Assembly (NCBI GenBank): GCA_965216565.1
Contig: OZ244170.1
Span: forward strand, 2,432,001 to 2,496,000
From: Bythopirellula sp.
GTDB taxonomy: Bacteria; Planctomycetota; Planctomycetia; Pirellulales; Lacipirellulaceae
DNA length: 64,000 nt
Direction of reading: 5' to 3'
Both the position numbers and the translations under genes were made by a program. Of the stretch, positions 1 through 64,000 are shown in pieces. The first letter of the stretch is position 1, and each line of letters starts with the position of its first letter. The notes under the pieces are model-generated. The model was not told where the DNA came from. It worked only from the letters and a program-made list of their open reading frames with translations, and searched no databases.

Positions 1-420
1 GGTCATGCTGCAAGCTTGACGATGGCAGCGGCGGTGCTCGATTTATTTCAGATTCTCATTGAAAAGCAGGGTAGGGCACCATTGATTGAGGAGGCTAGCA
101 GTAAAAGCACTCACGAAATTGAGCGGTATGTAGAATACCTCGACTACCATTTTTTCGAAGCTCAAGACATTCAAACCGCTGCGCGGCAGTTAGGCATGTC
201 GAGAAGGACGTTTACGAAGCACTTTCGCGAAGTGACGGGCAAATCATGGCTCGAATACGTCCACTCAAAAGCAATTGATCACGCAGCGCGGCTCTTACTA
301 GAGACTCCCGCGCCGATCACATCGATCGCCTTTGAATGTGGCTTCGCAGATCTTTCGACCTTCTACCGGCAATTCAAAGCTAGAAAAGGCACGAGTCCCG
401 CAGCCTGGCGAAGCCAATGA
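1..420 (+). CDS. AraC-family transcriptional regulator (5'-truncated by window edge)
   Basis: Frame is open from position 1. AraC double HTH motifs: GMSRRTFTKHF and ITSIAFECGFADLSTFYRQFK. Confidence 0.9.
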   Translation, partial: GHAASLTMAAAVLDLFQILIEKQGRAPLIEEASSKSTHEIERYVEYLDYHFFEAQDIQTAARQLGMSRRTFTKHFREVTGKSWLEYVHSKAIDHAARLLLETPAPITSIAFECGFADLSTFYRQFKARKGTSPAAWRSQ

Positions 421-463
421 CACTCTTTGGTTCGAGTTTCTACCTGGCTCGAATGATCAGCGA

Positions 464-1549
464 CTACCGCTGAACTCTAGCCGAGCCTCCGCTTGCTAGA
501 GCTTCGACTTCGGAAAGCGTCGCCATTGAGACATCTCCCGGGAACGTAGTCAGCAAGGCCCCATGAGCCCAACCCAAACGGAGAGCCTCCTCCTCCGAGC
601 GACCCGAGAGCAATCCATAGATAAGTCCCGAGCAGAACCCATCGCCTCCGCCGATGCGATCGATCACGTCTAGATCCAACATAGGGCTGACATACTTTTC
701 ACCGTCTAGCCAGAGCAAGGCACCCCATTGGTGCCGATTTGTACTTTTGACTTCGCGAAGAGTCGTCGCCACAGCTTTCACATTCGGATACTGCTGTTTG
801 ACCTTCTCAATCATTTTGAAAAACTGATCCGTGTCGAGATCAGACTTCTCTTCAACGTCTTGCCCTTCGATACCGAGGCTCTTCTGCAAATCCTCTTCAT
901 TACCGATCAAGACGTCGACGTTGGACGCTATCGCCTGCATCATTTCGCGGCCCTTGGCCTCACCACCCTCGAGCGTCTTCCAGAGTTTACCCCGATAGTT
1001 AAGGTCGAATGATGCAATCGCACCGCTGTCTCGTGCAGCCTTCATCCCTTCGACGATTAGCTCAGCCGTTTGCCCACCCAGAGCAGCAAAAATACCGCCG
1101 GAGTGGAACCAGCGGACGCCGTTGGAAAAGATAGTCTTCCAATCGAAGTCCCCGGGTTTCAGTAAGGCTCCTGCCTCGTTGGCCCGGTTGTAAAATACCA
1201 CTGGCGGACGCACTCCCTGCCCGCGATCGCTGTAGACCGTGGCAATGTTAGGGCCGCGTACACCATCGTGCTCAAACTGCTTGTAGTGGCTTTGGACTCC
1301 CATCTCACGGATTCTGGCCTGCACGAGTTCGCCGATTCCGTTGTCCACCATTGCCGTAGCAATGCCAGTTTGCAGGCCGAAGCAACTCGCCAAATTGGCC
1401 GCAGCATTGTATTCGCCGCCTGAAATATGGACTTCTAAAGTTCGACAACGCCGAAATGGGATCACGCCTGGATCGAGGCGATGCACCACGGCACCGAGAG
1501 AAAGAAAGTCGAGTTGGCAGTCATCTTTGCGAATGTTTAGACCAGACAC
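464..1549 (-). CDS. kdgK: PfkB-family sugar kinase, 2-dehydro-3-deoxygluconokinase-like
   Basis: GGEYNAA, WFHSGGI, SFDLNYRGKLW, GNEED and DRIGGGDGF motifs; uronate-catabolism gene context. Confidence 0.8.
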   Translation of the reverse strand: MSGLNIRKDDCQLDFLSLGAVVHRLDPGVIPFRRCRTLEVHISGGEYNAAANLASCFGLQTGIATAMVDNGIGELVQARIREMGVQSHYKQFEHDGVRGPNIATVYSDRGQGVRPPVVFYNRANEAGALLKPGDFDWKTIFSNGVRWFHSGGIFAALGGQTAELIVEGMKAARDSGAIASFDLNYRGKLWKTLEGGEAKGREMMQAIASNVDVLIGNEEDLQKSLGIEGQDVEEKSDLDTDQFFKMIEKVKQQYPNVKAVATTLREVKSTNRHQWGALLWLDGEKYVSPMLDLDVIDRIGGGDGFCSGLIYGLLSGRSEEEALRLGWAHGALLTTFPGDVSMATLSEVEALASGGSARVQR

Positions 1550-1563
1550 TATTAGTACCCTAA

Positions 1564-3279
1564 TTACGATTCAGTGGAAGGATTCTTGCGAAGCATTTGA
1601 ACGACTAAGACAATGGCGATATAGCCTGCGGCAAAATAGAGCCCCATGCTCCCGCCTTTTTTGTAAACTGCGGATATTCCAGCGGCAGTCGCTGCAAGAG
1701 CCGCAAAGCCCATCAGCACATTCCACACCATGCGGGACGTGCCTTGTGGTCGCTCTTCACCCATGAGCGTTTTTTGATTCATCATTAAATAAAACGTGAT
1801 ATAAGCAATGGGTAGGAGCATGGCGCCAAACACGCCTGCTACTACGGTCAACCATGCTTTGGCATTTCCAGTCCATAGCAGCGGCCAGAGAACACCATTG
1901 GCAGAGGCCAGGCAGCCAATTCGGAACAGCCAGCCTCGGGGTGGGACATCGAAAATTTCGCAAACGATAAAACCAGAGATCAGCATCATCAGCGAAATCG
2001 ACGAAAGGGTCATCCCCACTACGCCGATGCCAAACACGACATTCGAGAAAAAGCGTCCTCCTTTCCCCGACTCATCGGAGAACAATTGCTGGAGAGACGT
2101 TGCCAGATCGTAGGTATCTCGTTTCACTAAGACCGCCGCTAACTTCTTTTCCGCCAGACTTGGTTCTGAACCCAGGTCCGAGTTATCCGCATCACTCGCA
2201 GTAATGCGCTGAGACACCATCGATTCGTAGGCCTTCTCGAATCGTGGTGGGACCGTAACAGAAGTTTCGGACAGCTCAAAACCATCTGGAAGTCTGGCAT
2301 GAAACTGTGTCGCCGCTGCGATAACCACACAACCGGTCGCTAACACGAACGGAATAAAGGTTCCAGTAGACATGTCGAAAATAGTTAGACCCCGGAAGTC
2401 TTTGTCCCAACCTCGCGAAAGCAAGTTGTAGGGCAGCAGAAAGGTCATATTGATTCCAACCGCAGCGGCACCGGCACTTAGCATGATATCTCGCTGTTGG
2501 CTAACTATGAGGTCACTCCAATAGGCGGCAGCAGCTGGTTCTGAAATTGCATCGAGCAATGGCTTGAAGGTCTCTGCAGGGGCATAAATGTGGTGAAGCT
2601 TGGGAATAAGCCCTACCAGAATCGCTCCCCAATCGATGCCATCGCCCACTGTCGACATGCGTACCACGACACCAATGAAGCAGAGGACAATCACCGCGAC
2701 GACTATTTTCAGTAGACCTTCATAGATTTTCACGCCTCTGCTCCCAGAGCCATAGCTCCAAGTTACTAGCGTGCAGAGGATGAGTATTGCAATAGATACA
2801 AGCCACTTTCCTGCAGTGCTGGCTTCTGTTCCATTGGCATTGGCCAATGCCCCGTCGCCCATAAATACTTCCGGCAACAAGTTCTGCTCAACGACTGCAA
2901 AGCAGAGCGAGTACTGCGGCATCGACCAAACCATATTTGCCATTAGCGAGGCGATCAACCACGACCAGCCGAGCACGGGATTGATGTGCTCATTGATTGA
3001 TCGGAAGGGTCGCTCACCGGTGGAAAGCGTCACATAGCTAATAGCGCTCAGCATGATGACGCCCAGGATCATGGCGAACGGCTGCAGCCAAATCATGCTT
3101 ACGCCAGCAAGAATCCCAAGATACAGGCTACTTCCCAGCGACCCACCGCCCAGTGTGAGTGCGCTTTGCATCCAGCCCGGTCCCGATAGTTTAGAGAAGG
3201 CAAGGAGTTTCCCCAGAGTCCCCTTGTCTTGCGCTTGGAGAATTTTTTGCCGATCTAACTCAACCTGTGAGTTTTCCAT
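1564..3279 (-). CDS. NRAMP-like (MntH superfamily) transporter
   Basis: GPGWMQSALTLGGGS N-terminal motif and many hydrophobic segments; lacks the canonical DPGN metal motif. Confidence 0.7.
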   Translation of the reverse strand: MENSQVELDRQKILQAQDKGTLGKLLAFSKLSGPGWMQSALTLGGGSLGSSLYLGILAGVSMIWLQPFAMILGVIMLSAISYVTLSTGERPFRSINEHINPVLGWSWLIASLMANMVWSMPQYSLCFAVVEQNLLPEVFMGDGALANANGTEASTAGKWLVSIAILILCTLVTWSYGSGSRGVKIYEGLLKIVVAVIVLCFIGVVVRMSTVGDGIDWGAILVGLIPKLHHIYAPAETFKPLLDAISEPAAAAYWSDLIVSQQRDIMLSAGAAAVGINMTFLLPYNLLSRGWDKDFRGLTIFDMSTGTFIPFVLATGCVVIAAATQFHARLPDGFELSETSVTVPPRFEKAYESMVSQRITASDADNSDLGSEPSLAEKKLAAVLVKRDTYDLATSLQQLFSDESGKGGRFFSNVVFGIGVVGMTLSSISLMMLISGFIVCEIFDVPPRGWLFRIGCLASANGVLWPLLWTGNAKAWLTVVAGVFGAMLLPIAYITFYLMMNQKTLMGEERPQGTSRMVWNVLMGFAALAATAAGISAVYKKGGSMGLYFAAGYIAIVLVVQMLRKNPSTES

Positions 3280-3304
3280 GTATTGATCCTAGTAAAGACG
3301 GTTA

Positions 3305-4540
3305 CTACGAAATAAATCCTATGATACCAACACCCGCCATCGCGAGCGAAAAAACCGCGACCAAGGCTAAGAGTAAATTTTCGTAAGGGCGATTGACGTG
3401 TTCTCCCATCAACTGCTTGTTATTGAGCAAGTAAGCCAGACAAAGCACCGTCGTGGGAAGAATAATTGATCCCACAGCCTGCGAGGCCAGCATTACCCAA
3501 ACGGGTTTCGTGTGAAAAATAGGCACAACAAGCCCCAAGGCACACATCCCCAGCACGATCATCCTATCAGTGTTGCTGCGAATTTGAGCCGAATCCCCTC
3601 GGTAATCATGCCTCATCCAAGGCACCGATGCAACGTTAGGAAACTGAGAAGATATGCCGGCTGCGCTGACTCCCAGGACAAAGATAGTCACTGCTAGGCT
3701 ACCGGCGATGGGCTGTAGCAACGGCACCATCTCCCGCACGTGCTGGAATTCAACACCATGCCGATGCAAACTGCCGGCGGCGGAAATCATGATTGCGGCA
3801 CTAATTACAAAGACTAGCGTTGCACTAACCGCGGCATCCCGCTTTTGCGTCGCAAGTTGCTCCGTCGTCCATTCTTGCTCGCGAACTAGAATCGAGCGCA
3901 GAATCAACACGATGGGAGCAACCGTTGTTCCAACCATGCTGGCTACGACTAGGAATCCCGAACGCGAGGAATTCGTTGCCGAAACCTCCGGGATATTGGG
4001 AACTAAACCTTGAATAACCTCCTCCGGAGACGGCAACATCGTGACCGCGTTGGCAATAAAACAGATGCCCATAACACCTGCCAACGCTGCCAAGATCTTC
4101 TCGATGGACTTCACACTTCCGGTAATCAAAACAAGAAAGATTATTACGGAAACTATACTGGCCCAAACGAGTGCCGACATCATGCCCACACCCCAAGAAG
4201 TCGACCATTCAGTTAAGATGCTCGCCAAGATGCCCATGACGCCCATAACGCTGGCACTGACGTTCAACGAGAGTGAGATAAGTAAGAACATCGCCAGGGC
4301 AGGATGAATTTTCTTGCGGATAGCGAATAGGGCCGAGCAGCCACTATGAATGGTTAATCGTCCGAATGAGTCGAAAAGGATGTAGGACACCAGACAGGAC
4401 AGTAGCAGCGCCCACAGCAAACTAGTACCGTGATCGGCACCTGCCTTGACCATTGCCGTAACGCTGCCCGTGCCGACGGTGAAGCCAACAAGAAATAATC
4501 CCGGCAAGAGTGAGTCGATAATGCGGGAAAGCTTCGTCAT
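3305..4540 (-). CDS. NRAMP-like transporter
   Basis: LPGLFLVGFTVGTGSVT, AGADHGTSLLWALLLS and SMVGTT motifs; about 11 TM segments. Confidence 0.75.
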   Translation of the reverse strand: MTKLSRIIDSLLPGLFLVGFTVGTGSVTAMVKAGADHGTSLLWALLLSCLVSYILFDSFGRLTIHSGCSALFAIRKKIHPALAMFLLISLSLNVSASVMGVMGILASILTEWSTSWGVGMMSALVWASIVSVIIFLVLITGSVKSIEKILAALAGVMGICFIANAVTMLPSPEEVIQGLVPNIPEVSATNSSRSGFLVVASMVGTTVAPIVLILRSILVREQEWTTEQLATQKRDAAVSATLVFVISAAIMISAAGSLHRHGVEFQHVREMVPLLQPIAGSLAVTIFVLGVSAAGISSQFPNVASVPWMRHDYRGDSAQIRSNTDRMIVLGMCALGLVVPIFHTKPVWVMLASQAVGSIILPTTVLCLAYLLNNKQLMGEHVNRPYENLLLALVAVFSLAMAGVGIIGFIS

Positions 4541-4576
4541 AGGGTCCCATCGAATGGCAAAGCCTCGGCGCTCCGA

Positions 4577-5329
4577 CTAGCGGACTATTTGCATTGTCAT
4601 TCCACCATCGACTGTGATGGACTCGCCTGTCATGAACTCGTTGGTGACCAGTAGCCTGATCGCTTCGGCAACATCTTCCACAGTCCCTTCCCGGTGCAAC
4701 GGAAGACGGTTTGCCAGATTGTGCTTTTGCGCTTCAGGTGTCATCGCCTCGTGAAAGCGTGTCCGAATGATGCCTGGATTCACACAGTTCACGCGAATAT
4801 TGTCATCAGCGACATCGCGGGCCAGCATCCGAGTGAAGTTCAACAATGCCCCCTTCACTGTGCCGTAGGCAAACGCCCCAGGACAACCTCTAATTCCGGC
4901 GGCCGAGGAGATCAGAACTATCGCACCTTCACCGCTCTTTCTGAACCAGGGTAGCGACTTCCTGCAAAGGTGAAACGCCGCGTGGACGTGGATATCAAAA
5001 GTTTCGTGCCACTGCTCGACAGTGATGTCTTCAATCTTTCCCGGAGAAGGACCACCAGCGGAGTGGACCAAAATGTCGAGACCGCCAAGTGCCTCGGCCG
5101 ATTCGGCAACACATCGCTCAGCCTCGCTTTGCTTGCCGAGGTCGCCTTGCTGGAAAAAGCAGCGACGACCGAGTGCTTCAATGGCCTGGATTAACTCGTC
5201 AGTCGACTCATCTCGGTTGCGGGCGTTGATCGCCACGTCGGCACCGCCGGTAGCCAAATCCAGAGCCACTGCGGCACCGATCCCTTTTGTGCCACCGGTG
5301 ATTAGAGCACGTTTGCCTTGTAGATTCAT
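4577..5329 (-). CDS. SDR-family NAD(P)-dependent oxidoreductase (candidate DEH reductase)
   Basis: TGGTKGIG, YxxxK (YGTVK), IRVNCVNPG. Substrate inferred from context only. Confidence 0.85.
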   Translation of the reverse strand: MNLQGKRALITGGTKGIGAAVALDLATGGADVAINARNRDESTDELIQAIEALGRRCFFQQGDLGKQSEAERCVAESAEALGGLDILVHSAGGPSPGKIEDITVEQWHETFDIHVHAAFHLCRKSLPWFRKSGEGAIVLISSAAGIRGCPGAFAYGTVKGALLNFTRMLARDVADDNIRVNCVNPGIIRTRFHEAMTPEAQKHNLANRLPLHREGTVEDVAEAIRLLVTNEFMTGESITVDGGMTMQIVR

Positions 5330-5368
5330 TTATTTCGCCTTGTGAATCGAAGTAAGTGTGTCACTTGC

Positions 5369-6280
5369 TCAGGCAAGCCAACTCTTGAGCACTTTCAGAT
5401 CTCGTCGTAGTGCATCGATGTTATCCTGAGTCGATCCCTTTTTTAGGTATTCAACATGCAAGGAAATAGGACCCGAGAAATTATCCTCTTTGACGATATC
5501 AAAGAAATCGGGATTGACCCTACCTTCGCCCAGGGGAACATGCTCCGCTTTTTTGCCTTCCCATTGGAAGTCTTTGACGTAGAGAGCTCCGATATGTGGC
5601 TTAATCACGTCGTAGAGCACCGGCCAGGAGAGGCCGGCTTCAATCGTGGCGTGGCGAATGTCGAACGCAACGCTAATCTGATCGGCAGGTACGCCATTCA
5701 AGAGTAAATGCAGATCCCAGATCGTAGCACCGACAAATTTCGCATCGGAGTGATTCTGATAGAGTGCGCTGATCCCCAGATCTTTGTTCATTGCTGCCAG
5801 ATCATTGAGTCCCGGCCGAATGTCTTCGATTTGCTTTAGAATCGGTTTCGTGAGATCGTACTTGTAAAAGCCCATTCGGTAACTCTTGATGCCCAAATCG
5901 ACAGCAGTACGTAGGACCTTTTCAGTAAGAGGTTGGTCTGGTGTCAGGACATCCGAGGCCATGGTCGTGACCTCCAAGTCCCTCTTGTTGAGAGCCTCGA
6001 CCATCTTGGGCAGATCTTCTTCCACATTCTCTGGCAGAACATGACCGCCATTGCGGACGGTGGCTTCGACACCCACAAATCCCAACTCAGCGATGGTATC
6101 TGCCAACTCGTCATAAGAAAGATCCTGCAGAAATTTTGTGAATGCACAAATCCTGTAGTTGGTCGCTTCATGTTCATGAGCAAGGGCCGAAAGCCCTCCC
6201 AACATTGTGCTGGCGGCCGCACCTGCGACTGCTCTGGAGACAAATTCCCGCCGATCGATACCGCATTTAGCGATGTTCAC
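5369..6280 (-). CDS. Tat-exported sugar phosphate isomerase/epimerase (xylose-isomerase-like TIM barrel)
   Basis: DRREFV Tat motif; YQNH, FDIRH, YVKD, VPLGEG and SLHVE metal-ligand-type motifs. Confidence 0.8.
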   Translation of the reverse strand: MNIAKCGIDRREFVSRAVAGAAASTMLGGLSALAHEHEATNYRICAFTKFLQDLSYDELADTIAELGFVGVEATVRNGGHVLPENVEEDLPKMVEALNKRDLEVTTMASDVLTPDQPLTEKVLRTAVDLGIKSYRMGFYKYDLTKPILKQIEDIRPGLNDLAAMNKDLGISALYQNHSDAKFVGATIWDLHLLLNGVPADQISVAFDIRHATIEAGLSWPVLYDVIKPHIGALYVKDFQWEGKKAEHVPLGEGRVNPDFFDIVKEDNFSGPISLHVEYLKKGSTQDNIDALRRDLKVLKSWLA

Positions 6281-6563
6281 TATGCAACCTCCACCTAGAT
6301 AAGAGAACTCTACGAAACTGGCACTAATCTGTAGCCAGCGAGTTTCGATTCGTTGTAACTCTAGGGAAGATTAACATGAATAGAGGCGGAATGAGAGTTG
6401 AAAAAACGGCAGTCTATTCCGGAATTTGGACAAGCCAGGTCTACCTGCGGAACAGCGTAATTCAGCTTTTGGATTCCTCTTTTATCGAATAGCGACACGG
6501 ATTTCGAAGGTAGAGTCGTTCCATCGTCGAACTGCAATGTCGCATATCTGCTCTACTTTCGCC

Positions 6564-8012
6564 TTAAGCAATTAGCTGCTTAACCACCTTTGCCGGTTCA
6601 ACTCCGGTTAGTTTTTGATCCAATCCTTGGAATTTGAATGTGAACTCGTCGTGGTTCATTCCTAGGAGGTGCAAAACAGTCGCGTGAAAATCGCGAATAT
6701 GCAGTGGATCCTTGGTAATGTTGTAAGAAAACTCGTCGGTCTCGCCAAAGATGGTACCGCCCTTGGCACCTCCCCCGGCCATCCACATCGAGAAGCAGCG
6801 TGGGTGATGATCACGGCCGTAGTTGTCCGCAGTCAACGTGCCTTGGGAGTAAATCGTGCGTCCAAACTCACCACCCCAGATCACCAACGTATCGTCCAGC
6901 ATGCCACGCTGCTTAAGGTCCTCAAGCAACGCAAAACAGGGCTGATCGACATCCTTGCACTGGTCGGGCAATCGTCCACCGACATTCGCATGGTGATCCC
7001 AATTGTTATGGTATACCTGGACGAAGCGAACTCCACGTTCTGCCAACCGGCGGGCCATGAGTGCTGTGTTGGCAAAAGAGCCAGGCTTCTTCACTTCTTC
7101 GCCGTACAATTTCAATATGCTCTCTGGCTCCTGATTGAGATCGGTAAGCTCTGGGACGCTCGATTGCATGCGAAATGCCATCTCGTACTGCTTTATCCGC
7201 GTATGCGTTTCTGGATCGCCCCATTTTTCCAAAGCAATTCTATTTAATTCATTGAGGCCATCGATCGATTGCTTACGTATCGACTCGGGAACACCCGGTG
7301 GGTTATTGATGTAGAGTATCGGATCACCTTTGCTACGGAACGATACGCCGGCATGCTCGCCGGGTAGGTACCCCGCGCTCCATAATCGGGCAGAGATTGC
7401 TTGTTCTTGCTCTCGGTTTGTGGGAGTTGCAACTAGAACCACAAAAGCCGGTAGGTTTTGATTATCAGAACCCAAGCCGTAAGCCGCCCAGGAGCCAAGA
7501 CAAGGTCGACCCGTGACTTGATTGCCGGTCTGCATCGCTGTAATTGCCGGCTCGTGATTAATGGCCTCTGTGTGTAGGCTCCGCATCCAGCAAATGTCGT
7601 CTGCCTTTTTAGCTAGATTCGGAAGCAATTCGGTGTTCATCCACAGGCCACAATCTCCCGCGGGGCTAAATCGATACTTCGACGGAGCAATAGGAAATCG
7701 AGCCTGCCCACTGGTCATAGTAGTAAGTCGCTGGCCCATGCGGATCGACTCGGGCAAGTCTTTGTCGAACCATTTTTTCATCACCGGCTTGTAGTCGAAC
7801 AAGTCCATCTGGCTGGGCCCACCAACCATATGCAGATAGATGACGCGTTTTGCCCTGGCGGGAAAATGTGAATTCGTGCTTCGACTCTTCGAGGCACGGG
7901 CAACACCTTTGCCTAGCAGCGACGCTAGAGCGGCTGTCCCCACGACGCTTCCGCTGCGTGCAAAGAAATGCCTCCGAGTCACCTCTAACTTTAGTTCTCT
8001 CTGAGAATGCAC
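6564..8012 (-). CDS. DUF1501 domain protein (Tat signal)
   Basis: TRRHFF Tat motif; GGPSQMDLFDYKP, WDHH, GEFGRT, GRDHHP. Confidence 0.9.
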   Translation of the reverse strand: MHSQRELKLEVTRRHFFARSGSVVGTAALASLLGKGVARASKSRSTNSHFPARAKRVIYLHMVGGPSQMDLFDYKPVMKKWFDKDLPESIRMGQRLTTMTSGQARFPIAPSKYRFSPAGDCGLWMNTELLPNLAKKADDICWMRSLHTEAINHEPAITAMQTGNQVTGRPCLGSWAAYGLGSDNQNLPAFVVLVATPTNREQEQAISARLWSAGYLPGEHAGVSFRSKGDPILYINNPPGVPESIRKQSIDGLNELNRIALEKWGDPETHTRIKQYEMAFRMQSSVPELTDLNQEPESILKLYGEEVKKPGSFANTALMARRLAERGVRFVQVYHNNWDHHANVGGRLPDQCKDVDQPCFALLEDLKQRGMLDDTLVIWGGEFGRTIYSQGTLTADNYGRDHHPRCFSMWMAGGGAKGGTIFGETDEFSYNITKDPLHIRDFHATVLHLLGMNHDEFTFKFQGLDQKLTGVEPAKVVKQLIA

Positions 8013-8050
8013 TGCTGCGGCTCCTAAACTAATCGAAAGGCAAACTTGAA

Positions 8051-11000
8051 TTACTTACTTAGTGCTTCATCTAGGTTCATTAGTTGATTGCAAACCATGG
8101 TCCACGTGGCCAGCTCAACTTCTTCGAGCGTCTTGTCGTACTCGGAATCACCTACACCCAACAAAGCAACCGCATCGTTCGGATTCGACCGATAGTGCTG
8201 GCGGAACTCCCGACAATTGGCAAGGATTATGTCTGTCTCGACATCACTTATGGGACGACAAAGAACCCGCTCCGATACGCTACGTGCCAAGTTGGCCTCG
8301 TCGCCTTGTTGTGATTGCATTGCTTCTTCTGCTAACTTCCTTGCAGCTTCTACGAATTGAACGTCATTCAGTGTGACGAGAGCTTGGAGTGGGGTGTTGG
8401 TGCGTTCCCGGCGTACTGTGCACACCTCTCGGCTAGGAGCATTCAATGCCTCCAAACTAGGAGGCGGGGCCATCCGCTTCCAAAAGTTGTAAACAGATCG
8501 ACGATAAAGGTTTTCTCCAGAGTCCACCAAATAGTCTCGCGTATTCCCCCCCGGCAGGCCCACGATGTCCCAAATCCCAACCGGTTGATAAGGATGGGTC
8601 CCAGGGCCAAACATTTTTCTTGAGAGTAAACCACTCGTTGCAAGTGCATAGTCTCGCACCATCTCGGCGTCCATGCGGAACCGCGGACCACGCGAAAGCA
8701 AATAATTACCACGATCTACTTCTCGCTTGTCGGGCGTGACAATTGCTGCCTGCCTATAAGTCGCACTCATGAAGATCGACTTAAACAATTTCTTCACATC
8801 CCAGCCACTTTCACGGAAATCAACCGCCAGCCAATCGAGCAACGCCGGGTGCGTCGGAGGGGAACCCATCACGCCAAAATCCTCGGGGGTTGCGACAAAC
8901 CCAAGACCAAAGACTTCCTGCCAGAAACGGTTCACCGTAACTCGAGTCGTTAGCGGATTGGCAGGATCGATAACCCACTTTGCAAGTCCGAGCCGATTGG
9001 GTGGCGCATCATTTGGCAAAGCATGTAATGCTGCGGGAGTGGCAGCCGTGACTTCTTCCCCAGGTGCATCGTAAGCACCACGCATCAGCATATGCGCTTT
9101 AGCTGGAGAATCAGCGTTCTCTTGTTGAATGTGCGTGATCGGGCTTCGTGTGCGAATAGCGTCAATCTCGTGAGCCAAATTGGCCTTTGCTGCACTAACT
9201 CGCTGATATTCGTCGTCGTAATTTTTGAGATAGTGAACTCGGAGACTTTCTAGCTGCTCCTTCGTTCGCTCCCCCGGTTTGGCAGCTAATATAGATTTCA
9301 AACTCGATAGCTCAGCCAGATACTTAATTTCGTAGTCCTTCAACTCGCGATTGTAGATCCGGACATCTTGAACCGACCCACCCTCAAACGCCGCACCTTG
9401 GGCTCGACGTCCAACTCGCAACTCTGTTGAATTGCGAATCGTGGCACCCGGCTTGAGAGTGTCTCGTTCAATATTCACCGCCACCCGCCGACCGTTGACA
9501 TAGATCCTGATGCCACTTGCCTCAGCTGAGCCATCGTACGTCACAAACAAATGTTGCCATCGCTTGGGACTATAAGTCGGCTTCTGCGTAGAGACCTTGA
9601 TGGCATTATTGGGCCATGTATCAATGAGATGCACCGCGTGGAATATGGATTGCTGCCACAGATCCCAGCCCCGGTGTTTATGTTTTTCGTCCATTCGCGA
9701 AATGATTGCAGAGCCAAACTCTCCTTGTACCGTTCGAACCCAAGCGCCATAGCTAAAGGGTTGATCGAGATCAAAATCTCCTTGATCGCCAAGTTCGAAA
9801 TAGGCATCCTTTGCTAGAATCGGAGATGAGCCGGAATATCCTTCCTCGAGCCAATCAATCGATCCAACGGCTGTAAATTTAGTGTCCGATCCAACCGTGG
9901 CCCGCACCTCGTTGCCTTGGCCCTCGTCGAGCGGGATATGAAATGCAAGGCTCTCTGTGGGCAGACTAGCAACCAGCTGTTCCGGGCTGGCTGTTGCAAG
10001 CCATTCTTCAAACTTCGGCTCCGCTTCTTTAGTTCGGAGCATAATTTTGTCATTAACCTCAGCCAACTCTTCCTCAAGAATATCCAACCGTGCTCGGTCC
10101 TCGTCTGATGGCACTACCAGGATGGGGCCTTTGCCATCCTTGAGATTTCCATCGTGGCTCTGCTGCGTCGTATTTCGGAAGAAGGCAGCGAGGGAATAGT
10201 AATCCTTCATTGATATAGGATCAAACTTATGGTCATGACACTGGCAACAGTTCGTCGTCAGGCCAAGAAACACCCAACCAAATGTCTGCACTCGATCCGA
10301 CGCATAGTTAGCCAGATTCTCCTCCTTTATCGTGCCCCCTTCATTGGTCGTGATGTTGCATCGCTGAAATCCGGTAGCGATCAGTTGCTCGTCGGTGGGG
10401 TCGTCGAGCAAATCACCCGCAAGTTGCTCGACAGTGAATTCGTCAAACGGTTGATTCTTATTGAATGCCTTAATCACCCAATCCCGATAGACCCACATTT
10501 CGCGGTAATTGTCAAAGTGCATTCCATGGGTATCGCCGTAACGTGCCGCGTCGAGCCAATACCTGCCTCGATGCTCACCCCAAGCCGACGACTGCATCAA
10601 CTTATCGATCCACTGAGACATCGCCTCTTCGCTGTCTCGATGGTACTGATCGACAAAATTTTCAACGTTCTCCAGGCTAGGAGGCAAACCGGTAATATCC
10701 AAATGGAGCCGACGAAAAAGCACATGTGGATCCGCCTCGGGGGCAGGCTTCAGACCGAATTCTTCTAGCTTGGCAAGCGTGAAGTGATCGATCTCATTCT
10801 TGGGCCACTCTCGATCGTTGACTACGGGCAGTTTCGATTGCACAGGCGCAATCAATGCCCAATGCGGTTGATACTCCGCTCCATTGGTCACCCAGTCTCT
10901 AAGAAGTTTCTTCTCCTCCGTAGTGAGTGACTTCTTCGACTCCGGCGGTGGCATCACCAGATCTGGATCATTGGAGAAAACGCGAGCAACGACTTCACTG

Positions 11001-11227
11001 GAATTCGGATCACCTGGAACAATAGCCCACTCATAAGCGTTTTCAGCAACGTCGAGTCGCAGGTCGGCTTCGCGCGAAGATGCGTCTGCTCCATGACAGG
11101 CAAAGCAGTTTTCGGCTAGTATCGGTCTCACATCCCTGTTGAAGTCCGGCACTTCCGCAGAGGCTATGCCGCCAGTGAGAACGAGGAGTAAACTCAAAGC
11201 GGTCGAAATATAGACAATGCATTTCAC
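8051..11227 (-). CDS. Planctomycete cytochrome c / DUF1549 / LamG / DUF1553 protein
   Basis: FNRDVRPIL, CFACH and CQCHDHK haem motifs, WLDAARYGDT, central LamG-like segment, RVTVNRFWQ, TNTPLQAL. Confidence 0.9.
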   Translation of the reverse strand: MKCIVYISTALSLLLVLTGGIASAEVPDFNRDVRPILAENCFACHGADASSREADLRLDVAENAYEWAIVPGDPNSSEVVARVFSNDPDLVMPPPESKKSLTTEEKKLLRDWVTNGAEYQPHWALIAPVQSKLPVVNDREWPKNEIDHFTLAKLEEFGLKPAPEADPHVLFRRLHLDITGLPPSLENVENFVDQYHRDSEEAMSQWIDKLMQSSAWGEHRGRYWLDAARYGDTHGMHFDNYREMWVYRDWVIKAFNKNQPFDEFTVEQLAGDLLDDPTDEQLIATGFQRCNITTNEGGTIKEENLANYASDRVQTFGWVFLGLTTNCCQCHDHKFDPISMKDYYSLAAFFRNTTQQSHDGNLKDGKGPILVVPSDEDRARLDILEEELAEVNDKIMLRTKEAEPKFEEWLATASPEQLVASLPTESLAFHIPLDEGQGNEVRATVGSDTKFTAVGSIDWLEEGYSGSSPILAKDAYFELGDQGDFDLDQPFSYGAWVRTVQGEFGSAIISRMDEKHKHRGWDLWQQSIFHAVHLIDTWPNNAIKVSTQKPTYSPKRWQHLFVTYDGSAEASGIRIYVNGRRVAVNIERDTLKPGATIRNSTELRVGRRAQGAAFEGGSVQDVRIYNRELKDYEIKYLAELSSLKSILAAKPGERTKEQLESLRVHYLKNYDDEYQRVSAAKANLAHEIDAIRTRSPITHIQQENADSPAKAHMLMRGAYDAPGEEVTAATPAALHALPNDAPPNRLGLAKWVIDPANPLTTRVTVNRFWQEVFGLGFVATPEDFGVMGSPPTHPALLDWLAVDFRESGWDVKKLFKSIFMSATYRQAAIVTPDKREVDRGNYLLSRGPRFRMDAEMVRDYALATSGLLSRKMFGPGTHPYQPVGIWDIVGLPGGNTRDYLVDSGENLYRRSVYNFWKRMAPPPSLEALNAPSREVCTVRRERTNTPLQALVTLNDVQFVEAARKLAEEAMQSQQGDEANLARSVSERVLCRPISDVETDIILANCREFRQHYRSNPNDAVALLGVGDSEYDKTLEEVELATWTMVCNQLMNLDEALSK

Positions 11228-11791
11228 GTCAGCTTGTATTTCCTCATTATTCTGTAGACATTCCCAAGCCTACGATTGCACTAACAGAGATTTTCTATCT
11301 CAAGTCCTGAGCATCAATAAGACAAAATCGCCGCCCAAATTATAGAATAATCTGTTCCATGTCGGTGGTGACAGTAGTTAGATCTATGGTGCGTACTTAG
11401 TTGCTTTTGACTAAACATTTCTTGTCTCTGAATGTTGATCTTGGTCAGTACCTCCATTGCAGTCAGAATCCGACGAGAGCTAGGGGCGGGAGACAAACTC
11501 AGGGCGTAACTTGTTTTCTGACAGCAAGTTGCAACACAACTCCGCTAGAATTCCATGCTCACAATTACGGAGAGCCGCAAGTGCAATCTTGGCACCATAA
11601 ACATTACTCCGGAACGTTCCCAGAATCTCACTGCAATAGTCGCAATATTGACGAAACAGACGTTACAGATTGATTAGGACAATATCCATCTGCACCGAAT
11701 ACCCCACAAAGCTCATCGACTTTTAGGCGGAGGAATGCATGCTCACCTCACAATGAAGGTGGCAAGGACTAGGGACTTCAGTTTTCGCATG

Positions 11792-14659
11792 TTAATTACG
11801 GACGCGCGAATACTGAGTCATTCTTCGGAATGGCCAGATACCGAAAGCTGAAAGAGTAATCAACAAGGATGCCGGCTCCGGAACCTGTGCAATCGCACTC
11901 AACGTTGCGGTAAAGCCATTCTGTTGTTGCCAAACTAGAAAGTCCAACCCATCAACTCTGCCATCGCCATTGGCATCGCCATCTGAATGATCGGCCGACA
12001 GCGCACCGTAACTCGACTGCCACTGCGCGAGATCGATTTCGTTGACACTACCATCGCCATTGAAATCAGCAGCGAATAGCACATCAAGCGAGACAGCATT
12101 AGCCAAGTAGTTCAAATCCCAGACTAGTCCAGGCGAAAGCGCTGGCAAGAGCGTGGTGTCGAATGTACCTGAAAGGGAGGCTCCGGAAAGAAACTCAAAC
12201 TGATCACCTGCAATCGGTTGGAAGGATCCATCGAGACTTACTTCGAGAGCCCCTTGAATCCCAACTGCATCTAGTACGTCGAGTCTGCCAAACTGTCCAA
12301 TCGCGTCCCCAGCGAGCTTGATCACCAATACCCCTGCCTCCGACTGCGTGTAGTCGCCATCGACATCGACAACCCCTGTGCTTTCAATTTGCAAAGTGCC
12401 TGCCGTGATAATTCCGTCTCCTAGAGTAAGTTGTCCGACAGGACTCACCGCCGAATCGACGGTAATGATGCCACCATTTTCAATGAATACAGATGTCGCG
12501 GAGGTGTCGTTTTTTGGAGTCGCTACAGCAACCGTATAGGAAGCCCAATCGAGTCCTGTGTCGTCATTGACCTGTACATTCACGCTTCCAGACTGCATGT
12601 CTTCGAGAAAACTACCCATATCGATCACTCCGACAAACGTATCGGTCGCATTGATCTCGGTATCCCACCCCAGGTCGGAAAAAAACAACCGATGCTGAGC
12701 GTCGAAGTCGAACAGTCGCACGAAATCGGTGTTGATTAACCCGCCACTCTGCTTGATGGCAAGTGCAAGGAAGCCATGCACCACCTGCTCGCCTGCATCG
12801 AGTGTGTGCTGGATGGTGAAGGTCACGTTTTGGTTGTCAGACAAACTATCCAGTCCCGCAATCGGATGGGAAGAAGAGCCGAGGACTGCCGCCTGCCAAT
12901 TCGGATCGATGAATACATCGTCGATGCTCGCTACTCCGTCATACGTGTAATCGTCGATGTCGCCCACTAAATAATCTCGTAAAGAGACAGTATACGAATC
13001 AACGGGAGCCACTCGAGCGTCCCACTGCTGGGCATCTGTCCAATTGCCGCTACCTGAAAGTGAACGAAACACGGTGATGTCCTGGGCATCACTCGCCTGG
13101 GCGTCGTAAAGACTCGTTGTTCCACCAGCGGTCACTGGTGTGCCATGAGAATCGTAGTTTCCTGACGGCTGAGGACCGAATGTCGTATCCTCGACGATGG
13201 TCCCAGTAGAACCAATAAGCCAATTTTGTGCCGTTGGAGGATTCTGAATGCGAAAACTATCGGCTGTGGAATTCCAAACGACCATGTTCGCACCCGACCA
13301 TCCGTGGGCGGTTCCAAAGCTCCCCCGGTTTCTTGCATTGATGGCATTTCCTTGAACGGTAATGTTGTCGAATAACGTGCCCGTTGCCCATCGTTGGTGA
13401 GGACCGCTATCTGAATTGGCGTTGGTTGCCGTCGATTGGTGAAACACGTTGGGGCCGGGCGGCCTGGTGCTGTTGTTCACAAAATCGTGACGCCCTTCGT
13501 CGGCTTGTGCGTTGGTCACAAATCCCAACTCGCCGCTGAGGTCGTAACTATAGCGACGCGATCCGGTAATTTGGCTGATTGGTGTTTCGCTAATTGCGTC
13601 GTCGACCGTCACCCATTTCGTCCCGGGGTTGGCAACGACCGCCGAGTCACCAAAGTGTGCCGCCGTAATATCCCGAACCCAAACGTTTTGGGCACGATCG
13701 GCGTTCTGGCTACCACCAATCGAGATAAACTCCCAAGCATGATCCTCGTCTGTAGCCGAAGTGAAATCTGTATCTCCGCGAAGATTTTCGATACCTACGT
13801 TTTCGATGGCACCACTCCACGTGTAGCGTCGAATAGTCCCGCCGCCATACTGCTGCTCGAACGAATTGGCCAGCGGTGCATCGACGAAGACGCGATCTCC
13901 CTCAATTCGAGTGATCACACGATCGTACCGCACATTCATGGTTCCCGGTTTCCAGTTCGGGTCGTTGTTGGGGGGATCATCCATTCCTACGGCAACGATC
14001 CAATCTTCGGTACTGGGCCGCTCGATTCGGACCGTGTCGCCTACAGAAAACTCGCCAGGCACGTCAACGCGAAAGCTTCGTGCGCCCGCAGGGACGACCT
14101 TGTCGATCATGTTGCGAGTCGAACCCACGTTGGATCGACCGCCGTTGCCATAGACCCTAATTAAAGGCCTTTGGTTAGGGTTCGTGCCACCAGATAAGGG
14201 ATTACGTCCATGAATAACAGTCCCACCGCCATCGCGTCCCTCGCCGCGTAACACGACGCCACTAGCTCGGATTTCTAGCTGGCTATCGATGTCATACGTA
14301 CCTGCCTGCAGTAGCACCGCCCCGCGATAGCCATCGGGTCCCAACGGCAAAGCGGAGACCTGATCAATCGCCGCCTGGATACTTGATGTGTCGTCACCCG
14401 CAATCGGCGACAGGGTCACGGAGGTCGGCACGTTCGAAGGAATGAGGGAGCTACCACTAGCTCGATACCCCACATTGGAAAAATCGAGGATGTGGTCGCC
14501 CTCGGCATCGGGAACGTAAATTAATCTGCCCGTCACCCCGGTCTTGATCCATTGGCTTTCGACACCAACGCAAATTGAACCACTCATGGTTAACCAACCG
14601 GCGATGATCACGCTTAGCGCCGAGTTCCAGTTACTTCGGATCTGACAGGAGTGAATCAA
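11792..14659 (-). CDS. Secreted pectate-lyase-superfamily beta-helix protein with dockerin-like domain and PEP-CTERM
   Basis: DDTSSIQAAID...GAVLLQAGTY...SGVVLRGEG beta-helix cap; ADFNGDG/GDANGDGRVDGLDF repeats; VPEP + TM + RR. Confidence 0.75.
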   Translation of the reverse strand: MIHSCQIRSNWNSALSVIIAGWLTMSGSICVGVESQWIKTGVTGRLIYVPDAEGDHILDFSNVGYRASGSSLIPSNVPTSVTLSPIAGDDTSSIQAAIDQVSALPLGPDGYRGAVLLQAGTYDIDSQLEIRASGVVLRGEGRDGGGTVIHGRNPLSGGTNPNQRPLIRVYGNGGRSNVGSTRNMIDKVVPAGARSFRVDVPGEFSVGDTVRIERPSTEDWIVAVGMDDPPNNDPNWKPGTMNVRYDRVITRIEGDRVFVDAPLANSFEQQYGGGTIRRYTWSGAIENVGIENLRGDTDFTSATDEDHAWEFISIGGSQNADRAQNVWVRDITAAHFGDSAVVANPGTKWVTVDDAISETPISQITGSRRYSYDLSGELGFVTNAQADEGRHDFVNNSTRPPGPNVFHQSTATNANSDSGPHQRWATGTLFDNITVQGNAINARNRGSFGTAHGWSGANMVVWNSTADSFRIQNPPTAQNWLIGSTGTIVEDTTFGPQPSGNYDSHGTPVTAGGTTSLYDAQASDAQDITVFRSLSGSGNWTDAQQWDARVAPVDSYTVSLRDYLVGDIDDYTYDGVASIDDVFIDPNWQAAVLGSSSHPIAGLDSLSDNQNVTFTIQHTLDAGEQVVHGFLALAIKQSGGLINTDFVRLFDFDAQHRLFFSDLGWDTEINATDTFVGVIDMGSFLEDMQSGSVNVQVNDDTGLDWASYTVAVATPKNDTSATSVFIENGGIITVDSAVSPVGQLTLGDGIITAGTLQIESTGVVDVDGDYTQSEAGVLVIKLAGDAIGQFGRLDVLDAVGIQGALEVSLDGSFQPIAGDQFEFLSGASLSGTFDTTLLPALSPGLVWDLNYLANAVSLDVLFAADFNGDGSVNEIDLAQWQSSYGALSADHSDGDANGDGRVDGLDFLVWQQQNGFTATLSAIAQVPEPASLLITLSAFGIWPFRRMTQYSRVRN

Positions 14660-15107
14660 TGGAGTCCTCTGCTACGAGTCGCTGTTACTGGATTTGGTTT
14701 TTGAAGGCTGACGCTTGGAGAAGCAAGATAGTTGTTCGACTAACAGTCTATTCTATCCGCAAAAACCAATCGATATTCCTATGAGGTTCTTACATTCTAG
14801 AATTTCGAAATGGAGGCTTCTCTGCTCAAATCGGGGCTCACATTTATCGGCCAGCTCTCTTGGATTGCATTGGACTTGCATTCGGTTGGCTCAGACTCAA
14901 CCCACCCGGTTGATCACGCCAGAGCGCGAAATTTGAGCAGAACCATCGATACCATCGAGTACGAATTTGACGTAAAGTCGGAACCACATGCCGACTTTCA
15001 GGATACAATCGACCTGTGTAACGATTTAGAATTACCAGAATTCAGTTCTAAAAAAACGACTGCTGACGTCACTTTTCTCCGTAGTTCTTCGAGGCGATCC
15101 CAGTTCG

Positions 15108-16268
15108 ATGTATCACGTCGCCCTGCTAGTTGAGACATCTCGAGAGTACGCTCGCGGGCTTCTTCGAGGAATCGCTCGTTATCATCAGGAGGTCGGCCCT
15201 TGGTCCATCTTCTTCGAGCCGCATGGCTTACACGATCCTCCGCCGGCATGGCTTAAAAGCTGGAAGGGCGACGGAATCCTGGCCCGAATCGATGATCAGC
15301 GGATGTGCGACGCGATATTGGAAACAGGCATTCCGGCGGTCGACCTGCGCGGGGCTCTCCAAGACATTCCCTTGCCGTTTATTGGTGTCGATAATCGCCC
15401 CGTTTCCAAACTGGCATTCGAGCATCTACTAGACTGCGGGCTACGAAATTTTGCATTCTGCGGCACGCCCCAAGGAGAGAATCCGAATCAAGACCTAAGG
15501 CGAGATTACTTCAAGGAACGAGTCGAACAAGCCGGTTACGAGTGCAGCGTGTTTCTCGGCAAAGGTCGAAAGACGCGTTCCCAATCCTGGGAAACACAGC
15601 AACAACACATTGTGGAATGGCTCAAAGAGCTTCCGAAACCGGTCGGAATCATGACCTGCCACGACGATCGAGGGCATGAGGTACTCGATGCCTGTCGACG
15701 GGCGGATTTGGTTGTCCCCGACGAGGTTGCTGTGATTGGCGTGGACAATGACACCTATCTCTGCAATCTGAGTACGCCGCCGCTAAGCAGCATCGACGTC
15801 AATTCTAGCCGTATTGGCTACGAAGCGGCCAAAGTGCTACACCACGCGATGGGCGGGGAAAACACGGCCCCTGGTGCCGAATTATTGGGGCCTCCCCGAG
15901 GCATTGCTGCCCGGCAGTCTACCGACATGCTATCGGTCGAAGACGAAGACGTGGCCTCGGCAATTCGCTATATCCGCGAGCATGCGGTCGAGGGCATCCA
16001 GGTCCGCGACGTTCTAAAACGGGCCAATCGCTCTCCAAGCACGCTGGAGAGAAGGATAAAAAAGCTACTGGGACGCACCATCAAGGCAGAAATCACGCGA
16101 GTACGGCTCTCCCGAGCCAAACTTCTGCTTTGCGAGACGGAACTACCAATCTCAAAAATCGCCCTCCGCACCGGCTTTAGCGAGCCAAAATACTTCTGCG
16201 ACGTGTTCCGCAAGAACGAAGACATGACAGCTAGTGCCTACCGCAATAAGTTCCGGGATCAGATCTGA
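15108..16268 (+). CDS. XylR-type regulator (periplasmic-binding-fold sensor plus AraC HTH)
   Basis: VALLVETSREYARGLLRGI, VPDEVAVIGVDND, PPLSSID, RQSTD and a C-terminal AraC HTH. Confidence 0.9.
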   Translation: MYHVALLVETSREYARGLLRGIARYHQEVGPWSIFFEPHGLHDPPPAWLKSWKGDGILARIDDQRMCDAILETGIPAVDLRGALQDIPLPFIGVDNRPVSKLAFEHLLDCGLRNFAFCGTPQGENPNQDLRRDYFKERVEQAGYECSVFLGKGRKTRSQSWETQQQHIVEWLKELPKPVGIMTCHDDRGHEVLDACRRADLVVPDEVAVIGVDNDTYLCNLSTPPLSSIDVNSSRIGYEAAKVLHHAMGGENTAPGAELLGPPRGIAARQSTDMLSVEDEDVASAIRYIREHAVEGIQVRDVLKRANRSPSTLERRIKKLLGRTIKAEITRVRLSRAKLLLCETELPISKIALRTGFSEPKYFCDVFRKNEDMTASAYRNKFRDQI

Positions 16269-16576
16269 GAGAGCATCATCATGCACAAGACCATTGGACC
16301 CCTAGCAGCCTAAACGTTCAACACTCGAAACAATGGACAGTAAAAAACACAAAAGGGGCGTTAAATGCAGAAAAAACGGAATAAATATCCATGTAATTGG
16401 ATTGTTGATTCCGCACTTATTGAGCATTCTAGATACTGCGGAGTGGAGTGCCTCATCTATCCACTCAGACCAATCTGCCAACTTCGGGGTCCACTCGCCC
16501 TCGATCGACAGATGAAGAATCACTTTTCAATGCCTGCAAAATTCTACTCAAATAATCTTTAGAAAGGTGTGTCCTC

Positions 16577-18235
16577 ATGTCCCTGATCCAGACCAAGGAT
16601 AGTCGGAACAAGAAAACCGTTCAAAACCGGGTCGCTTTTAAGCCAAAAAGCCTGATCCTTTCGCTCTTAGTTCTATCACTCGTGTTGCTTGTATCTAGCA
16701 GCAGTTCTTTGGCCGTGGTAATCACCGATGGGTTCGGTGACGCTGATCTCGATAATAATGGGGTTATCAATTTCTACGACACCGATGCAGGTGATAGTTG
16801 GTTCGATGATCCCAATATGGTCAATGACAACTTCACTTACGTTCCTGCTTATTTGCAAGATCCCAATGGCAATGGACCAACTAACCCTGAAGTCACTTCC
16901 GCACTCGACGCTGGTGACGTAGGCATCAAATGGTTCCAAATGCGTGGCTTTACTGGGAATAATGATGGCCGTTCGAAGCCAACAGCACGGATCGTTGACG
17001 ACGCTCAAGGTTCGATGATTGAAACCTCGCCAGTCGATCCAAACACAAACGGATTAGGCAAGGCAGCGATCGATTCGGGTTATGCATTGTCGATGAACTC
17101 GCGCGGTAGAGGCAGCTCTGTTGCTGGGTTCTTTGGAGAGAATGTAGCTCTCGGAACCGAACTGGGAGATTCGATCAAAGTCTCCTTCGATTGGCGTATT
17201 TGGCGCGATGCACCTGCACTCAACGCCTTCCTGCAGCCCATCGACGCCGAACTACGCTTTGGTATTTACCAAGACACCGACAATCAAATAGGTTCAGATA
17301 ATGGCTTGGCCGGACGTTCCGAGGACACCAACGGTGACTTTTTTCTTGATCCAGTCGCAGCAACTTGGGGTGAAGAAGAAGGCTGGTTCGAAGGTGGTCA
17401 AGAGGGTGGATTTGGAGACAGTGTCGCTACCGACGAAGTTGGTTCAATCGGCGACGGAGGCTGGTTCGGAGCTGTTACCATCGTAGACCCCAATGGATCG
17501 TTCCCCCCGACTGCCCTTCCGGAAGGGGGAGGATGGAGAGTCCGCGAGGAATCTAACCTGAATGATCCCAACTTTGGCATTAACGACAAGCGAATCCTAC
17601 AAGGCTCGGCCGACGTCGATACAGTCGCCAATCCAAGTGAAGCGAACCCTGGCACAGGAGACTTTGGGCTAACCAACCTCCTGGTAGATAAGGTTTACAA
17701 CTTATCGCTGGAACTCGTGCGAGCGGAGGATCCAAACGGTGCGGCAGCAATCACGGCGCATTTGTCTGCCTTTGCTAAAGACGATCCGAACACGGTCTTT
17801 ACCCTCTCGGGCACCGAACTGTTTACTCAGACCGACCCAAACGTAGACAACGTGTTGCAGTCTGTAGACACTTTCGACTATTTCGCCATCCGCAATACGG
17901 GTACCGATGATTTCGATATGTTGATCGACAACTTCCGATTGGAAACATTCAGTGCTGGAGCTGACAATGCGGATTTCGACGGTGACGGTTTGGTCACGGG
18001 ACTCGATTTCCTCATTCTCCAACAGAACATCGGCCTCAGTGGTCAAACCGACAACAGCAATGGAGATGCTAACGGAGACGGCGTGGTCGGCAGTGCTGAC
18101 ATTGCAATCTATGAAAGCCAATATGGTGCGGCTCCGCCACTTGGTGCCTCGGTCAGTGCCGTCCCAGAACCCTCAACGCTCCTGCTGTTTTTGCTAGGAC
18201 TGTTTGGGCTTAGACCAGTTCGCTTTCGTCTCTGA
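16577..18235 (+). CDS. PEP-CTERM surface protein of unknown function with dockerin-like domain
   Basis: Signal peptide; D/N/G-rich; ADFDGDG/GDANGDG; VPEPSTLLL; AAAGGT RBS-like sequence upstream. Confidence 0.8.
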   Translation: MSLIQTKDSRNKKTVQNRVAFKPKSLILSLLVLSLVLLVSSSSSLAVVITDGFGDADLDNNGVINFYDTDAGDSWFDDPNMVNDNFTYVPAYLQDPNGNGPTNPEVTSALDAGDVGIKWFQMRGFTGNNDGRSKPTARIVDDAQGSMIETSPVDPNTNGLGKAAIDSGYALSMNSRGRGSSVAGFFGENVALGTELGDSIKVSFDWRIWRDAPALNAFLQPIDAELRFGIYQDTDNQIGSDNGLAGRSEDTNGDFFLDPVAATWGEEEGWFEGGQEGGFGDSVATDEVGSIGDGGWFGAVTIVDPNGSFPPTALPEGGGWRVREESNLNDPNFGINDKRILQGSADVDTVANPSEANPGTGDFGLTNLLVDKVYNLSLELVRAEDPNGAAAITAHLSAFAKDDPNTVFTLSGTELFTQTDPNVDNVLQSVDTFDYFAIRNTGTDDFDMLIDNFRLETFSAGADNADFDGDGLVTGLDFLILQQNIGLSGQTDNSNGDANGDGVVGSADIAIYESQYGAAPPLGASVSAVPEPSTLLLFLLGLFGLRPVRFRL

Positions 18236-18369
18236 TAGTTTAGCAGTTATCCAGAGGCGCTATTAAGTTTGTATTTTTGTTTAACAGGAAGAAGCAATTG
18301 TAGTTATTCAAATTTTCTTGTTCACAACGTGTGTTGTTGTGGACGCCTTTTCCTTGGGAGGTAGATCTA

Positions 18370-19635
18370 ATGAAGTGTGCTCCTAGTATCAAAGTGAGAA
18401 TGCCTAGAGTGATCGCACTGGTTGCGTTGACCACGCTCTTTGCATACTCGGCAACTGCTTCGTGGGCAGTTGTAATTAAAGACGGATTCGGTGATGGCGA
18501 CCGGAATAATGACGGCGTAATTGGCTTCTACGACACGGACGTCAACCTGAGTGATACGTTTAATCAAACGACCGGCGATCCTAACAATCCAGGTCCAGAT
18601 GAGACGATCAATAACAAGGGTCTCATTGAGGTCACTTCCGCTGAAGATGCAAGCGATGTAGGCATCGTTTGGTCCGCCACTCGTGGATTTACCAGCAGCA
18701 ATTCGGGAGATCCTAAGGCCAACTTGAAGATCGTCAACGATAACGTTCCTACCGGAAGCGAAACCAACGCATGGATTCATGGCAATGGATACGCACTTGG
18801 TTACGAAGCCAAGGGTACGGGCAGCTCCATGATTGGTGCATTTGGCCAGTCTGTAGCTATCGGTCCTAATATTGGGAACCGTATTCGAGTTTCGATCGAC
18901 ATGCGTTTCTGGATCGAATCTAACAATCCAACTGGTCTCGCTAATCCTGGTGAAATCCGTTGGGGCTTGTTCCAAGATACTGACAACGAACTCGGCACGT
19001 TCGACAACGCCGGCAAAGTAGACCCAAATTCTGGAATTCAAGCTTCGGTCGAATGGGGTGCAGAAGATGGTGATTGGCGTTCCAACTCACCTGGTCCTGA
19101 AGGTGACAAGGGTATTTGGACAGAAATTAACACAGGTCCAAACGCCAATGCCGCTGACATGCGTATTAAGTTCGAGAACAACGTCGCTGGCATCAATGGC
19201 ACCAGCAACAATGGTCGTTTCCTCGAAGGTAGCGGTGCCAGCAATACGGTTGGTTCCGGCGGCGATGTTGGTACTGTCGCTTCGCCTTCCGGCGATGGCC
19301 CTGGTGGCACGATTGCAACCATTGGAACACATACGCTAACGATGGACTTCATCCGCGTCGAAGATCCTTCTGACCCGAACAACACACTTGTTCAGGTTGC
19401 AAGCTTTGTAGACGGTAATGAGTTGTTGAGAGATGAAATCAAACCTGGTGATACGGGTGCAGCCATTTTGCAGCCAGCTCCAGAGAGTTTTGATTACATT
19501 GCTCTTCGCAATTCGAGTGGCGACGTTGACTATGTATTTGACAACTTCGTGATTCGCAACTTGGTTCCAGAGCCAACTTCCCTGCTGCTAGTTAGCATGG
19601 GCGGTTTTGCTCTATTGGGTTATCGACGTCGATAA
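18370..19635 (+). CDS. PEP-CTERM surface protein, paralog of 16577-18235
   Basis: GGAGG RBS before ATG 18370. Shares AVVI.DGFGD, EVTSA.DA.DVGI.W, QDTDN and FDY.A.RN blocks with the upstream gene. VPEP...YRRR. Confidence 0.8.
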   Translation: MKCAPSIKVRMPRVIALVALTTLFAYSATASWAVVIKDGFGDGDRNNDGVIGFYDTDVNLSDTFNQTTGDPNNPGPDETINNKGLIEVTSAEDASDVGIVWSATRGFTSSNSGDPKANLKIVNDNVPTGSETNAWIHGNGYALGYEAKGTGSSMIGAFGQSVAIGPNIGNRIRVSIDMRFWIESNNPTGLANPGEIRWGLFQDTDNELGTFDNAGKVDPNSGIQASVEWGAEDGDWRSNSPGPEGDKGIWTEINTGPNANAADMRIKFENNVAGINGTSNNGRFLEGSGASNTVGSGGDVGTVASPSGDGPGGTIATIGTHTLTMDFIRVEDPSDPNNTLVQVASFVDGNELLRDEIKPGDTGAAILQPAPESFDYIALRNSSGDVDYVFDNFVIRNLVPEPTSLLLVSMGGFALLGYRRR

Positions 19636-19661
19636 CCTTGAGATTTGGTTGAGTAGGAAGT

Positions 19662-19737
19662 CCGGGGTCCCGCTGGGACCCCGGTAGATAATAGCTGCCG
19701 CGGTAGTACGCGTTGGTGCGTGCTACCGCTGTGCAGC
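19662..19737 (+). terminator. Two adjacent GC-rich stem-loops (terminator or mRNA stabiliser)
   Basis: CCGGGGTCCC-GCT-GGGACCCCGG (19662-19684) and GCGGTAGTACGCG-TTGG-TGCGTGCTACCGC (19700-19729). No U-tract. Confidence 0.55.
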
Positions 19738-19848
19738 AACTTCAGAGAACGCAACTTTGTTATGCTTCGTGTTGCGGTTGGGGCTTCGGGGAAATACCGA
19801 GTCTTCTAGGTACCCCCTTATTATTTCATTTTTGTGGAGATATCGACG

Positions 19849-20886
19849 ATGCGTGGTTTTGCCTTATCGAAGAACAAAGGATGCTCTGCGAATAGAGGAT
19901 TCACTCTAGTCGAGCTTCTTGTAGTGATCGCAATCATTGGCGTTTTGGTAGCGTTATTGCTACCGGCAGTCCAGGCTGCCCGCGAAGCGGCAAGACGCAT
20001 GCAATGTACCAATAACGTAAAGCAGTTGATCCTTGCCGATCTCGGGTATGAAGATTCCAAGGGCAATCTCGTTCCAGCGCGACTAGGACCCGATGGTACC
20101 GGTTCCCCAGAAGTCCGACACCTTAGATATAAGACCGATCGTTCCGGAGCAAGCGGATTTGTGTTGTTGTTACCTTACTTGGAACAAAGCTCTCTCTTTG
20201 ATCAATTCGATGTGTATAAGAACAACAGCATCTTTCCGTCGGACCAAGTAGGTAACGAACCAGGGACTTCAAACTGGAGAACATTGGCTCGCATGCAAGC
20301 CATTGGAGTTCGACCAGATTTTATCGCATGCCCCTCCTCAGGTGATGAACCTCAAACCCAGATAAAATCCTATCAAAGTTGGGACGTCGTTCCTGCTACT
20401 GGCAACTACGCCTTCATGGGAGGGCATCGCGGGCCCAATGGTCAAAACCCAGTTAACGCTTGTTTAACAAAACACCATAATACGGGTGCTCACTTGTATT
20501 GGACTACCAATACCCTTAAGGAGATTGAGGATGGAACTTCAAATACAATCTCCATTGGAGAAGTGATTGATAGTCATACACGTAACAGCTCTAACATTTG
20601 GACCTATGTCCTTCGTTACGCCGACTCCTTCCGCGTGACTGATGTTGCCGTCAATACTCCACCGGGAGTTGAAGCCAAGCGCGTTGGTTCTAACGCTGCT
20701 GTTGTGAACGGCGCATTTCAAAGTCGCCATCCTGGGGGTGCTGTATTCGGTTACCTTGATGGACATGTGATCTTTGTTGACGAAGGTATCGGTACGGTTG
20801 AGTATCAGAATTTATCTACTATCGCCGGTGAACCTCGCTTCAATGACATCGACGACGAGCAATTTTGCTCAGAAAACAGATACTAA
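19849..20886 (+). CDS. DUF1559 prepilin-type N-terminal cleavage/methylation protein
   Basis: GFTLVELLVVIAIIGVLVALLLPAVQAAREAARR, DGTSNT and SRHPGG...YLDGHV (H-X9-DG). Confidence 0.92.
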   Translation: MRGFALSKNKGCSANRGFTLVELLVVIAIIGVLVALLLPAVQAAREAARRMQCTNNVKQLILADLGYEDSKGNLVPARLGPDGTGSPEVRHLRYKTDRSGASGFVLLLPYLEQSSLFDQFDVYKNNSIFPSDQVGNEPGTSNWRTLARMQAIGVRPDFIACPSSGDEPQTQIKSYQSWDVVPATGNYAFMGGHRGPNGQNPVNACLTKHHNTGAHLYWTTNTLKEIEDGTSNTISIGEVIDSHTRNSSNIWTYVLRYADSFRVTDVAVNTPPGVEAKRVGSNAAVVNGAFQSRHPGGAVFGYLDGHVIFVDEGIGTVEYQNLSTIAGEPRFNDIDDEQFCSENRY

Positions 20887-20935
20887 TGATGTCAAATCAG
20901 CAGGAATAAGTTTTACCTTAAGGCGTTTACAAGAT

Positions 20936-21472
20936 ATGAATTCCTATTTCCGACCGTTTTTTGTGATTGTTGCAGCATGCCAACTGATTGGTTGTCAGGA
21001 AGCTCCTCATCAGAAGTTAATCACTGCATCTGGAACAGTACTTATTGATGGTGAGCCTCTTTCCAGTGGTACGATACGTTTCGTGCCCGAAAAAGGTCGT
21101 CCCATGAATAGTGCGATATTGGGAGACGGTTCTTTCCAGCTTGGCTCCAACTCTGTAGCTGATGCGGATGGCGTGGATGGAGTACCCCCCGGCAAATACC
21201 AGGTAGCAATTTCTTCCTCTATTATTGAAGGCGATGAAGGCGATAAGGTCCGCTGGTTAGCTCCCAGGCATTATGCAGACTTTCGTACCTCAGACATCGA
21301 GATCGAGCTTGAAGAATCTACCGACGACCTGCTAATCGAACTCACCTGGGAAGGGGCCGAAGAGGAGTCTGTCGACGAGGGTCCGGAAGATACCGATCCC
21401 TCTGCCGAACAAGACGAGAATTCTGCAGAACCCGAAGATTCTAGTGCTGACGAGCAGACGAAGGAGCAATAG
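20936..21472 (+). CDS. DUF1559-associated small lipoprotein (carboxypeptidase-regulatory-like fold) with acidic tail
   Basis: Lipobox LIGC; SGTVLIDGEPL, DGVPPGKYQV, PRHYAD. Confidence 0.75.
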   Translation: MNSYFRPFFVIVAACQLIGCQEAPHQKLITASGTVLIDGEPLSSGTIRFVPEKGRPMNSAILGDGSFQLGSNSVADADGVDGVPPGKYQVAISSSIIEGDEGDKVRWLAPRHYADFRTSDIEIELEESTDDLLIELTWEGAEEESVDEGPEDTDPSAEQDENSAEPEDSSADEQTKEQ

Positions 21473-21473
21473 G

Positions 21474-21947
21474 TTGTCTACACAAATCCATTCCCACAAT
21501 AGTTCCCTGCCGTACCGCTTTTTTCACAACCAACGATACTCAGCACTGTTGAGTTTCTTGTCTGTGTTGATATTGCTTTCCGCCGGTTGTGGCGACGGGC
21601 GGCCCGCACGAGTAACGGTCTCCGGGCAAGTGCTCATTGATGGCAAACCTTTGCAGCAGGGCAATATTAAGTTCGTTCCGGAAGGCGCACGACCCTCTGC
21701 GGGAACAATCGATGAGGATGGTCGTTTTACCCTGACATGCTTTGACGGCAACGACGGCGTGATACCAGGAACTCATCGAGTGCAAATCTCAGCTAGTGAG
21801 ATCCTGGACAACAGCAAGGTGAAATGGTGGGCGCCTCGAAAGTACTCGGACTTTCGCACCTCTGAACTCGAGTTCGTAATAAACGAACCCACCGACGACC
21901 TAACAATTGAACTTACCTGGGATGGCGGCAAGCCATTTGTAAAGTAG
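21474..21947 (+). CDS. DUF1559-associated small lipoprotein, paralog of the upstream gene
   Basis: AAGGAG RBS then TTG at 21474; lipobox SAGC; SGQVLIDGKPL, DGVIPGTHRV, DFRTS, TDDLTIELTW shared with the neighbour. Confidence 0.75.
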   Translation: MSTQIHSHNSSLPYRFFHNQRYSALLSFLSVLILLSAGCGDGRPARVTVSGQVLIDGKPLQQGNIKFVPEGARPSAGTIDEDGRFTLTCFDGNDGVIPGTHRVQISASEILDNSKVKWWAPRKYSDFRTSELEFVINEPTDDLTIELTWDGGKPFVK

Positions 21948-21964
21948 CATCTTGAAGGCAATCC

Positions 21965-24268
21965 ATGGACTCTAGCACCACAGGAATACGACGAGCGCAA
22001 TTTGCGATTGCTGCGTTGGTGCTAACAATTGTACTGCAGCCTAATTCGCATGCTGCTGACTTTTTTGTGACTAATATCTCCCAACTAAACACAGCAGTTG
22101 GCAATGCCGTGGCGGGTGATACGATCACCATGCAGGATGGCAATTGGACGAACAATAACGTCAGCTTCGCAACGGATGGCGATCCGAATAACCCGATTAC
22201 TCTACGAGCCGAAACTCCAGGGCAGGTGATTCTTAATGGGTCGTCAACTCTCGATATCTCTGGCGATTGGTTGGTGGTCGATGGCTTGCGGTTCGAAGGA
22301 GGTGCGCTCTCCGACGGTTCGAACGCTATCGTTGAATTTCGGGGTTCCAATGGCGAGGCCACGAATAGCCGCTTCACCAACTCAGCGATCATCGGCTATA
22401 ACCCAGCCAACATTAACGACCGTTATCATTGGGTCGAAATGTTTGGCACCAATAACCGCGTTGATAACAACCGGTTCGAAGATCACAACCATTCGGGCGT
22501 GACCGTAGTAGTACGGCGTGACGACACTGGCGCCGACAATCACCTGATCGATCAAAATCACTTCGTCGACCGTCCTGAAGGGAACGGCAACGGCTGGGAG
22601 ACGATCCGCGTTGGAACGAGTACCGAATCATTGAGCAACTCGTTTACTACAGTAGAAAATAATCTGTTTGAGCGTGTTGACGGTGAAATCGAGATCATCT
22701 CGAGCAAATCTGGTGAAAATATTTACCGTTACAATACGTTCCGCGAATCAAAAGGAACCCTCACCCTCCGTCATGGAAACGACAATTTGGTAGAAGGCAA
22801 TTTCTTTCTTGGCTTAGGCAAAGATGGTAGTGGGGGCGTCCGCGTCATCGGTGAGCGGCAGACGGTCGTCAACAACTATATTGGAGCTGTTGACGACCGC
22901 GCCGATGGAGCAATTTCGATCTCGGCCGGGGTGCAAGGATCGGCTGTCAACGAGTATTTCCAGGTCAAAGACGCTGTCATCGCTCACAATACGATCGTCG
23001 CCACTTCCGATGCCATGATCACCTTTGATCATGGCTTGGGTAGTAGTGGTCGGACGTTACTCGCAGAGAATGTGACTATTGACAACAACCTCTTCTTTAG
23101 CAATGGCTCGACTATTTTTGAGGGCACCGAAGGCACAGGTTGGAGTTGGGCCGGTAATATCGCTTTCGGAGGGAGTCTTGGTCCCAAGGCCGGGGTCCCG
23201 TCCGGTGAGATTAATGTGGTTAATCCTCAGATGCAGTTCGAGACTTCGACTGGTCTTTGGCGGCTGAGTTCAACCAGCCCGGCTATTAATGCCAGCCCCG
23301 TTGACTACAGCAGTACTATTTCCCACGACATGGATGGCCAGGCCCGTATTGGTGTTTTGGATGTCGGTGCTGATGAGTTTTCCGCCACCACAATTGTCCG
23401 CAAGCCATTTGTCGCGGGCGATGTCGGTCCTGGTTGGTTCTTTGACCCCAATGGCGGGGGCGATCCGAACAATGGAAACGGTGGGGGAGGGGGTTGCATT
23501 GCCAGAGGTTGCGCCATTCAGGCTGAAGACTATACCTCGATTCTCGATCCTGATAGCAATGGGCTGACATGGTCTACCATTTCCGATCCTAATGCTCTCG
23601 GCGGCCAAGCGCTACAAGCGCCGAATGGCGATCGGGTGGAGCTGCCCCAAGAATTACACGATACGATCGCCGTCTATGACTTAACCTTCGAGCAAGCAGG
23701 CACCTACCGGGCCTATTATCGAGCTAAGGGAGATGGCGGCAGTACTGATAGCATATTTGTTCCCGACGATTTCAACGTTGACCCAGACAACAACGAGTCC
23801 ACATCTAGTAACAATAAATTCCGCTGGGAAGTGGGAGACACGTTTACCATTTCCGCCGGCAATGTCGGTGTACCCTTGGAGTTTCGCATCGGAATGCGCG
23901 AACAGAATAACGTTTTTGATGCACTAGTGCTCGATCTTGACTTGTCCTTGTCAGCTTCAGAATTAAACGCCTTGTTCGATATTACCATCGTAGAAGCCGA
24001 TTTCGACGAGGATGGTGACGTAGACCACGACGACTTGCTAGCCTGGGAGACCGGATATGGGACATCCTCAGCCGCCACTCATATGGATGGCGATGCCAAT
24101 GGAGATGGAGCCGTCAATGGGCTCGATTTTTTGATGTGGCAAGAGCAATACACGGGTTCCAGTGCCCCGCTTTCTGGCCTTTCGCAAGTTCCCGAACCTT
24201 CATCAGCAGTGTTAGTCATGCTGTTTGCACTTAGCCTAAATGTACATATAAGAAACAGAAAGCCATAG
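21965..24268 (+). CDS. PL6 polysaccharide lyase (alginate lyase/chondroitinase B fold) with accessory beta domain, dockerin-like domain and PEP-CTERM
   Basis: PITLRAETPG, GNGWETIRVGTS, GEIEIISSKS, GTLTLRHG, GGVRVIG (PL6 signatures); VPEP C-terminus. Confidence 0.9.
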   Translation: MDSSTTGIRRAQFAIAALVLTIVLQPNSHAADFFVTNISQLNTAVGNAVAGDTITMQDGNWTNNNVSFATDGDPNNPITLRAETPGQVILNGSSTLDISGDWLVVDGLRFEGGALSDGSNAIVEFRGSNGEATNSRFTNSAIIGYNPANINDRYHWVEMFGTNNRVDNNRFEDHNHSGVTVVVRRDDTGADNHLIDQNHFVDRPEGNGNGWETIRVGTSTESLSNSFTTVENNLFERVDGEIEIISSKSGENIYRYNTFRESKGTLTLRHGNDNLVEGNFFLGLGKDGSGGVRVIGERQTVVNNYIGAVDDRADGAISISAGVQGSAVNEYFQVKDAVIAHNTIVATSDAMITFDHGLGSSGRTLLAENVTIDNNLFFSNGSTIFEGTEGTGWSWAGNIAFGGSLGPKAGVPSGEINVVNPQMQFETSTGLWRLSSTSPAINASPVDYSSTISHDMDGQARIGVLDVGADEFSATTIVRKPFVAGDVGPGWFFDPNGGGDPNNGNGGGGGCIARGCAIQAEDYTSILDPDSNGLTWSTISDPNALGGQALQAPNGDRVELPQELHDTIAVYDLTFEQAGTYRAYYRAKGDGGSTDSIFVPDDFNVDPDNNESTSSNNKFRWEVGDTFTISAGNVGVPLEFRIGMREQNNVFDALVLDLDLSLSASELNALFDITIVEADFDEDGDVDHDDLLAWETGYGTSSAATHMDGDANGDGAVNGLDFLMWQEQYTGSSAPLSGLSQVPEPSSAVLVMLFALSLNVHIRNRKP

Positions 24269-24295
24269 AAACCGTTGCTAAAAGGAAACAAACAG

Positions 24296-25666
24296 ATGCC
24301 CTCAGACAAATCAAAACCAGTTACGTCGGATCGTCGCGAGTTTTTCAAGAAATCTGCTCTCGCGGCAGCGGCGGTCGCTCCCTACTACGTTTCCGCCTCA
24401 GCTTTCGGTGCAAACGCACCGAGCAACCGGATCACCATGGCCTGTATTGGTGTCGGCAATCAAGGTTTTCCGGTCATGAAACGATTTCTCTCCTACGACG
24501 ACTGCCAGGTAGTCGCCGTCTGCGACGTCAATCGGGGCAGCAATGGCTACAAGGATGACAAGCATTTTTATGGTCGAGAGCCAGCCAAGAAAGAGGTGGA
24601 GAAGCAGTACGGCAAGAGAAAAGACTCGGGCTCCTTCAAAGGCTGTGACGCCTATAACGATTTTCGAGAAATCATTGAGCGAGATGACATCGATACGGTT
24701 GTAATTGCCGCTCCTGATCATTGGCATAGCGAGATGACCGTGCGTGCCGCTGAGTCGGGCAAAGACATCTATTGCGAGAAGCCACTCGGGCTCACCATTG
24801 GTGATCAGCAAGCCATGGTGAATGCCGTCAAGAAGAACGACGTCATTCTGCAAACCGGTAGCCACGAACGCTCCAATCCCAATGTCCGCAAGCTAGTTGA
24901 ACTCGTTCAGAGTGGGGCACTCGGAGAGATTAAACGCGTTATCTGCAATGTGGGACGCCACAACATGATCGGCCCCGGTCCCGGCTGGAAAGAAATGCCA
25001 GTTCCGGACGGATTCGATTACGACATGTGGTTGGGCCCCGCGCCAGACGCCCCTTATCACAAGGATCGATGCCTGTACCGTTTCCGCTTTATCTACGACT
25101 ATGCCGGCGGCCAGGTCACCAACTTCGGTGCCCATTCACTGGACATGGCCCAATGGGGTTTAGGCATGGACAAATCCGGTCCCGTTCACGTGAAACCGAG
25201 ATATGCACAATTCCTTCCCGAAGGCAGTCTATTCAATGCTGCTCTGTTTACTCACTTTGTTTGCAAGTACAGCAATGGAGTGGAAGTTGAATGTGTGACG
25301 GGTGAACCCGCTGTCCGTTGTCAATTTGAAGGCACCGAAGGAATTGCCCGAATTGACAATCAAGGTCGCGAATTTGTATCGATTCCCGAGAGTATCAAGA
25401 ATTCGAAATTTGGCACCGATACTCCGGAAATCTACAAGAGCAACGATGATCATCAGAGAAACTTCCTCGACTGTGTAAAGTCGCGAGAAGAACCCAACGC
25501 GTCTGTCGAAGTTGGTCATCGCAGCGCTACCGTGTGTCACTTGGGCAATATCGCCTTGCGTCTCAATAAAGAACTAGATTGGGATCCAGATGCCGAGAAG
25601 TTCGAAGGTAGTGAAGAGGCAAATTCCATGATCAATCGTCCCACTCGCAAGTCCTGGCACGTTTAA
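24296..25666 (+). CDS. Tat-exported Gfo/Idh/MocA oxidoreductase
   Basis: DRREFFKK Tat motif; CIGVGNQG, PDHWH, DIYCEKP, YDMWLGPAP, FGAHSLD. Confidence 0.9.
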   Translation: MPSDKSKPVTSDRREFFKKSALAAAAVAPYYVSASAFGANAPSNRITMACIGVGNQGFPVMKRFLSYDDCQVVAVCDVNRGSNGYKDDKHFYGREPAKKEVEKQYGKRKDSGSFKGCDAYNDFREIIERDDIDTVVIAAPDHWHSEMTVRAAESGKDIYCEKPLGLTIGDQQAMVNAVKKNDVILQTGSHERSNPNVRKLVELVQSGALGEIKRVICNVGRHNMIGPGPGWKEMPVPDGFDYDMWLGPAPDAPYHKDRCLYRFRFIYDYAGGQVTNFGAHSLDMAQWGLGMDKSGPVHVKPRYAQFLPEGSLFNAALFTHFVCKYSNGVEVECVTGEPAVRCQFEGTEGIARIDNQGREFVSIPESIKNSKFGTDTPEIYKSNDDHQRNFLDCVKSREEPNASVEVGHRSATVCHLGNIALRLNKELDWDPDAEKFEGSEEANSMINRPTRKSWHV

Positions 25667-25736
25667 CCAGCGGCCCAGAACCAAAGTCTTGGGGCGGAAC
25701 AGATCTGAGCAGTAGTAAGGAAGAAAGAGACTTAGT

Positions 25737-27197
25737 TTGAAACAAGAGCAACTCAAGCAGTCTTCGGCATCGTCATCTGTCAGCGCAAAGCCTACAGACA
25801 TTCGTCTGCGAGGAGCAGAACTCTATTTTCTCCCAGTAGAGACCCGCATCCCGCTGAAATTCGGCACTGAGACTCTTACTTCTGTTACTTGCGCAAGGGT
25901 TAGAGTTATTGTCGAAGATAGAGAAGGGCGTCTCGCCAGTGGATGGGGCGAAACTCCGCTCAGCGTCCAATGGGTCTGGCCAAGTGACGTGCCTTACGCA
26001 ACTCGTCACAACGCACTCAAGGATTTCTGCGAACAGCTGACCTCTGCCTGGGCCTCATTTTCGTCCTTCGGCCACCCGCTAGAACTCGGCTATGAATTTC
26101 AGCAAACGATTCTTCCTACGCTGCTAGGTGGTTTCAATCGCGACTGCGAAGCTGAGGAACGCATCCCTAAGCTTGCTTCCCTGTTGTGCTGCTCGCCCTT
26201 CGACATCGCGCTTCACGATGCTTTTGGCGTGATGCACGATATCTCTGTCTACGATTCATACACGGAACAATACCTCAGCCGGGACCTGGCAAGCTACTTA
26301 GAGCCGACTGAGGGCGAACCGAACCCGTTCGTAGGCAAATATCCTTCCGATTACTTATCGAAGAATCCAAAACAAAGCCTTCCCGTTTGGCATCTGGTGG
26401 GAGGCCTTGATCCTCTGGATGATTCGCAGCTCAACGGCAACAAAGTGGACGATGGCGAGCCGTATCTGCTGAGCGACTGGATTCGTCGGGATGGGATTAA
26501 TTGTTTGAAAGTGAAACTTCGGGGCAATGACGCCCAATGGGATTATCAACGAATCGTTCAGGTAAGTGAGATTGCTTCGGAATTTGGCCCCTACACGCTA
26601 AGCACAGACTTTAATTGCACCGTAACGGATCCTCAGTATGTAAACGACATTCTAGATCGACTGTCTGCAGAGCATCCGGATTCCTTTAAGTCGATCCTCT
26701 ATGTAGAACAACCGTTTCCGTACGATCTCGAATCCTACAGAATCGACGCACATAGCGTGTCAGAGCGAAAGCCATTGTTGATGGACGAAAGCGCCCACAC
26801 ATGGGAATACGTCCGATTGGGCCGAGAGTTTGGCTGGGATGGGGTCGCTCTGAAAACTTGCAAAACCCAAACAGGGGCCATTCTGATGCTTTGTTGGGCC
26901 AAAGCGCATGGCATGCACGTGATGGTGCAAGACTTGACGAATCCCATGTTGGCTCAAATCCCGCATGTTCTGCTTGCCGCCAACGCGGATACCATGATGG
27001 GAGTAGAATCCAACGCGATGCAATTCTACCCGCGTGCATCCCTGCCCGAAGCGAAGGTGCATCCGGGTCTGTATCAACGCCGCAAAGGCGTGCTCGATCT
27101 CTCTACTCTCAGTGGCCCTGGATTTGGTTATCGAGTTGATGAAATTCAGCGCACTCTCGGCAAACCTGTTGCCCGCTTCGGCATCGCTGCCGTCTGA
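25737..27197 (+). CDS. Enolase-superfamily (mandelate racemase/MLE-like) enzyme
   Basis: GWGETPL, KVK, DFN, YVEQP, MDES metal-ligand pattern, ALKTCK. Start uncertain (TTG). Confidence 0.8.
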   Translation: MKQEQLKQSSASSSVSAKPTDIRLRGAELYFLPVETRIPLKFGTETLTSVTCARVRVIVEDREGRLASGWGETPLSVQWVWPSDVPYATRHNALKDFCEQLTSAWASFSSFGHPLELGYEFQQTILPTLLGGFNRDCEAEERIPKLASLLCCSPFDIALHDAFGVMHDISVYDSYTEQYLSRDLASYLEPTEGEPNPFVGKYPSDYLSKNPKQSLPVWHLVGGLDPLDDSQLNGNKVDDGEPYLLSDWIRRDGINCLKVKLRGNDAQWDYQRIVQVSEIASEFGPYTLSTDFNCTVTDPQYVNDILDRLSAEHPDSFKSILYVEQPFPYDLESYRIDAHSVSERKPLLMDESAHTWEYVRLGREFGWDGVALKTCKTQTGAILMLCWAKAHGMHVMVQDLTNPMLAQIPHVLLAANADTMMGVESNAMQFYPRASLPEAKVHPGLYQRRKGVLDLSTLSGPGFGYRVDEIQRTLGKPVARFGIAAV

Positions 27198-27221
27198 TCT
27201 ATATAACCTGGGAGAGAGAGC

Positions 27222-29921
27222 ATGGGCGCTCGAACTGTATTCTTGGCCTTGTTGGCCTTCTTGCTTAGTTACTGCTGCAATTCAGCATCGCAAGCGGCCG
27301 AGCTTGGTACCGTCTATTGGGAATCGGCCCATCTCTTAAACGTAAAAGAGCGTTCTGCGCATCCCGATCAAGAGCTAAAGCAGAGTCTTGATCTCCTGGA
27401 ATCGAATGCAGAGTTGGCTCTCCGGCGGGGGCCTTATTCCGTAATGGATAAGAAGGAAGTGCCTCCCAGCGGCGATAAGCACGACTACATGAGCTTCAGC
27501 CGGTACTGGTGGCCCAATCCCGAGACTGAAGACGGTTTGCCATACATTAGGAAAGATGGCCAAGTGAACCGCAAGCTTCGTCAAAGGGGAGATCGTGATC
27601 GCGTCGGCATGCTGATGGAAGATGTCGAGACTTTATCGTTAGCGGCCTTCCTCTTGGAAAAAGAATCCTTCGCTAATCACGCGACGAAACTCATCCGGGT
27701 TTGGTTTCTCGATCCAAAAACACGGATGAACCCCAACCTAAAATATGGCCAAGCTGTGCCTGGTCGCTCTGTTGGACGCGGCGTTGGCATCATCGACACT
27801 CGCGGGTTCCTAAAAATCTTGGACGCGGTCGCTCTACTGAGTTCAATGGATGCGATTGAAGAAACCGAAGTGGCGCAACTTCGCGAGTGGTTCTCGGAAT
27901 ATCTCGACTGGCTCCTGACGAGTGAACTTGGCATTGATGAAGCCGCTCGCGAGAACAACCACGGCTCTTGGTATAGAGCACAGACCGCCAGGATCGCGCT
28001 ATTTGTTGGCAAGAAGGACACGGCATCGGAAATCGTCGAGAAGATCCGTCAAAAACGTATTGCAATGCAGTTTGAACCCGACGGGAGCCAACCGGAAGAA
28101 TTGGCGCGGACCCAATCTCTGCACTATAGCCTCTTCAACCTTAGTGCCCTATCGGTGGCAGCACGAGTAGGTGAGCATCTCGGCTTAGATCTTTGGAGCT
28201 CAGAAAACGGCGACAGTCTGCGGCCGGGAATCGACTTCTTATTGCCTTACTTAAACAAGAAAGAAAAGTGGCCGCACCCACAAATACACGATTACTCTAT
28301 GTCTCGTGGAACCGTTAATTTGCTGCGAATGGCCTCGATTCGTTATGACGATACAAAATATCTGGAGCCGATCAGCGAGAATAGCATCCGCCATCCTGAG
28401 TTCAATTACGCGGAGCTGTTGTTTCGCAAAAAAGATGGTTCCGACAAAACGCCTCGAGACACACGGATCGAAATCTCCACAAATCAGAAAGTTGGCAAGC
28501 CGAAGTACGATCTGCCAGACATTTCGGGGTTTACCAGGGAAAGTATCAAGGAGATGGTTCCAACTGAAAGGGAAGGGACCGCACAAGTAGGACCAACAGC
28601 AGGCGAAGCAATCCTCCGCGAGACCTTCCGCAAAGATCGTCTCAAAGACATGCAACAGAGACAGGGGACGAAATCAACTCAAGCCATCAAGTTGAGCGCC
28701 GGTGCTGTTTCTCTCCAGGATGTCGTATTGCAAATTGACAACGAGGAGATTATCTCTTCTGCTGCAGGCGTGGTTACGGTGCGGCTTCCCATTTTAATCG
28801 AGGCAGACGCCGCGTTGATTGTCGAGGGAGCATCGACCAAGGAAGTCCGATTATCGACAGATAGAGGGGCCTTAATCGCTAACGCTGGTCGGCTGTTCAT
28901 TCTGGATACGCAAGTCACGTCTTGGGATGAGCAATCGGGTTCGCCTACCGAGTGGAAAAGTAAAGAAAACTTCCGCCCATTTATCTCCTCGTATATCCGC
29001 TCCCAAACATTTCTGTCCGGCAGTGAATTTGTAAACTTGGGCTACCATGCGCCCACTTCTTACGGCCTGAGCCTGTCGAGCCAACCAGAACGCGAAGACC
29101 CGACCAAGAGAGCGCAATGGCCAACTGGCATCCTTGTCGACAACGAGTTCCGAGGTTTGTACTACGGCTTTTACTCGTATGAAGCGCGGGCTGTGAAGAT
29201 CATTGGCAACACCTATACCGACTGCATTCTGTACGGCATCGATCCTCACGATCGTTCCACCGAACTCGTCATTGCTCGAAACACTGCGACGGGTACGTTG
29301 GAGAAACACGGCATTATTGGCTCGCGTGGCATCAGCAACAGTTTTATCTTCGAGAACGTCTCCCATGACAATCACGGATCGGGAATCATGCTCGATCGCC
29401 AGTGCAAAGGAAACATTGTTTGCAACAATAAGGTATTCAACAACGGGCAGGGAATCGCAATTTACGAAAGCCGCGGCAACATCATCGCTGAAAACATGGT
29501 GGTGCAGAACAAGAAGTCAGGAATCCGAGTCCGCAATAGCCAAGGGACCGTTGTTGTGGAAAACGAAATTGTGGCGAACGGCGACTATGGGTTGGAGATC
29601 TATGCAAAGCAGCTCGACGATCATGCCAAACGCATGAAGCGAGGAGACTTATACGACGATTTCGTCTCGGTTTCTGTTTTCGGAAACGTGGTTGTGGGAA
29701 ATCAGGGAGGTATTGTCAAAGGCAATAACGTCTCCTATTTGGCAATGCGAGACATTCAAACTAAGACTAATCTAGACCAACTCGAAGCGAGTACGGGGCT
29801 AGCAAGTATCTCTCTCTACGACCAGGAAGACACTAGCTTTGGAAGCGAACTCAAGCAGTACTCTTCGCAGCTCGACCAGGTATTCGACGACTCACTTCCC
29901 TTAGTAGAGCTGCGACGATAA
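27222..29921 (+). CDS. Secreted fusion: alginate-lyase (PF05426, PL38-like) domain plus AlgG-like mannuronan C5-epimerase beta-helix
   Basis: N-half: PPSGDKHDYMS..YWWPNP..DGLPYIRKDG, NNHGSW, ELARTQSLHYS. C-half: YYGFYSYEA, YGIDPHDRS, KHGIIGSR, SGIMLDR. Confidence 0.85.
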   Translation: MGARTVFLALLAFLLSYCCNSASQAAELGTVYWESAHLLNVKERSAHPDQELKQSLDLLESNAELALRRGPYSVMDKKEVPPSGDKHDYMSFSRYWWPNPETEDGLPYIRKDGQVNRKLRQRGDRDRVGMLMEDVETLSLAAFLLEKESFANHATKLIRVWFLDPKTRMNPNLKYGQAVPGRSVGRGVGIIDTRGFLKILDAVALLSSMDAIEETEVAQLREWFSEYLDWLLTSELGIDEAARENNHGSWYRAQTARIALFVGKKDTASEIVEKIRQKRIAMQFEPDGSQPEELARTQSLHYSLFNLSALSVAARVGEHLGLDLWSSENGDSLRPGIDFLLPYLNKKEKWPHPQIHDYSMSRGTVNLLRMASIRYDDTKYLEPISENSIRHPEFNYAELLFRKKDGSDKTPRDTRIEISTNQKVGKPKYDLPDISGFTRESIKEMVPTEREGTAQVGPTAGEAILRETFRKDRLKDMQQRQGTKSTQAIKLSAGAVSLQDVVLQIDNEEIISSAAGVVTVRLPILIEADAALIVEGASTKEVRLSTDRGALIANAGRLFILDTQVTSWDEQSGSPTEWKSKENFRPFISSYIRSQTFLSGSEFVNLGYHAPTSYGLSLSSQPEREDPTKRAQWPTGILVDNEFRGLYYGFYSYEARAVKIIGNTYTDCILYGIDPHDRSTELVIARNTATGTLEKHGIIGSRGISNSFIFENVSHDNHGSGIMLDRQCKGNIVCNNKVFNNGQGIAIYESRGNIIAENMVVQNKKSGIRVRNSQGTVVVENEIVANGDYGLEIYAKQLDDHAKRMKRGDLYDDFVSVSVFGNVVVGNQGGIVKGNNVSYLAMRDIQTKTNLDQLEASTGLASISLYDQEDTSFGSELKQYSSQLDQVFDDSLPLVELRR

Positions 29922-30082
29922 CCTCTTGGTCACGTTTTATCTGCATCAAAAAGGTGGGGATTCTGTTCCCACTTGTGCTTCCTTGAGCGGCTCTTCAATC
30001 GCAACCTGCTTGAGTTGTAAGAGCGGCCGGCATCTTACGGCTTGCCAGTGGCTGTTGGCCACAATATCTGGTCAGCGCTGGC

Positions 30083-30104
30083 ATAGTGTACAAATTAACA
30101 CTAT
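30083..30104. promoter_or_regulatory. Palindromic operator, candidate LexA (SOS) box
   Basis: ATAGTGT-acaaatta-ACACTAT, 12 nt before the Y-polymerase ATG. Core TGTAC-N4-TAACA resembles the Verrucomicrobia LexA motif TGTTC-N4-GAACA. Confidence 0.55.
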
Positions 30105-30116
30105 ACTCATCCGACT

Positions 30117-31304
30117 ATGATTGGTCACGTCGATGCCGACTGTTTTTACGTTTCTGCCGAGCGCGTTCGCTACCCGCACCTCAAGGGGATGCCGGTGGCC
30201 GTGCTGGGCAACCACGGTGCATGCGTCATTGCTAAGAGTTACGAAATGAAGGCCGCAGGTGTGCCAACCGGCGGCGCTATCTGGGAGGCGGTGCCAATCT
30301 GTCCTGAAGCGGTTTTCGTCAAGCGTGACTTCAAATGGTACGAGACTCTCTCACGACAAATGCTGGCGATCGTTCAGGAAGTCAGCCCCCAGGTGGAGTT
30401 CTATTCTATCGATGAGCAGTTTTTCAAAGCCATGGAACCCAATCATGGATTTGCCGAGCGATTGCAAGACGACGTGCTTCGTCGCGTGGGCGTACCGGTT
30501 TCGATTGGTATTGCGCCCACTAAGACGCTAGCCAAACTGATCTCCGACTCATCCAAACCCTTCGGCTGTGGGGTGGTAACCGATGACACCGAGCGGATCG
30601 AACTGCTGCGCAATACGCCCGTTTCAGAAGTGACTGGCATTGCCCGCCGGCGAGCCCAACATTTGGCCGATCATGGAATTCATACCTGCGAACAATTTGC
30701 GAATGCCGACCGGGCGTTCATTCGCTGGCTCCTCACCAAGAGTGGCGAAGACTTATGGTGGGAGCTCAACGGCACGCCGGTGATCCCAGTTCAGGTGAAG
30801 CGGCCCGAAAACAAATTCATCGCCCGCGGCGGATCCATTGGCCGAGCCAGTTGCGATCGTCAGCGGATCCAGGCCTTTATTGTTCGCAACGTGGAACGGC
30901 TAGTCGAAGCCCTGGCATATTACAAAGTCGCGTGCGATCAACTAACCTTGTCGCTACTATTTACAGAGTTCCCCGAGCGATCTGTACGAAGTAGCCTGCT
31001 AGGGAGCCGTGCCGATTTCGAAGCCCTACTAGAAGCCGCCCTATATTTGCTCCCCCAAGCATGGCAGCCTCCCTCGGCTAGCGTCCACTATATGCATGTC
31101 ATTGCCGGCAAGTTGCGGCCCATTGCTCAACGGCAACGGAGCTTATTTGACGAGTCGAAGCTGGCAGACATCAAGCACAACATCAATAATGAGGTAGGTC
31201 GCTTCGCACTACGTAGTGCAGCCACCTTGCCCCTGGTAGACGTCTACGGCGATTGTGCCAACAACTATGACATCTGCGACATCTACGGTAAAAGTTGTTT
31301 TTGA
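30117..31304 (+). CDS. Y-family translesion DNA polymerase (UmuC/DinB-like)
   Basis: HVDADCFYVS, SYEMK, YSIDE and SIGIAPTKTLAKL motifs intact; SLF clamp-binding-like motif near the C-terminus. Confidence 0.9.
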   Translation: MIGHVDADCFYVSAERVRYPHLKGMPVAVLGNHGACVIAKSYEMKAAGVPTGGAIWEAVPICPEAVFVKRDFKWYETLSRQMLAIVQEVSPQVEFYSIDEQFFKAMEPNHGFAERLQDDVLRRVGVPVSIGIAPTKTLAKLISDSSKPFGCGVVTDDTERIELLRNTPVSEVTGIARRRAQHLADHGIHTCEQFANADRAFIRWLLTKSGEDLWWELNGTPVIPVQVKRPENKFIARGGSIGRASCDRQRIQAFIVRNVERLVEALAYYKVACDQLTLSLLFTEFPERSVRSSLLGSRADFEALLEAALYLLPQAWQPPSASVHYMHVIAGKLRPIAQRQRSLFDESKLADIKHNINNEVGRFALRSAATLPLVDVYGDCANNYDICDIYGKSCF

Positions 31305-31354
31305 TTCCTAGAATATCAACCGCTAACTCCTACCCCCCAACCCAAAATAAGCCC

Positions 31355-31831
31355 ATGTGCAAAGGCATCTCAATTACACGCGCCCGCATCCGTCAGGAAC
31401 TTTTCGAGCAGTACGAACTGGCACACCGCATTGCCACTCGCGGTGCCGATGCCCAAGAAGAATTACACTTTATGTATCCTGGCGCTCCACCAATCGAGTT
31501 GCCCGTGATCGATGGCGGGGATCTGGCTGTTTACGAATGGGGGAATCGCAACAACAAAGAGTCGAAGCTACCGAGTACCGGCTGGTGCCGGATCGAAAGC
31601 CTGGAGGCCGGCAAGTGGCGTTGGCTACGACCAGAAAAAGTAACGATCCCCGCCGACTTTGGCTTAGAGAAATCAGTGTGGTTTGCCATCGAAGAAGGCA
31701 TGGAGGGCATTCTTGTCCGCGACGAACAGGAACGGCCACACGTGTACATGCTCACCCAAGCGGCCAGCACCTATTACGAAAACATGACGCGCCACAACCG
31801 CATGCCGATTTTGCTGGGCCAGGATATTTGA
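31355..31831 (+). CDS. Divergent SRAP (YedK/HMCES)-like protein
   Basis: MC N-terminus (Cys2) from ATG 31355, a WG motif and C-terminal HNRMPILL; directly follows the Y-polymerase. Confidence 0.55.
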   Translation: MCKGISITRARIRQELFEQYELAHRIATRGADAQEELHFMYPGAPPIELPVIDGGDLAVYEWGNRNNKESKLPSTGWCRIESLEAGKWRWLRPEKVTIPADFGLEKSVWFAIEEGMEGILVRDEQERPHVYMLTQAASTYYENMTRHNRMPILLGQDI

Positions 31832-31858
31832 AGATGCGAATGACTCTCCGTTTGAGTG

Positions 31859-32118
31859 CGTAGGGTGTGCCAGAGCAACGCGGCGGCACACCGAAACGGA
31901 TCGGTGTATATTCTCACTCTCGGTGGGCCTGGCGGCACCACCCTACAAAAGTTAGATGATTGTTGGCTCGCGCTTCATCGACTTTGTCAGAACGTAGGGT
32001 GTGCCAGAGCAACGCGGCGGCACACCGAAACGGATCGGTGTATATTCTCACTCTCGGTGGGCCTGGCGGCATCACCCTACAAAATTTAGATGATTGTTGG
32101 CTCGCGCTTCATCGACTT
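31859..32118. repeat. Tandem pair of 126-bp REPIN-like elements (period 134)
   Basis: 31859-31984 and 31993-32118 differ at 2 positions. Each has GTAGGGTG...CACCCTAC inverted ends and an internal GGTGTGCC...GGCACACC palindrome. Confidence 0.85.
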
Positions 32119-32159
32119 AGGCAGTGGGGCTAAACAGCATCCAACTCCCTCATTAGTTC

Positions 32160-34055
32160 TTACGCCCTAACGGGACCCGCTGCCAATTCTTGACAGGTCC
32201 GAACAATCCCGGCCACGTCCATTCCCAGGTCGGCCAGCAGTTCATCGCGTTCGCCATGTTCCACATAGAAATCTGGAATACCGAGACGTCGAACGCGACT
32301 CGTGTTGAGGCCGGCATCTGTGGCGGCTTCGACCACGGCACTACCAAAGCCGCCCGCCAAAGCACCTTCTTCTACCGTAACTACGAAACCACATTCTTCC
32401 ACGGCTTGCAGAATGGTCTCTGTATCTAGCGGCTTGATGAAGCGGGCATTTACCACTCCCACATTGAGTCCCGCCTCGCCCAGTTGGTTGGCGGCTTCGA
32501 CACACCGCTGCAACATGGCACCACAGGCAACTAGGCAACCATCTTCGCCCCACTTCAGCACTTCGCTCTTGCCGAGTTCAATGGGCGCCACTTCTCGCGG
32601 TATTTCCACCGCGGCCGCCTTGGGATATCGGATTGAGCAGGGGCTATCGTGAGCCAGTGAGAACTGAAGCATCGCGGGCAGTTCCAGCGCGTCGCCGGGA
32701 GCCATCATGACCATGTTGGGGAACACGCGGAGATAACCGATATCAAACACACCATGATGCGTCGGCCCGTCGGGGCCAGCCAGCCCACCACGATCGAGCA
32801 TAAAAGTAACAGGCAAATTCTGCAGTGCCACTTCCTGAAAAATGTGATCGTAAGCCCGCTGCAGGAACGTACTGTAAATATCAACGATGGGGCGCATCCC
32901 CGCTTTCGCTTGTCCCGCTGCAAAAGCCACGGTATGTGCCTCGCAAATTCCTGTATCGAAAAATCGATCGGGCAATTCATCGCGGACTCGTTCCAGCTTG
33001 TTCCCCTGACACATTGCTGCTGTGAGTACCGTAACGCGTTCATCAGCATGCATACTTTCACGGATTGCCTCCGAAGCGATATGCGTGAAGGCCTTCGCTG
33101 AACTTTTCTTGAGCTTCACGATCTGGTCTTCGCGGCGCTCAAACTGAGGAGGTGCGTGATACAACACCGGATCTTGCTCGGCTGGCTGAAAGCCGTGTCC
33201 CTTCTCGGTGACGACATGCAGCAGCACTGGGCCCTTGATCTGATTGACCATCTTCAGGTACTTGCGCAGCAAGCCGATGTTGTGGCCATCAATGGGACCC
33301 ACATAACGCATACCCATATCTTCGAAAATCATGCCACCGGAGAGGCCCGCCTTAGCCGCTTCTTTGAGTTGCACCAAGAAACGCTCGGTAGGATCCCCAA
33401 GCAGCGGAACCGCATGCAATATTTTCGCGACTTCGTCCTTGAGCCCAGTGTACATGGGATTGATCCGAAGCCGATCAAGATAGTCCGCCACGCCACCAAC
33501 CCGCGGGCAAATCGACATCTGATTGTCGTTTAAAATGACGAGCAGCTTCTCGCTTTGCCGACGGGCATTGTTCAGCGCCTCGAACACCACGCCCGAGGGA
33601 AAGGCCCCGTCACCGATTACTGCCACGGCTTGGCGTCCTTCTTCGCGACGTAAAAAATCATCGCCGCTTGCCAGTCCCAGCATGGTCGACACACTGGCAC
33701 CGGCATGTCCCGTCATGAACAGGTCGTATTCGCTCTCTTCCGGGTTTGGGTACCCCATCAATCCACCTTTGGTGCGGATCGAATGGAACTGGCCGTAGCG
33801 GCCGGTCAGAAGCTTATGCGGATAGATTTGGTGGCCCGTATCCCAGATGAGCCGATCGCGGCGAAAATCAAATACATCGTGGAGCGCAATCGTAAGTTCG
33901 ACCACACCCAAATTCGACGCGAAGTGTGCACTGCGACAGGCGATCAAATTGCACAGCACATCGCGCATCTCGGCTGCCAATTGCTCAAGCTGGGGAATCG
34001 AAAGCTGCCGAAGATCTTCGGGGCCTGTGATCGAGGGTAGTATGTTCTCTTTCAA
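32160..34055 (-). CDS. dxs: 1-deoxy-D-xylulose-5-phosphate synthase
   Basis: HFASNLGVVELT, WDTGHQIYPHK, GHAGAS, GDG, ILNDNQMSI, YSTFLQRAYD, GPDGPTHHG. Confidence 0.97.
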   Translation of the reverse strand: MKENILPSITGPEDLRQLSIPQLEQLAAEMRDVLCNLIACRSAHFASNLGVVELTIALHDVFDFRRDRLIWDTGHQIYPHKLLTGRYGQFHSIRTKGGLMGYPNPEESEYDLFMTGHAGASVSTMLGLASGDDFLRREEGRQAVAVIGDGAFPSGVVFEALNNARRQSEKLLVILNDNQMSICPRVGGVADYLDRLRINPMYTGLKDEVAKILHAVPLLGDPTERFLVQLKEAAKAGLSGGMIFEDMGMRYVGPIDGHNIGLLRKYLKMVNQIKGPVLLHVVTEKGHGFQPAEQDPVLYHAPPQFERREDQIVKLKKSSAKAFTHIASEAIRESMHADERVTVLTAAMCQGNKLERVRDELPDRFFDTGICEAHTVAFAAGQAKAGMRPIVDIYSTFLQRAYDHIFQEVALQNLPVTFMLDRGGLAGPDGPTHHGVFDIGYLRVFPNMVMMAPGDALELPAMLQFSLAHDSPCSIRYPKAAAVEIPREVAPIELGKSEVLKWGEDGCLVACGAMLQRCVEAANQLGEAGLNVGVVNARFIKPLDTETILQAVEECGFVVTVEEGALAGGFGSAVVEAATDAGLNTSRVRRLGIPDFYVEHGERDELLADLGMDVAGIVRTCQELAAGPVRA

Positions 34056-34945
34056 CGATCTCTCCGTCCGACGAACTGTGCCAAGTCTTGCAGGGATTTC
34101 GCCATCTCGCCAAATACCTGCAGGGCAGCGCAGGCCTGATTTACTAATTGATCTGCGTAAGCGCGACTCTCCTCTGCACCGAGCAAGGCTGGATAAGTTG
34201 CTTTGCCTTGCTGGCTGTCTTTTTGAAGTCGTTTGCCAACATCACCCTCAGATCCGATGACATCGAGCAAGTCGTCCGTCACCTGGAAAGCCAAGCCCAA
34301 GTGCTTGCCAAACTCGTCGAGGGCAGCAAGTTGTTGGCCACTGGCACCAGCCACGATTCCGCCCAAGCGTAACGAGACACGAATTAAGGCGCCAGTCTTT
34401 CGACGATGAATCGACTCAAGTTGTTCCCTGCTGCGGTCCCCAAATCCAGGTTCCAGGTCATCTGCCTGGCCACCAACCAAAGCGGTTGCTCCGGCGGCGT
34501 GGGCTAGCTCGGCACAGCAACGGACGGCTTTCTCAGATCCCGTGATGCCTTCAGCCAGCACAGCAAACGATCGGGCCAGCAACGCATCGCCAACCAAAAT
34601 TGCGGTCGCTTCATCAAATGCTTTATGGCATGTGGCCCGACCGCGACGCAGGTCGTCGTCGTCCATGGCCGGCAAGTCGTCATGCACCAGGGAATAAGCA
34701 TGCACCATCTCAACAGCCACGGCGGCGGGCATCGCATCCGCACTCGTTCCACCGCACGCCTCAGCAGCCATCAAAACCAGCTGAGGACGCAATCGTTTTC
34801 CCGGTGCCAACAAGCTGTACTCAATAGCCTGCTGCAGGCGTGCCGGACAATCTTCATCAAACTTGATGGCAGCAGCCAGCGCGACGTCGATCTGCTCGCG
34901 CTGGATATTGGGAGGTTCGAGATGAGGCACGGTGTGAGCATTCAT
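34052..34945 (-). CDS. ispA: Farnesyl/geranyl diphosphate synthase
   Basis: GKRLRP, HAYSLVHDDLPAMDDDDLRRG, KTGALI, FQVTDDLLD; xseB-ispA-dxs synteny. Confidence 0.93.
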   Translation of the reverse strand: MNAHTVPHLEPPNIQREQIDVALAAAIKFDEDCPARLQQAIEYSLLAPGKRLRPQLVLMAAEACGGTSADAMPAAVAVEMVHAYSLVHDDLPAMDDDDLRRGRATCHKAFDEATAILVGDALLARSFAVLAEGITGSEKAVRCCAELAHAAGATALVGGQADDLEPGFGDRSREQLESIHRRKTGALIRVSLRLGGIVAGASGQQLAALDEFGKHLGLAFQVTDDLLDVIGSEGDVGKRLQKDSQQGKATYPALLGAEESRAYADQLVNQACAALQVFGEMAKSLQDLAQFVGRRDR

Positions 34946-34959
34946 GGGGCAACTACATA

Positions 34960-35301
34960 TTAGAATAGCGAGCTGTCGTCGTCTACTTCCGAGCGTGCGG
35001 TGCGGCGGCGACTGCGGGAGGCTGATTTGGACTCTAGGGACTCGTCGCCCCCAGCGTCGAAATCCTTCGTTTTCGGTTTGCCCGACCCATCGACGCCACT
35101 AACCAACGAAATCCGCCTCTCTGCGTCTGCCAGCTGTTCGTAGCAAGACTTCAAGTGCTTTACGCCACTTTCATAATGCTCCAGCGACTCGGCCAGTGGG
35201 AGCTTGCCACTTTCGAGCTGTCCCACGATCGATTCGAGCTCAGCTAATGACTTTTCGAAGTCTGCCGTTTTCGCCTTCACAACTTTCTTTTTCTTTGCCA
35301 C
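34960..35301 (-). CDS. xseB: Exodeoxyribonuclease VII small subunit
   Basis: FEKSLAELESIVGQLESGKLPLAESLEHYESG; GTG start at 35301 after AAGGA. Confidence 0.92.
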   Translation of the reverse strand: MAKKKKVVKAKTADFEKSLAELESIVGQLESGKLPLAESLEHYESGVKHLKSCYEQLADAERRISLVSGVDGSGKPKTKDFDAGGDESLESKSASRSRRRTARSEVDDDSSLF

Positions 35302-35368
35302 CGTAGTTTTTTCCTTTTCTGAGACTCTCACAAGCCAAGAAGTTGATCTTGGAATCCGCCCTTGTTTG

Positions 35369-36625
35369 TCAGATGCTCTCAACGATCGAAACGACTTCGC
35401 CGTCCGCCAGTCGAGTTCGTAGTTTATCGCCTTTCTTCAACTTCTTGGACGAGGTAATCACTCGACCCGTTTTGTGGTGCTGTGTGATACTATACCCGCG
35501 CCCCAGGACACCAAGTGGGCTGAGCGTATCAAGTTTTCCGCTCGCCAGCGCGAGCTGACTCTGGCGATCGCGTAGAACGTTGTTGATTGCCGAGTTCAGG
35601 CGGGTTGTACTCTCGTCCAGCTGTCGGCTCAGGTTGTGAATCGTGTCGAGTGGTCGTGCTAGGGCAGGGCGGCTCGCAATCGCATCGAGCCGCTGGCGAA
35701 GCTCCGCCGTTTGAGACTTGATAGCGTTTTGCAGTCGGCCCTGATGACCCTGCACAAGCTGCAGAATATCTTGGGAAGATGGAACGACTCGCTCTGCGGC
35801 TTCACTCGGAGTTAATGCACGAACGTCCGCGGCTAAATCGGCAAGTGTGACATCGATCTCGTGTCCCACCGCTGAGACAGTTGGAATCGCGGACCCAGCG
35901 ATTGCTCGCACGGTTGCTTCTTCATTGAAACACCACAAATCTTCTAAGCTCCCGCCACCTCGACCGACCACTAAGACATCTAACTTGGGTTCACAGTCGT
36001 TTGCCAGGCGAATACTCCCAGCAATTTCCTGTGCGGCTCCCTCGCCCTGGACCCGCGTCGGAAACACAAGTACTTCGACACCCCGCCAGCGCCGCCTCAG
36101 CACTTCTAAGAAGTCGCGAATCGCCGCACCGGTGGGGCTGGTCACAACTCCAATACGCCTGGGGAACCGGGGCAACGGACGCTTTCGTTCGGCATCAAAC
36201 AACCCTTCTTTGCTGAGCTTCTCGCGCAGCTTCTGCAAAGCGAGTTCTAAAGCTCCAATGCCCTGTGGCGTAATCTGTTCGACAACTAGTTGATAACTAC
36301 CTCGTGGAGGATAGACGTCCACATGGCCTCGGCAAACCACTTCTAGGCCATCGGCCAAGTCGAACTTGAGTCTACTGGCAGTGCCTCGCCAAATAACCGC
36401 ACGCAATTGCGCGGCATCGTCTTTTAACGTGAAGTAGCAGTGGCCCGACTGCGGGCGTGAGAAATTGGAGATCTCCCCCGCAATCCACACTTGCGAGAAC
36501 TGGCTTTCCACCACTCCCTTTAGCTGGGACGTAAACTGTGCTACGGAAAGCACCTGATCTTGGGCGGCCGAGTCAGGCAAATTGGAGGTGGACATCGCCA
36601 TGAGCGGAAAACAACGTTTGAGCAT
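35369..36625 (-). CDS. xseA: Exodeoxyribonuclease VII large subunit
   Basis: GEISNF..SGHCYFTLKD, GVVTSPTGAAIRD, RGGGSLEDLWCFN, SAVGHEID. True start may be 36601 or 36595. Confidence 0.96.
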   Translation of the reverse strand: MLKRCFPLMAMSTSNLPDSAAQDQVLSVAQFTSQLKGVVESQFSQVWIAGEISNFSRPQSGHCYFTLKDDAAQLRAVIWRGTASRLKFDLADGLEVVCRGHVDVYPPRGSYQLVVEQITPQGIGALELALQKLREKLSKEGLFDAERKRPLPRFPRRIGVVTSPTGAAIRDFLEVLRRRWRGVEVLVFPTRVQGEGAAQEIAGSIRLANDCEPKLDVLVVGRGGGSLEDLWCFNEEATVRAIAGSAIPTVSAVGHEIDVTLADLAADVRALTPSEAAERVVPSSQDILQLVQGHQGRLQNAIKSQTAELRQRLDAIASRPALARPLDTIHNLSRQLDESTTRLNSAINNVLRDRQSQLALASGKLDTLSPLGVLGRGYSITQHHKTGRVITSSKKLKKGDKLRTRLADGEVVSIVESI

Positions 36626-36748
36626 GGGAGTAGATTGGTAAACCAGTACACCACTAGTTTACCGGAAAGGGCAGGGGTCGAGGACCCCAAGCCAAAGCAA
36701 GTAATCTGCTCTATTTATGAACCGTCTTAAGAGTGGGCCGTTAACGCT

Positions 36749-37558
36749 CTAGGCGATCAGACGTATAGAATTGTCGCCCGGATCAGCGGCTGAATCACTT
36801 GGGTAACTCACGGGATATTCAGGTTGTGTCGTCACAAGGTGCCCTCGACGCAATTCACGAGGAGTGTCGCGAAGGGTGACCTCGCCAATCCGACGTCCGC
36901 CGCTTTCGGCCCAAGTCTCCGATTCCTTCGTGAGTTCGTTGAGCAGGTTCTCCAAACCTTGACGATAGTGTTCGAGATCTCCACGCTCGATATTGTCAGG
37001 GACATGAACTTCTGGACCAACAATACCACGAATTTGAGAATTCGGTTTGGGTAAGGCGAAGCGATCCCAACTCTTCATCCTCCAGGGACGATCGATACCA
37101 AAACCAAGCGGTACGATCGGAAGACCTAACCGCGAGGCTAAGTAGACGGGGCCAATCGCCAGCTTGCGACGCGGGCCACGGGGGCCATCCGGCGTGATCG
37201 CCAAATGCATATACTTCCCGCGACGGCGGAGATCCAGCAGCGCTGACGTCGAGCCGCGATTGGTCGAACCACGCACGCAATCGAAACCCATGTGCGCCGC
37301 GACACGGGCCAAAATCTCAGCGTCTCGATGTTTGCTAAGCAACATGGCCAAATCACAGTGGCCCCGCAGAAACAGAGGTACCAGAATGTATTCGTGCCAA
37401 AAGACATAGATTCGGGGTTGCTCGCTGCCATACATCGGATCGAAGGTCCGATCGTAGAAGATGCCCCGATACTCCATCGTCTTCATCCAGGCGCGGATGC
37501 CCTTGGCTGCGATCAAGCCTCCCCATCGAGTCGACAGCGGCACATCCTTGTCAATCAT
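36749..37558 (-). CDS. DUF374 / lysophospholipid acyltransferase family protein
   Basis: YVFWHE, LSKHRD, VRGST, AITPDGPRGPRR, SWDRFALPKP. Confidence 0.85.
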   Translation of the reverse strand: MIDKDVPLSTRWGGLIAAKGIRAWMKTMEYRGIFYDRTFDPMYGSEQPRIYVFWHEYILVPLFLRGHCDLAMLLSKHRDAEILARVAAHMGFDCVRGSTNRGSTSALLDLRRRGKYMHLAITPDGPRGPRRKLAIGPVYLASRLGLPIVPLGFGIDRPWRMKSWDRFALPKPNSQIRGIVGPEVHVPDNIERGDLEHYRQGLENLLNELTKESETWAESGGRRIGEVTLRDTPRELRRGHLVTTQPEYPVSYPSDSAADPGDNSIRLIA

Positions 37559-37610
37559 TCTCTATCCTAAGTTGTAGTTATTGGGTCTTGCCATTCAACA
37601 CTTGCGAGTC

Positions 37611-38447
37611 CTACCAGGGCCATTCGCCAGTGAAAACCTCAACGGCGGGGCCCGTTTTATAAACGTGATTGTCAGTTTCATCCCAAAACAATTGAAGATC
37701 ACCGCCGAGCAAATGAATGGTTACTTCGCGCTCGCTCCTCCCAGTGAGAACACCTGCTACACACACGGCCGCAGCACCGGTGCCGCAGGCCAGCGTTTCC
37801 CCTGAGCCACGCTCCCAGGTTCGCTGCCTTAATTCACTAGGACCTAGAACTTCCACAAACTCCGCGTTGACGCGATTAGGAAAGTGGGAATCATGTTCGA
37901 TCTTCGGGCCGAGACCTAGCACCAGATCATCCGTTGCCTCTTCCACAAATGTCACACAATGTGGATTACCCATCGAAACACAGGTCACTTGCAAATCCCG
38001 TTCTGCCAGCGGAAGTGGTACGTCGGCGACAGGATCGCCCGTCAGTGTCGTCGGAATTAGATTGGCTGCCAAGATCGGCTCACCCATATCAACGCGAACC
38101 CGATCGACCTTGCCGTTCTCCACAAACAATTGCAAAGTGAGAACCTGCTCCATCGACCTAATCTTTAGCTGTTCTTTCTTGGCGATGCCGTGTTCGTACA
38201 GGTATTTGGCAACACATCGAATCGCATTGCCGCACATCTCGGCTCGGGAACCGTCAGCATTGAACATGATCATTTCTGCGTCGGCATCATCCGCAGGGCC
38301 CATCAGCACTAGCCCATCTCCCCCAACTCCGAAGTGCCGATCGGAAACAACGCGAGCCAGATCGGGTTGGCGCTCCGGAGCCGACTGCGCAGAGCAATCG
38401 ACATAGATATAGTCGTTGCCGGCGCCATGCATTTTGGTAAATCTCAT
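37611..38447 (-). CDS. dapF: Diaminopimelate epimerase
   Basis: [38 protein letters not shown]. Confidence 0.97.
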
Positions 38448-38473
38448 CGCACCCCCATTCTAGACTCTCCCAC

Positions 38474-38800
38474 TTATCCCGTCAGGTCCAACGAATTGCC
38501 ACTATTGCCCTCGGGATCCTTCGCCTGGCGAGGGGGAAGCGAATCCTGCTCTGCCTCATTCTCCTTCTGCTGGTCTGGCTCCCACAGCCGACGGCCGTCG
38601 GCGTCTCGTTCCGAGGCACCTTGGTCTTCCTCGGTTTGCCCAATGCCAGCCGACTCGGTCGCCTTCTTCTCACTCTCTACCCGGCGCTCACTGGCACTCG
38701 AGTCCTTTTGACTTTTTTCAGTCTCACTTCCCTTTGTTTGGGACAACGGTACTCCCGCTGCACTACTGACGATACCGCTGGTTGGTATGAAATTCATCAC
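38474..38800 (-). CDS. Small hydrophilic hypothetical protein
   Basis: AGGAGG RBS upstream; co-directional and tightly packed with neighbours; ends GNSLDLTG. Confidence 0.7.
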   Translation of the reverse strand: MMNFIPTSGIVSSAAGVPLSQTKGSETEKSQKDSSASERRVESEKKATESAGIGQTEEDQGASERDADGRRLWEPDQQKENEAEQDSLPPRQAKDPEGNSGNSLDLTG

Positions 38801-38808
38801 AACACCTC

Positions 38809-41800
38809 CTAACGATTGCCTGCTTTAGGAGGAGTAGTACGCAAACCTCGCTGTGCTTGTCGCGGGCTTGTCACGCCTCCGGATGCTTCCAAATCGGACT
38901 GGATTTGTTCGATCAGCTTGTTGACCATTGGAAAGGCTTGGGTGTGAATCTGAGGATCGGACAACGTACCATCGACATACATTTGCCAAGTGGATTGGCC
39001 AATTTGATTGACAAAATTCTTGAGCAGCGGAACCCGAATCTCATTGCGGCCAACGATTCCGTAGAATGCTAAATTCAAATCATGATCAAAGTTAGTCTCG
39101 CCTTTGCCGAAGAAGCTAACCGCATCCCCTAAGAAATCGAGTTGGTCGAGATAGATATGCCTACCACGAATTCGGAATCTCATGTCACTTTGGTTGAACG
39201 CGGTCGAGTCGGGTGAGCTGTTCCGCAACACTTTGAGGAGTCCCACTAACAAGGGTAGCTCATAAATTTCAGCGTCGGTTACATGCACATCGCCATCGGC
39301 TTCCATGTTCTCCAGCTGTCGACCATGCCCTCTTAATACGACATTGGCTGCAACTTTACCTTTGAAGTCCGTGGCGCTTTGAAAACGCTCTGTCATTATG
39401 CGAGACAAGTCCGCGGTGGCCAGTGTCGCCTCCGCGCCATACCGGGGCAATCCATTAAACGTTACCCAGGCGTCGCCCACCAGGAACCCATCGTAGACCT
39501 TCGCACTCACTCTGCGAGGGGCCTGCCCCTGTTGCGTGACTGCCCACTTCCCTAGCCGGCAACTCTTTTCATCGGCCCAGAAAGGCCCACGAATATCTGT
39601 GAATTGCACACCCTGAAAAGTAGCCGTGTCGATTTCCAAATCGCCAGAACTATAACACTTGCCTCCCTGACAAGCTCCTCTCAAACGCACGCTACCGTAG
39701 ATGTTCTTCAGGTCGATACCCAACTGCAAGTCCGTTTGGTGACAATCGAGTTGTACGTCCCATTGGGATTCGATCGGAGCCGCGACACCTGCCGACTTCG
39801 AAAAGTTGAGAGTCGAATTCTCAAGAGCGAAACTTCCCGTTGGCTTCATCTGATCGATCAATTTCTGTAGCGTTAGGGGAAGGGCACCCATCAACTCGCG
39901 GCGCGTCGTCAGCCGGTCAGCCGCCAGACCTTCTAGCTTCAGACTCCAGCTTCCGTCGTCGGCAAAGTGGCCACTGCCATTGGTGCGTATCGTCGTACGT
40001 CCATGCCTGGCGCGAAGCCCTGCAATATTCACCTGGCCTTGTTCATAGGAGACGGTTCCTTCCAACTTTTCCATTAGATAGGGGAAAAATGCAGGTTCGA
40101 TGGAGGCCGAGTCTGTGCGAGGCCGAACCGCGACACGAATCGCAGGTTTGGCGTAGCCGGTCAAATGGTAGAGGTCGGCGGTCAGGTCAACTTGGCCACG
40201 TGGACGTAATTGATCCCACGCTTTCGCAACACCATCGGGTACGGCTTTTCGCAAGTCGGCATCGAGGGGGATCTCGCCACCGATAAAGCTCAGCCTCAAT
40301 TCTTTGCCTCGGGGGGTCGGCTTCAAGGAACCAGAGCACTGCACATTGCGAGACCCGCCAGAGACCAAATCGCGAAACGTCCAGTGGTCGTTCTCCGCAA
40401 AAATGAAACCCCTGATACCACTGAGTGGATAAGGGAACTTGTCGTAGTTGATCCGCCCTTCGATCAATTCTAGTTCTAACGACTTCTCGAATCGTGGCTG
40501 TCCTGCGATCTCGCGTTTCATGTGCCAATGCACATTCACATTGCCCTCGGGATGGAGAGACTCGATCACACGGCGAGTCTTCTCAGGAAGAGCGGCGATC
40601 ATCCGCTTTTCGATCTTCACATTCTGGCCAGAAATATCGATCCAACCCCGGGCCAGCGGGGCGGGGTCAAACACCTGGCCGCGAATTTTCAACGGTCGGC
40701 CCCCACCTTTGGCGACTAGATCGATGTCCAGTTGGGCCGGCTTGCCATCATTGAATGAGTGATAAGTCATCGTTCCCGAACCGTCGGAAACCCGATAGCG
40801 AAACTTATCGGACTCAAAGGCCAGATCGCGACCCATTAGCGTCGCCCGTGGAAGCCAGCGCTGTCCGTCATAGGTGAGCTGCAATTGGGCATCCACCACC
40901 CCTGCGGGCTGATACTTGTCCCATTGATTGCGGATAAGCGGAGGCAGGACGTTGTAGAGCTTCTTGTCCAGTGGCAGCGATTCTACTTGGGCAACTAATG
41001 CCAGCGGTGCCGCCGCTACCCAGCCATTTCGTTCCAGGGAAAGCATTAAGCTGGCCGAACCACAATTCCCCTGCAGCGATTCCACTTTCAGGCGGTTCTT
41101 CTCGCATTTGATCGTGCCGGCAAGATCGGTCACGGGGCGAGGCAATCGTGGGTCTTCCAAGCGTCCCTGCAATAGCTGGCACACCGCATCGATCTTGGGG
41201 GCACTAGCCAAGCCTAAGCGATGTTCAACCTCGAAGTGACCGTTGATAACCCCCCGCATGACGCTTGGGCCAGACCAATTTCCTGCATAAGCAGTGGCCC
41301 ACGCGATTAAGTCGGCATCAAGCTTGAGCTGATGAATATCGCCGGTCAGTTGAATCGTGCCTTGGGCAAGATTAACACTCGCCTTGAGCTCTGCTCGTTC
41401 CAAACTTGGACCGCTCAGCATGCCACCGATGCGAAACACGTCAGGAGTGGTGCATTCGCGGTGGCCGCTAATCGTAAAATTTACGTCGCGAAGCGTCAAA
41501 GGCTGCAATTCGCGTCGCTGCTCGTCGGTAAGGGTCAGCTGAGCGTCTTGGATAACCACCTGGGGGCGATGTTCGCAAGGTTTGGGTAGAGGCAATAGTG
41601 ATTCAAGGTTCCATCGACCGTCTGTCTGTTTCCTGACAAACAAGTGTGGATGCTTGACGATCACCCGTTCAACATCAGGAGCACCTTGTACTAGCTGGGC
41701 CAGTTCGACATTGCAAACTAGCATGATCTCGTCGACCAGAAGCAGGTTGTCTTGCAGCTGATTCTCCGAGGTTTCGGAGATCGTCAGATCATAGATAGCG

Positions 41801-41973
41801 ATGCCGCGACCTTCGACTAATCGGGCTCCGCCGATGCTGCCGTTGAGTTGAGGAAACTGCTCGGCCAGCATCTGTTCCGCCAGCAGACGAATCTCGTCGT
41901 TGACGCGAGTAAAAAGGTAGACACCGATCGTCACCGCCGCAACCAGTGCCAAGGTCACGCCGATTTTAAACAC
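38809..41973 (-). CDS. AsmA-like / repeating beta-groove membrane-anchored protein
   Basis: N-terminal TM anchor, DGRWNL motif, long beta-rich body and AsmA-like C-terminus (VDGTLSDPQI). Confidence 0.7.
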   Translation of the reverse strand: MFKIGVTLALVAAVTIGVYLFTRVNDEIRLLAEQMLAEQFPQLNGSIGGARLVEGRGIAIYDLTISETSENQLQDNLLLVDEIMLVCNVELAQLVQGAPDVERVIVKHPHLFVRKQTDGRWNLESLLPLPKPCEHRPQVVIQDAQLTLTDEQRRELQPLTLRDVNFTISGHRECTTPDVFRIGGMLSGPSLERAELKASVNLAQGTIQLTGDIHQLKLDADLIAWATAYAGNWSGPSVMRGVINGHFEVEHRLGLASAPKIDAVCQLLQGRLEDPRLPRPVTDLAGTIKCEKNRLKVESLQGNCGSASLMLSLERNGWVAAAPLALVAQVESLPLDKKLYNVLPPLIRNQWDKYQPAGVVDAQLQLTYDGQRWLPRATLMGRDLAFESDKFRYRVSDGSGTMTYHSFNDGKPAQLDIDLVAKGGGRPLKIRGQVFDPAPLARGWIDISGQNVKIEKRMIAALPEKTRRVIESLHPEGNVNVHWHMKREIAGQPRFEKSLELELIEGRINYDKFPYPLSGIRGFIFAENDHWTFRDLVSGGSRNVQCSGSLKPTPRGKELRLSFIGGEIPLDADLRKAVPDGVAKAWDQLRPRGQVDLTADLYHLTGYAKPAIRVAVRPRTDSASIEPAFFPYLMEKLEGTVSYEQGQVNIAGLRARHGRTTIRTNGSGHFADDGSWSLKLEGLAADRLTTRRELMGALPLTLQKLIDQMKPTGSFALENSTLNFSKSAGVAAPIESQWDVQLDCHQTDLQLGIDLKNIYGSVRLRGACQGGKCYSSGDLEIDTATFQGVQFTDIRGPFWADEKSCRLGKWAVTQQGQAPRRVSAKVYDGFLVGDAWVTFNGLPRYGAEATLATADLSRIMTERFQSATDFKGKVAANVVLRGHGRQLENMEADGDVHVTDAEIYELPLLVGLLKVLRNSSPDSTAFNQSDMRFRIRGRHIYLDQLDFLGDAVSFFGKGETNFDHDLNLAFYGIVGRNEIRVPLLKNFVNQIGQSTWQMYVDGTLSDPQIHTQAFPMVNKLIEQIQSDLEASGGVTSPRQAQRGLRTTPPKAGNR

Positions 41974-42348
41974 AAACCAGCAGCAGTTAATCAGCCGACT
42001 AATAATGGGCTTCCTATATCTGTTTTACGGAATCTGCGCGAAGCGGGCGCTAGGGCAGTTATCTGGCCCGCTCCGCCTTCTGCAGCTTTCCACAATTACG
42101 CAATTTGGAAGCGGAATCGTAGTGGTCAGCCCCTGCGGTAGCAAGACAAACCTGGTGCTAGCGGTACCGATGGAACCGGATGGGATCTCCCCTGAAACAA
42201 AGGCCAAGTCGGCCTCCGCTGGCGAGGTTCTCAGCTAAATCGCTCTCTAGGTGATAGCACCATAGAGAGCTGAAGTGGAATCAGCGGGAAACTATGGCCA
42301 GCGGCGGCCATTCCAGCGTTGAGTTTGGAGTGATCCACTTCACGTCTT

Positions 42349-42424
42349 GGATGGCCAGGGGCGAGTGTAACGAGTCCCCAGACTGCTCAGACTGGGGACT
42401 CACTTCGTTCAACCCAAGCCACCC
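42349..42424. repeat. REPIN-like inverted element (GGGTGGC-type ends)
   Basis: Arms GGATGGCCAGGGG...GAGTCCCCAG and CTGGGGACTC...CCCAAGCCACCC are imperfect inverted repeats. Confidence 0.6.
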
Positions 42425-42556
42425 GCATTGAGACCTTGGCCCCGCATAGTGAACCAGCACCATTTGGTGTAATTTCTTGTCCCCAATCGTCTACTCTGCT
42501 AGTATGAAGATTCGACCGAGAGCTTAAGCACCGAAACCACGAGTTAGAACTAATCC

Positions 42557-42632
42557 AAAAAGCCGCCACGAACCAACTCACACTGCAACCTTTCGGGTTG
42601 TCGTTTGTGAGCGATTCGTGGCGGCTTTTTTT
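42557..42632 (+). terminator. Long intrinsic-terminator-like hairpin in the leader of the PEP-CTERM hydrolase gene
   Basis: AAAAAGCCGCCACGAA...TTCGTGGCGGCTTTTTTT, with inner CTCACA/TGTGAG and CAACC-TTTCG-GGTTG stems. Confidence 0.7.
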
Positions 42633-42692
42633 GTGTCTAGAAATTGATGTTCAGAGAGCAAGCTTCTCTGGACGAGGAGACCCCATTCTATT

Positions 42693-43601
42693 TTGAAGAG
42701 AACTGCCATCTACAAATCGACGATCATTTGTTGCTGTCTTGTCTTTGGCATGCTTCATACGCCGTCTTATGCAGCAAGCGTCAGAGAATTTAGGGACTTC
42801 AGTACCCCATTTCTGCCAGGGCGGCTGCATGTCCCGATTGCTGAGGCAGATCCAAACAATCCGCGTCCTTTGATACTCTTTCTTCACGGATTGGGAGAGA
42901 CCGGTAGCAACAACGTTAGTCAAATCGGCAACAACATCAACAATCTGCTGACTGGCGCAAAAATCAACAACGCGTATCTCTATGCCCCGCAAGCTACGAC
43001 CGCAACTTGGAGTTCGTCCCATCGTACATCGTTGGTCATGACAATGATCGATCGCGCAATCGCTGAACACAACGTCGATGAAGAGCGAATCTATGTAACG
43101 GGCCTATCGATGGGGGGCGGGGGGACCTGGAATATGCTCAATCGGTTCTCGGATCGTTTTGCTGCGGGTGTGCCCATTGCCGGGATCAGTCCTGCTTCAG
43201 ATTTTCTGCCCGACAACTTGGTTGAAACACCCATTTGGGCCTTTCATGCTCGAAATGACAACGTTGTTAATAAAAGCAGCAGCCGATCTACCGTAAACAA
43301 CATCTTGCGTGCCGCCGGTGAGCCTTTTCCCCAGTATCCGCCGAGCAACAACAACAGCACAACGTTGGAATTCAGTAGTAGCGCACTTGACCTTAGGTAC
43401 ACCGAATGGCCAACCGGCGGCCATGGCATTTGGAGCCGAGTGTATAACACCAATGCGATGTACGACTGGCTGTTTTCACAGTCCATCGAAACGGGTGTAC
43501 CTGAGCCATCCTCTAGCGTCCTGCTAGTATCCCTGACAGTGTTTGCGACATTCTTCCGCCAGGGTCGCGGCAATCGCAGTGGAATTACCTGCTGCCCCTA
43601 A
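42693..43601 (+). CDS. Secreted alpha/beta hydrolase (esterase/peptidase) with PEP-CTERM
   Basis: PLILFLHGLGE, RIYVTGLSMGG (GxSxG), WAFHARND, GGHGIW; VPEP. Confidence 0.85.
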   Translation: MKRTAIYKSTIICCCLVFGMLHTPSYAASVREFRDFSTPFLPGRLHVPIAEADPNNPRPLILFLHGLGETGSNNVSQIGNNINNLLTGAKINNAYLYAPQATTATWSSSHRTSLVMTMIDRAIAEHNVDEERIYVTGLSMGGGGTWNMLNRFSDRFAAGVPIAGISPASDFLPDNLVETPIWAFHARNDNVVNKSSSRSTVNNILRAAGEPFPQYPPSNNNSTTLEFSSSALDLRYTEWPTGGHGIWSRVYNTNAMYDWLFSQSIETGVPEPSSSVLLVSLTVFATFFRQGRGNRSGITCCP

Positions 43602-44605
43602 CTCCAGCTCAATGCCAATCGGCCCTCGAGCATTTCAGCACGAATATTTCCAGGCAGATTTAAGACTTCTGGATTCGTACCGAGTTGGGCTAGTCGTCGC
43701 CACCATTCGAATGTCATCGCTTGTTCGGGAAGATCTGCATCTCGCCATACCATTCGCAGTGCTTCGCAAACGATCACTGAGGATTGGTCGTTCCAAGGCT
43801 CACAATCCATTGAAACAGCTTGTGCGCCATGCTTCACGTCGCATCGCCGAAGCAGCTCTTGAGCCTGTTGTTCAACGACTTTGTGCGAATCCTGGGACTG
43901 AGATGCCAGCCTAAGCAAGACCGCATTGATTTCCTGATTGTACTGTTCTCGCAACAAAGGCAGCAGTTCGTGCCGAATGCGATTGCGGGTAAACTGGTCG
44001 CTGAAATTGCTTTGATCCGTGCAAAATGGCTGCTGAAGGCTCTCTAAATATGATTCTATCTCAACGCGTCTACAACTTAGTAGAGGACGCACCACCGTGA
44101 GACTAGGCGTCAGCGGGCGTGAGGCAGGAATGCCACTTAGTCCACGTAGTCCCGATCCGCGCAGAATCCGCATCAGCACAGTCTCGACCTGATCGTCCTC
44201 GGTGTGGGCGGTTACCAGATACCTGGCCCCTCGATCCTCAGCAGCAGTGGTGAGCAATTGGTAGCGTTGCGAACGAGCTGCCGCCTCGATGCCATCTCGC
44301 ACGGCTTCCGATTCGCCTAGTGTATCGGCATGGAGAATGCTCAGAGGTACCTCGAGCTCTTGGCAAAACTCCGCACACCAGTTCTCGTCGGCCTTTGATC
44401 GTTCACCGCGCAGATTGTGATTGACATGGGCCGCACTTACGATCCCTCTTCCGCCTGATTGTTTCTTGAGCTCTACCAACCCTCGCAATAACGCCACGCT
44501 ATCGGCACCACCAGATAGCGCAATAGTTACATGGACGTTTCGCCACATCTCGACAGGCCAACAATCCGCGAGATGCTGCAGCAGAGAATGCGAATTGTTT
44601 ACCAC
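43598..44605 (-). CDS. tilS: tRNA(Ile)-lysidine synthetase
   Basis: ALSGGADS, HVNHNLRG, EAAARSQRY, TAHTEDDQVET, RPLL, RNRIRH. Confidence 0.95.
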   Translation of the reverse strand: MVNNSHSLLQHLADCWPVEMWRNVHVTIALSGGADSVALLRGLVELKKQSGGRGIVSAAHVNHNLRGERSKADENWCAEFCQELEVPLSILHADTLGESEAVRDGIEAAARSQRYQLLTTAAEDRGARYLVTAHTEDDQVETVLMRILRGSGLRGLSGIPASRPLTPSLTVVRPLLSCRRVEIESYLESLQQPFCTDQSNFSDQFTRNRIRHELLPLLREQYNQEINAVLLRLASQSQDSHKVVEQQAQELLRRCDVKHGAQAVSMDCEPWNDQSSVIVCEALRMVWRDADLPEQAMTFEWWRRLAQLGTNPEVLNLPGNIRAEMLEGRLALSWS

Positions 44606-45526
44606 GGTTAGGTCAACTATGTGAAATGTGGGCTCTGGGAGAATTTACCCATGGAAGTTGTTAGCCAATGCCACCGCATATTCTATGCAATCTGCCTTCT
44701 GAAGCTCTCTGCAGAATAGATGTAAAGTCAATGCTCAGTTCGGGTTGTAGGTTCCGGCGGTTTTGATACCATAGATAATCGCAAGGGAATTGGCTGCTGC
44801 CTCATCCTAATGGATATTGTCAGCGCGGCTAATCTATCCCTGGCGTATTCCTCCCCATTAAATTTAGAGACTACGTGACTCGTTACCAGGGTGCCAATAA
44901 TGGCAACTTGCACGAGAGCACCGTGTGATACGTGTTTGTTGCCGAGCGATCGCTATCGAAAACTCGGTTGAATTGTGGGTATTCGGATATTCAACAATGA
45001 TAATCGTTTGGTTAGCTCTGTTTTTTGCCATGGCGAGGTGCCTGCTTGGCGGGGTTGGGCTGTCGGCCTGCCGCCGCTTAGTGACTCCGTCTGCCAAAGA
45101 ACGTACTGTTGATGACTTCCGAATAAGTAGTGCCGTCCAAGAATGGCTACGATTGTTACGCTTTCCAGACATCCCGTTGATGGTTACCAGAACTTTCGTA
45201 GTCAAGCATTGGTGGACTTCCGGTGCCGCTTGCAGCGTTGTCCATCGAGATCGATCTAGAATGAGTTGGCCGTTGGCCAAGATTGACTAGTTCGTTCCTC
45301 GGATTAAGCCACTTCGCGACCAAGAATGTTGCTCACCACTCACGTACCATGCGTTTGGTGTCGTCTGCAGATATCAGACATGCCTATCGCTCTCTCGGCC
45401 GGTTGCCGCAAACGCTCTGCTGTGACCAGGGTTTCGTCACTTCGCGAGAATTATCGCGGCCCTAAATCGACGAGTCCGTAGACCTATATATAAAGTTTAC
45501 GCAATCGCCTACCGGGAGGATTCCCC

Positions 45527-47125
45527 ATGGGATCGTCGATCTCGCTATATTCGGCCGCCACCGTTCTGCTGGCGGATCTTGGTTTTCTGGAGTTCTCATT
45601 CATCGTGGTCGCAACACTTGCGGGTATGGTCGCAGTGAAAGGCTTGGACCGACTTCGCCGACGCGATGCCGAGAAAGAGGCAGCGCGCATCGTTGAAAAT
45701 GCAGAAAAAGAGATTGCGGCAAAGCGAAAAGAGTCTGCCGTGGAGGCCAAAGAATTGGCACTAAAGGAAAAGGACCGCCTCGAACGAGAAAACAACGAAA
45801 TTCGACAACAATTGCACGAGCGAGAGCGACAACTCGACAAAACCGAAGATGCCGTCAGTCAGCGGAGCGACCAGCTTGAAAAGCAGGAAAAAATGGTCGA
45901 AAACAACCAACGCCGGTTGGCCGAAAAGCTTGAAGACGCCAATCGACGGCAAAAGGAACTTGATGACTTGCTCGATCTCGAGCGGCAAACCATGCACCAA
46001 CTTAGCGGCCTGAGCCCGCAAGACGCCGAGACGAAGCTATTGGAGCGATTAGAGAAAGAACTTGTCAAAGAGCAAGGTGCTCTCATTCTGAAGCACGAGA
46101 AGCAAATCGCCGAGCAATGCGATGCCAAAGCCAAGGAAATGCTCATCACTTCCGTTCAACGCTTTTCGGCGGCTCACACGGCGGAATCAACCACCAGTAC
46201 CGTCGATATTCCCAACGACGAGATGAAAGGACGCATTATCGGTCGCGAAGGACGAAATATTCGCTCCCTCGAGAAGGCGACCGGCGTCGACGTCATCATT
46301 GATGACACACCTGGCGTCGTGATCGTGAGCGCCTTCGACCCGATTCGGCGTGAGATCGCTCGAATTTCCTTGAATAAGCTCATTGCCGATGGCAGGATCC
46401 ATCCCTCGCGAATCGAAGAACTAGTTGCTGAGACAGAAAAAGAAGTCGAGAAAGAGATTCGCAAGCATGGCGAAGAGGCCATGCAAGAGGCACAGGTTTT
46501 TGGCCTGCACCAACGTGTTGTCGAGTTGCTAGGCCGGCTGAAGTATCGCACCAGTTATAGCCAGAACGTCCTGCGGCACTCGATTGAGGTGGCCTTTATT
46601 ACCAGTATGATCGCTGAGGAAATGGGTCTCGATGGTGAATTGGCACGACGGGCCGGTTTGTTGCACGATATTGGTAAGGCGGCTGACCACGATCTTGAAG
46701 GGGGTCACCCGAAAATCGGGGCCGATCTGTTGAAACGGTTCGGCGAAGGCCCCGAAGTGGTTCATGCCGCCCTGGGCCATCACGATGATATTCGTCCCGA
46801 GATGCCATATACTGTGATTTGTGCGGCTGCAGACGCTTGTAGCGCTTCGCGGCCTGGGGCTCGTCGCGAAACACTCGACCGCTATATCAAGCGAATGCAG
46901 GAGCTGGAATCGATTGCCTCTGGATTTGATGGCGTTCAACAGGCCTTTGCTATTCAGGCGGGTCGAGAGGTTCGCGTCATTGCCAGCTCGCATAACACCA
47001 CTGACGAATCCTCGGCAAAAATTTGTCGCGACATCGCCCGAGCATTCGAAGAGCAACTAACCTATCCGGGTGAGATCAAAGTAACCTTGATTCGCGAAAC
47101 GCGCGTCACCGAGACCGCTCACTAA
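45527..47125 (+). CDS. rny: Ribonuclease Y
   Basis: TM anchor, coiled coil, KH domain ([14 protein letters not shown]), HD domain (LLHDIGK), [20 protein letters not shown]. Confidence 0.97.
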
Positions 47126-47175
47126 CTTTGGCTCCGTTTTCACCACTATGATTTCCAACTAGCTGCGTTGATTCT

Positions 47176-48012
47176 GTGAAACTACTGTTCATCGGCGATA
47201 TTGTTGGGCGACCCGGGCGAGACATCGTTGTCAGTGCTGTGCCGGGACTGAAAATCAAGCATCAACTCGATCTGGTGATCGCCAATGCGGAGAACGCGGC
47301 GGGGGGATCGGGGCTGACGCCGGATATCTACAAACAACTGGTCGCGGCGGGGGTCGATGCGATTACCTTGGGCGATCATGTCTATCGCCGTAAAGAAATC
47401 TATTCGGTGCTGCAGAATAAGGACAATATCGTCCGTCCCGCGAATCTCCCGGAGGAGGCGGTTGGCCGACAGTGGACTTTGGTCTACGGGAAATGCGGCA
47501 CGCCGGTGGCGATTTTTTGCCTGTTGGGGCAGCTCTATATGAAGCCGATCGATAGTCCCTTTTTGGCAGCTGATCGGGTGGTTGCGGAGATTCCTTCGGA
47601 AGTGAAGGTCCGATTCCTCGATTTTCACGCCGAAGCCACTAGCGAAGCCCAACTGGTGGGGCGGCATTTGGACGGCAAAGTCTCTGCGGTTCTGGGAACG
47701 CATACGCATGTGCCCACGGCGGATGAGTGTATTTTGCCGGGGGGCACGGCTTTTCAATGCGATGTCGGTATGACCGGTCCGTTTGAGAGCATCATCGGTC
47801 GCCGGGTCGATCGGGTCCTCGAAACCCGGCTCACGGCCAATCCCACGCAGTTCGAGGTCGCCCTTCAAGACGTCCGCATCAGTGGGACGATCGTAGAAAT
47901 CGACGTCGAAACTGGCCAGGCCCTACGAATCGAGCGGATTTGCGTCCGCGAGGACGAAATCGAAGATCTTGTGTCGCTCGCTGCTAGCGACACTACATCT
48001 TGTGGAAATTGA
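47176..48012 (+). CDS. YmdB/TIGR00282 metallophosphoesterase
   Basis: FIGDIVGRPG, NAENAAGG, DFHAEATSE, GTHTHV, DVGMTGP; rny-ymdB synteny. Confidence 0.92.
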   Translation: MKLLFIGDIVGRPGRDIVVSAVPGLKIKHQLDLVIANAENAAGGSGLTPDIYKQLVAAGVDAITLGDHVYRRKEIYSVLQNKDNIVRPANLPEEAVGRQWTLVYGKCGTPVAIFCLLGQLYMKPIDSPFLAADRVVAEIPSEVKVRFLDFHAEATSEAQLVGRHLDGKVSAVLGTHTHVPTADECILPGGTAFQCDVGMTGPFESIIGRRVDRVLETRLTANPTQFEVALQDVRISGTIVEIDVETGQALRIERICVREDEIEDLVSLAASDTTSCGN

Positions 48013-48074
48013 ATTCGCCTTGCCGCGTTTTTTGCAATTAGCTACCGTTCGCCGCACTTTTCGAGGGACTTCGT

Positions 48075-48551
48075 GTGACTTCGCCACCGTTGGAAAGTCG
48101 GCCTAACCAACCGGCGACGAACCAAGCGGACCGTCGGGCGAGCGTTTCGCCAGGTATGCGGATTGCCTTGGGATGTGCGGCAGTGGGCGCCGTCCTACTG
48201 TTGGCGACGGCTCGCACTTTGGAGCCCGACCCACGTGGTTACGGCACGCACGAACAGTTGGGACTTTCCCCCTGTTTGTTCCAAACGTGGACCGGTTACG
48301 ATTGTCCCGCCTGCGGGGCAACCACTGCTTGGGCGTACGCAACGCGGGGACAAATGCGGGCAGCGTTTGCCGCCAACGGCGGTGGAACTTTGCTGGCACT
48401 CGCGGTGCCAATTGTTGCTTGTTGGTTGCTGGTAGTTGTAGCAAAAGGACAGTGGCTGATTGTTCGGCCAACGTTGCCGATGGTGCTCACCATAGGCACG
48501 GCCATGATGGTCGTACTCCTGGTGGACTGGTGCCGGCGAATGCTGTTGTGA
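48075..48551 (+). CDS. DUF2752 membrane protein
   Basis: GTHEQLGLSPC...CPACGATT motif and three TM segments. Confidence 0.8.
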   Translation: MTSPPLESRPNQPATNQADRRASVSPGMRIALGCAAVGAVLLLATARTLEPDPRGYGTHEQLGLSPCLFQTWTGYDCPACGATTAWAYATRGQMRAAFAANGGGTLLALAVPIVACWLLVVVAKGQWLIVRPTLPMVLTIGTAMMVVLLVDWCRRMLL

Positions 48552-48656
48552 TTTGGGATTTCGGATCGGGCAGTGCTCAACACTGCATTAGATTCTAATC
48601 TAAGACAACGGCCTACCAAAAATTAGACGCTAAAACTTTTTTGAAATAAGGGAAGA

Positions 48657-49325
48657 ATGATGGATCGCTCTCCCAGCATGACTCGTACTTTTTCGCTCTT
48701 GGTTGTGATGACTATCCTGTTGGGCTCGTCCACCGGATGTTTGCACTCCATCCTGGCCACCGGCATTTACCTCTGGCAAGGTGGCGATGTTGTTCCTGCT
48801 CAGTGCGATGCTTTGGAAGGCGAGCGTGTGGTGGTCATTTGCCGCCCGCCGTCGTCGCACGAATACCGTCATGCCGGCGCCGCCCGCGAAATCGGCAAGC
48901 GCGTCAGCTATCTGCTGCGAGAAAACGTGCCTCGCATCGATGTCGTGAGCCCCGACGAAGTCGACAACTGGATCGACGAACAAGACTGGGACAACTACAA
49001 AGATCTCGGCCGCGCGGTGAAAGCTACCCGAGTCGTGTACATCGAGTTGGACAATTTCGATTTATACAAAGGCTCGACCCTGTACCAAGGCGATGCGGAA
49101 GTCGTGATCAAAGTCTACGACATGGAAGACAAAGGCCACGAGGTCTTTGAGCGCAACGTCGGTCAGATCCTGTTCCCCCGAAACAGCGGTATCCCCGCTT
49201 CGGACAAGTCGATTCATCAGTTCCAAAGCCAATTTGTGAACGTCGTCTCAACACAGCTGGGCACGCTGTTTTACAAGCACGACCCGAATGCCTCCTTCGC
49301 GCTGGATGCGGTGGCGAATAGGTAG
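48657..49325 (+). CDS. Hypothetical lipoprotein
   Basis: Hydrophobic signal peptide with STGC lipobox. Confidence 0.7.
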   Translation: MMDRSPSMTRTFSLLVVMTILLGSSTGCLHSILATGIYLWQGGDVVPAQCDALEGERVVVICRPPSSHEYRHAGAAREIGKRVSYLLRENVPRIDVVSPDEVDNWIDEQDWDNYKDLGRAVKATRVVYIELDNFDLYKGSTLYQGDAEVVIKVYDMEDKGHEVFERNVGQILFPRNSGIPASDKSIHQFQSQFVNVVSTQLGTLFYKHDPNASFALDAVANR

Positions 49326-49326
49326 G

Positions 49327-49424
49327 GAGGCTTTGAGGCTTTGAGGCTTTGAGGCTTTGAGGCTTTGAGGCTTTGAGGCTGGAGGCTGGAGGCTGGAGGC
49401 TGGAGGCTGGAGGCTGGAGGCTTC
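49327..49424. repeat. Compound short tandem repeat (GAGGCTTT)x6 (GAGGCTG)x6 GAGGCTTC
   Basis: Read directly from the sequence, immediately after the stop at 49325. Confidence 0.95.
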
Positions 49425-49703
49425 GAGGTTGGGGGCTTCAACGTTCTTGGCTGTCCGCTGTTCGCTATTGGCTCTCAACATCACGACATAGTCATCCCGA
49501 GGTCTGCCGAGGGATCTGGTTGGCGCTCTCGCTAGGGTTGCCAAAGTCAGACTGCCGGCGCTGGCGACAGGCCGAAAGGTATGTGCCTTGATTGGTTTGT
49601 ACTGTATCAAGAGGTCTGGAATGATAACAAAATATTGCGGCTAATCATTCAGGCGGATGCCTAGTCAGATTCAGCAACAGTCGCCTTGAGCGGAGAAAAT
49701 CGA

Positions 49704-50627
49704 ATGTTCAGGCTCGGAATTCTACTACTCTTGGCATTGCCTTCTGCTCTTATTCCATCAGTAGTTTACTGCGAGGAAGTTTCGAAGGCTAAGCAATCGT
49801 TCGATTGGCCATCACCAAAGACGGTTAAGATCTCAGAGTTAGCATTAAAGAAGGGAAACACCGCAGAGCTCACCTATGAGATCGACTTCCAGCGAGGAAA
49901 AGGACGTGACTACCTGGTTAGCTTGAAGAACCTCACGTTCAAAAAGCTTAATGGATCAGCGGTAACGCCTGAGATTGAGCGCGGTTTACAACCAGCAATC
50001 AACGCATTCAATACGATGCCAACATTCGTCGTCAACGAAACTGGGCGCTTGGCTGATATCGAGGGTATTGAACGATTGGTAAGTGCTACAGGCAACGCTC
50101 TGGCAGTGGATGATAAAACTCTCGATGCCCTAAAATCTAAACAAGCTACGGCACTACTTAAGCACGCTTTATCACAATATTGGACATGTTGGGTTGAAGC
50201 GTGGATCGATTTTGATCTGCCTCCTGGAAGTGAAGTGGAAAGAATGTTTGATCAACCATTACCCGGTGCAGAGGGAGGTAAGCCAATTCGAGGAGTTCGC
50301 AAATGGGAACACCTCGGTCCTGTTGAGGGAAGATCTGGTCTGGTTCACCTTCGTATGGAGGAAACTTTCAAAGACGAATCGCTTACTAAAGCGATCACGG
50401 AACTAATCCACAACTTCGACCAGGCGAATCAAGTCGAGTCTTCTGAGGATTCAGAAGATATGCCCGTAGTCCTTGCCACCTCCTCTATGGAAGTTCAGAT
50501 AGATTTGATGACTCTACGACCTATCTGGGCAAAGCGAACTAAGCACATCCAGGTCAATTCTGACGATCCGCAGTTTGCAAAATTCGAACAGAAAGAATCT
50601 CACGAATACTCTTTCACCTGGAACTAG
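49704..50627 (+). CDS. Secreted hypothetical protein
   Basis: GGAG RBS, signal peptide and long ORF; no family recognised. Confidence 0.7.
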   Translation: MFRLGILLLLALPSALIPSVVYCEEVSKAKQSFDWPSPKTVKISELALKKGNTAELTYEIDFQRGKGRDYLVSLKNLTFKKLNGSAVTPEIERGLQPAINAFNTMPTFVVNETGRLADIEGIERLVSATGNALAVDDKTLDALKSKQATALLKHALSQYWTCWVEAWIDFDLPPGSEVERMFDQPLPGAEGGKPIRGVRKWEHLGPVEGRSGLVHLRMEETFKDESLTKAITELIHNFDQANQVESSEDSEDMPVVLATSSMEVQIDLMTLRPIWAKRTKHIQVNSDDPQFAKFEQKESHEYSFTWN

Positions 50628-50630
50628 CAA

Positions 50631-50854
50631 GCAGGGTGCGTGCAACGAAGTGGAACGCACCGCTGGGAAGACCACAAGGGTAGTGCGTGCGCTGTCGCTT
50701 CACGCCCGCTTCTACTATCCGCACAGGGACGCGCCTTGAGTTGCGTGGCAACTCGGCTGGTTTCTCGACTAAGGTCTGAGAACCTATGCACTCGTGAGTG
50801 AGCCGACGGCGCTAGCCGCGGGTAGTGAGTGCGCTGGCGCTTCACGCACGCTAC
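50631..50854. repeat. Cluster of degenerate REP-like palindromes
   Basis: GCAGGGTGCGT...ACGCACC at 50631. Related arms GGTAGTGCGTGCGCTGTCGCTTCACGC (50679) and GGTAGTGAGTGCGCTGGCGCTTCACGCACGCTAC (50821). Confidence 0.55.
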
Positions 50855-51089
50855 GATTGCCAAGTGAGTCCAGCACCCGTCGGGGTGGTTGCTATTCCTG
50901 CTGGGCTTGTTTCCTCAGCACTCTCTGCCGCGAGAGAATTGGAAGATGCTGAACACTAACTCTGCTGTGTCAAACTGTCGTGCGGGCTAGGCCAGGCTAT
51001 ATTGTTACGAATCCAGTGCAGTCGGTGGATTGGCAGGTACTACCGGCATTCGAATTGACGTATGCTGGGGTGGAATCGACCGTCTCTGA

Positions 51090-52139
51090 ATGTCCTTTCC
51101 GCTGAGCTTGCCGATGTTTCGATATTTGCTGTTTCCGATCGAAGCTTTGATCTACGGCATTTCGTACGGCTATCTGCAATTCTTGATTCGCTCGCCCCAA
51201 CCTCTCCCAGGAGATCGGACCTGGCTGGTGCTCACTAGAGAGATGCCGCACGGGTTGCAGTGGATTCGTAAGTTCTGGCCATTGCGTCCGCTTCGCTCGC
51301 TGCTAATTGCTGCGAAGATGAAACAGGATCATGCGCTCGGGATTGCAGATCATTACGATGTGTCGAATGAATTCTACGAATTGTTTCTCGACAAGAAGTT
51401 CATGTTTTATACGTGCTCCGACTTCCTCGATCCGGAAGATACGCTGGAAGACGCCCAGCAGCGCAAGGCAGATCACATCTTGGGACTGATCGATCCCAAG
51501 CCGGGGGATAAAATCTTGGAATTGGGTTGCGGTTGGGGGCCCATGCTGAGGCATATTCAGCAGCATACGGGTGACAAGCAGAACCTCCGTGGCATTACGC
51601 TTTCCAAAGAGCAGGCGAAGTACAACAAAGAAAAACACGGCATCGACGTGGAGTTCGGAAACTTCATTACCCGCGACTACCCAGCGGAAGAGTATGACGC
51701 CATTTATTCAATCGGCGCGTGGGAACACGTCCGGCCCGATGATATCCCGCAACTGTTGGAGAAGCTTTATCAGGCGCTGAAGCCGGGCGGTCGGTTGGTG
51801 CAACACTTTTTTTGCCGCATGACTGAGGAATTGCCGGCAGCGGTGGCGGCTTCGCAGATTTACTTTCCAGGCTCGATTGGGTCGAGTTTTCGCTTTCACC
51901 GGGAGCAGCATGAGAAGGCGGGGTTTCTTATTTCACACTGCTCGGTCCACGATTATCGACCGACCTGTCGGGCCTGGTTCGACAATTTAGATGCAGAACG
52001 CGAACGGGCGCTGGAATTGGTCGACGTGCGAACATTTAATCGCTACATGACTTTTTTCTGTGCGTCGTGGCGTTACTTTGATGACTGCACGGGTATCCTT
52101 ACTCGATGGGTGCTTGAGAAACCTGCGGATGAGGCGTGA
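51090..52139 (+). CDS. Cyclopropane-fatty-acyl-phospholipid synthase family SAM methyltransferase
   Basis: HYDVSNEFYELFLD..MFYTC, TLEDAQ, LELGCGWG, GITLSKEQ, SIGAWEHV, YFPG. Confidence 0.85.
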   Translation: MSFPLSLPMFRYLLFPIEALIYGISYGYLQFLIRSPQPLPGDRTWLVLTREMPHGLQWIRKFWPLRPLRSLLIAAKMKQDHALGIADHYDVSNEFYELFLDKKFMFYTCSDFLDPEDTLEDAQQRKADHILGLIDPKPGDKILELGCGWGPMLRHIQQHTGDKQNLRGITLSKEQAKYNKEKHGIDVEFGNFITRDYPAEEYDAIYSIGAWEHVRPDDIPQLLEKLYQALKPGGRLVQHFFCRMTEELPAAVAASQIYFPGSIGSSFRFHREQHEKAGFLISHCSVHDYRPTCRAWFDNLDAERERALELVDVRTFNRYMTFFCASWRYFDDCTGILTRWVLEKPADEA

Positions 52140-52630
52140 GGGGCAGGGGGCTAGTGGTCACTGTGCCATCGTTGTGGGACCCGATAGCCAGTGTTCTATT
52201 GAGCGTGGTAACTCAATTTTGTAAAGTTCGCCTGATAACTCTTCTGTTTTTGCGAAAAACCAGATAACATACGCGGACCTCTGCAAACCATTCTGTGGAT
52301 TCGCTAATGCAGCCACTTCGGTAGCTTCTCGACTTGTCGTTGGAATTGGCCTGTTCAACGGGCATGGATCATGTATCTAGTCACTTCGGATTAGATTCGG
52401 TCAGAGCCCACTTTTTTGTCTCGTGGGCCTGCATGGATGCTTCTCATCGAACAGCTACTTTCTAGTGAAACTGGGGACGTACTTTGTCAGCTGCTTGCTG
52501 GCTGATGCCTTGTCTTGCTGTTTTCAGCAGTGAGTCCGTTTTCTGTTGGCTATCACCATTGCGTACTTCATCGTCGCAATCACCCAGAACTGTTTCTTTT
52601 AGCCCACTACTATTTCTATGGAGTAATCTA

Positions 52631-53293
52631 ATGACTTCGAAAATCCCGATGCTTTTCTCACTAGTTCTACTGTGTGTGCTTGCTGTCCCTTGTGAAGCAG
52701 TGCCTCTCGGAATGTTTTTGAAAGTGGACGGCATCGACGGCGATTCCGAACAAATCAGGAGTTACAGCGATATCCTCGGATTCGAAATCGGTGTGAGGTT
52801 TGAACAAGGGTTAACGAGAAGAGGCGAGACTATATTCTCCGATATGAAGGTTTCTAAGATTGTCGACTCTGCTTCTCCAGTGTTTTTCGGAAACTTGTTA
52901 CTAGGCAAGGTCGCGCCGAATGCCATGGTCGATGTTAGAAGAACCAACGATGATAAATTAGTCCCCTACGTGCTTTGGGAATTCGAGAACGTCCTTATGA
53001 CCTTGTACGAAACTGGCGCGGATGTCCCCGACGAAGAGGTTGCCGAGATGGTTGCGTTCAATTTCGAAAAGGTAAAGTATTCCTTTTATCCACCTCAACC
53101 CGATGGCTCTGCGGGGACTCCTGTATCGTTTGAATGGAATTTAGAAACCGGCACAACATCAATCACGGGCAATTTGAGTGATTTGCAATTCATCACGAAC
53201 GCTGGAGTGGCTGTCCCCGAGCCGACCACACTCACCATGTCGGCAACGGTGATGATCGGGGGACTTGCAGCGCGACGCCGGCGAAACTGCTAA
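52631..53293 (+). CDS. Hcp1 (T6SS tube)-like domain with signal peptide and PEP-CTERM
   Basis: GGAG RBS and ATG 52631; signal peptide; MFLKVDGIDGDS, SKIVDSASP, FENVLM, EMVAFNFEKVKY, FEWNL; VPEP + TM + RRRR. Confidence 0.8.
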   Translation: MTSKIPMLFSLVLLCVLAVPCEAVPLGMFLKVDGIDGDSEQIRSYSDILGFEIGVRFEQGLTRRGETIFSDMKVSKIVDSASPVFFGNLLLGKVAPNAMVDVRRTNDDKLVPYVLWEFENVLMTLYETGADVPDEEVAEMVAFNFEKVKYSFYPPQPDGSAGTPVSFEWNLETGTTSITGNLSDLQFITNAGVAVPEPTTLTMSATVMIGGLAARRRRNC

Positions 53294-53313
53294 GAGGAAA
53301 ATAGGTTGTATCT

Positions 53314-53362
53314 AATGGGCGGGAGCTGCTGAGAATCAACCCTCAGCAGACCCCGCCCGTTT
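53314..53362. terminator. Hairpin between convergent genes
   Basis: AATGGGCGGG.CTGCTGAG...CTCAGCAG.CCCGCCCGTTT. Confidence 0.6.
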
Positions 53363-53475
53363 AAATTAGTATCACAGGAGTTAATTCTCGCTTGAAGCGA
53401 AAACGCTGTGGCTGCGCGATTTGGAACGTGCGGCTCTTCGGTTCCTCTAACTCCGTGGTCAACTACCTCGTCGGC

Positions 53476-54111
53476 TTATCGGTGACGACGAAACCCTGCG
53501 ATTGCTAGCCCTCCACCGGCCAGCAGGCACAATGCCATCGTGGAAGGCTCGGGGATGATGCCGGTTAGCACTCGCACGTGGTCGCCGGGAGAACCTGCTC
53601 CGCCGGTGAATAGCAATCTCGTTGGCATTCCAGGTGCGGGCAGGACGGAATCGATTCCTCCATCCTCAGGGCCAATAGCCGGACTGACGCTGTAGGTGGT
53701 GGTGTCGGACCCCAGCAGAGGTGCCGTTGCGTTGAGGGCTGCGGGTGTGCCAAGAATTGCCACGATGCGATGATCGAAGTCGACGTGCCCGATCACGGAC
53801 GAACCCTGATTGGGATCGAATACAACATAGTGACTAAAGATGATCGAACCGGCAGGCAGCACTCGTTCGGGGCTCACAGGAAGTGGATCGGTGAGCACGA
53901 CGCGTTGCTGTTCGTCGAAGCCGATGAGGTTGGGCGACTGAAAAGTGTCGGGGCCAGCCTCAGTGGGCGGACTGCCGAGCAGTTCGAACACGCCGCCAGA
54001 AGTACCGCCAATAACATCGCCGCTGAGTATCGCAGCATGCGAAAGCGTGGTTTGCCAAGCGACACTCGCCACAGCGAGCGCGCACAGGGAGCGCAAGGTT
54101 GTCGTGCTCAT
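53476..54111 (-). CDS. Small PEP-CTERM protein of unknown function
   Basis: Signal peptide (SHA-A); IPEPSTMAL + TM + RRHR; GGAG RBS. Confidence 0.8.
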   Translation of the reverse strand: MSTTTLRSLCALAVASVAWQTTLSHAAILSGDVIGGTSGGVFELLGSPPTEAGPDTFQSPNLIGFDEQQRVVLTDPLPVSPERVLPAGSIIFSHYVVFDPNQGSSVIGHVDFDHRIVAILGTPAALNATAPLLGSDTTTYSVSPAIGPEDGGIDSVLPAPGMPTRLLFTGGAGSPGDHVRVLTGIIPEPSTMALCLLAGGGLAIAGFRRHR

Positions 54112-54488
54112 GAGATCATCTCCGTTCCAATGTTGAAAAGGGCGTTCCTAAAAGAACGCGTACTTCTGATACAACACCAACCGGGAGCGTGAAGTTTCGC
54201 AAGATTCGGCGTTATTTTTTAGAAGCGAATGTCATTTCAATATTGAGTTGTCTGAATGTCCCCTGAAGCGAGTCGTTCTGCCACTTCGAGGTCCGCCGAG
54301 GAAACTAGTTGAATCCCTCAGCCGACCTCGGGAAGACAATTGCTGACGTATTTGAATGGCAAACTGATGTCTCAGAAGATTTTCAATCACCTCCGAAACT
54401 TGTGAGCAGAGGCGGGGTTTCAGGAGAAGGCCAACTTTTAGATTGGCTAGTGGGGGCACCGAGGGAGATTGGAATAGGGAGTTGCAGG

Positions 54489-54665
54489 ATGGCTTCGCTC
54501 GTCAGGCGATTGTCGCAGTCGCCGGCTTTCAACTTGCTTGTTGTTCTGACCGTGATCGGTCTGCTGATGCTGGTGCGGCTGGACGGAAGCAGCGATCGGT
54601 TCTCTCTATTTGGCATTCAGCAAGAAATTCGCCAAACGGGGATGGACGCTCCATTGCCAGATTAG
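54489..54665 (+). CDS. Possible small single-pass membrane protein (58 aa)
   Basis: GGGAG upstream of ATG 54489; one TM segment (LLVVLTVIGLLMLV). Confidence 0.4.
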   Translation: MASLVRRLSQSPAFNLLVVLTVIGLLMLVRLDGSSDRFSLFGIQQEIRQTGMDAPLPD

Positions 54666-54775
54666 CGGGGCAGGGGGGCCCTGCGTTGTACGCCGCGGCG
54701 CGTGAACTGAGGCAACGCGGCTGGGTGAATCGTCCGCTATTTTCCTAAGTCTGCGGGTAAAGCTATAATCGGACA

Positions 54776-55804
54776 GTGCGATTCCTTGTCCCTTTGCTTT
54801 TCTGCCGATTCATGGTTTGTGCTTGCCCGAAATCTCTACGACGTACACTTTGGCAGGCGTTTACAATCGTCGAACTGCTGGTTGTCATAGCCATCATTGG
54901 CATCTTGGTGTCCCTATTACTTCCCGCTGTACAGTCGGCCCGTGAAGCAGCGCGGCGGATCCAGTGCGGAAATCATCTGAAGCAGATTGGGATTGCCCTG
55001 CTGGAATTTGAAGCCAGCAAGGGGCATCTGCCGGCTGCAGGAGATCATGGAACATTGCCACAATCTGATATGGGAGGGCGCGGCTACTACCATTGCGGTT
55101 GGGGGGTGAATGTTGGGAACTGGGCCACGCATATTCTGCCCTACCTGGAACAACAAGCCGCTTACGATCAACTCAATTTCAACGCAGTCTGGCAAATGCT
55201 CGACGACGGCAATGTGAGAGTGCTGCAAATGCCGATGCCGTGGTATCAGTGCCCTAGTGATCCGTACCCAGGTTTGACTCGGCCTGAGAGCTTTCACTCT
55301 GAGCAACACAAGTCGAGAATCATGCACTACTTTGCGGTGGCTGGACCCTTTCGGCATGCCGAACCGCTACACGAGCCGGAGCGGAAGTGCAACACGGCCG
55401 ATTGCTGCCCGCACTTGGGGCCATTTTACAACGATTCGAACACCCGCCTGCAGCAGATTACTGATGGGTTGTCGCACACTGCCTTCGTGTCAGAAGTGTG
55501 GGCCCGTCATGCGCCATTCCATGATTCCGAAAAAACGAGTCGCGGCATTGGCTGGCATAATCAAACTTACTATGTCGACGTTCCTAATGCCCGAATTCAC
55601 TGCCCTGGTGGTGACGAAGATTGTGCCCATACGTGGAATCCCAATAGTTTTCATCCCGGTGGAATCCATGCTCTGTTTGGCGATGGCGGAGTTCGCTTTA
55701 TCGCGAACGACATTGAGCTGACCGTGTTCCAAACGTTTGCCACGATCGATGGCGATGACCATCTCATCGATCGGTTGAGAGACAAGTTGGCTGCGGGTTG
55801 GTAA
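54776..55804 (+). CDS. DUF1559 prepilin-type protein
   Basis: AFTIVELLVVIAIIGILVSLLLPAVQSAREAARR, CPSD, TDGLSHT, SFHPGG..FGDGGV. Start may be 54812. Confidence 0.9.
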   Translation: MRFLVPLLFCRFMVCACPKSLRRTLWQAFTIVELLVVIAIIGILVSLLLPAVQSAREAARRIQCGNHLKQIGIALLEFEASKGHLPAAGDHGTLPQSDMGGRGYYHCGWGVNVGNWATHILPYLEQQAAYDQLNFNAVWQMLDDGNVRVLQMPMPWYQCPSDPYPGLTRPESFHSEQHKSRIMHYFAVAGPFRHAEPLHEPERKCNTADCCPHLGPFYNDSNTRLQQITDGLSHTAFVSEVWARHAPFHDSEKTSRGIGWHNQTYYVDVPNARIHCPGGDEDCAHTWNPNSFHPGGIHALFGDGGVRFIANDIELTVFQTFATIDGDDHLIDRLRDKLAAGW

Positions 55805-55812
55805 CCGGTGGC

Positions 55813-57753
55813 TCAAATACCGCTCTCCCGTCGGTTGCTCGCCTCACCGTCTCGGTAGCAAATGCATAACAGCCCGAGCGAGGCCATTAGCCACGCCTTG
55901 GGTTCTGGAACTGTCGTCGCAATTGCCGCGACCGGCTCGCTACGGCCGAATTGTTGCTGCCAAAACAGGAAGTCCAGGCCACTCGAGATACCATCCTGAT
56001 CGGCGTCCGAGCCTGGCCCGCCATAGTCGGTTTCCCACTTCAATAGGTCATCGTTATCAACCGTGCCATCATCGTCGAAGTCCGCCAAGAGATCGGTCGT
56101 TAGCCGCAGCGTGCTCACACTATATGCGGGCATTTCGTAGAGGAAAGCATTCACCAAATTGATAGGGACCGCGCCCAACGAAACGGGGGCAGCACTAGCG
56201 TCGGTGAGCTGAAATATCTCGGCGGAGTTGTACTGCTGCCCGTCGGTCACCTGGATGGCGGCGTCAAGAGGGCTGTCGGTCCTGTTAATGGCTACAACGA
56301 TCATCTCGTTGGGATTCTCTGTCGAATGGCTCGCGTAGACAGACGATTGGGCGATGTCGTCGGTGTCGGCGGTTAAGGAAAGATCGCCAAAGCGGCCACC
56401 GGTGCCATCGAAGTCGGTAAACATTTCAAACCCCGCAGCGACGTACTGCGAATTGGCCACGCTGGCAAAGGGCCACCAAGCCGCGTTGTAGACGCCTTCG
56501 CGACCGAAGATGCCCAGCACGTCGGCCTGTGCGATGCCGCCGGATATATGGTTCCCACCGCCGTAGTTGTATTCGGAAACAGAGATCAACGTGCCGGGGC
56601 GAAGCTCGTCGATGTCTGCCTGCACACGATTCAAGAGCTCGACGCCTTCGTGGTTTCCCGCGCCGCTATAGTCGAATGTTTTGAACTGTGTGATGTAACT
56701 GTCTTCGATATAAGTAGGGTCCCACAAAGAACGCGGGGCTTGCACGCGGGCTTCGATGAGTTCCGGTGTTAAGGCGGGCTGGCCGACAATGCGGACGCCA
56801 CCCCCTTGGGCCTCGGGGTACCAGTGCAAATCGAGTACGTCCATCAGCGTGCGGCCTTGTTGCAGTTCCTCGGCCGCCATGGTTTCTAACAGCCAGCGGT
56901 TGAAGTGCAGGCCATCCGCCGGACGCGGCTCGGGCACCTGCTGATCCAAATCGGGAGCGCCGTTGAGCGACTCCATAGCATCCCAACCGAAAGTGACACC
57001 CCCCAAGACCTTCGCCTGGGGTGCGACATCTTTGATGGCTGACGCATGTGCGATGGCCTTCGAGGCATACTCGGCAAACGTGGGGTTCGTCGTGCCGAAT
57101 AGGCGAGGGTGGGTGTTGTCCCACAAGCCAGGCTCATTGTCTAAGGAATACAAGACTTCCTGGTTGCTCTGCCGATTGGCTTCCACCCAGTTGACATACT
57201 CGTCTGTAAAAACGTAGTTGTCGTTTTCGTTGGGCGTTAGACTGAGCGATTGGCCTGGATAGATCGTCGACTTCTTGGCTTCCACTTCGTACCAACGCGA
57301 AGAAGGCGCGGTTTCCCCCGGGAATACCTCCAGGTTGGCGTCAGCAGAAACATACCCGGCAATCGGCACGGTGACCGTGGTCGCTCCGCCTAACGCTAAG
57401 TTTTCTTGTAGCGTAGGCAAGACAGCTTGCCCTGGCGGCGTATTTTGTTGGCCGTTAACCAAGAAGGTATCGTTGTAATTGAAGAAGTCTTCGCCGGCGT
57501 TGGAATTGTTCGTTTCCCAGTTGTAACCGGTCCAACGATTGCCGCCTAAGCGGATGCCTTGCACGCCAGAGGGACGCAGGTCTCCGTTGATACTGTAGAT
57601 CAGGGGCGAAATCGGTAAACTGCTGCCCGTGGCGTCGATGGTAAAAGCGACATCACCAGTTCCAGGATCATCGGGGACGATCGCCCCAACCGGCGTGGCC
57701 GTTACCGACAAGATTAGGTAAGAAAAGCTGGTTGCTAAAAAGATTCGCATCAT
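55813..57753 (-). CDS. GH44 endoglucanase/xyloglucanase with dockerin-like domain and PEP-CTERM
   Basis: RLGGNRWTGYNWE, LDNEPGLW..TH, LDLHWYPE, SEYNYGG, AQADVLGIFG; VPEP. Confidence 0.88.
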   Translation of the reverse strand: MMRIFLATSFSYLILSVTATPVGAIVPDDPGTGDVAFTIDATGSSLPISPLIYSINGDLRPSGVQGIRLGGNRWTGYNWETNNSNAGEDFFNYNDTFLVNGQQNTPPGQAVLPTLQENLALGGATTVTVPIAGYVSADANLEVFPGETAPSSRWYEVEAKKSTIYPGQSLSLTPNENDNYVFTDEYVNWVEANRQSNQEVLYSLDNEPGLWDNTHPRLFGTTNPTFAEYASKAIAHASAIKDVAPQAKVLGGVTFGWDAMESLNGAPDLDQQVPEPRPADGLHFNRWLLETMAAEELQQGRTLMDVLDLHWYPEAQGGGVRIVGQPALTPELIEARVQAPRSLWDPTYIEDSYITQFKTFDYSGAGNHEGVELLNRVQADIDELRPGTLISVSEYNYGGGNHISGGIAQADVLGIFGREGVYNAAWWPFASVANSQYVAAGFEMFTDFDGTGGRFGDLSLTADTDDIAQSSVYASHSTENPNEMIVVAINRTDSPLDAAIQVTDGQQYNSAEIFQLTDASAAPVSLGAVPINLVNAFLYEMPAYSVSTLRLTTDLLADFDDDGTVDNDDLLKWETDYGGPGSDADQDGISSGLDFLFWQQQFGRSEPVAAIATTVPEPKAWLMASLGLLCICYRDGEASNRRESGI

Positions 57754-58399
57754 TTGCTCCTTCTCGTTCCGGTTGCGAATTAGCAAAGAATCGTCGTTAT
57801 CGTCGAGTTGTTCTGAATGATCTCCTTTGTGGAAACAATTAGATGTGACGCTCGAATATCTGTTCGCCCATCATAACGGAAAGGCGGCTAGTAAAGCGAG
57901 AGAAAAGAGTGCGAGCGTGTATCGTTTAGATTCCTGGTTTGGTCGATACTACGAAAATCCATCGTCGGGAATTTTCACGCTGAACGCACGAAGCCAATTC
58001 CGCAAAGTGCATTGGTCTTACTCTCCGCGGGGGCTAGCACGCCTGAGTTCTATGCCTCACCTCAGCGTTTCACGCTTGTGCCGCTTAGCCGGAAAGCCCA
58101 TGTGGCAAATGAGGGTCATTCATTGGTTAGTTACGAAAATCTGAAAAATGCCACAGCCGTGCACTCTAGCACTTCTTAATCTGCGTGCGACTGATGCAGC
58201 CGACGCGAGTTTAAGTGATGTCTTTTGCTGGTGGAGTCACGCTCGATCAGCGAGCCAATGCGGCTTCTTTCAAACATTCCTCTGATTTCTGTGGGAAACC
58301 CCAAAAATCGACCGTATACTAGGCCCAGCAAATAGTCGAGTGGAACGCGACTGAGAATGATGGCCAGTGCATCAAGACACCCCCTAATCGGAGTTCTCA

Positions 58400-61300
58400 G
58401 TGAATCTAACTTGTCAACAACGGTCGAGACGATCCAATCGTACCGCATTCAGCAAGAACCATCTTCGAGTTCAGAGAACACTGCTGACAATAGCCGTTTC
58501 TATTTTGCATTTTGTTCCCGCGCAGGGCACAACCACCTGGACCAATGCGGGCATTGTCAAAAACTTTTGGGACTTTGCCGACAACTGGTCGGCTGGGATT
58601 CCTGATGGGGCGGATATCGTGACGTTTCCCAACCCCTTTCCGGGCACGGGCACCATCACTCTACTCAGTTCGCAGTCAGCCGATTCTTTGGACTTCAACG
58701 ATGGTGGCTACACGCTAACCGGCGGTACATTAACGCTCACGTCGGGGAACATCTCGGTTGACTCTTCTGGTGATACCGTAACTTTTGAAACGCCGTTGTT
58801 CGGAACTGCAGGTCTCACCAAGACCGGGGCGGGGCACCTCAACCTCCAGAGTGCGAGTAATTATTCGGGCAACACCACAGTTAGCCAAGGCTTTCTCGAT
58901 CTGAGCGATGCATCGCAACTGATCCCGACACTCTCAGAGGTCTCGATTTCCTCGGGCGCTGAACTGCGATTCTTCTCTGGCACGGCAACCGAAACTATCG
59001 GCTCGCTCGCCGGTGCAGGCAAGATAGTCTTCGGCAACATCGACGCTGGCGGCACCGATCTAAGGGTGGGTGCCAACAATAGCAGTACCACGTTTTCGGG
59101 AAATATTTCAGATAACTTCGGCGGCTCCGGCAAGCTGACGAAGATCGGCAGCGGCGTGCTGACCCTATCCGGCACTAACAGTTACCTCGGCGGGACGGTC
59201 GTGTCCGATGGCACACTCCAGGTCAGCAGTTCGAACCTGCCAGTGGGATTTGGCGTTGAGAACAATAGTCTCTTGACGTTCAACCAGAACTTCAGCGGAA
59301 CATTCTCCGGCGGTATATCCGGCAACGGAGCTGTCACTAAAGCGGGTAGCGGAACTCTCACTCTTTCCGGTACCAATTCATATTCAGCAGGGACGATCCT
59401 GAGTGGAGGGACACTTTCAATTTCCAACGACGACAACTTGGGCGCCGATTCGGGCACAGTGTTTTTTGACGGTGGGACGTTGAACGTGAGTGGTGGATCG
59501 CCTGTTAATTTTCCCGGCGCTCGGCATTTTCAGGTGGAAAGCGGCTCGGATGCCGAGCTTAATGTCTCAAGCGGTACGTCCGTTAACTTATATGGCGGGA
59601 TTTCTGGCGATGGGGGGCTAGTGAAGGAGGGCACGGGGGTATTGCGGCTTCGATCAGACGCACTTTCTCATACTCCATCCACCTATTCTGGGCCGACGAC
59701 GATCAATGCAGGTTTCTTAAGGGTAAGAAGGGATGATAGTGTCCCAGGTATAACAGACTTGATTCCCGACCAGAGCGACGTCACGGTTGCGTTTAATGCC
59801 GGGTTCGGAGTTTTCGGTCTCACGGACTTTGGTTTTCCATTCGGTTATACCGAAACTATTGGCTCACTAAGTGGATCTGGGGTTGTTGTATTCGATGGAA
59901 GCAGTGGCAATCACCTCCGCGTCGGTGCCAACAATAGTTCCACGACCTTTGCCGGAAACATCATTGAGATTATTGGCTTGGGTTCTGGAAAGCTGACCAA
60001 GATCGGCACAGGCACGCTAGCGCTCACTGGCAACAATGCTTACTCCGAAGGCACCGAGATTTCCGCCGGGGCTCTCGAAGTGGACACCGACAGCCTGCCC
60101 GCGGCCGGCGGCGTGGTGAACAACAGCCTCTTGACGTTCAACCAAGGCTCCAACTCGACCTATGCGGGGGTGATCTCCGGCAGCGGCGCCGTGGCCAAGA
60201 CGGGCAGCGGCACGTTGACGCTCGACCAGGTCAACACTTACACCAATAGTACTCTGCTAACGGAAGGAACGCTGGCGATCTCCGACGACGACAACCTGGG
60301 CGCTGACACCGCACCGGTTTTCTTCGACGGTGGGACGCTCCGTGCGACGGGAGCCTCAGGGTACTCACTAGCCCCTGACCGCTCACTCGTATCTGTGAAT
60401 GGAGCCGACGTTGTGGTGGAAACCCAAGTCTCTGGAGCGCTAGGTGTGAGAGGAGCAATCAGCGGAGCCGGGGGCTTAGTTATCAATAGCAACCAGGGCA
60501 ACTCGGTGATTCTGTCAAACTCCGCATCAAATTATGCAGGCAACACGACTGTGAACGCTGGAGCTGCACTACTTGCGTCCAAGCAAGATGGCAACGATGA
60601 AGTGCTTCCCAATACGACGGACGTAACACTCAATGGCCTAGACGCTCAACTTTGGCTGGTACTCGGAATCACGGAGACTATTGATGGACTCAACGGATCT
60701 GCGAACACCCGTGTCGATTTCTTCTCCAGTTCCAACAATCACCTCATCCTTGGTGCGGACAACGGCAATGGAATATTCGAAGGCAGAATCTTTAGCCAGA
60801 ATACTCTCCATGACGGCCGACTGACGAAGATTGGCACCGGAAACCAGGTGCTCACTGGCAACAACAACTACACCGGTGGCACGACGGTCTCCGGAGGCAC
60901 TCTGACAATTAACACCAACAGCCTGCCCTCAGCGGGTGGCGTGGTGAACAATAACAGCCTGGTATTTGGACAGGACTTCGACGGGACTTACACTGGCGTC
61001 ATTGGCGGCACGGGTGCCGTCACCAAGTCGGGCGCGGGCGTGTTGGCACTCACTGGCGACAACACCTATCCCGGCGGCACAACGGTTGTTGCGGGCACAC
61101 TGCTGGCCAATAACGTTTTAGGTGGTTCGTCCACTGGGTCTGGCCAAGTTACCGTGGGCTTTGGTGGCACCTTTGGCGGCAATGGCGTGAGTAGCGGAAC
61201 GGCAGTCATCCAAGTCGGCGGTACGCTAGCGCCGGGCGCTTCGGTCGGGCGACTACTGGTCGGCGCAGTCCAGTTCAATACCGGTTCGACCCTAGAGATA

Positions 61301-61828
61301 GAAATTTCGGGCGATGGCGGTGCCCCGGGAGTGGATTTCGACCAACTAATCGTCTTTGGCTCGGCAACGCTTGGCGGGAGCTTGACAATAGATCTTGTTG
61401 ATAGTTTTCTCCCTAGCCACTCCGACACGTTCGAGATTCTAGACTCGGCTACGCTCAGCGGCGTGTTTGGCAACGTCCTCGACGGCGGGCGGCTCGACAC
61501 AAGTGGAGGTGAAGGGTCGTTTTTGGTCAGTTACAACAGTACGTCCAACAGCGTCGTGCTTTCCGAGTTTTTGGTCCCTGTGAACGGAGATTACGACGGT
61601 GACAACGACGTCGATGGCATCGACTTTCTGTTTTGGCAACGGGGTGAGTCTCCCAATCCGTTGACGGCCAACGATCTGGCAGTCTGGGAGACGAACTACG
61701 GGATGACATTTCCTCTAGCCGGTGCCACAACACAAGTGCCTGAGCCGACGACACTGATCATATCGCTGCTCGGCTGCTTTGTGGTGGGCACTACTCGCCA
61801 TGATCGACATTGGACAATTACCTACTAG
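58400..61828 (+). CDS. Autotransporter-associated beta-strand-repeat protein with PEP-CTERM
   Basis: Many LTK.G.G.L.L.G.N.Y.G.T repeats, TLAPGAS, GDYDGD dockerin-like segment, VPEP. No beta-barrel. Confidence 0.85.
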   Translation: MNLTCQQRSRRSNRTAFSKNHLRVQRTLLTIAVSILHFVPAQGTTTWTNAGIVKNFWDFADNWSAGIPDGADIVTFPNPFPGTGTITLLSSQSADSLDFNDGGYTLTGGTLTLTSGNISVDSSGDTVTFETPLFGTAGLTKTGAGHLNLQSASNYSGNTTVSQGFLDLSDASQLIPTLSEVSISSGAELRFFSGTATETIGSLAGAGKIVFGNIDAGGTDLRVGANNSSTTFSGNISDNFGGSGKLTKIGSGVLTLSGTNSYLGGTVVSDGTLQVSSSNLPVGFGVENNSLLTFNQNFSGTFSGGISGNGAVTKAGSGTLTLSGTNSYSAGTILSGGTLSISNDDNLGADSGTVFFDGGTLNVSGGSPVNFPGARHFQVESGSDAELNVSSGTSVNLYGGISGDGGLVKEGTGVLRLRSDALSHTPSTYSGPTTINAGFLRVRRDDSVPGITDLIPDQSDVTVAFNAGFGVFGLTDFGFPFGYTETIGSLSGSGVVVFDGSSGNHLRVGANNSSTTFAGNIIEIIGLGSGKLTKIGTGTLALTGNNAYSEGTEISAGALEVDTDSLPAAGGVVNNSLLTFNQGSNSTYAGVISGSGAVAKTGSGTLTLDQVNTYTNSTLLTEGTLAISDDDNLGADTAPVFFDGGTLRATGASGYSLAPDRSLVSVNGADVVVETQVSGALGVRGAISGAGGLVINSNQGNSVILSNSASNYAGNTTVNAGAALLASKQDGNDEVLPNTTDVTLNGLDAQLWLVLGITETIDGLNGSANTRVDFFSSSNNHLILGADNGNGIFEGRIFSQNTLHDGRLTKIGTGNQVLTGNNNYTGGTTVSGGTLTINTNSLPSAGGVVNNNSLVFGQDFDGTYTGVIGGTGAVTKSGAGVLALTGDNTYPGGTTVVAGTLLANNVLGGSSTGSGQVTVGFGGTFGGNGVSSGTAVIQVGGTLAPGASVGRLLVGAVQFNTGSTLEIEISGDGGAPGVDFDQLIVFGSATLGGSLTIDLVDSFLPSHSDTFEILDSATLSGVFGNVLDGGRLDTSGGEGSFLVSYNSTSNSVVLSEFLVPVNGDYDGDNDVDGIDFLFWQRGESPNPLTANDLAVWETNYGMTFPLAGATTQVPEPTTLIISLLGCFVVGTTRHDRHWTITY

Positions 61829-62359
61829 GTTGCATTTAACGAGCCAGAGCGGCAGCCTAACCGCCCCGAGGTAGCTTGGTTACCAAGAAGCAAGCTGGCC
61901 GATCGGTTCTCGATTCTGTGGCACTTATTCAAAGCGTCGAACGCACTACTCGATAGGTACGAGTTCGCCACACCGAAGACTTATTGCCGCTACGCGAACT
62001 GAACGAAGTTGGCCTCGCCGCCCTCTAAATTCCAACTCGCTTACCTGCACCGGTGCAATAAACCGACGCAGTCCATGGATTTCAGTTCGTGCGTTCGGCG
62101 TGAAACGCTAAGGCAGGTTGGGCACTTCCCTAGTGCCCAAGAAGGCATCGACCTTACGCTTGAAAGTCAGGCGACTTCCGAGCCCCAAGGGATGCATCGG
62201 CGCAGCGTTAGACACTCACTTACGCGTGCAAGATGTGACCCTACAGAGACAGAATCAAAAACTCTTGATTCTGTAGTCAGCCACATCAGTCGGTTACATC
62301 GGCTGCAGTGAAATAGAGGTGGTCATCCAGATTTAGAAAGCAGTTTCTAAATTCGGAGA

Positions 62360-62557
62360 TCAGGCAACTTGAACGTTCTCAGCACAGGGGCCTTTTTGTC
62401 CCATTGCTTCGTTGAACGTAACTCTTTGGCCTTCACTTAGGTCATCAAAGCTACAGCCTTCGACACTGGACGAATGAAAGAACAAGTCCTTGTCGCTACC
62501 AACGTCAATAAAGCCAAAACCCTTGTCCGTGATCTTCTTAATCGTACCTTCAGCCAT
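62360..62557 (-). CDS. Cold-shock domain protein
   Basis: MAEGTIKK..KGFGFI (RNP1), DLFFHSS (RNP2), KGPCAENV. Confidence 0.95.
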   Translation of the reverse strand: MAEGTIKKITDKGFGFIDVGSDKDLFFHSSSVEGCSFDDLSEGQRVTFNEAMGQKGPCAENVQVA

Positions 62558-62675
62558 TTGTTCACTTCCCAATTAATCATTCATTTGGCGATGCCGGGCA
62601 CACATTGCTCCAGACTGCTCCGCCTTGGTTAGATAGCCATTCTAGCCGACTTCCAGGGAGCATGAAAGCTATAAA

Positions 62676-64000
62676 CTAGAGCGGAGGCGGGTCGCGGCGT
62701 GGGGGGCGTTGGCGGGGCGTAGGGTTACGAGGCGGGCGGGGCCGGCCGTTGTTATTATTGTTTGCTACCTGCCTGGGATCGGGGACGAACGTATAGCTTT
62801 CCGTCCATTTCCAGCCCAGGGGCGCTCGCAACTCGCGATCCGCCAGATACGCCCAGGGCGTGCCTTCGTGTTCGGTTTTGACACGCTCAAGTAACTCGGT
62901 TGCCTGTGCAGCCGTCTTTTCCAGGCTGCTGTTGGCATACTCAGTGCCGGTACGCAGAATCCAGGTGTTGTTTTTCTCTTTTTTGAATGCCATGCCTTGC
63001 TTGGCCAGGGCGAGCATCGTGTTGTAACCGTCCGTACGAACCTTCGTGGCCAGCGCGCGACCCAAAGCCAGATCGTAACCCGCCTGCCAGCGAGCATCTT
63101 TGAGCGAATCGCGGCCCTCTTCGCCACTGAGCAGAAGCTGACAAATGCGATCGATTTGTGGCTTGCGAATTGCTGCAGATCGCTGTGCCGTAGTGAGACT
63201 ACTAGCCAGCGATGCTTCGTCCCGCTTGACGAACCGCATGCGGATGTCTTCCATTTGTGTAGTCCAAGAAAGCTCTGCCGCCTCCATCAATGCTCGGCGC
63301 GCGGCGTTAGACCGCACGTGTTCGAGGTACTCGTTGGACGAAACATAATCGGGTTGATACCGTCGCATATTCTCGGGATCGAAAAACACGGTAAAGTGGG
63401 CAGCCAAATTGCTGGTCTCGCGCCGCGACACGGTGCCCTTGGTCTTGCGATTGGGATGGGCGGCAAAATAAAGACCGCCTGTTTCGTAACACAAACGCGT
63501 GAGACCGTAGGGGCCAAAACCAGAGTCGAGCATTTCTTCGTCCCGCTGCGATCCAAAGAACTGCAACCGCAAACGCTCGGGCATCAATGACTCGGGCCCC
63601 ATGCTCACCGGCACTTGCTGCGGGCGTTGGTCGAATCGGGGATCGGGGTCGACCCATTTCACGTAGGCTTGCCGTCGTCCGAACGGGGCAGGGCGGCCCA
63701 CCACGTACACGGGCATGGCCAAGGTGCGGCACAGATGAACCGTTTCGTCGAGTTGCGCTACATCGTCGCCCGCTTCGTCCGTGAAGACGATGATCATGAC
63801 GTTGCGTGCGCCTTGACGCGAAGATCGATAGCTGCGGAATTTGTCGGCCGTCCAAGCGATTGCTTGAAAAACGTTTTCCACGGGCGTCTCGGCATCGCTA
63901 ATCGAACCGACTGCGGCCTTGATCTGTTTCACATCGTCGGTAGCTTTTTTGGTGAGCAACGTGGGCGTGGCGGCAAAGCCGACGACCGCGGTCAGCAGTG
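62676..64000 (-). CDS. VWA-domain-containing protein (5'-truncated by window edge)
   Basis: ENVFQAI, IIVFTDEAGDD, PVYVVG (VWA-type); Pro/Arg-rich tail. Confidence 0.7.
   Translation of the reverse strand, partial: LLTAVVGFAATPTLLTKKATDDVKQIKAAVGSISDAETPVENVFQAIAWTADKFRSYRSSRQGARNVMIIVFTDEAGDDVAQLDETVHLCRTLAMPVYVVGRPAPFGRRQAYVKWVDPDPRFDQRPQQVPVSMGPESLMPERLRLQFFGSQRDEEMLDSGFGPYGLTRLCYETGGLYFAAHPNRKTKGTVSRRETSNLAAHFTVFFDPENMRRYQPDYVSSNEYLEHVRSNAARRALMEAAELSWTTQMEDIRMRFVKRDEASLASSLTTAQRSAAIRKPQIDRICQLLLSGEEGRDSLKDARWQAGYDLALGRALATKVRTDGYNTMLALAKQGMAFKKEKNNTWILRTGTEYANSSLEKTAAQATELLERVKTEHEGTPWAYLADRELRAPLGWKWTESYTFVPDPRQVANNNNNGRPRPPRNPTPRQRPPRRDPPPL

Follow-up and report, generated by a model that had tools for sequence, protein, structure and literature searches.

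What is an AlgG-type mannuronan C5-epimerase doing in one polypeptide with an alginate lyase, in a planctomycete bacterium that cannot make alginate? The window, meaning the whole stretch of 64,000 nucleotides that was analyzed, encodes such a polypeptide in one uninterrupted frame of 899 codons (positions 27222 to 29921, + strand), with a ribosome-binding site (GGGAGAGAG) preceding the ATG. A Sec-type signal peptide was read by eye at 27222 to 27299 (+), with a probable cut after ASQA at about residues 25 to 26; the structure model of the fusion (pLDDT 90.5) has a helix at residues 2 to 18, and fused homologues mostly likewise begin with a hydrophobic, variable N terminus. The first-pass annotation called the product secreted. 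Export across the inner membrane is supported by these sequence features, while nothing found supports passage beyond it; the protein is probably periplasmic and, unlike the neighboring PL6 lyase, has no PEP-CTERM-like tail.

Between the two domains lies a variable linker of ∼25 residues (about 401 to 427; 28422 to 28502, +), with low pLDDT at residues 407 to 412 and 0 to 33% identity to homologues, except for the 99% strain protein. An assembly artifact, which the first-pass annotation had listed as a refuting outcome, was ruled out as the source of the fusion by the 38 fused proteins found and by a contig of an independent strain, from a different study, that spans 26900 to 30008 without a joint and differs within the frame at 18 positions (12 silent, 6 missense, no stop). 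Runs X1 and X4, which are one sample and possibly the source of the window, were left out of this independent support. Purifying selection acts on the PL38 and AlgG-type domains alike (pN of 0.12 to 0.40 versus a saturated pS of 0.70 to 0.87). No RNA data sets holding the gene were listed, and a promoter and terminator scan gave matches at chance level only.

The N-terminal domain (27300 to 28421, +) is a PL38 (alpha/alpha)7 lyase domain, as first proposed. PF05426 spans residues 73 to 350 (E = 1.6e−84), and the PDB matches are 3nfv (E = 2.9e−79) and BoPL38 of Bacteroides ovatus, 8bdq (E = 1.8e−65). Assignment to PL38 over PL5 follows from E values of 4.7e−80 and 3.4e−66 against PL38-type structures versus 0.0017 against A1-III (PL5), and from Foldseek TM scores of 0.83 to 0.88 to PL38 (0.87 to 3nfv). 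All nine BoPL38 active-site residues whose roles are described in 10.1101/2024.12.11.627697 (Y91, D108, Q173, E236, N242, H243, R292, H297, and Y298) are present as Y95, D112, Q177, E240, N246, H247, R296, H301, and Y302, and each is retained in 36 to 38 of the 38 fused proteins. N246-H247 occupies 27957 to 27962; therefore, the NNH motif begins at 27954, where it had been placed.

The C-terminal domain (28503 to 29921, +) was assigned by PDB match, Foldseek, and residue alignment. Residues 428 to 830 match Pseudomonas syringae AlgG (4nk6) with an E value of 2.6e−83 (phmmer), compared with 1e−15 for NosD, and the beta-helix superimposes on 4nk6 with a TM score of 0.93 (rmsd of 2.4 Å, ∼36% identity) versus 0.37 on the AlgE4 A-module. 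A generic NosD/CASH helix, named beforehand as the finding that would undo the assignment, was thus ruled out, AlgG being far better by both measures. An AlgE-type enzyme is likewise not indicated, with no AlgE sequence match in the PDB at an E value of 0.001 and no RTX family in Pfam. Y671, D674, and H676 correspond to AlgG Y314, D317, and H319, the catalytic Tyr and the DPHD His among them (numbering anchored on 4nk8, a D317A mutant), and D677, R678, K695, H696, R702, D725, R726, and R771 of the surrounding His/Arg/Asp set are also present. Y671 of YGIDPHDRS starts at 29232 and K695-H696 lies at 29304 to 29309, both as annotated. R702 is equivalent to AlgG R345, which we take to be the charge-neutralizing Arg. 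The catalytic roles of Tyr314, the DPHD His, and a charge-neutralizing Arg are given in PMC4444821. The C-terminal domain is therefore an AlgG-type beta-helix, predicted from sequence and model to be an epimerase with an intact active site, and the fusion is confirmed as one exported protein in which a PL38 lyase is joined to a true AlgG-type beta-helix. No prior description of such a fusion was found in the literature searched.

PMC4444821 and PMC12269086 present AlgG as an enzyme with which producers build alginate, and 75 of 76 proteobacterial algG loci carry at least two other alg genes, i.e., are biosynthetic. The fusion lies outside any alg operon, and no Alg8/44/K/X/E complex to which it might belong was found. 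Its own genome (one contig, 94% complete) gave no tblastn match to alg8, alg44, algK, algE, algX, algJ, or algF and no HMM match to alg8, algE, algX, algJ, or algF, with weak partial matches only to alg44 and algK; the Pfam searches for ALGX and AlgF had silent controls and carry little weight alone. alg8 was found in none of 31 family genomes, in a search whose positive control gave a match. A PF13372 match (C1:604721) was considered as the sign of a hidden alg operon and rejected, as it lies among Rrf2, 4Fe-4S, NrfD, molybdopterin-oxidoreductase, and NapB genes, and algD-, algI-, and algA-like matches (28 to 41% identity) are dispersed over the chromosome. The suspected absence of alginate biosynthesis genes thus extends from the locus to the genome: no alginate synthase was found in the host bacterium, and the locus of the fusion is catabolic.

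The right arm of that locus (+ strand) opens with a XylR-type AraC regulator (15108 to 16268), followed by two PEP-CTERM proteins (16577 to 19635) and by a DUF1559 prepilin-type protein with two small planctomycete proteins (19834 to 21947), both groups syntenic in relatives. A PL6 alginate lyase that ends in a PEP-CTERM-like tail (21965 to 24268; best PDB match 7o7a, E = 6.8e−71) stands 3 kb upstream of the fusion. In between are a Gfo/Idh/MocA oxidoreductase (24275 to 25666) with a Tat-like RRxFxK leader, read by eye, and an enolase (mandelate racemase)-superfamily protein (25737 to 27197), the conserved upstream partner of PL38, which ends 24 bp before the fusion. The divergent arm (− strand) begins with a 955-aa protein (11792 to 14659) that has a PEP-CTERM-like tail and, as a lead only, a pectate-lyase-like beta-helix. 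The left arm (464 to 6280, −) encodes a PfkB kinase (464 to 1549) that may be KdgK, two Nramp-like transporters, an SDR (4577 to 5329), and a xylose-isomerase-like TIM barrel; neither the barrel nor the 955-aa protein had a PDB sequence match. The PL6 gene, listed at first as a neighbor, is thus separated from the fusion by two genes, and the kinase and the SDR, also listed as neighbors, lie 22 to 26 kb away on the divergent arm. No match to PL7 or to PF07940 (PL15/17-type) was found in this genome; the control of the PL7 Pfam search was silent, so it carries little weight alone, and the same search gave matches in other genomes.

Two other uses of such a locus were weighed. Since PL38 is a multispecific family that includes glucuronan lyases, and the best PDB matches of the SDR are not DEH reductases, the target might be another polyuronate, e.g., beta-1,4-glucuronan, epimerized or cleaved by the AlgG-type domain. 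This is highly improbable: the best structure matches of both PL38 and PL6 are alginate lyases, in relative G116 no more than ∼8 kb separates a PL7 gene from the AlgG-like gene, and the mannuronan-epimerase residues are unchanged. The context favors alginate as the PL38 substrate. Alternatively, alginate of an algal host might serve not as food but as raw material for G-rich oligomers that form a gel, by which the cell attaches to algae or builds a matrix on them. A polymer taken from the host would need no synthase, and the gene is present in one study labeled as an algae metagenome, but fusion to a lyase, a place under a sugar regulator alongside genes for a kinase, an SDR, and transporters, and the insertion by AlgG of single G residues instead of long G-blocks make this very unlikely.

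The AlgG-type domain belongs to its own clade of 62 members, apparently planctomycete, of which 38 are fused to PL38 and 24 are proteins without it, so that the domain occurs PL38-fused, PL38-adjacent, or solitary. Some of the 24, on short contigs, could be fragments; in G097 and G098, frameshift errors were ruled out as the cause of the split form by a stop/start overlap and an AlgG gene with its own hydrophobic leader. Wherever the context is readable, clade members sit in an alginate-degradation locus. They carry conserved residues of their own (e.g., R624, H801, R807, and Thr/Ser at position 612, elsewhere a near-invariant Lys; position 743 also differs), and the C-terminal domain of the fusion scores 330 bits against the AlgG equivalog NF038177, whose cutoff is 700. 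In a tree whose root lies on a very long branch and is unreliable, the clade falls outside the Pseudomonas AlgG sequences (FastTree, 0.91; SH-aLRT, ∼86). A recent transfer from Pseudomonas is unsupported by this position and by the GC and GC3 of the fusion gene, which are in line with those of neighboring genes.

Reportedly, Pseudomonas requires the AlgG protein, though not its enzymatic activity, to form the polymer, and the long groove of the beta-helix would suit chain binding. The domain could accordingly be imagined as a noncatalytic, alginate-binding clamp for the lyase, an echo of that structural role. Against this improbable reading, Y671, D674, H676, D677, H696, R702, D725, R726, and R771, and with them the DPHD motif, are invariant in all 62 members, and the 24 proteins without PL38 mostly have a leader-like N terminus of their own.

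Among family genomes, the domain was found in 8 of 41 with PL38 and in 0 of 79 without it, and in all eight it lies in the same catabolic locus. Because BoPL38 by itself already cleaves polyM (10.1101/2024.12.11.627697) and 33 of the 41 PL38-carrying genomes lack an AlgG-like match, the domain is accessory. If the domain edits alginate for the lyase, it might be expected to compensate for missing lyases, but this prediction gained no support: among 31 hand-picked family genomes, the domain was not enriched where other lyases are absent (PL7 above the cutoff in 1/8 domain-carrying and 3/23 domain-free genomes; PF07940 in 6/8 and 11/23).

An AlgG joined to a lyase in a bacterium unable to make alginate suggests that seaweed alginate is edited before it is cut. 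We put at roughly 55% the probability that a catabolic epimerase converts slowly cut M-blocks to G-containing chain for PL38 and PL6. The exported enzyme, with its two active sites, would degrade foreign, algal alginate: the AlgG-type domain would bind a long mannuronate stretch, and His676 would remove the C5 proton, which would be returned from the opposite face, turning single M residues to G and M-blocks to MG- or G-containing chain. The tethered PL38 would then cleave the edited chain by beta-elimination (Tyr302/His247), as would the neighboring PL6, and PL38 would be expected to act faster on it than on pure M. PMC4444821 has AlgG binding at least nine residues, and fusion may hold this long-chain-requiring epimerase on the same chain as a lyase whose cuts would otherwise reduce the chain length available to it. 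We infer the epimerase activity, its direction, the gain in lyase rate, and the location.

AlgG catalysis is reversible, and in a catabolic context the domain might instead work in reverse or scramble the chain, so that G-blocks are broken, the calcium-cross-linked gel loosens, and lyases gain access. There is little to recommend this idea, since the BoPL38 preprint (10.1101/2024.12.11.627697) stresses M-to-G directionality with PL38 fastest on G, and enzymes that prefer G are among the best PL6 structure matches. The reading of M-to-G editing before cleavage draws on BoPL38, which turned over polyG at 9.1/s and polyM at 0.9/s, with G-M bonds preferred, although these kinetics are borrowed from an enzyme ∼31% identical to the lyase domain of the fusion. 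The lag of BoPL38 on polyM was read by the same authors as epimerization before cleavage.

BoPL38 and BACOVA_01668 (3NFV) share with the fusion the barrel, the nine residues, and an alginate-degradation locus with PL6 (31 to 37% identity), but BoPL38 has a single domain whose lyase site also shows epimerase side activity (∼4%), whereas the fusion carries a dedicated predicted epimerase domain. Why lyases show such activity was left open in the preprint, and editing before cleavage, if true, offers a testable answer. AlgG shares the fold, YGIDPHD, and the export signal, but the fusion stands in a separate clade, with PL38 fused or beside it. PsmE of P. syringae (epimerase plus acetylhydrolase module) and AlgX-AlgG fusions, e.g., P0116, also join an epimerase to a second alginate-acting catalytic module, which in those producers is for (de)acetylation and here is a lyase in a degrader. 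A synthase-independent AlgG clade in degraders, if true, would make “epimerize, then cut” a further route, beside those known, by which marine alginate is turned over, and it supplies ∼60 natural AlgG-type enzymes, predicted to be exported, as well as lyase-epimerase fusions, for alginate tailoring or conversion of M-rich seaweed.

The first-pass annotation also allowed that the domain had itself become a lyase. In AlgE7 of Azotobacter vinelandii, R148 is the lyase determinant, and an Arg directly before the catalytic Tyr occurs in 14 of the 62 clade members, including 6/6 of the earliest-branching subclade (as rooted by the unreliable long branch). Arg was found at this position in 0/59 other matches, 0/79 and 0/80 motifs in other loci, and 0/83 further motif proteins, in sets that overlap; by sequence, it appears to be a new point for the AlgG type. 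AlgE7, AcAlgE2/3, and PmC5A are enzymes of alginate producers that combine epimerase and lyase in one polypeptide with Y-G-x-D-P-H and use one active site for both reactions, whereas the fusion has two sites and two folds in a nonproducer. The domain might be a second or bifunctional, AlgE7-like lyase, the tandem covering M-rich chain directly. Apart from the Arg, this would suit the clade's own residues noted above, the PL6 lyase fused in the same slot behind PL38 in G001 (L106:1467-4319), and the side lyase activity reported for AlgG-type PmC5A. We consider it doubtful for the fusion, which has Leu670; moreover, the R148 rule derives from AlgE-type enzymes and not from AlgG, and Lys occupies the position in biosynthetic operons too (2/79 and 7/80 motifs). 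The earlier suggestion may thus hold for the Arg-bearing part of the clade but not for this protein. Returning to an editing epimerase, it is an even call whether a planctomycete lineage recruited biosynthetic AlgG for catabolism, as polymer-level stereochemistry editing for a small lyase set, with the clade a series from lyase-switched Arg forms, convergent with AlgE7, to pure PL38-fused epimerases. The natural Arg/Lys/Leu/Val series at this one position offers a test of the AlgE7 lyase switch in the AlgG fold, and the closest relatives of the fusion fall at its Leu (17/38 fused proteins) or Val end.

The PL38-AlgG fusion is encoded on the forward strand by a single uninterrupted frame of 899 codons (27222-29921), which starts 24 bp downstream of an enolase-superfamily gene and is preceded by a purine-rich ribosome-binding site. 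Pfam placed PF05426 on residues 73 to 350 (E = 1.6e-84) and returned only weak NosD/beta-helix matches for the C-terminal half (E ~1e-15). Searches against PDB sequences were far sharper, matching residues 35 to 386 to the PL38-type lyases 3nfv (E = 2.9e-79) and BoPL38 of Bacteroides ovatus (8bdq, E = 1.8e-65) and residues 428 to 830 to Pseudomonas syringae AlgG (4nk6, E = 2.6e-83). The NCBIfam AlgG model scored 330 bits, below its cutoff of 700. An AlphaFold2 model built from 58 sequences (pLDDT 90.5, pTM 0.65) joins a helical barrel to a long beta-helix through a poorly ordered linker, with Foldseek TM scores of 0.93 to AlgG, 0.87 to 3nfv, and 0.37 to AlgE4. The 4nk6 match and the TM score of 0.93, set against the NosD E value, bear out the first-pass annotation in its view of the C-terminal half as AlgG-like rather than generic NosD, and its motif coordinates proved correct on alignment.

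The fusion is genuine. PL38 was found on 38 of 121 proteins (the 120 best C-domain matches plus the query), one of the 38 being the query itself and another 99% identical to it. A contig from a separate study, labeled as an algae metagenome, covers positions 26900 to 30008 without a joint, and a contig of a third study bridges the linker. Together with the 38 fused proteins, these contigs rule out an assembly artefact. A search for long proteins recovered PF05426 on 34 fusions seen before and on none of 86 other entries among the matches listed. The ORF differs from that on the algae-metagenome contig at 18 positions (12 silent, 6 missense), and among seven fused genes with DNA, pN was 0.12 to 0.40 versus a saturated pS of 0.70 to 0.87 in both domains.

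The top 62 AlgG-domain proteins group together as a single clade with a long stem (FastTree support, 0.91; SH-aLRT ~86 in a 66-sequence subset), in which 38 fused and 24 unfused members are intermixed. All seven members with a named source organism are planctomycetes, and the entire clade is probably planctomycete. The contig that carries one of the unfused members (L024) bears the title Pirellulaceae. In two others (P0021 and P0022), PL38 is replaced by a different N-terminal domain of ~290 residues, cupin-like by eye and blank in Pfam. Within the Lacipirellulaceae, the AlgG domain occurs in 8 of 120 genomes: fused in four; directly after PL38 in two, where the PL38 stop overlaps the start of an AlgG gene with its own leader; separated from PL38 by ~18 kb of the same locus in one; and with no PL38 nearby in one. 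A sample of the order yielded 10 positives among 401 genomes (seven strong, all from this family, and three distant), and a phylum sample yielded 1 of 401, the source genome alone. Three loci from other Pirellulales families (L208, L209, and L210) encode distant AlgG-like beta-helices in frames of 900 to 1100 residues with YG(I/F)DPHDD, which we take to resemble the brown-algal epimerase motif.

By residue alignment, both active sites of the fusion are intact. Y671, D674, and H676 correspond to AlgG Y314, D317, and H319, a numbering anchored on the D317A mutant structure. R702 corresponds to R345, presumably the charge-neutralizing Arg of AlgG. No substitution occurs in any of the 62 clade members at Y671, D674, H676, D677, H696, R702, D725, R726, or R771. 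In AlgG, the His of DPHD is described as abstracting the proton, Tyr314 as coordinating water, and an Arg as neutralizing charge (PMC4444821). Nine BoPL38 residues probed by mutation (10.1101/2024.12.11.627697) align without gaps to Y95, D112, Q177, E240, N246, H247, R296, H301, and Y302, each retained in 36 to 38 of the 38 fusions.

This AlgG-type domain occurs in a genome in which no alginate synthase was found. The source genome (one contig, 94% complete) gave no match at E = 1e-3 for alg8, alg44, algK, algE, algX, algJ, or algF with the proteins of two complete alg operons as queries; HMMs from 60 to 73 loci found nothing for alg8, algE, algX, algJ, or algF and only weak partial matches for alg44 and algK. 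alg8 was found in none of 31 family genomes, including all eight with the AlgG domain, while a control genome was positive. The lack of alginate synthase genes first noticed locally holds in these wider searches. Proteobacterial algG loci contained at least two other alg genes in 75 of 76 cases and alg8 in 70 of 76. A Rhodospirillales contig (L031:8147-11443) carries two tandem AlgG-type genes with no further alg gene within 10 kb, four loci (L126-L128 and L026) have two algG copies per alg operon, and AlgX-AlgG and TPR-AlgG fusions occur in P0116, P0125, P0133-P0135, P0075, P0130, and P0183, from Proteobacteria where named.

The setting of the AlgG domain is catabolic. The right arm of the locus encodes XylR, two PEP-CTERM proteins, DUF1559, PL6, Gfo/Idh/MocA, enolase, and the fusion; the divergent arm encodes a beta-helix protein, a TIM barrel, an SDR, Nramp-like transporters, and a PfkB kinase. 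Homologues of these genes surround the AlgG domain in all seven other family genomes that bear it and flank the fusion on three metagenome contigs. Across the 120 family genomes, PL38 was present in 41, PL6 in 34, and enolase in 81, and the AlgG domain was found in 8 of 41 PL38-positive versus 0 of 79 PL38-negative genomes, which as kin are not independent. Because PL38 follows enolase in 14 of 16 hand-picked loci lacking AlgG, the enolase-PL38 pair is the core and AlgG an add-on. One of the 16 (genome G001, L106:1467-4319) has PL6 fused to PL38 instead; this PL38-PL6 fusion occupies the same slot after the enolase gene, and a second PL6 is next.

The enolase-superfamily gene (25737-27197) is tightly coupled to PL38, and its only PDB match is distant (muconate cycloisomerase, E = 1e-7). 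The Gfo and TIM-barrel pair weakly matches glycoside 3-dehydrogenase, under the cutoff. Since the source genome has no PL15/17-type match, the enolase-superfamily protein or this pair may process unsaturated oligomers. A 955-residue beta-helix protein kept in the locus (11792-14659, reverse strand) is a candidate uncharacterized lyase; it has no PDB sequence match, and the Atlas clusters that resemble it (0.98) are unnamed and pectate-lyase-like. Directly downstream of the fusion (30117-31831), a small unknown gene accompanies a DinB/ImpB-family polymerase; both have higher GC and were not seen beside the locus in relatives, and strain contigs end loosely around them. Elsewhere in the genome are a second PL6 (G000:C1:633333-635201, 52% identical) and an "alginate export" porin adjoining anaerobic-respiration genes (C1:604721-605863).

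PL38 and AlgG domains are each known already. Full-text searches of the open literature, PMC4432689 included, turned up no description of a PL38-AlgG fusion or of a catabolic AlgG, and passages from four further papers, two of them recent surveys, one a review, and one on PL6, mention neither (PMC11890756, PMC13274419, PMC13709232, PMC12992946). Database entries for these proteins say no more than alginate lyase, C5 epimerase, or beta-helix protein. We regard the fusion as known parts in an altered biological role.

BoPL38 turns over polyG tenfold faster than polyM (9.1 versus 0.9 /s), favors G-M bonds, and lags on polyM, a delay interpreted by its authors as epimerization ahead of cleavage (10.1101/2024.12.11.627697). 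AlgG is reported to produce single G residues (PMC8824271, PMC12269086) and to bind at least nine residues (PMC4444821). Because BoPL38 favors a G-containing chain and AlgG makes single G residues on long chains, a tethered AlgG domain would supply a better substrate, turning slow polyM into a preferred one while chains are still long enough for binding. The leader and the lack of a PEP-CTERM tail point to the periplasm, and planctomycetes are reported to accumulate macromolecules there (PMC5394234). We propose this mechanism, including its periplasmic site, as an inference. The lyases of the source genome are two PL6 and the fusion's PL38, with no PL7 or PF07940 match. Against the mechanism, the kinetics are those of BoPL38, just 31% identical to the fusion's PL38 domain, most PL38 carriers do without an AlgG domain, and presence of the domain does not track lack of PL7 (found in 1 of 8 genomes with it versus 3 of 23 without) or of PF07940 (6 of 8 versus 11 of 23).

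In AlgE7, Arg148, which precedes catalytic Tyr149, is reported to confer lyase activity, and the R148G variant is nearly pure epimerase (PMC8824271). The equivalent position is Arg in 14 and Lys in 3 of the 62 clade members and Leu670 in the fusion. Arg was absent there from all 59 other matches, from all 79 motifs and all 80 motifs counted in other loci, and from all 83 additional proteins bearing the motif, sets that overlap; Lys also occurs in a few biosynthetic operons. In the tree, Arg characterizes the subclade that branches first along with two other groups, so it could be an ancestral state of the clade that was later lost in the lineage of the fusion. Carried over to the AlgG fold by analogy, the AlgE7 rule predicts an epimerase for the fusion and bifunctional activity for some of its relatives.
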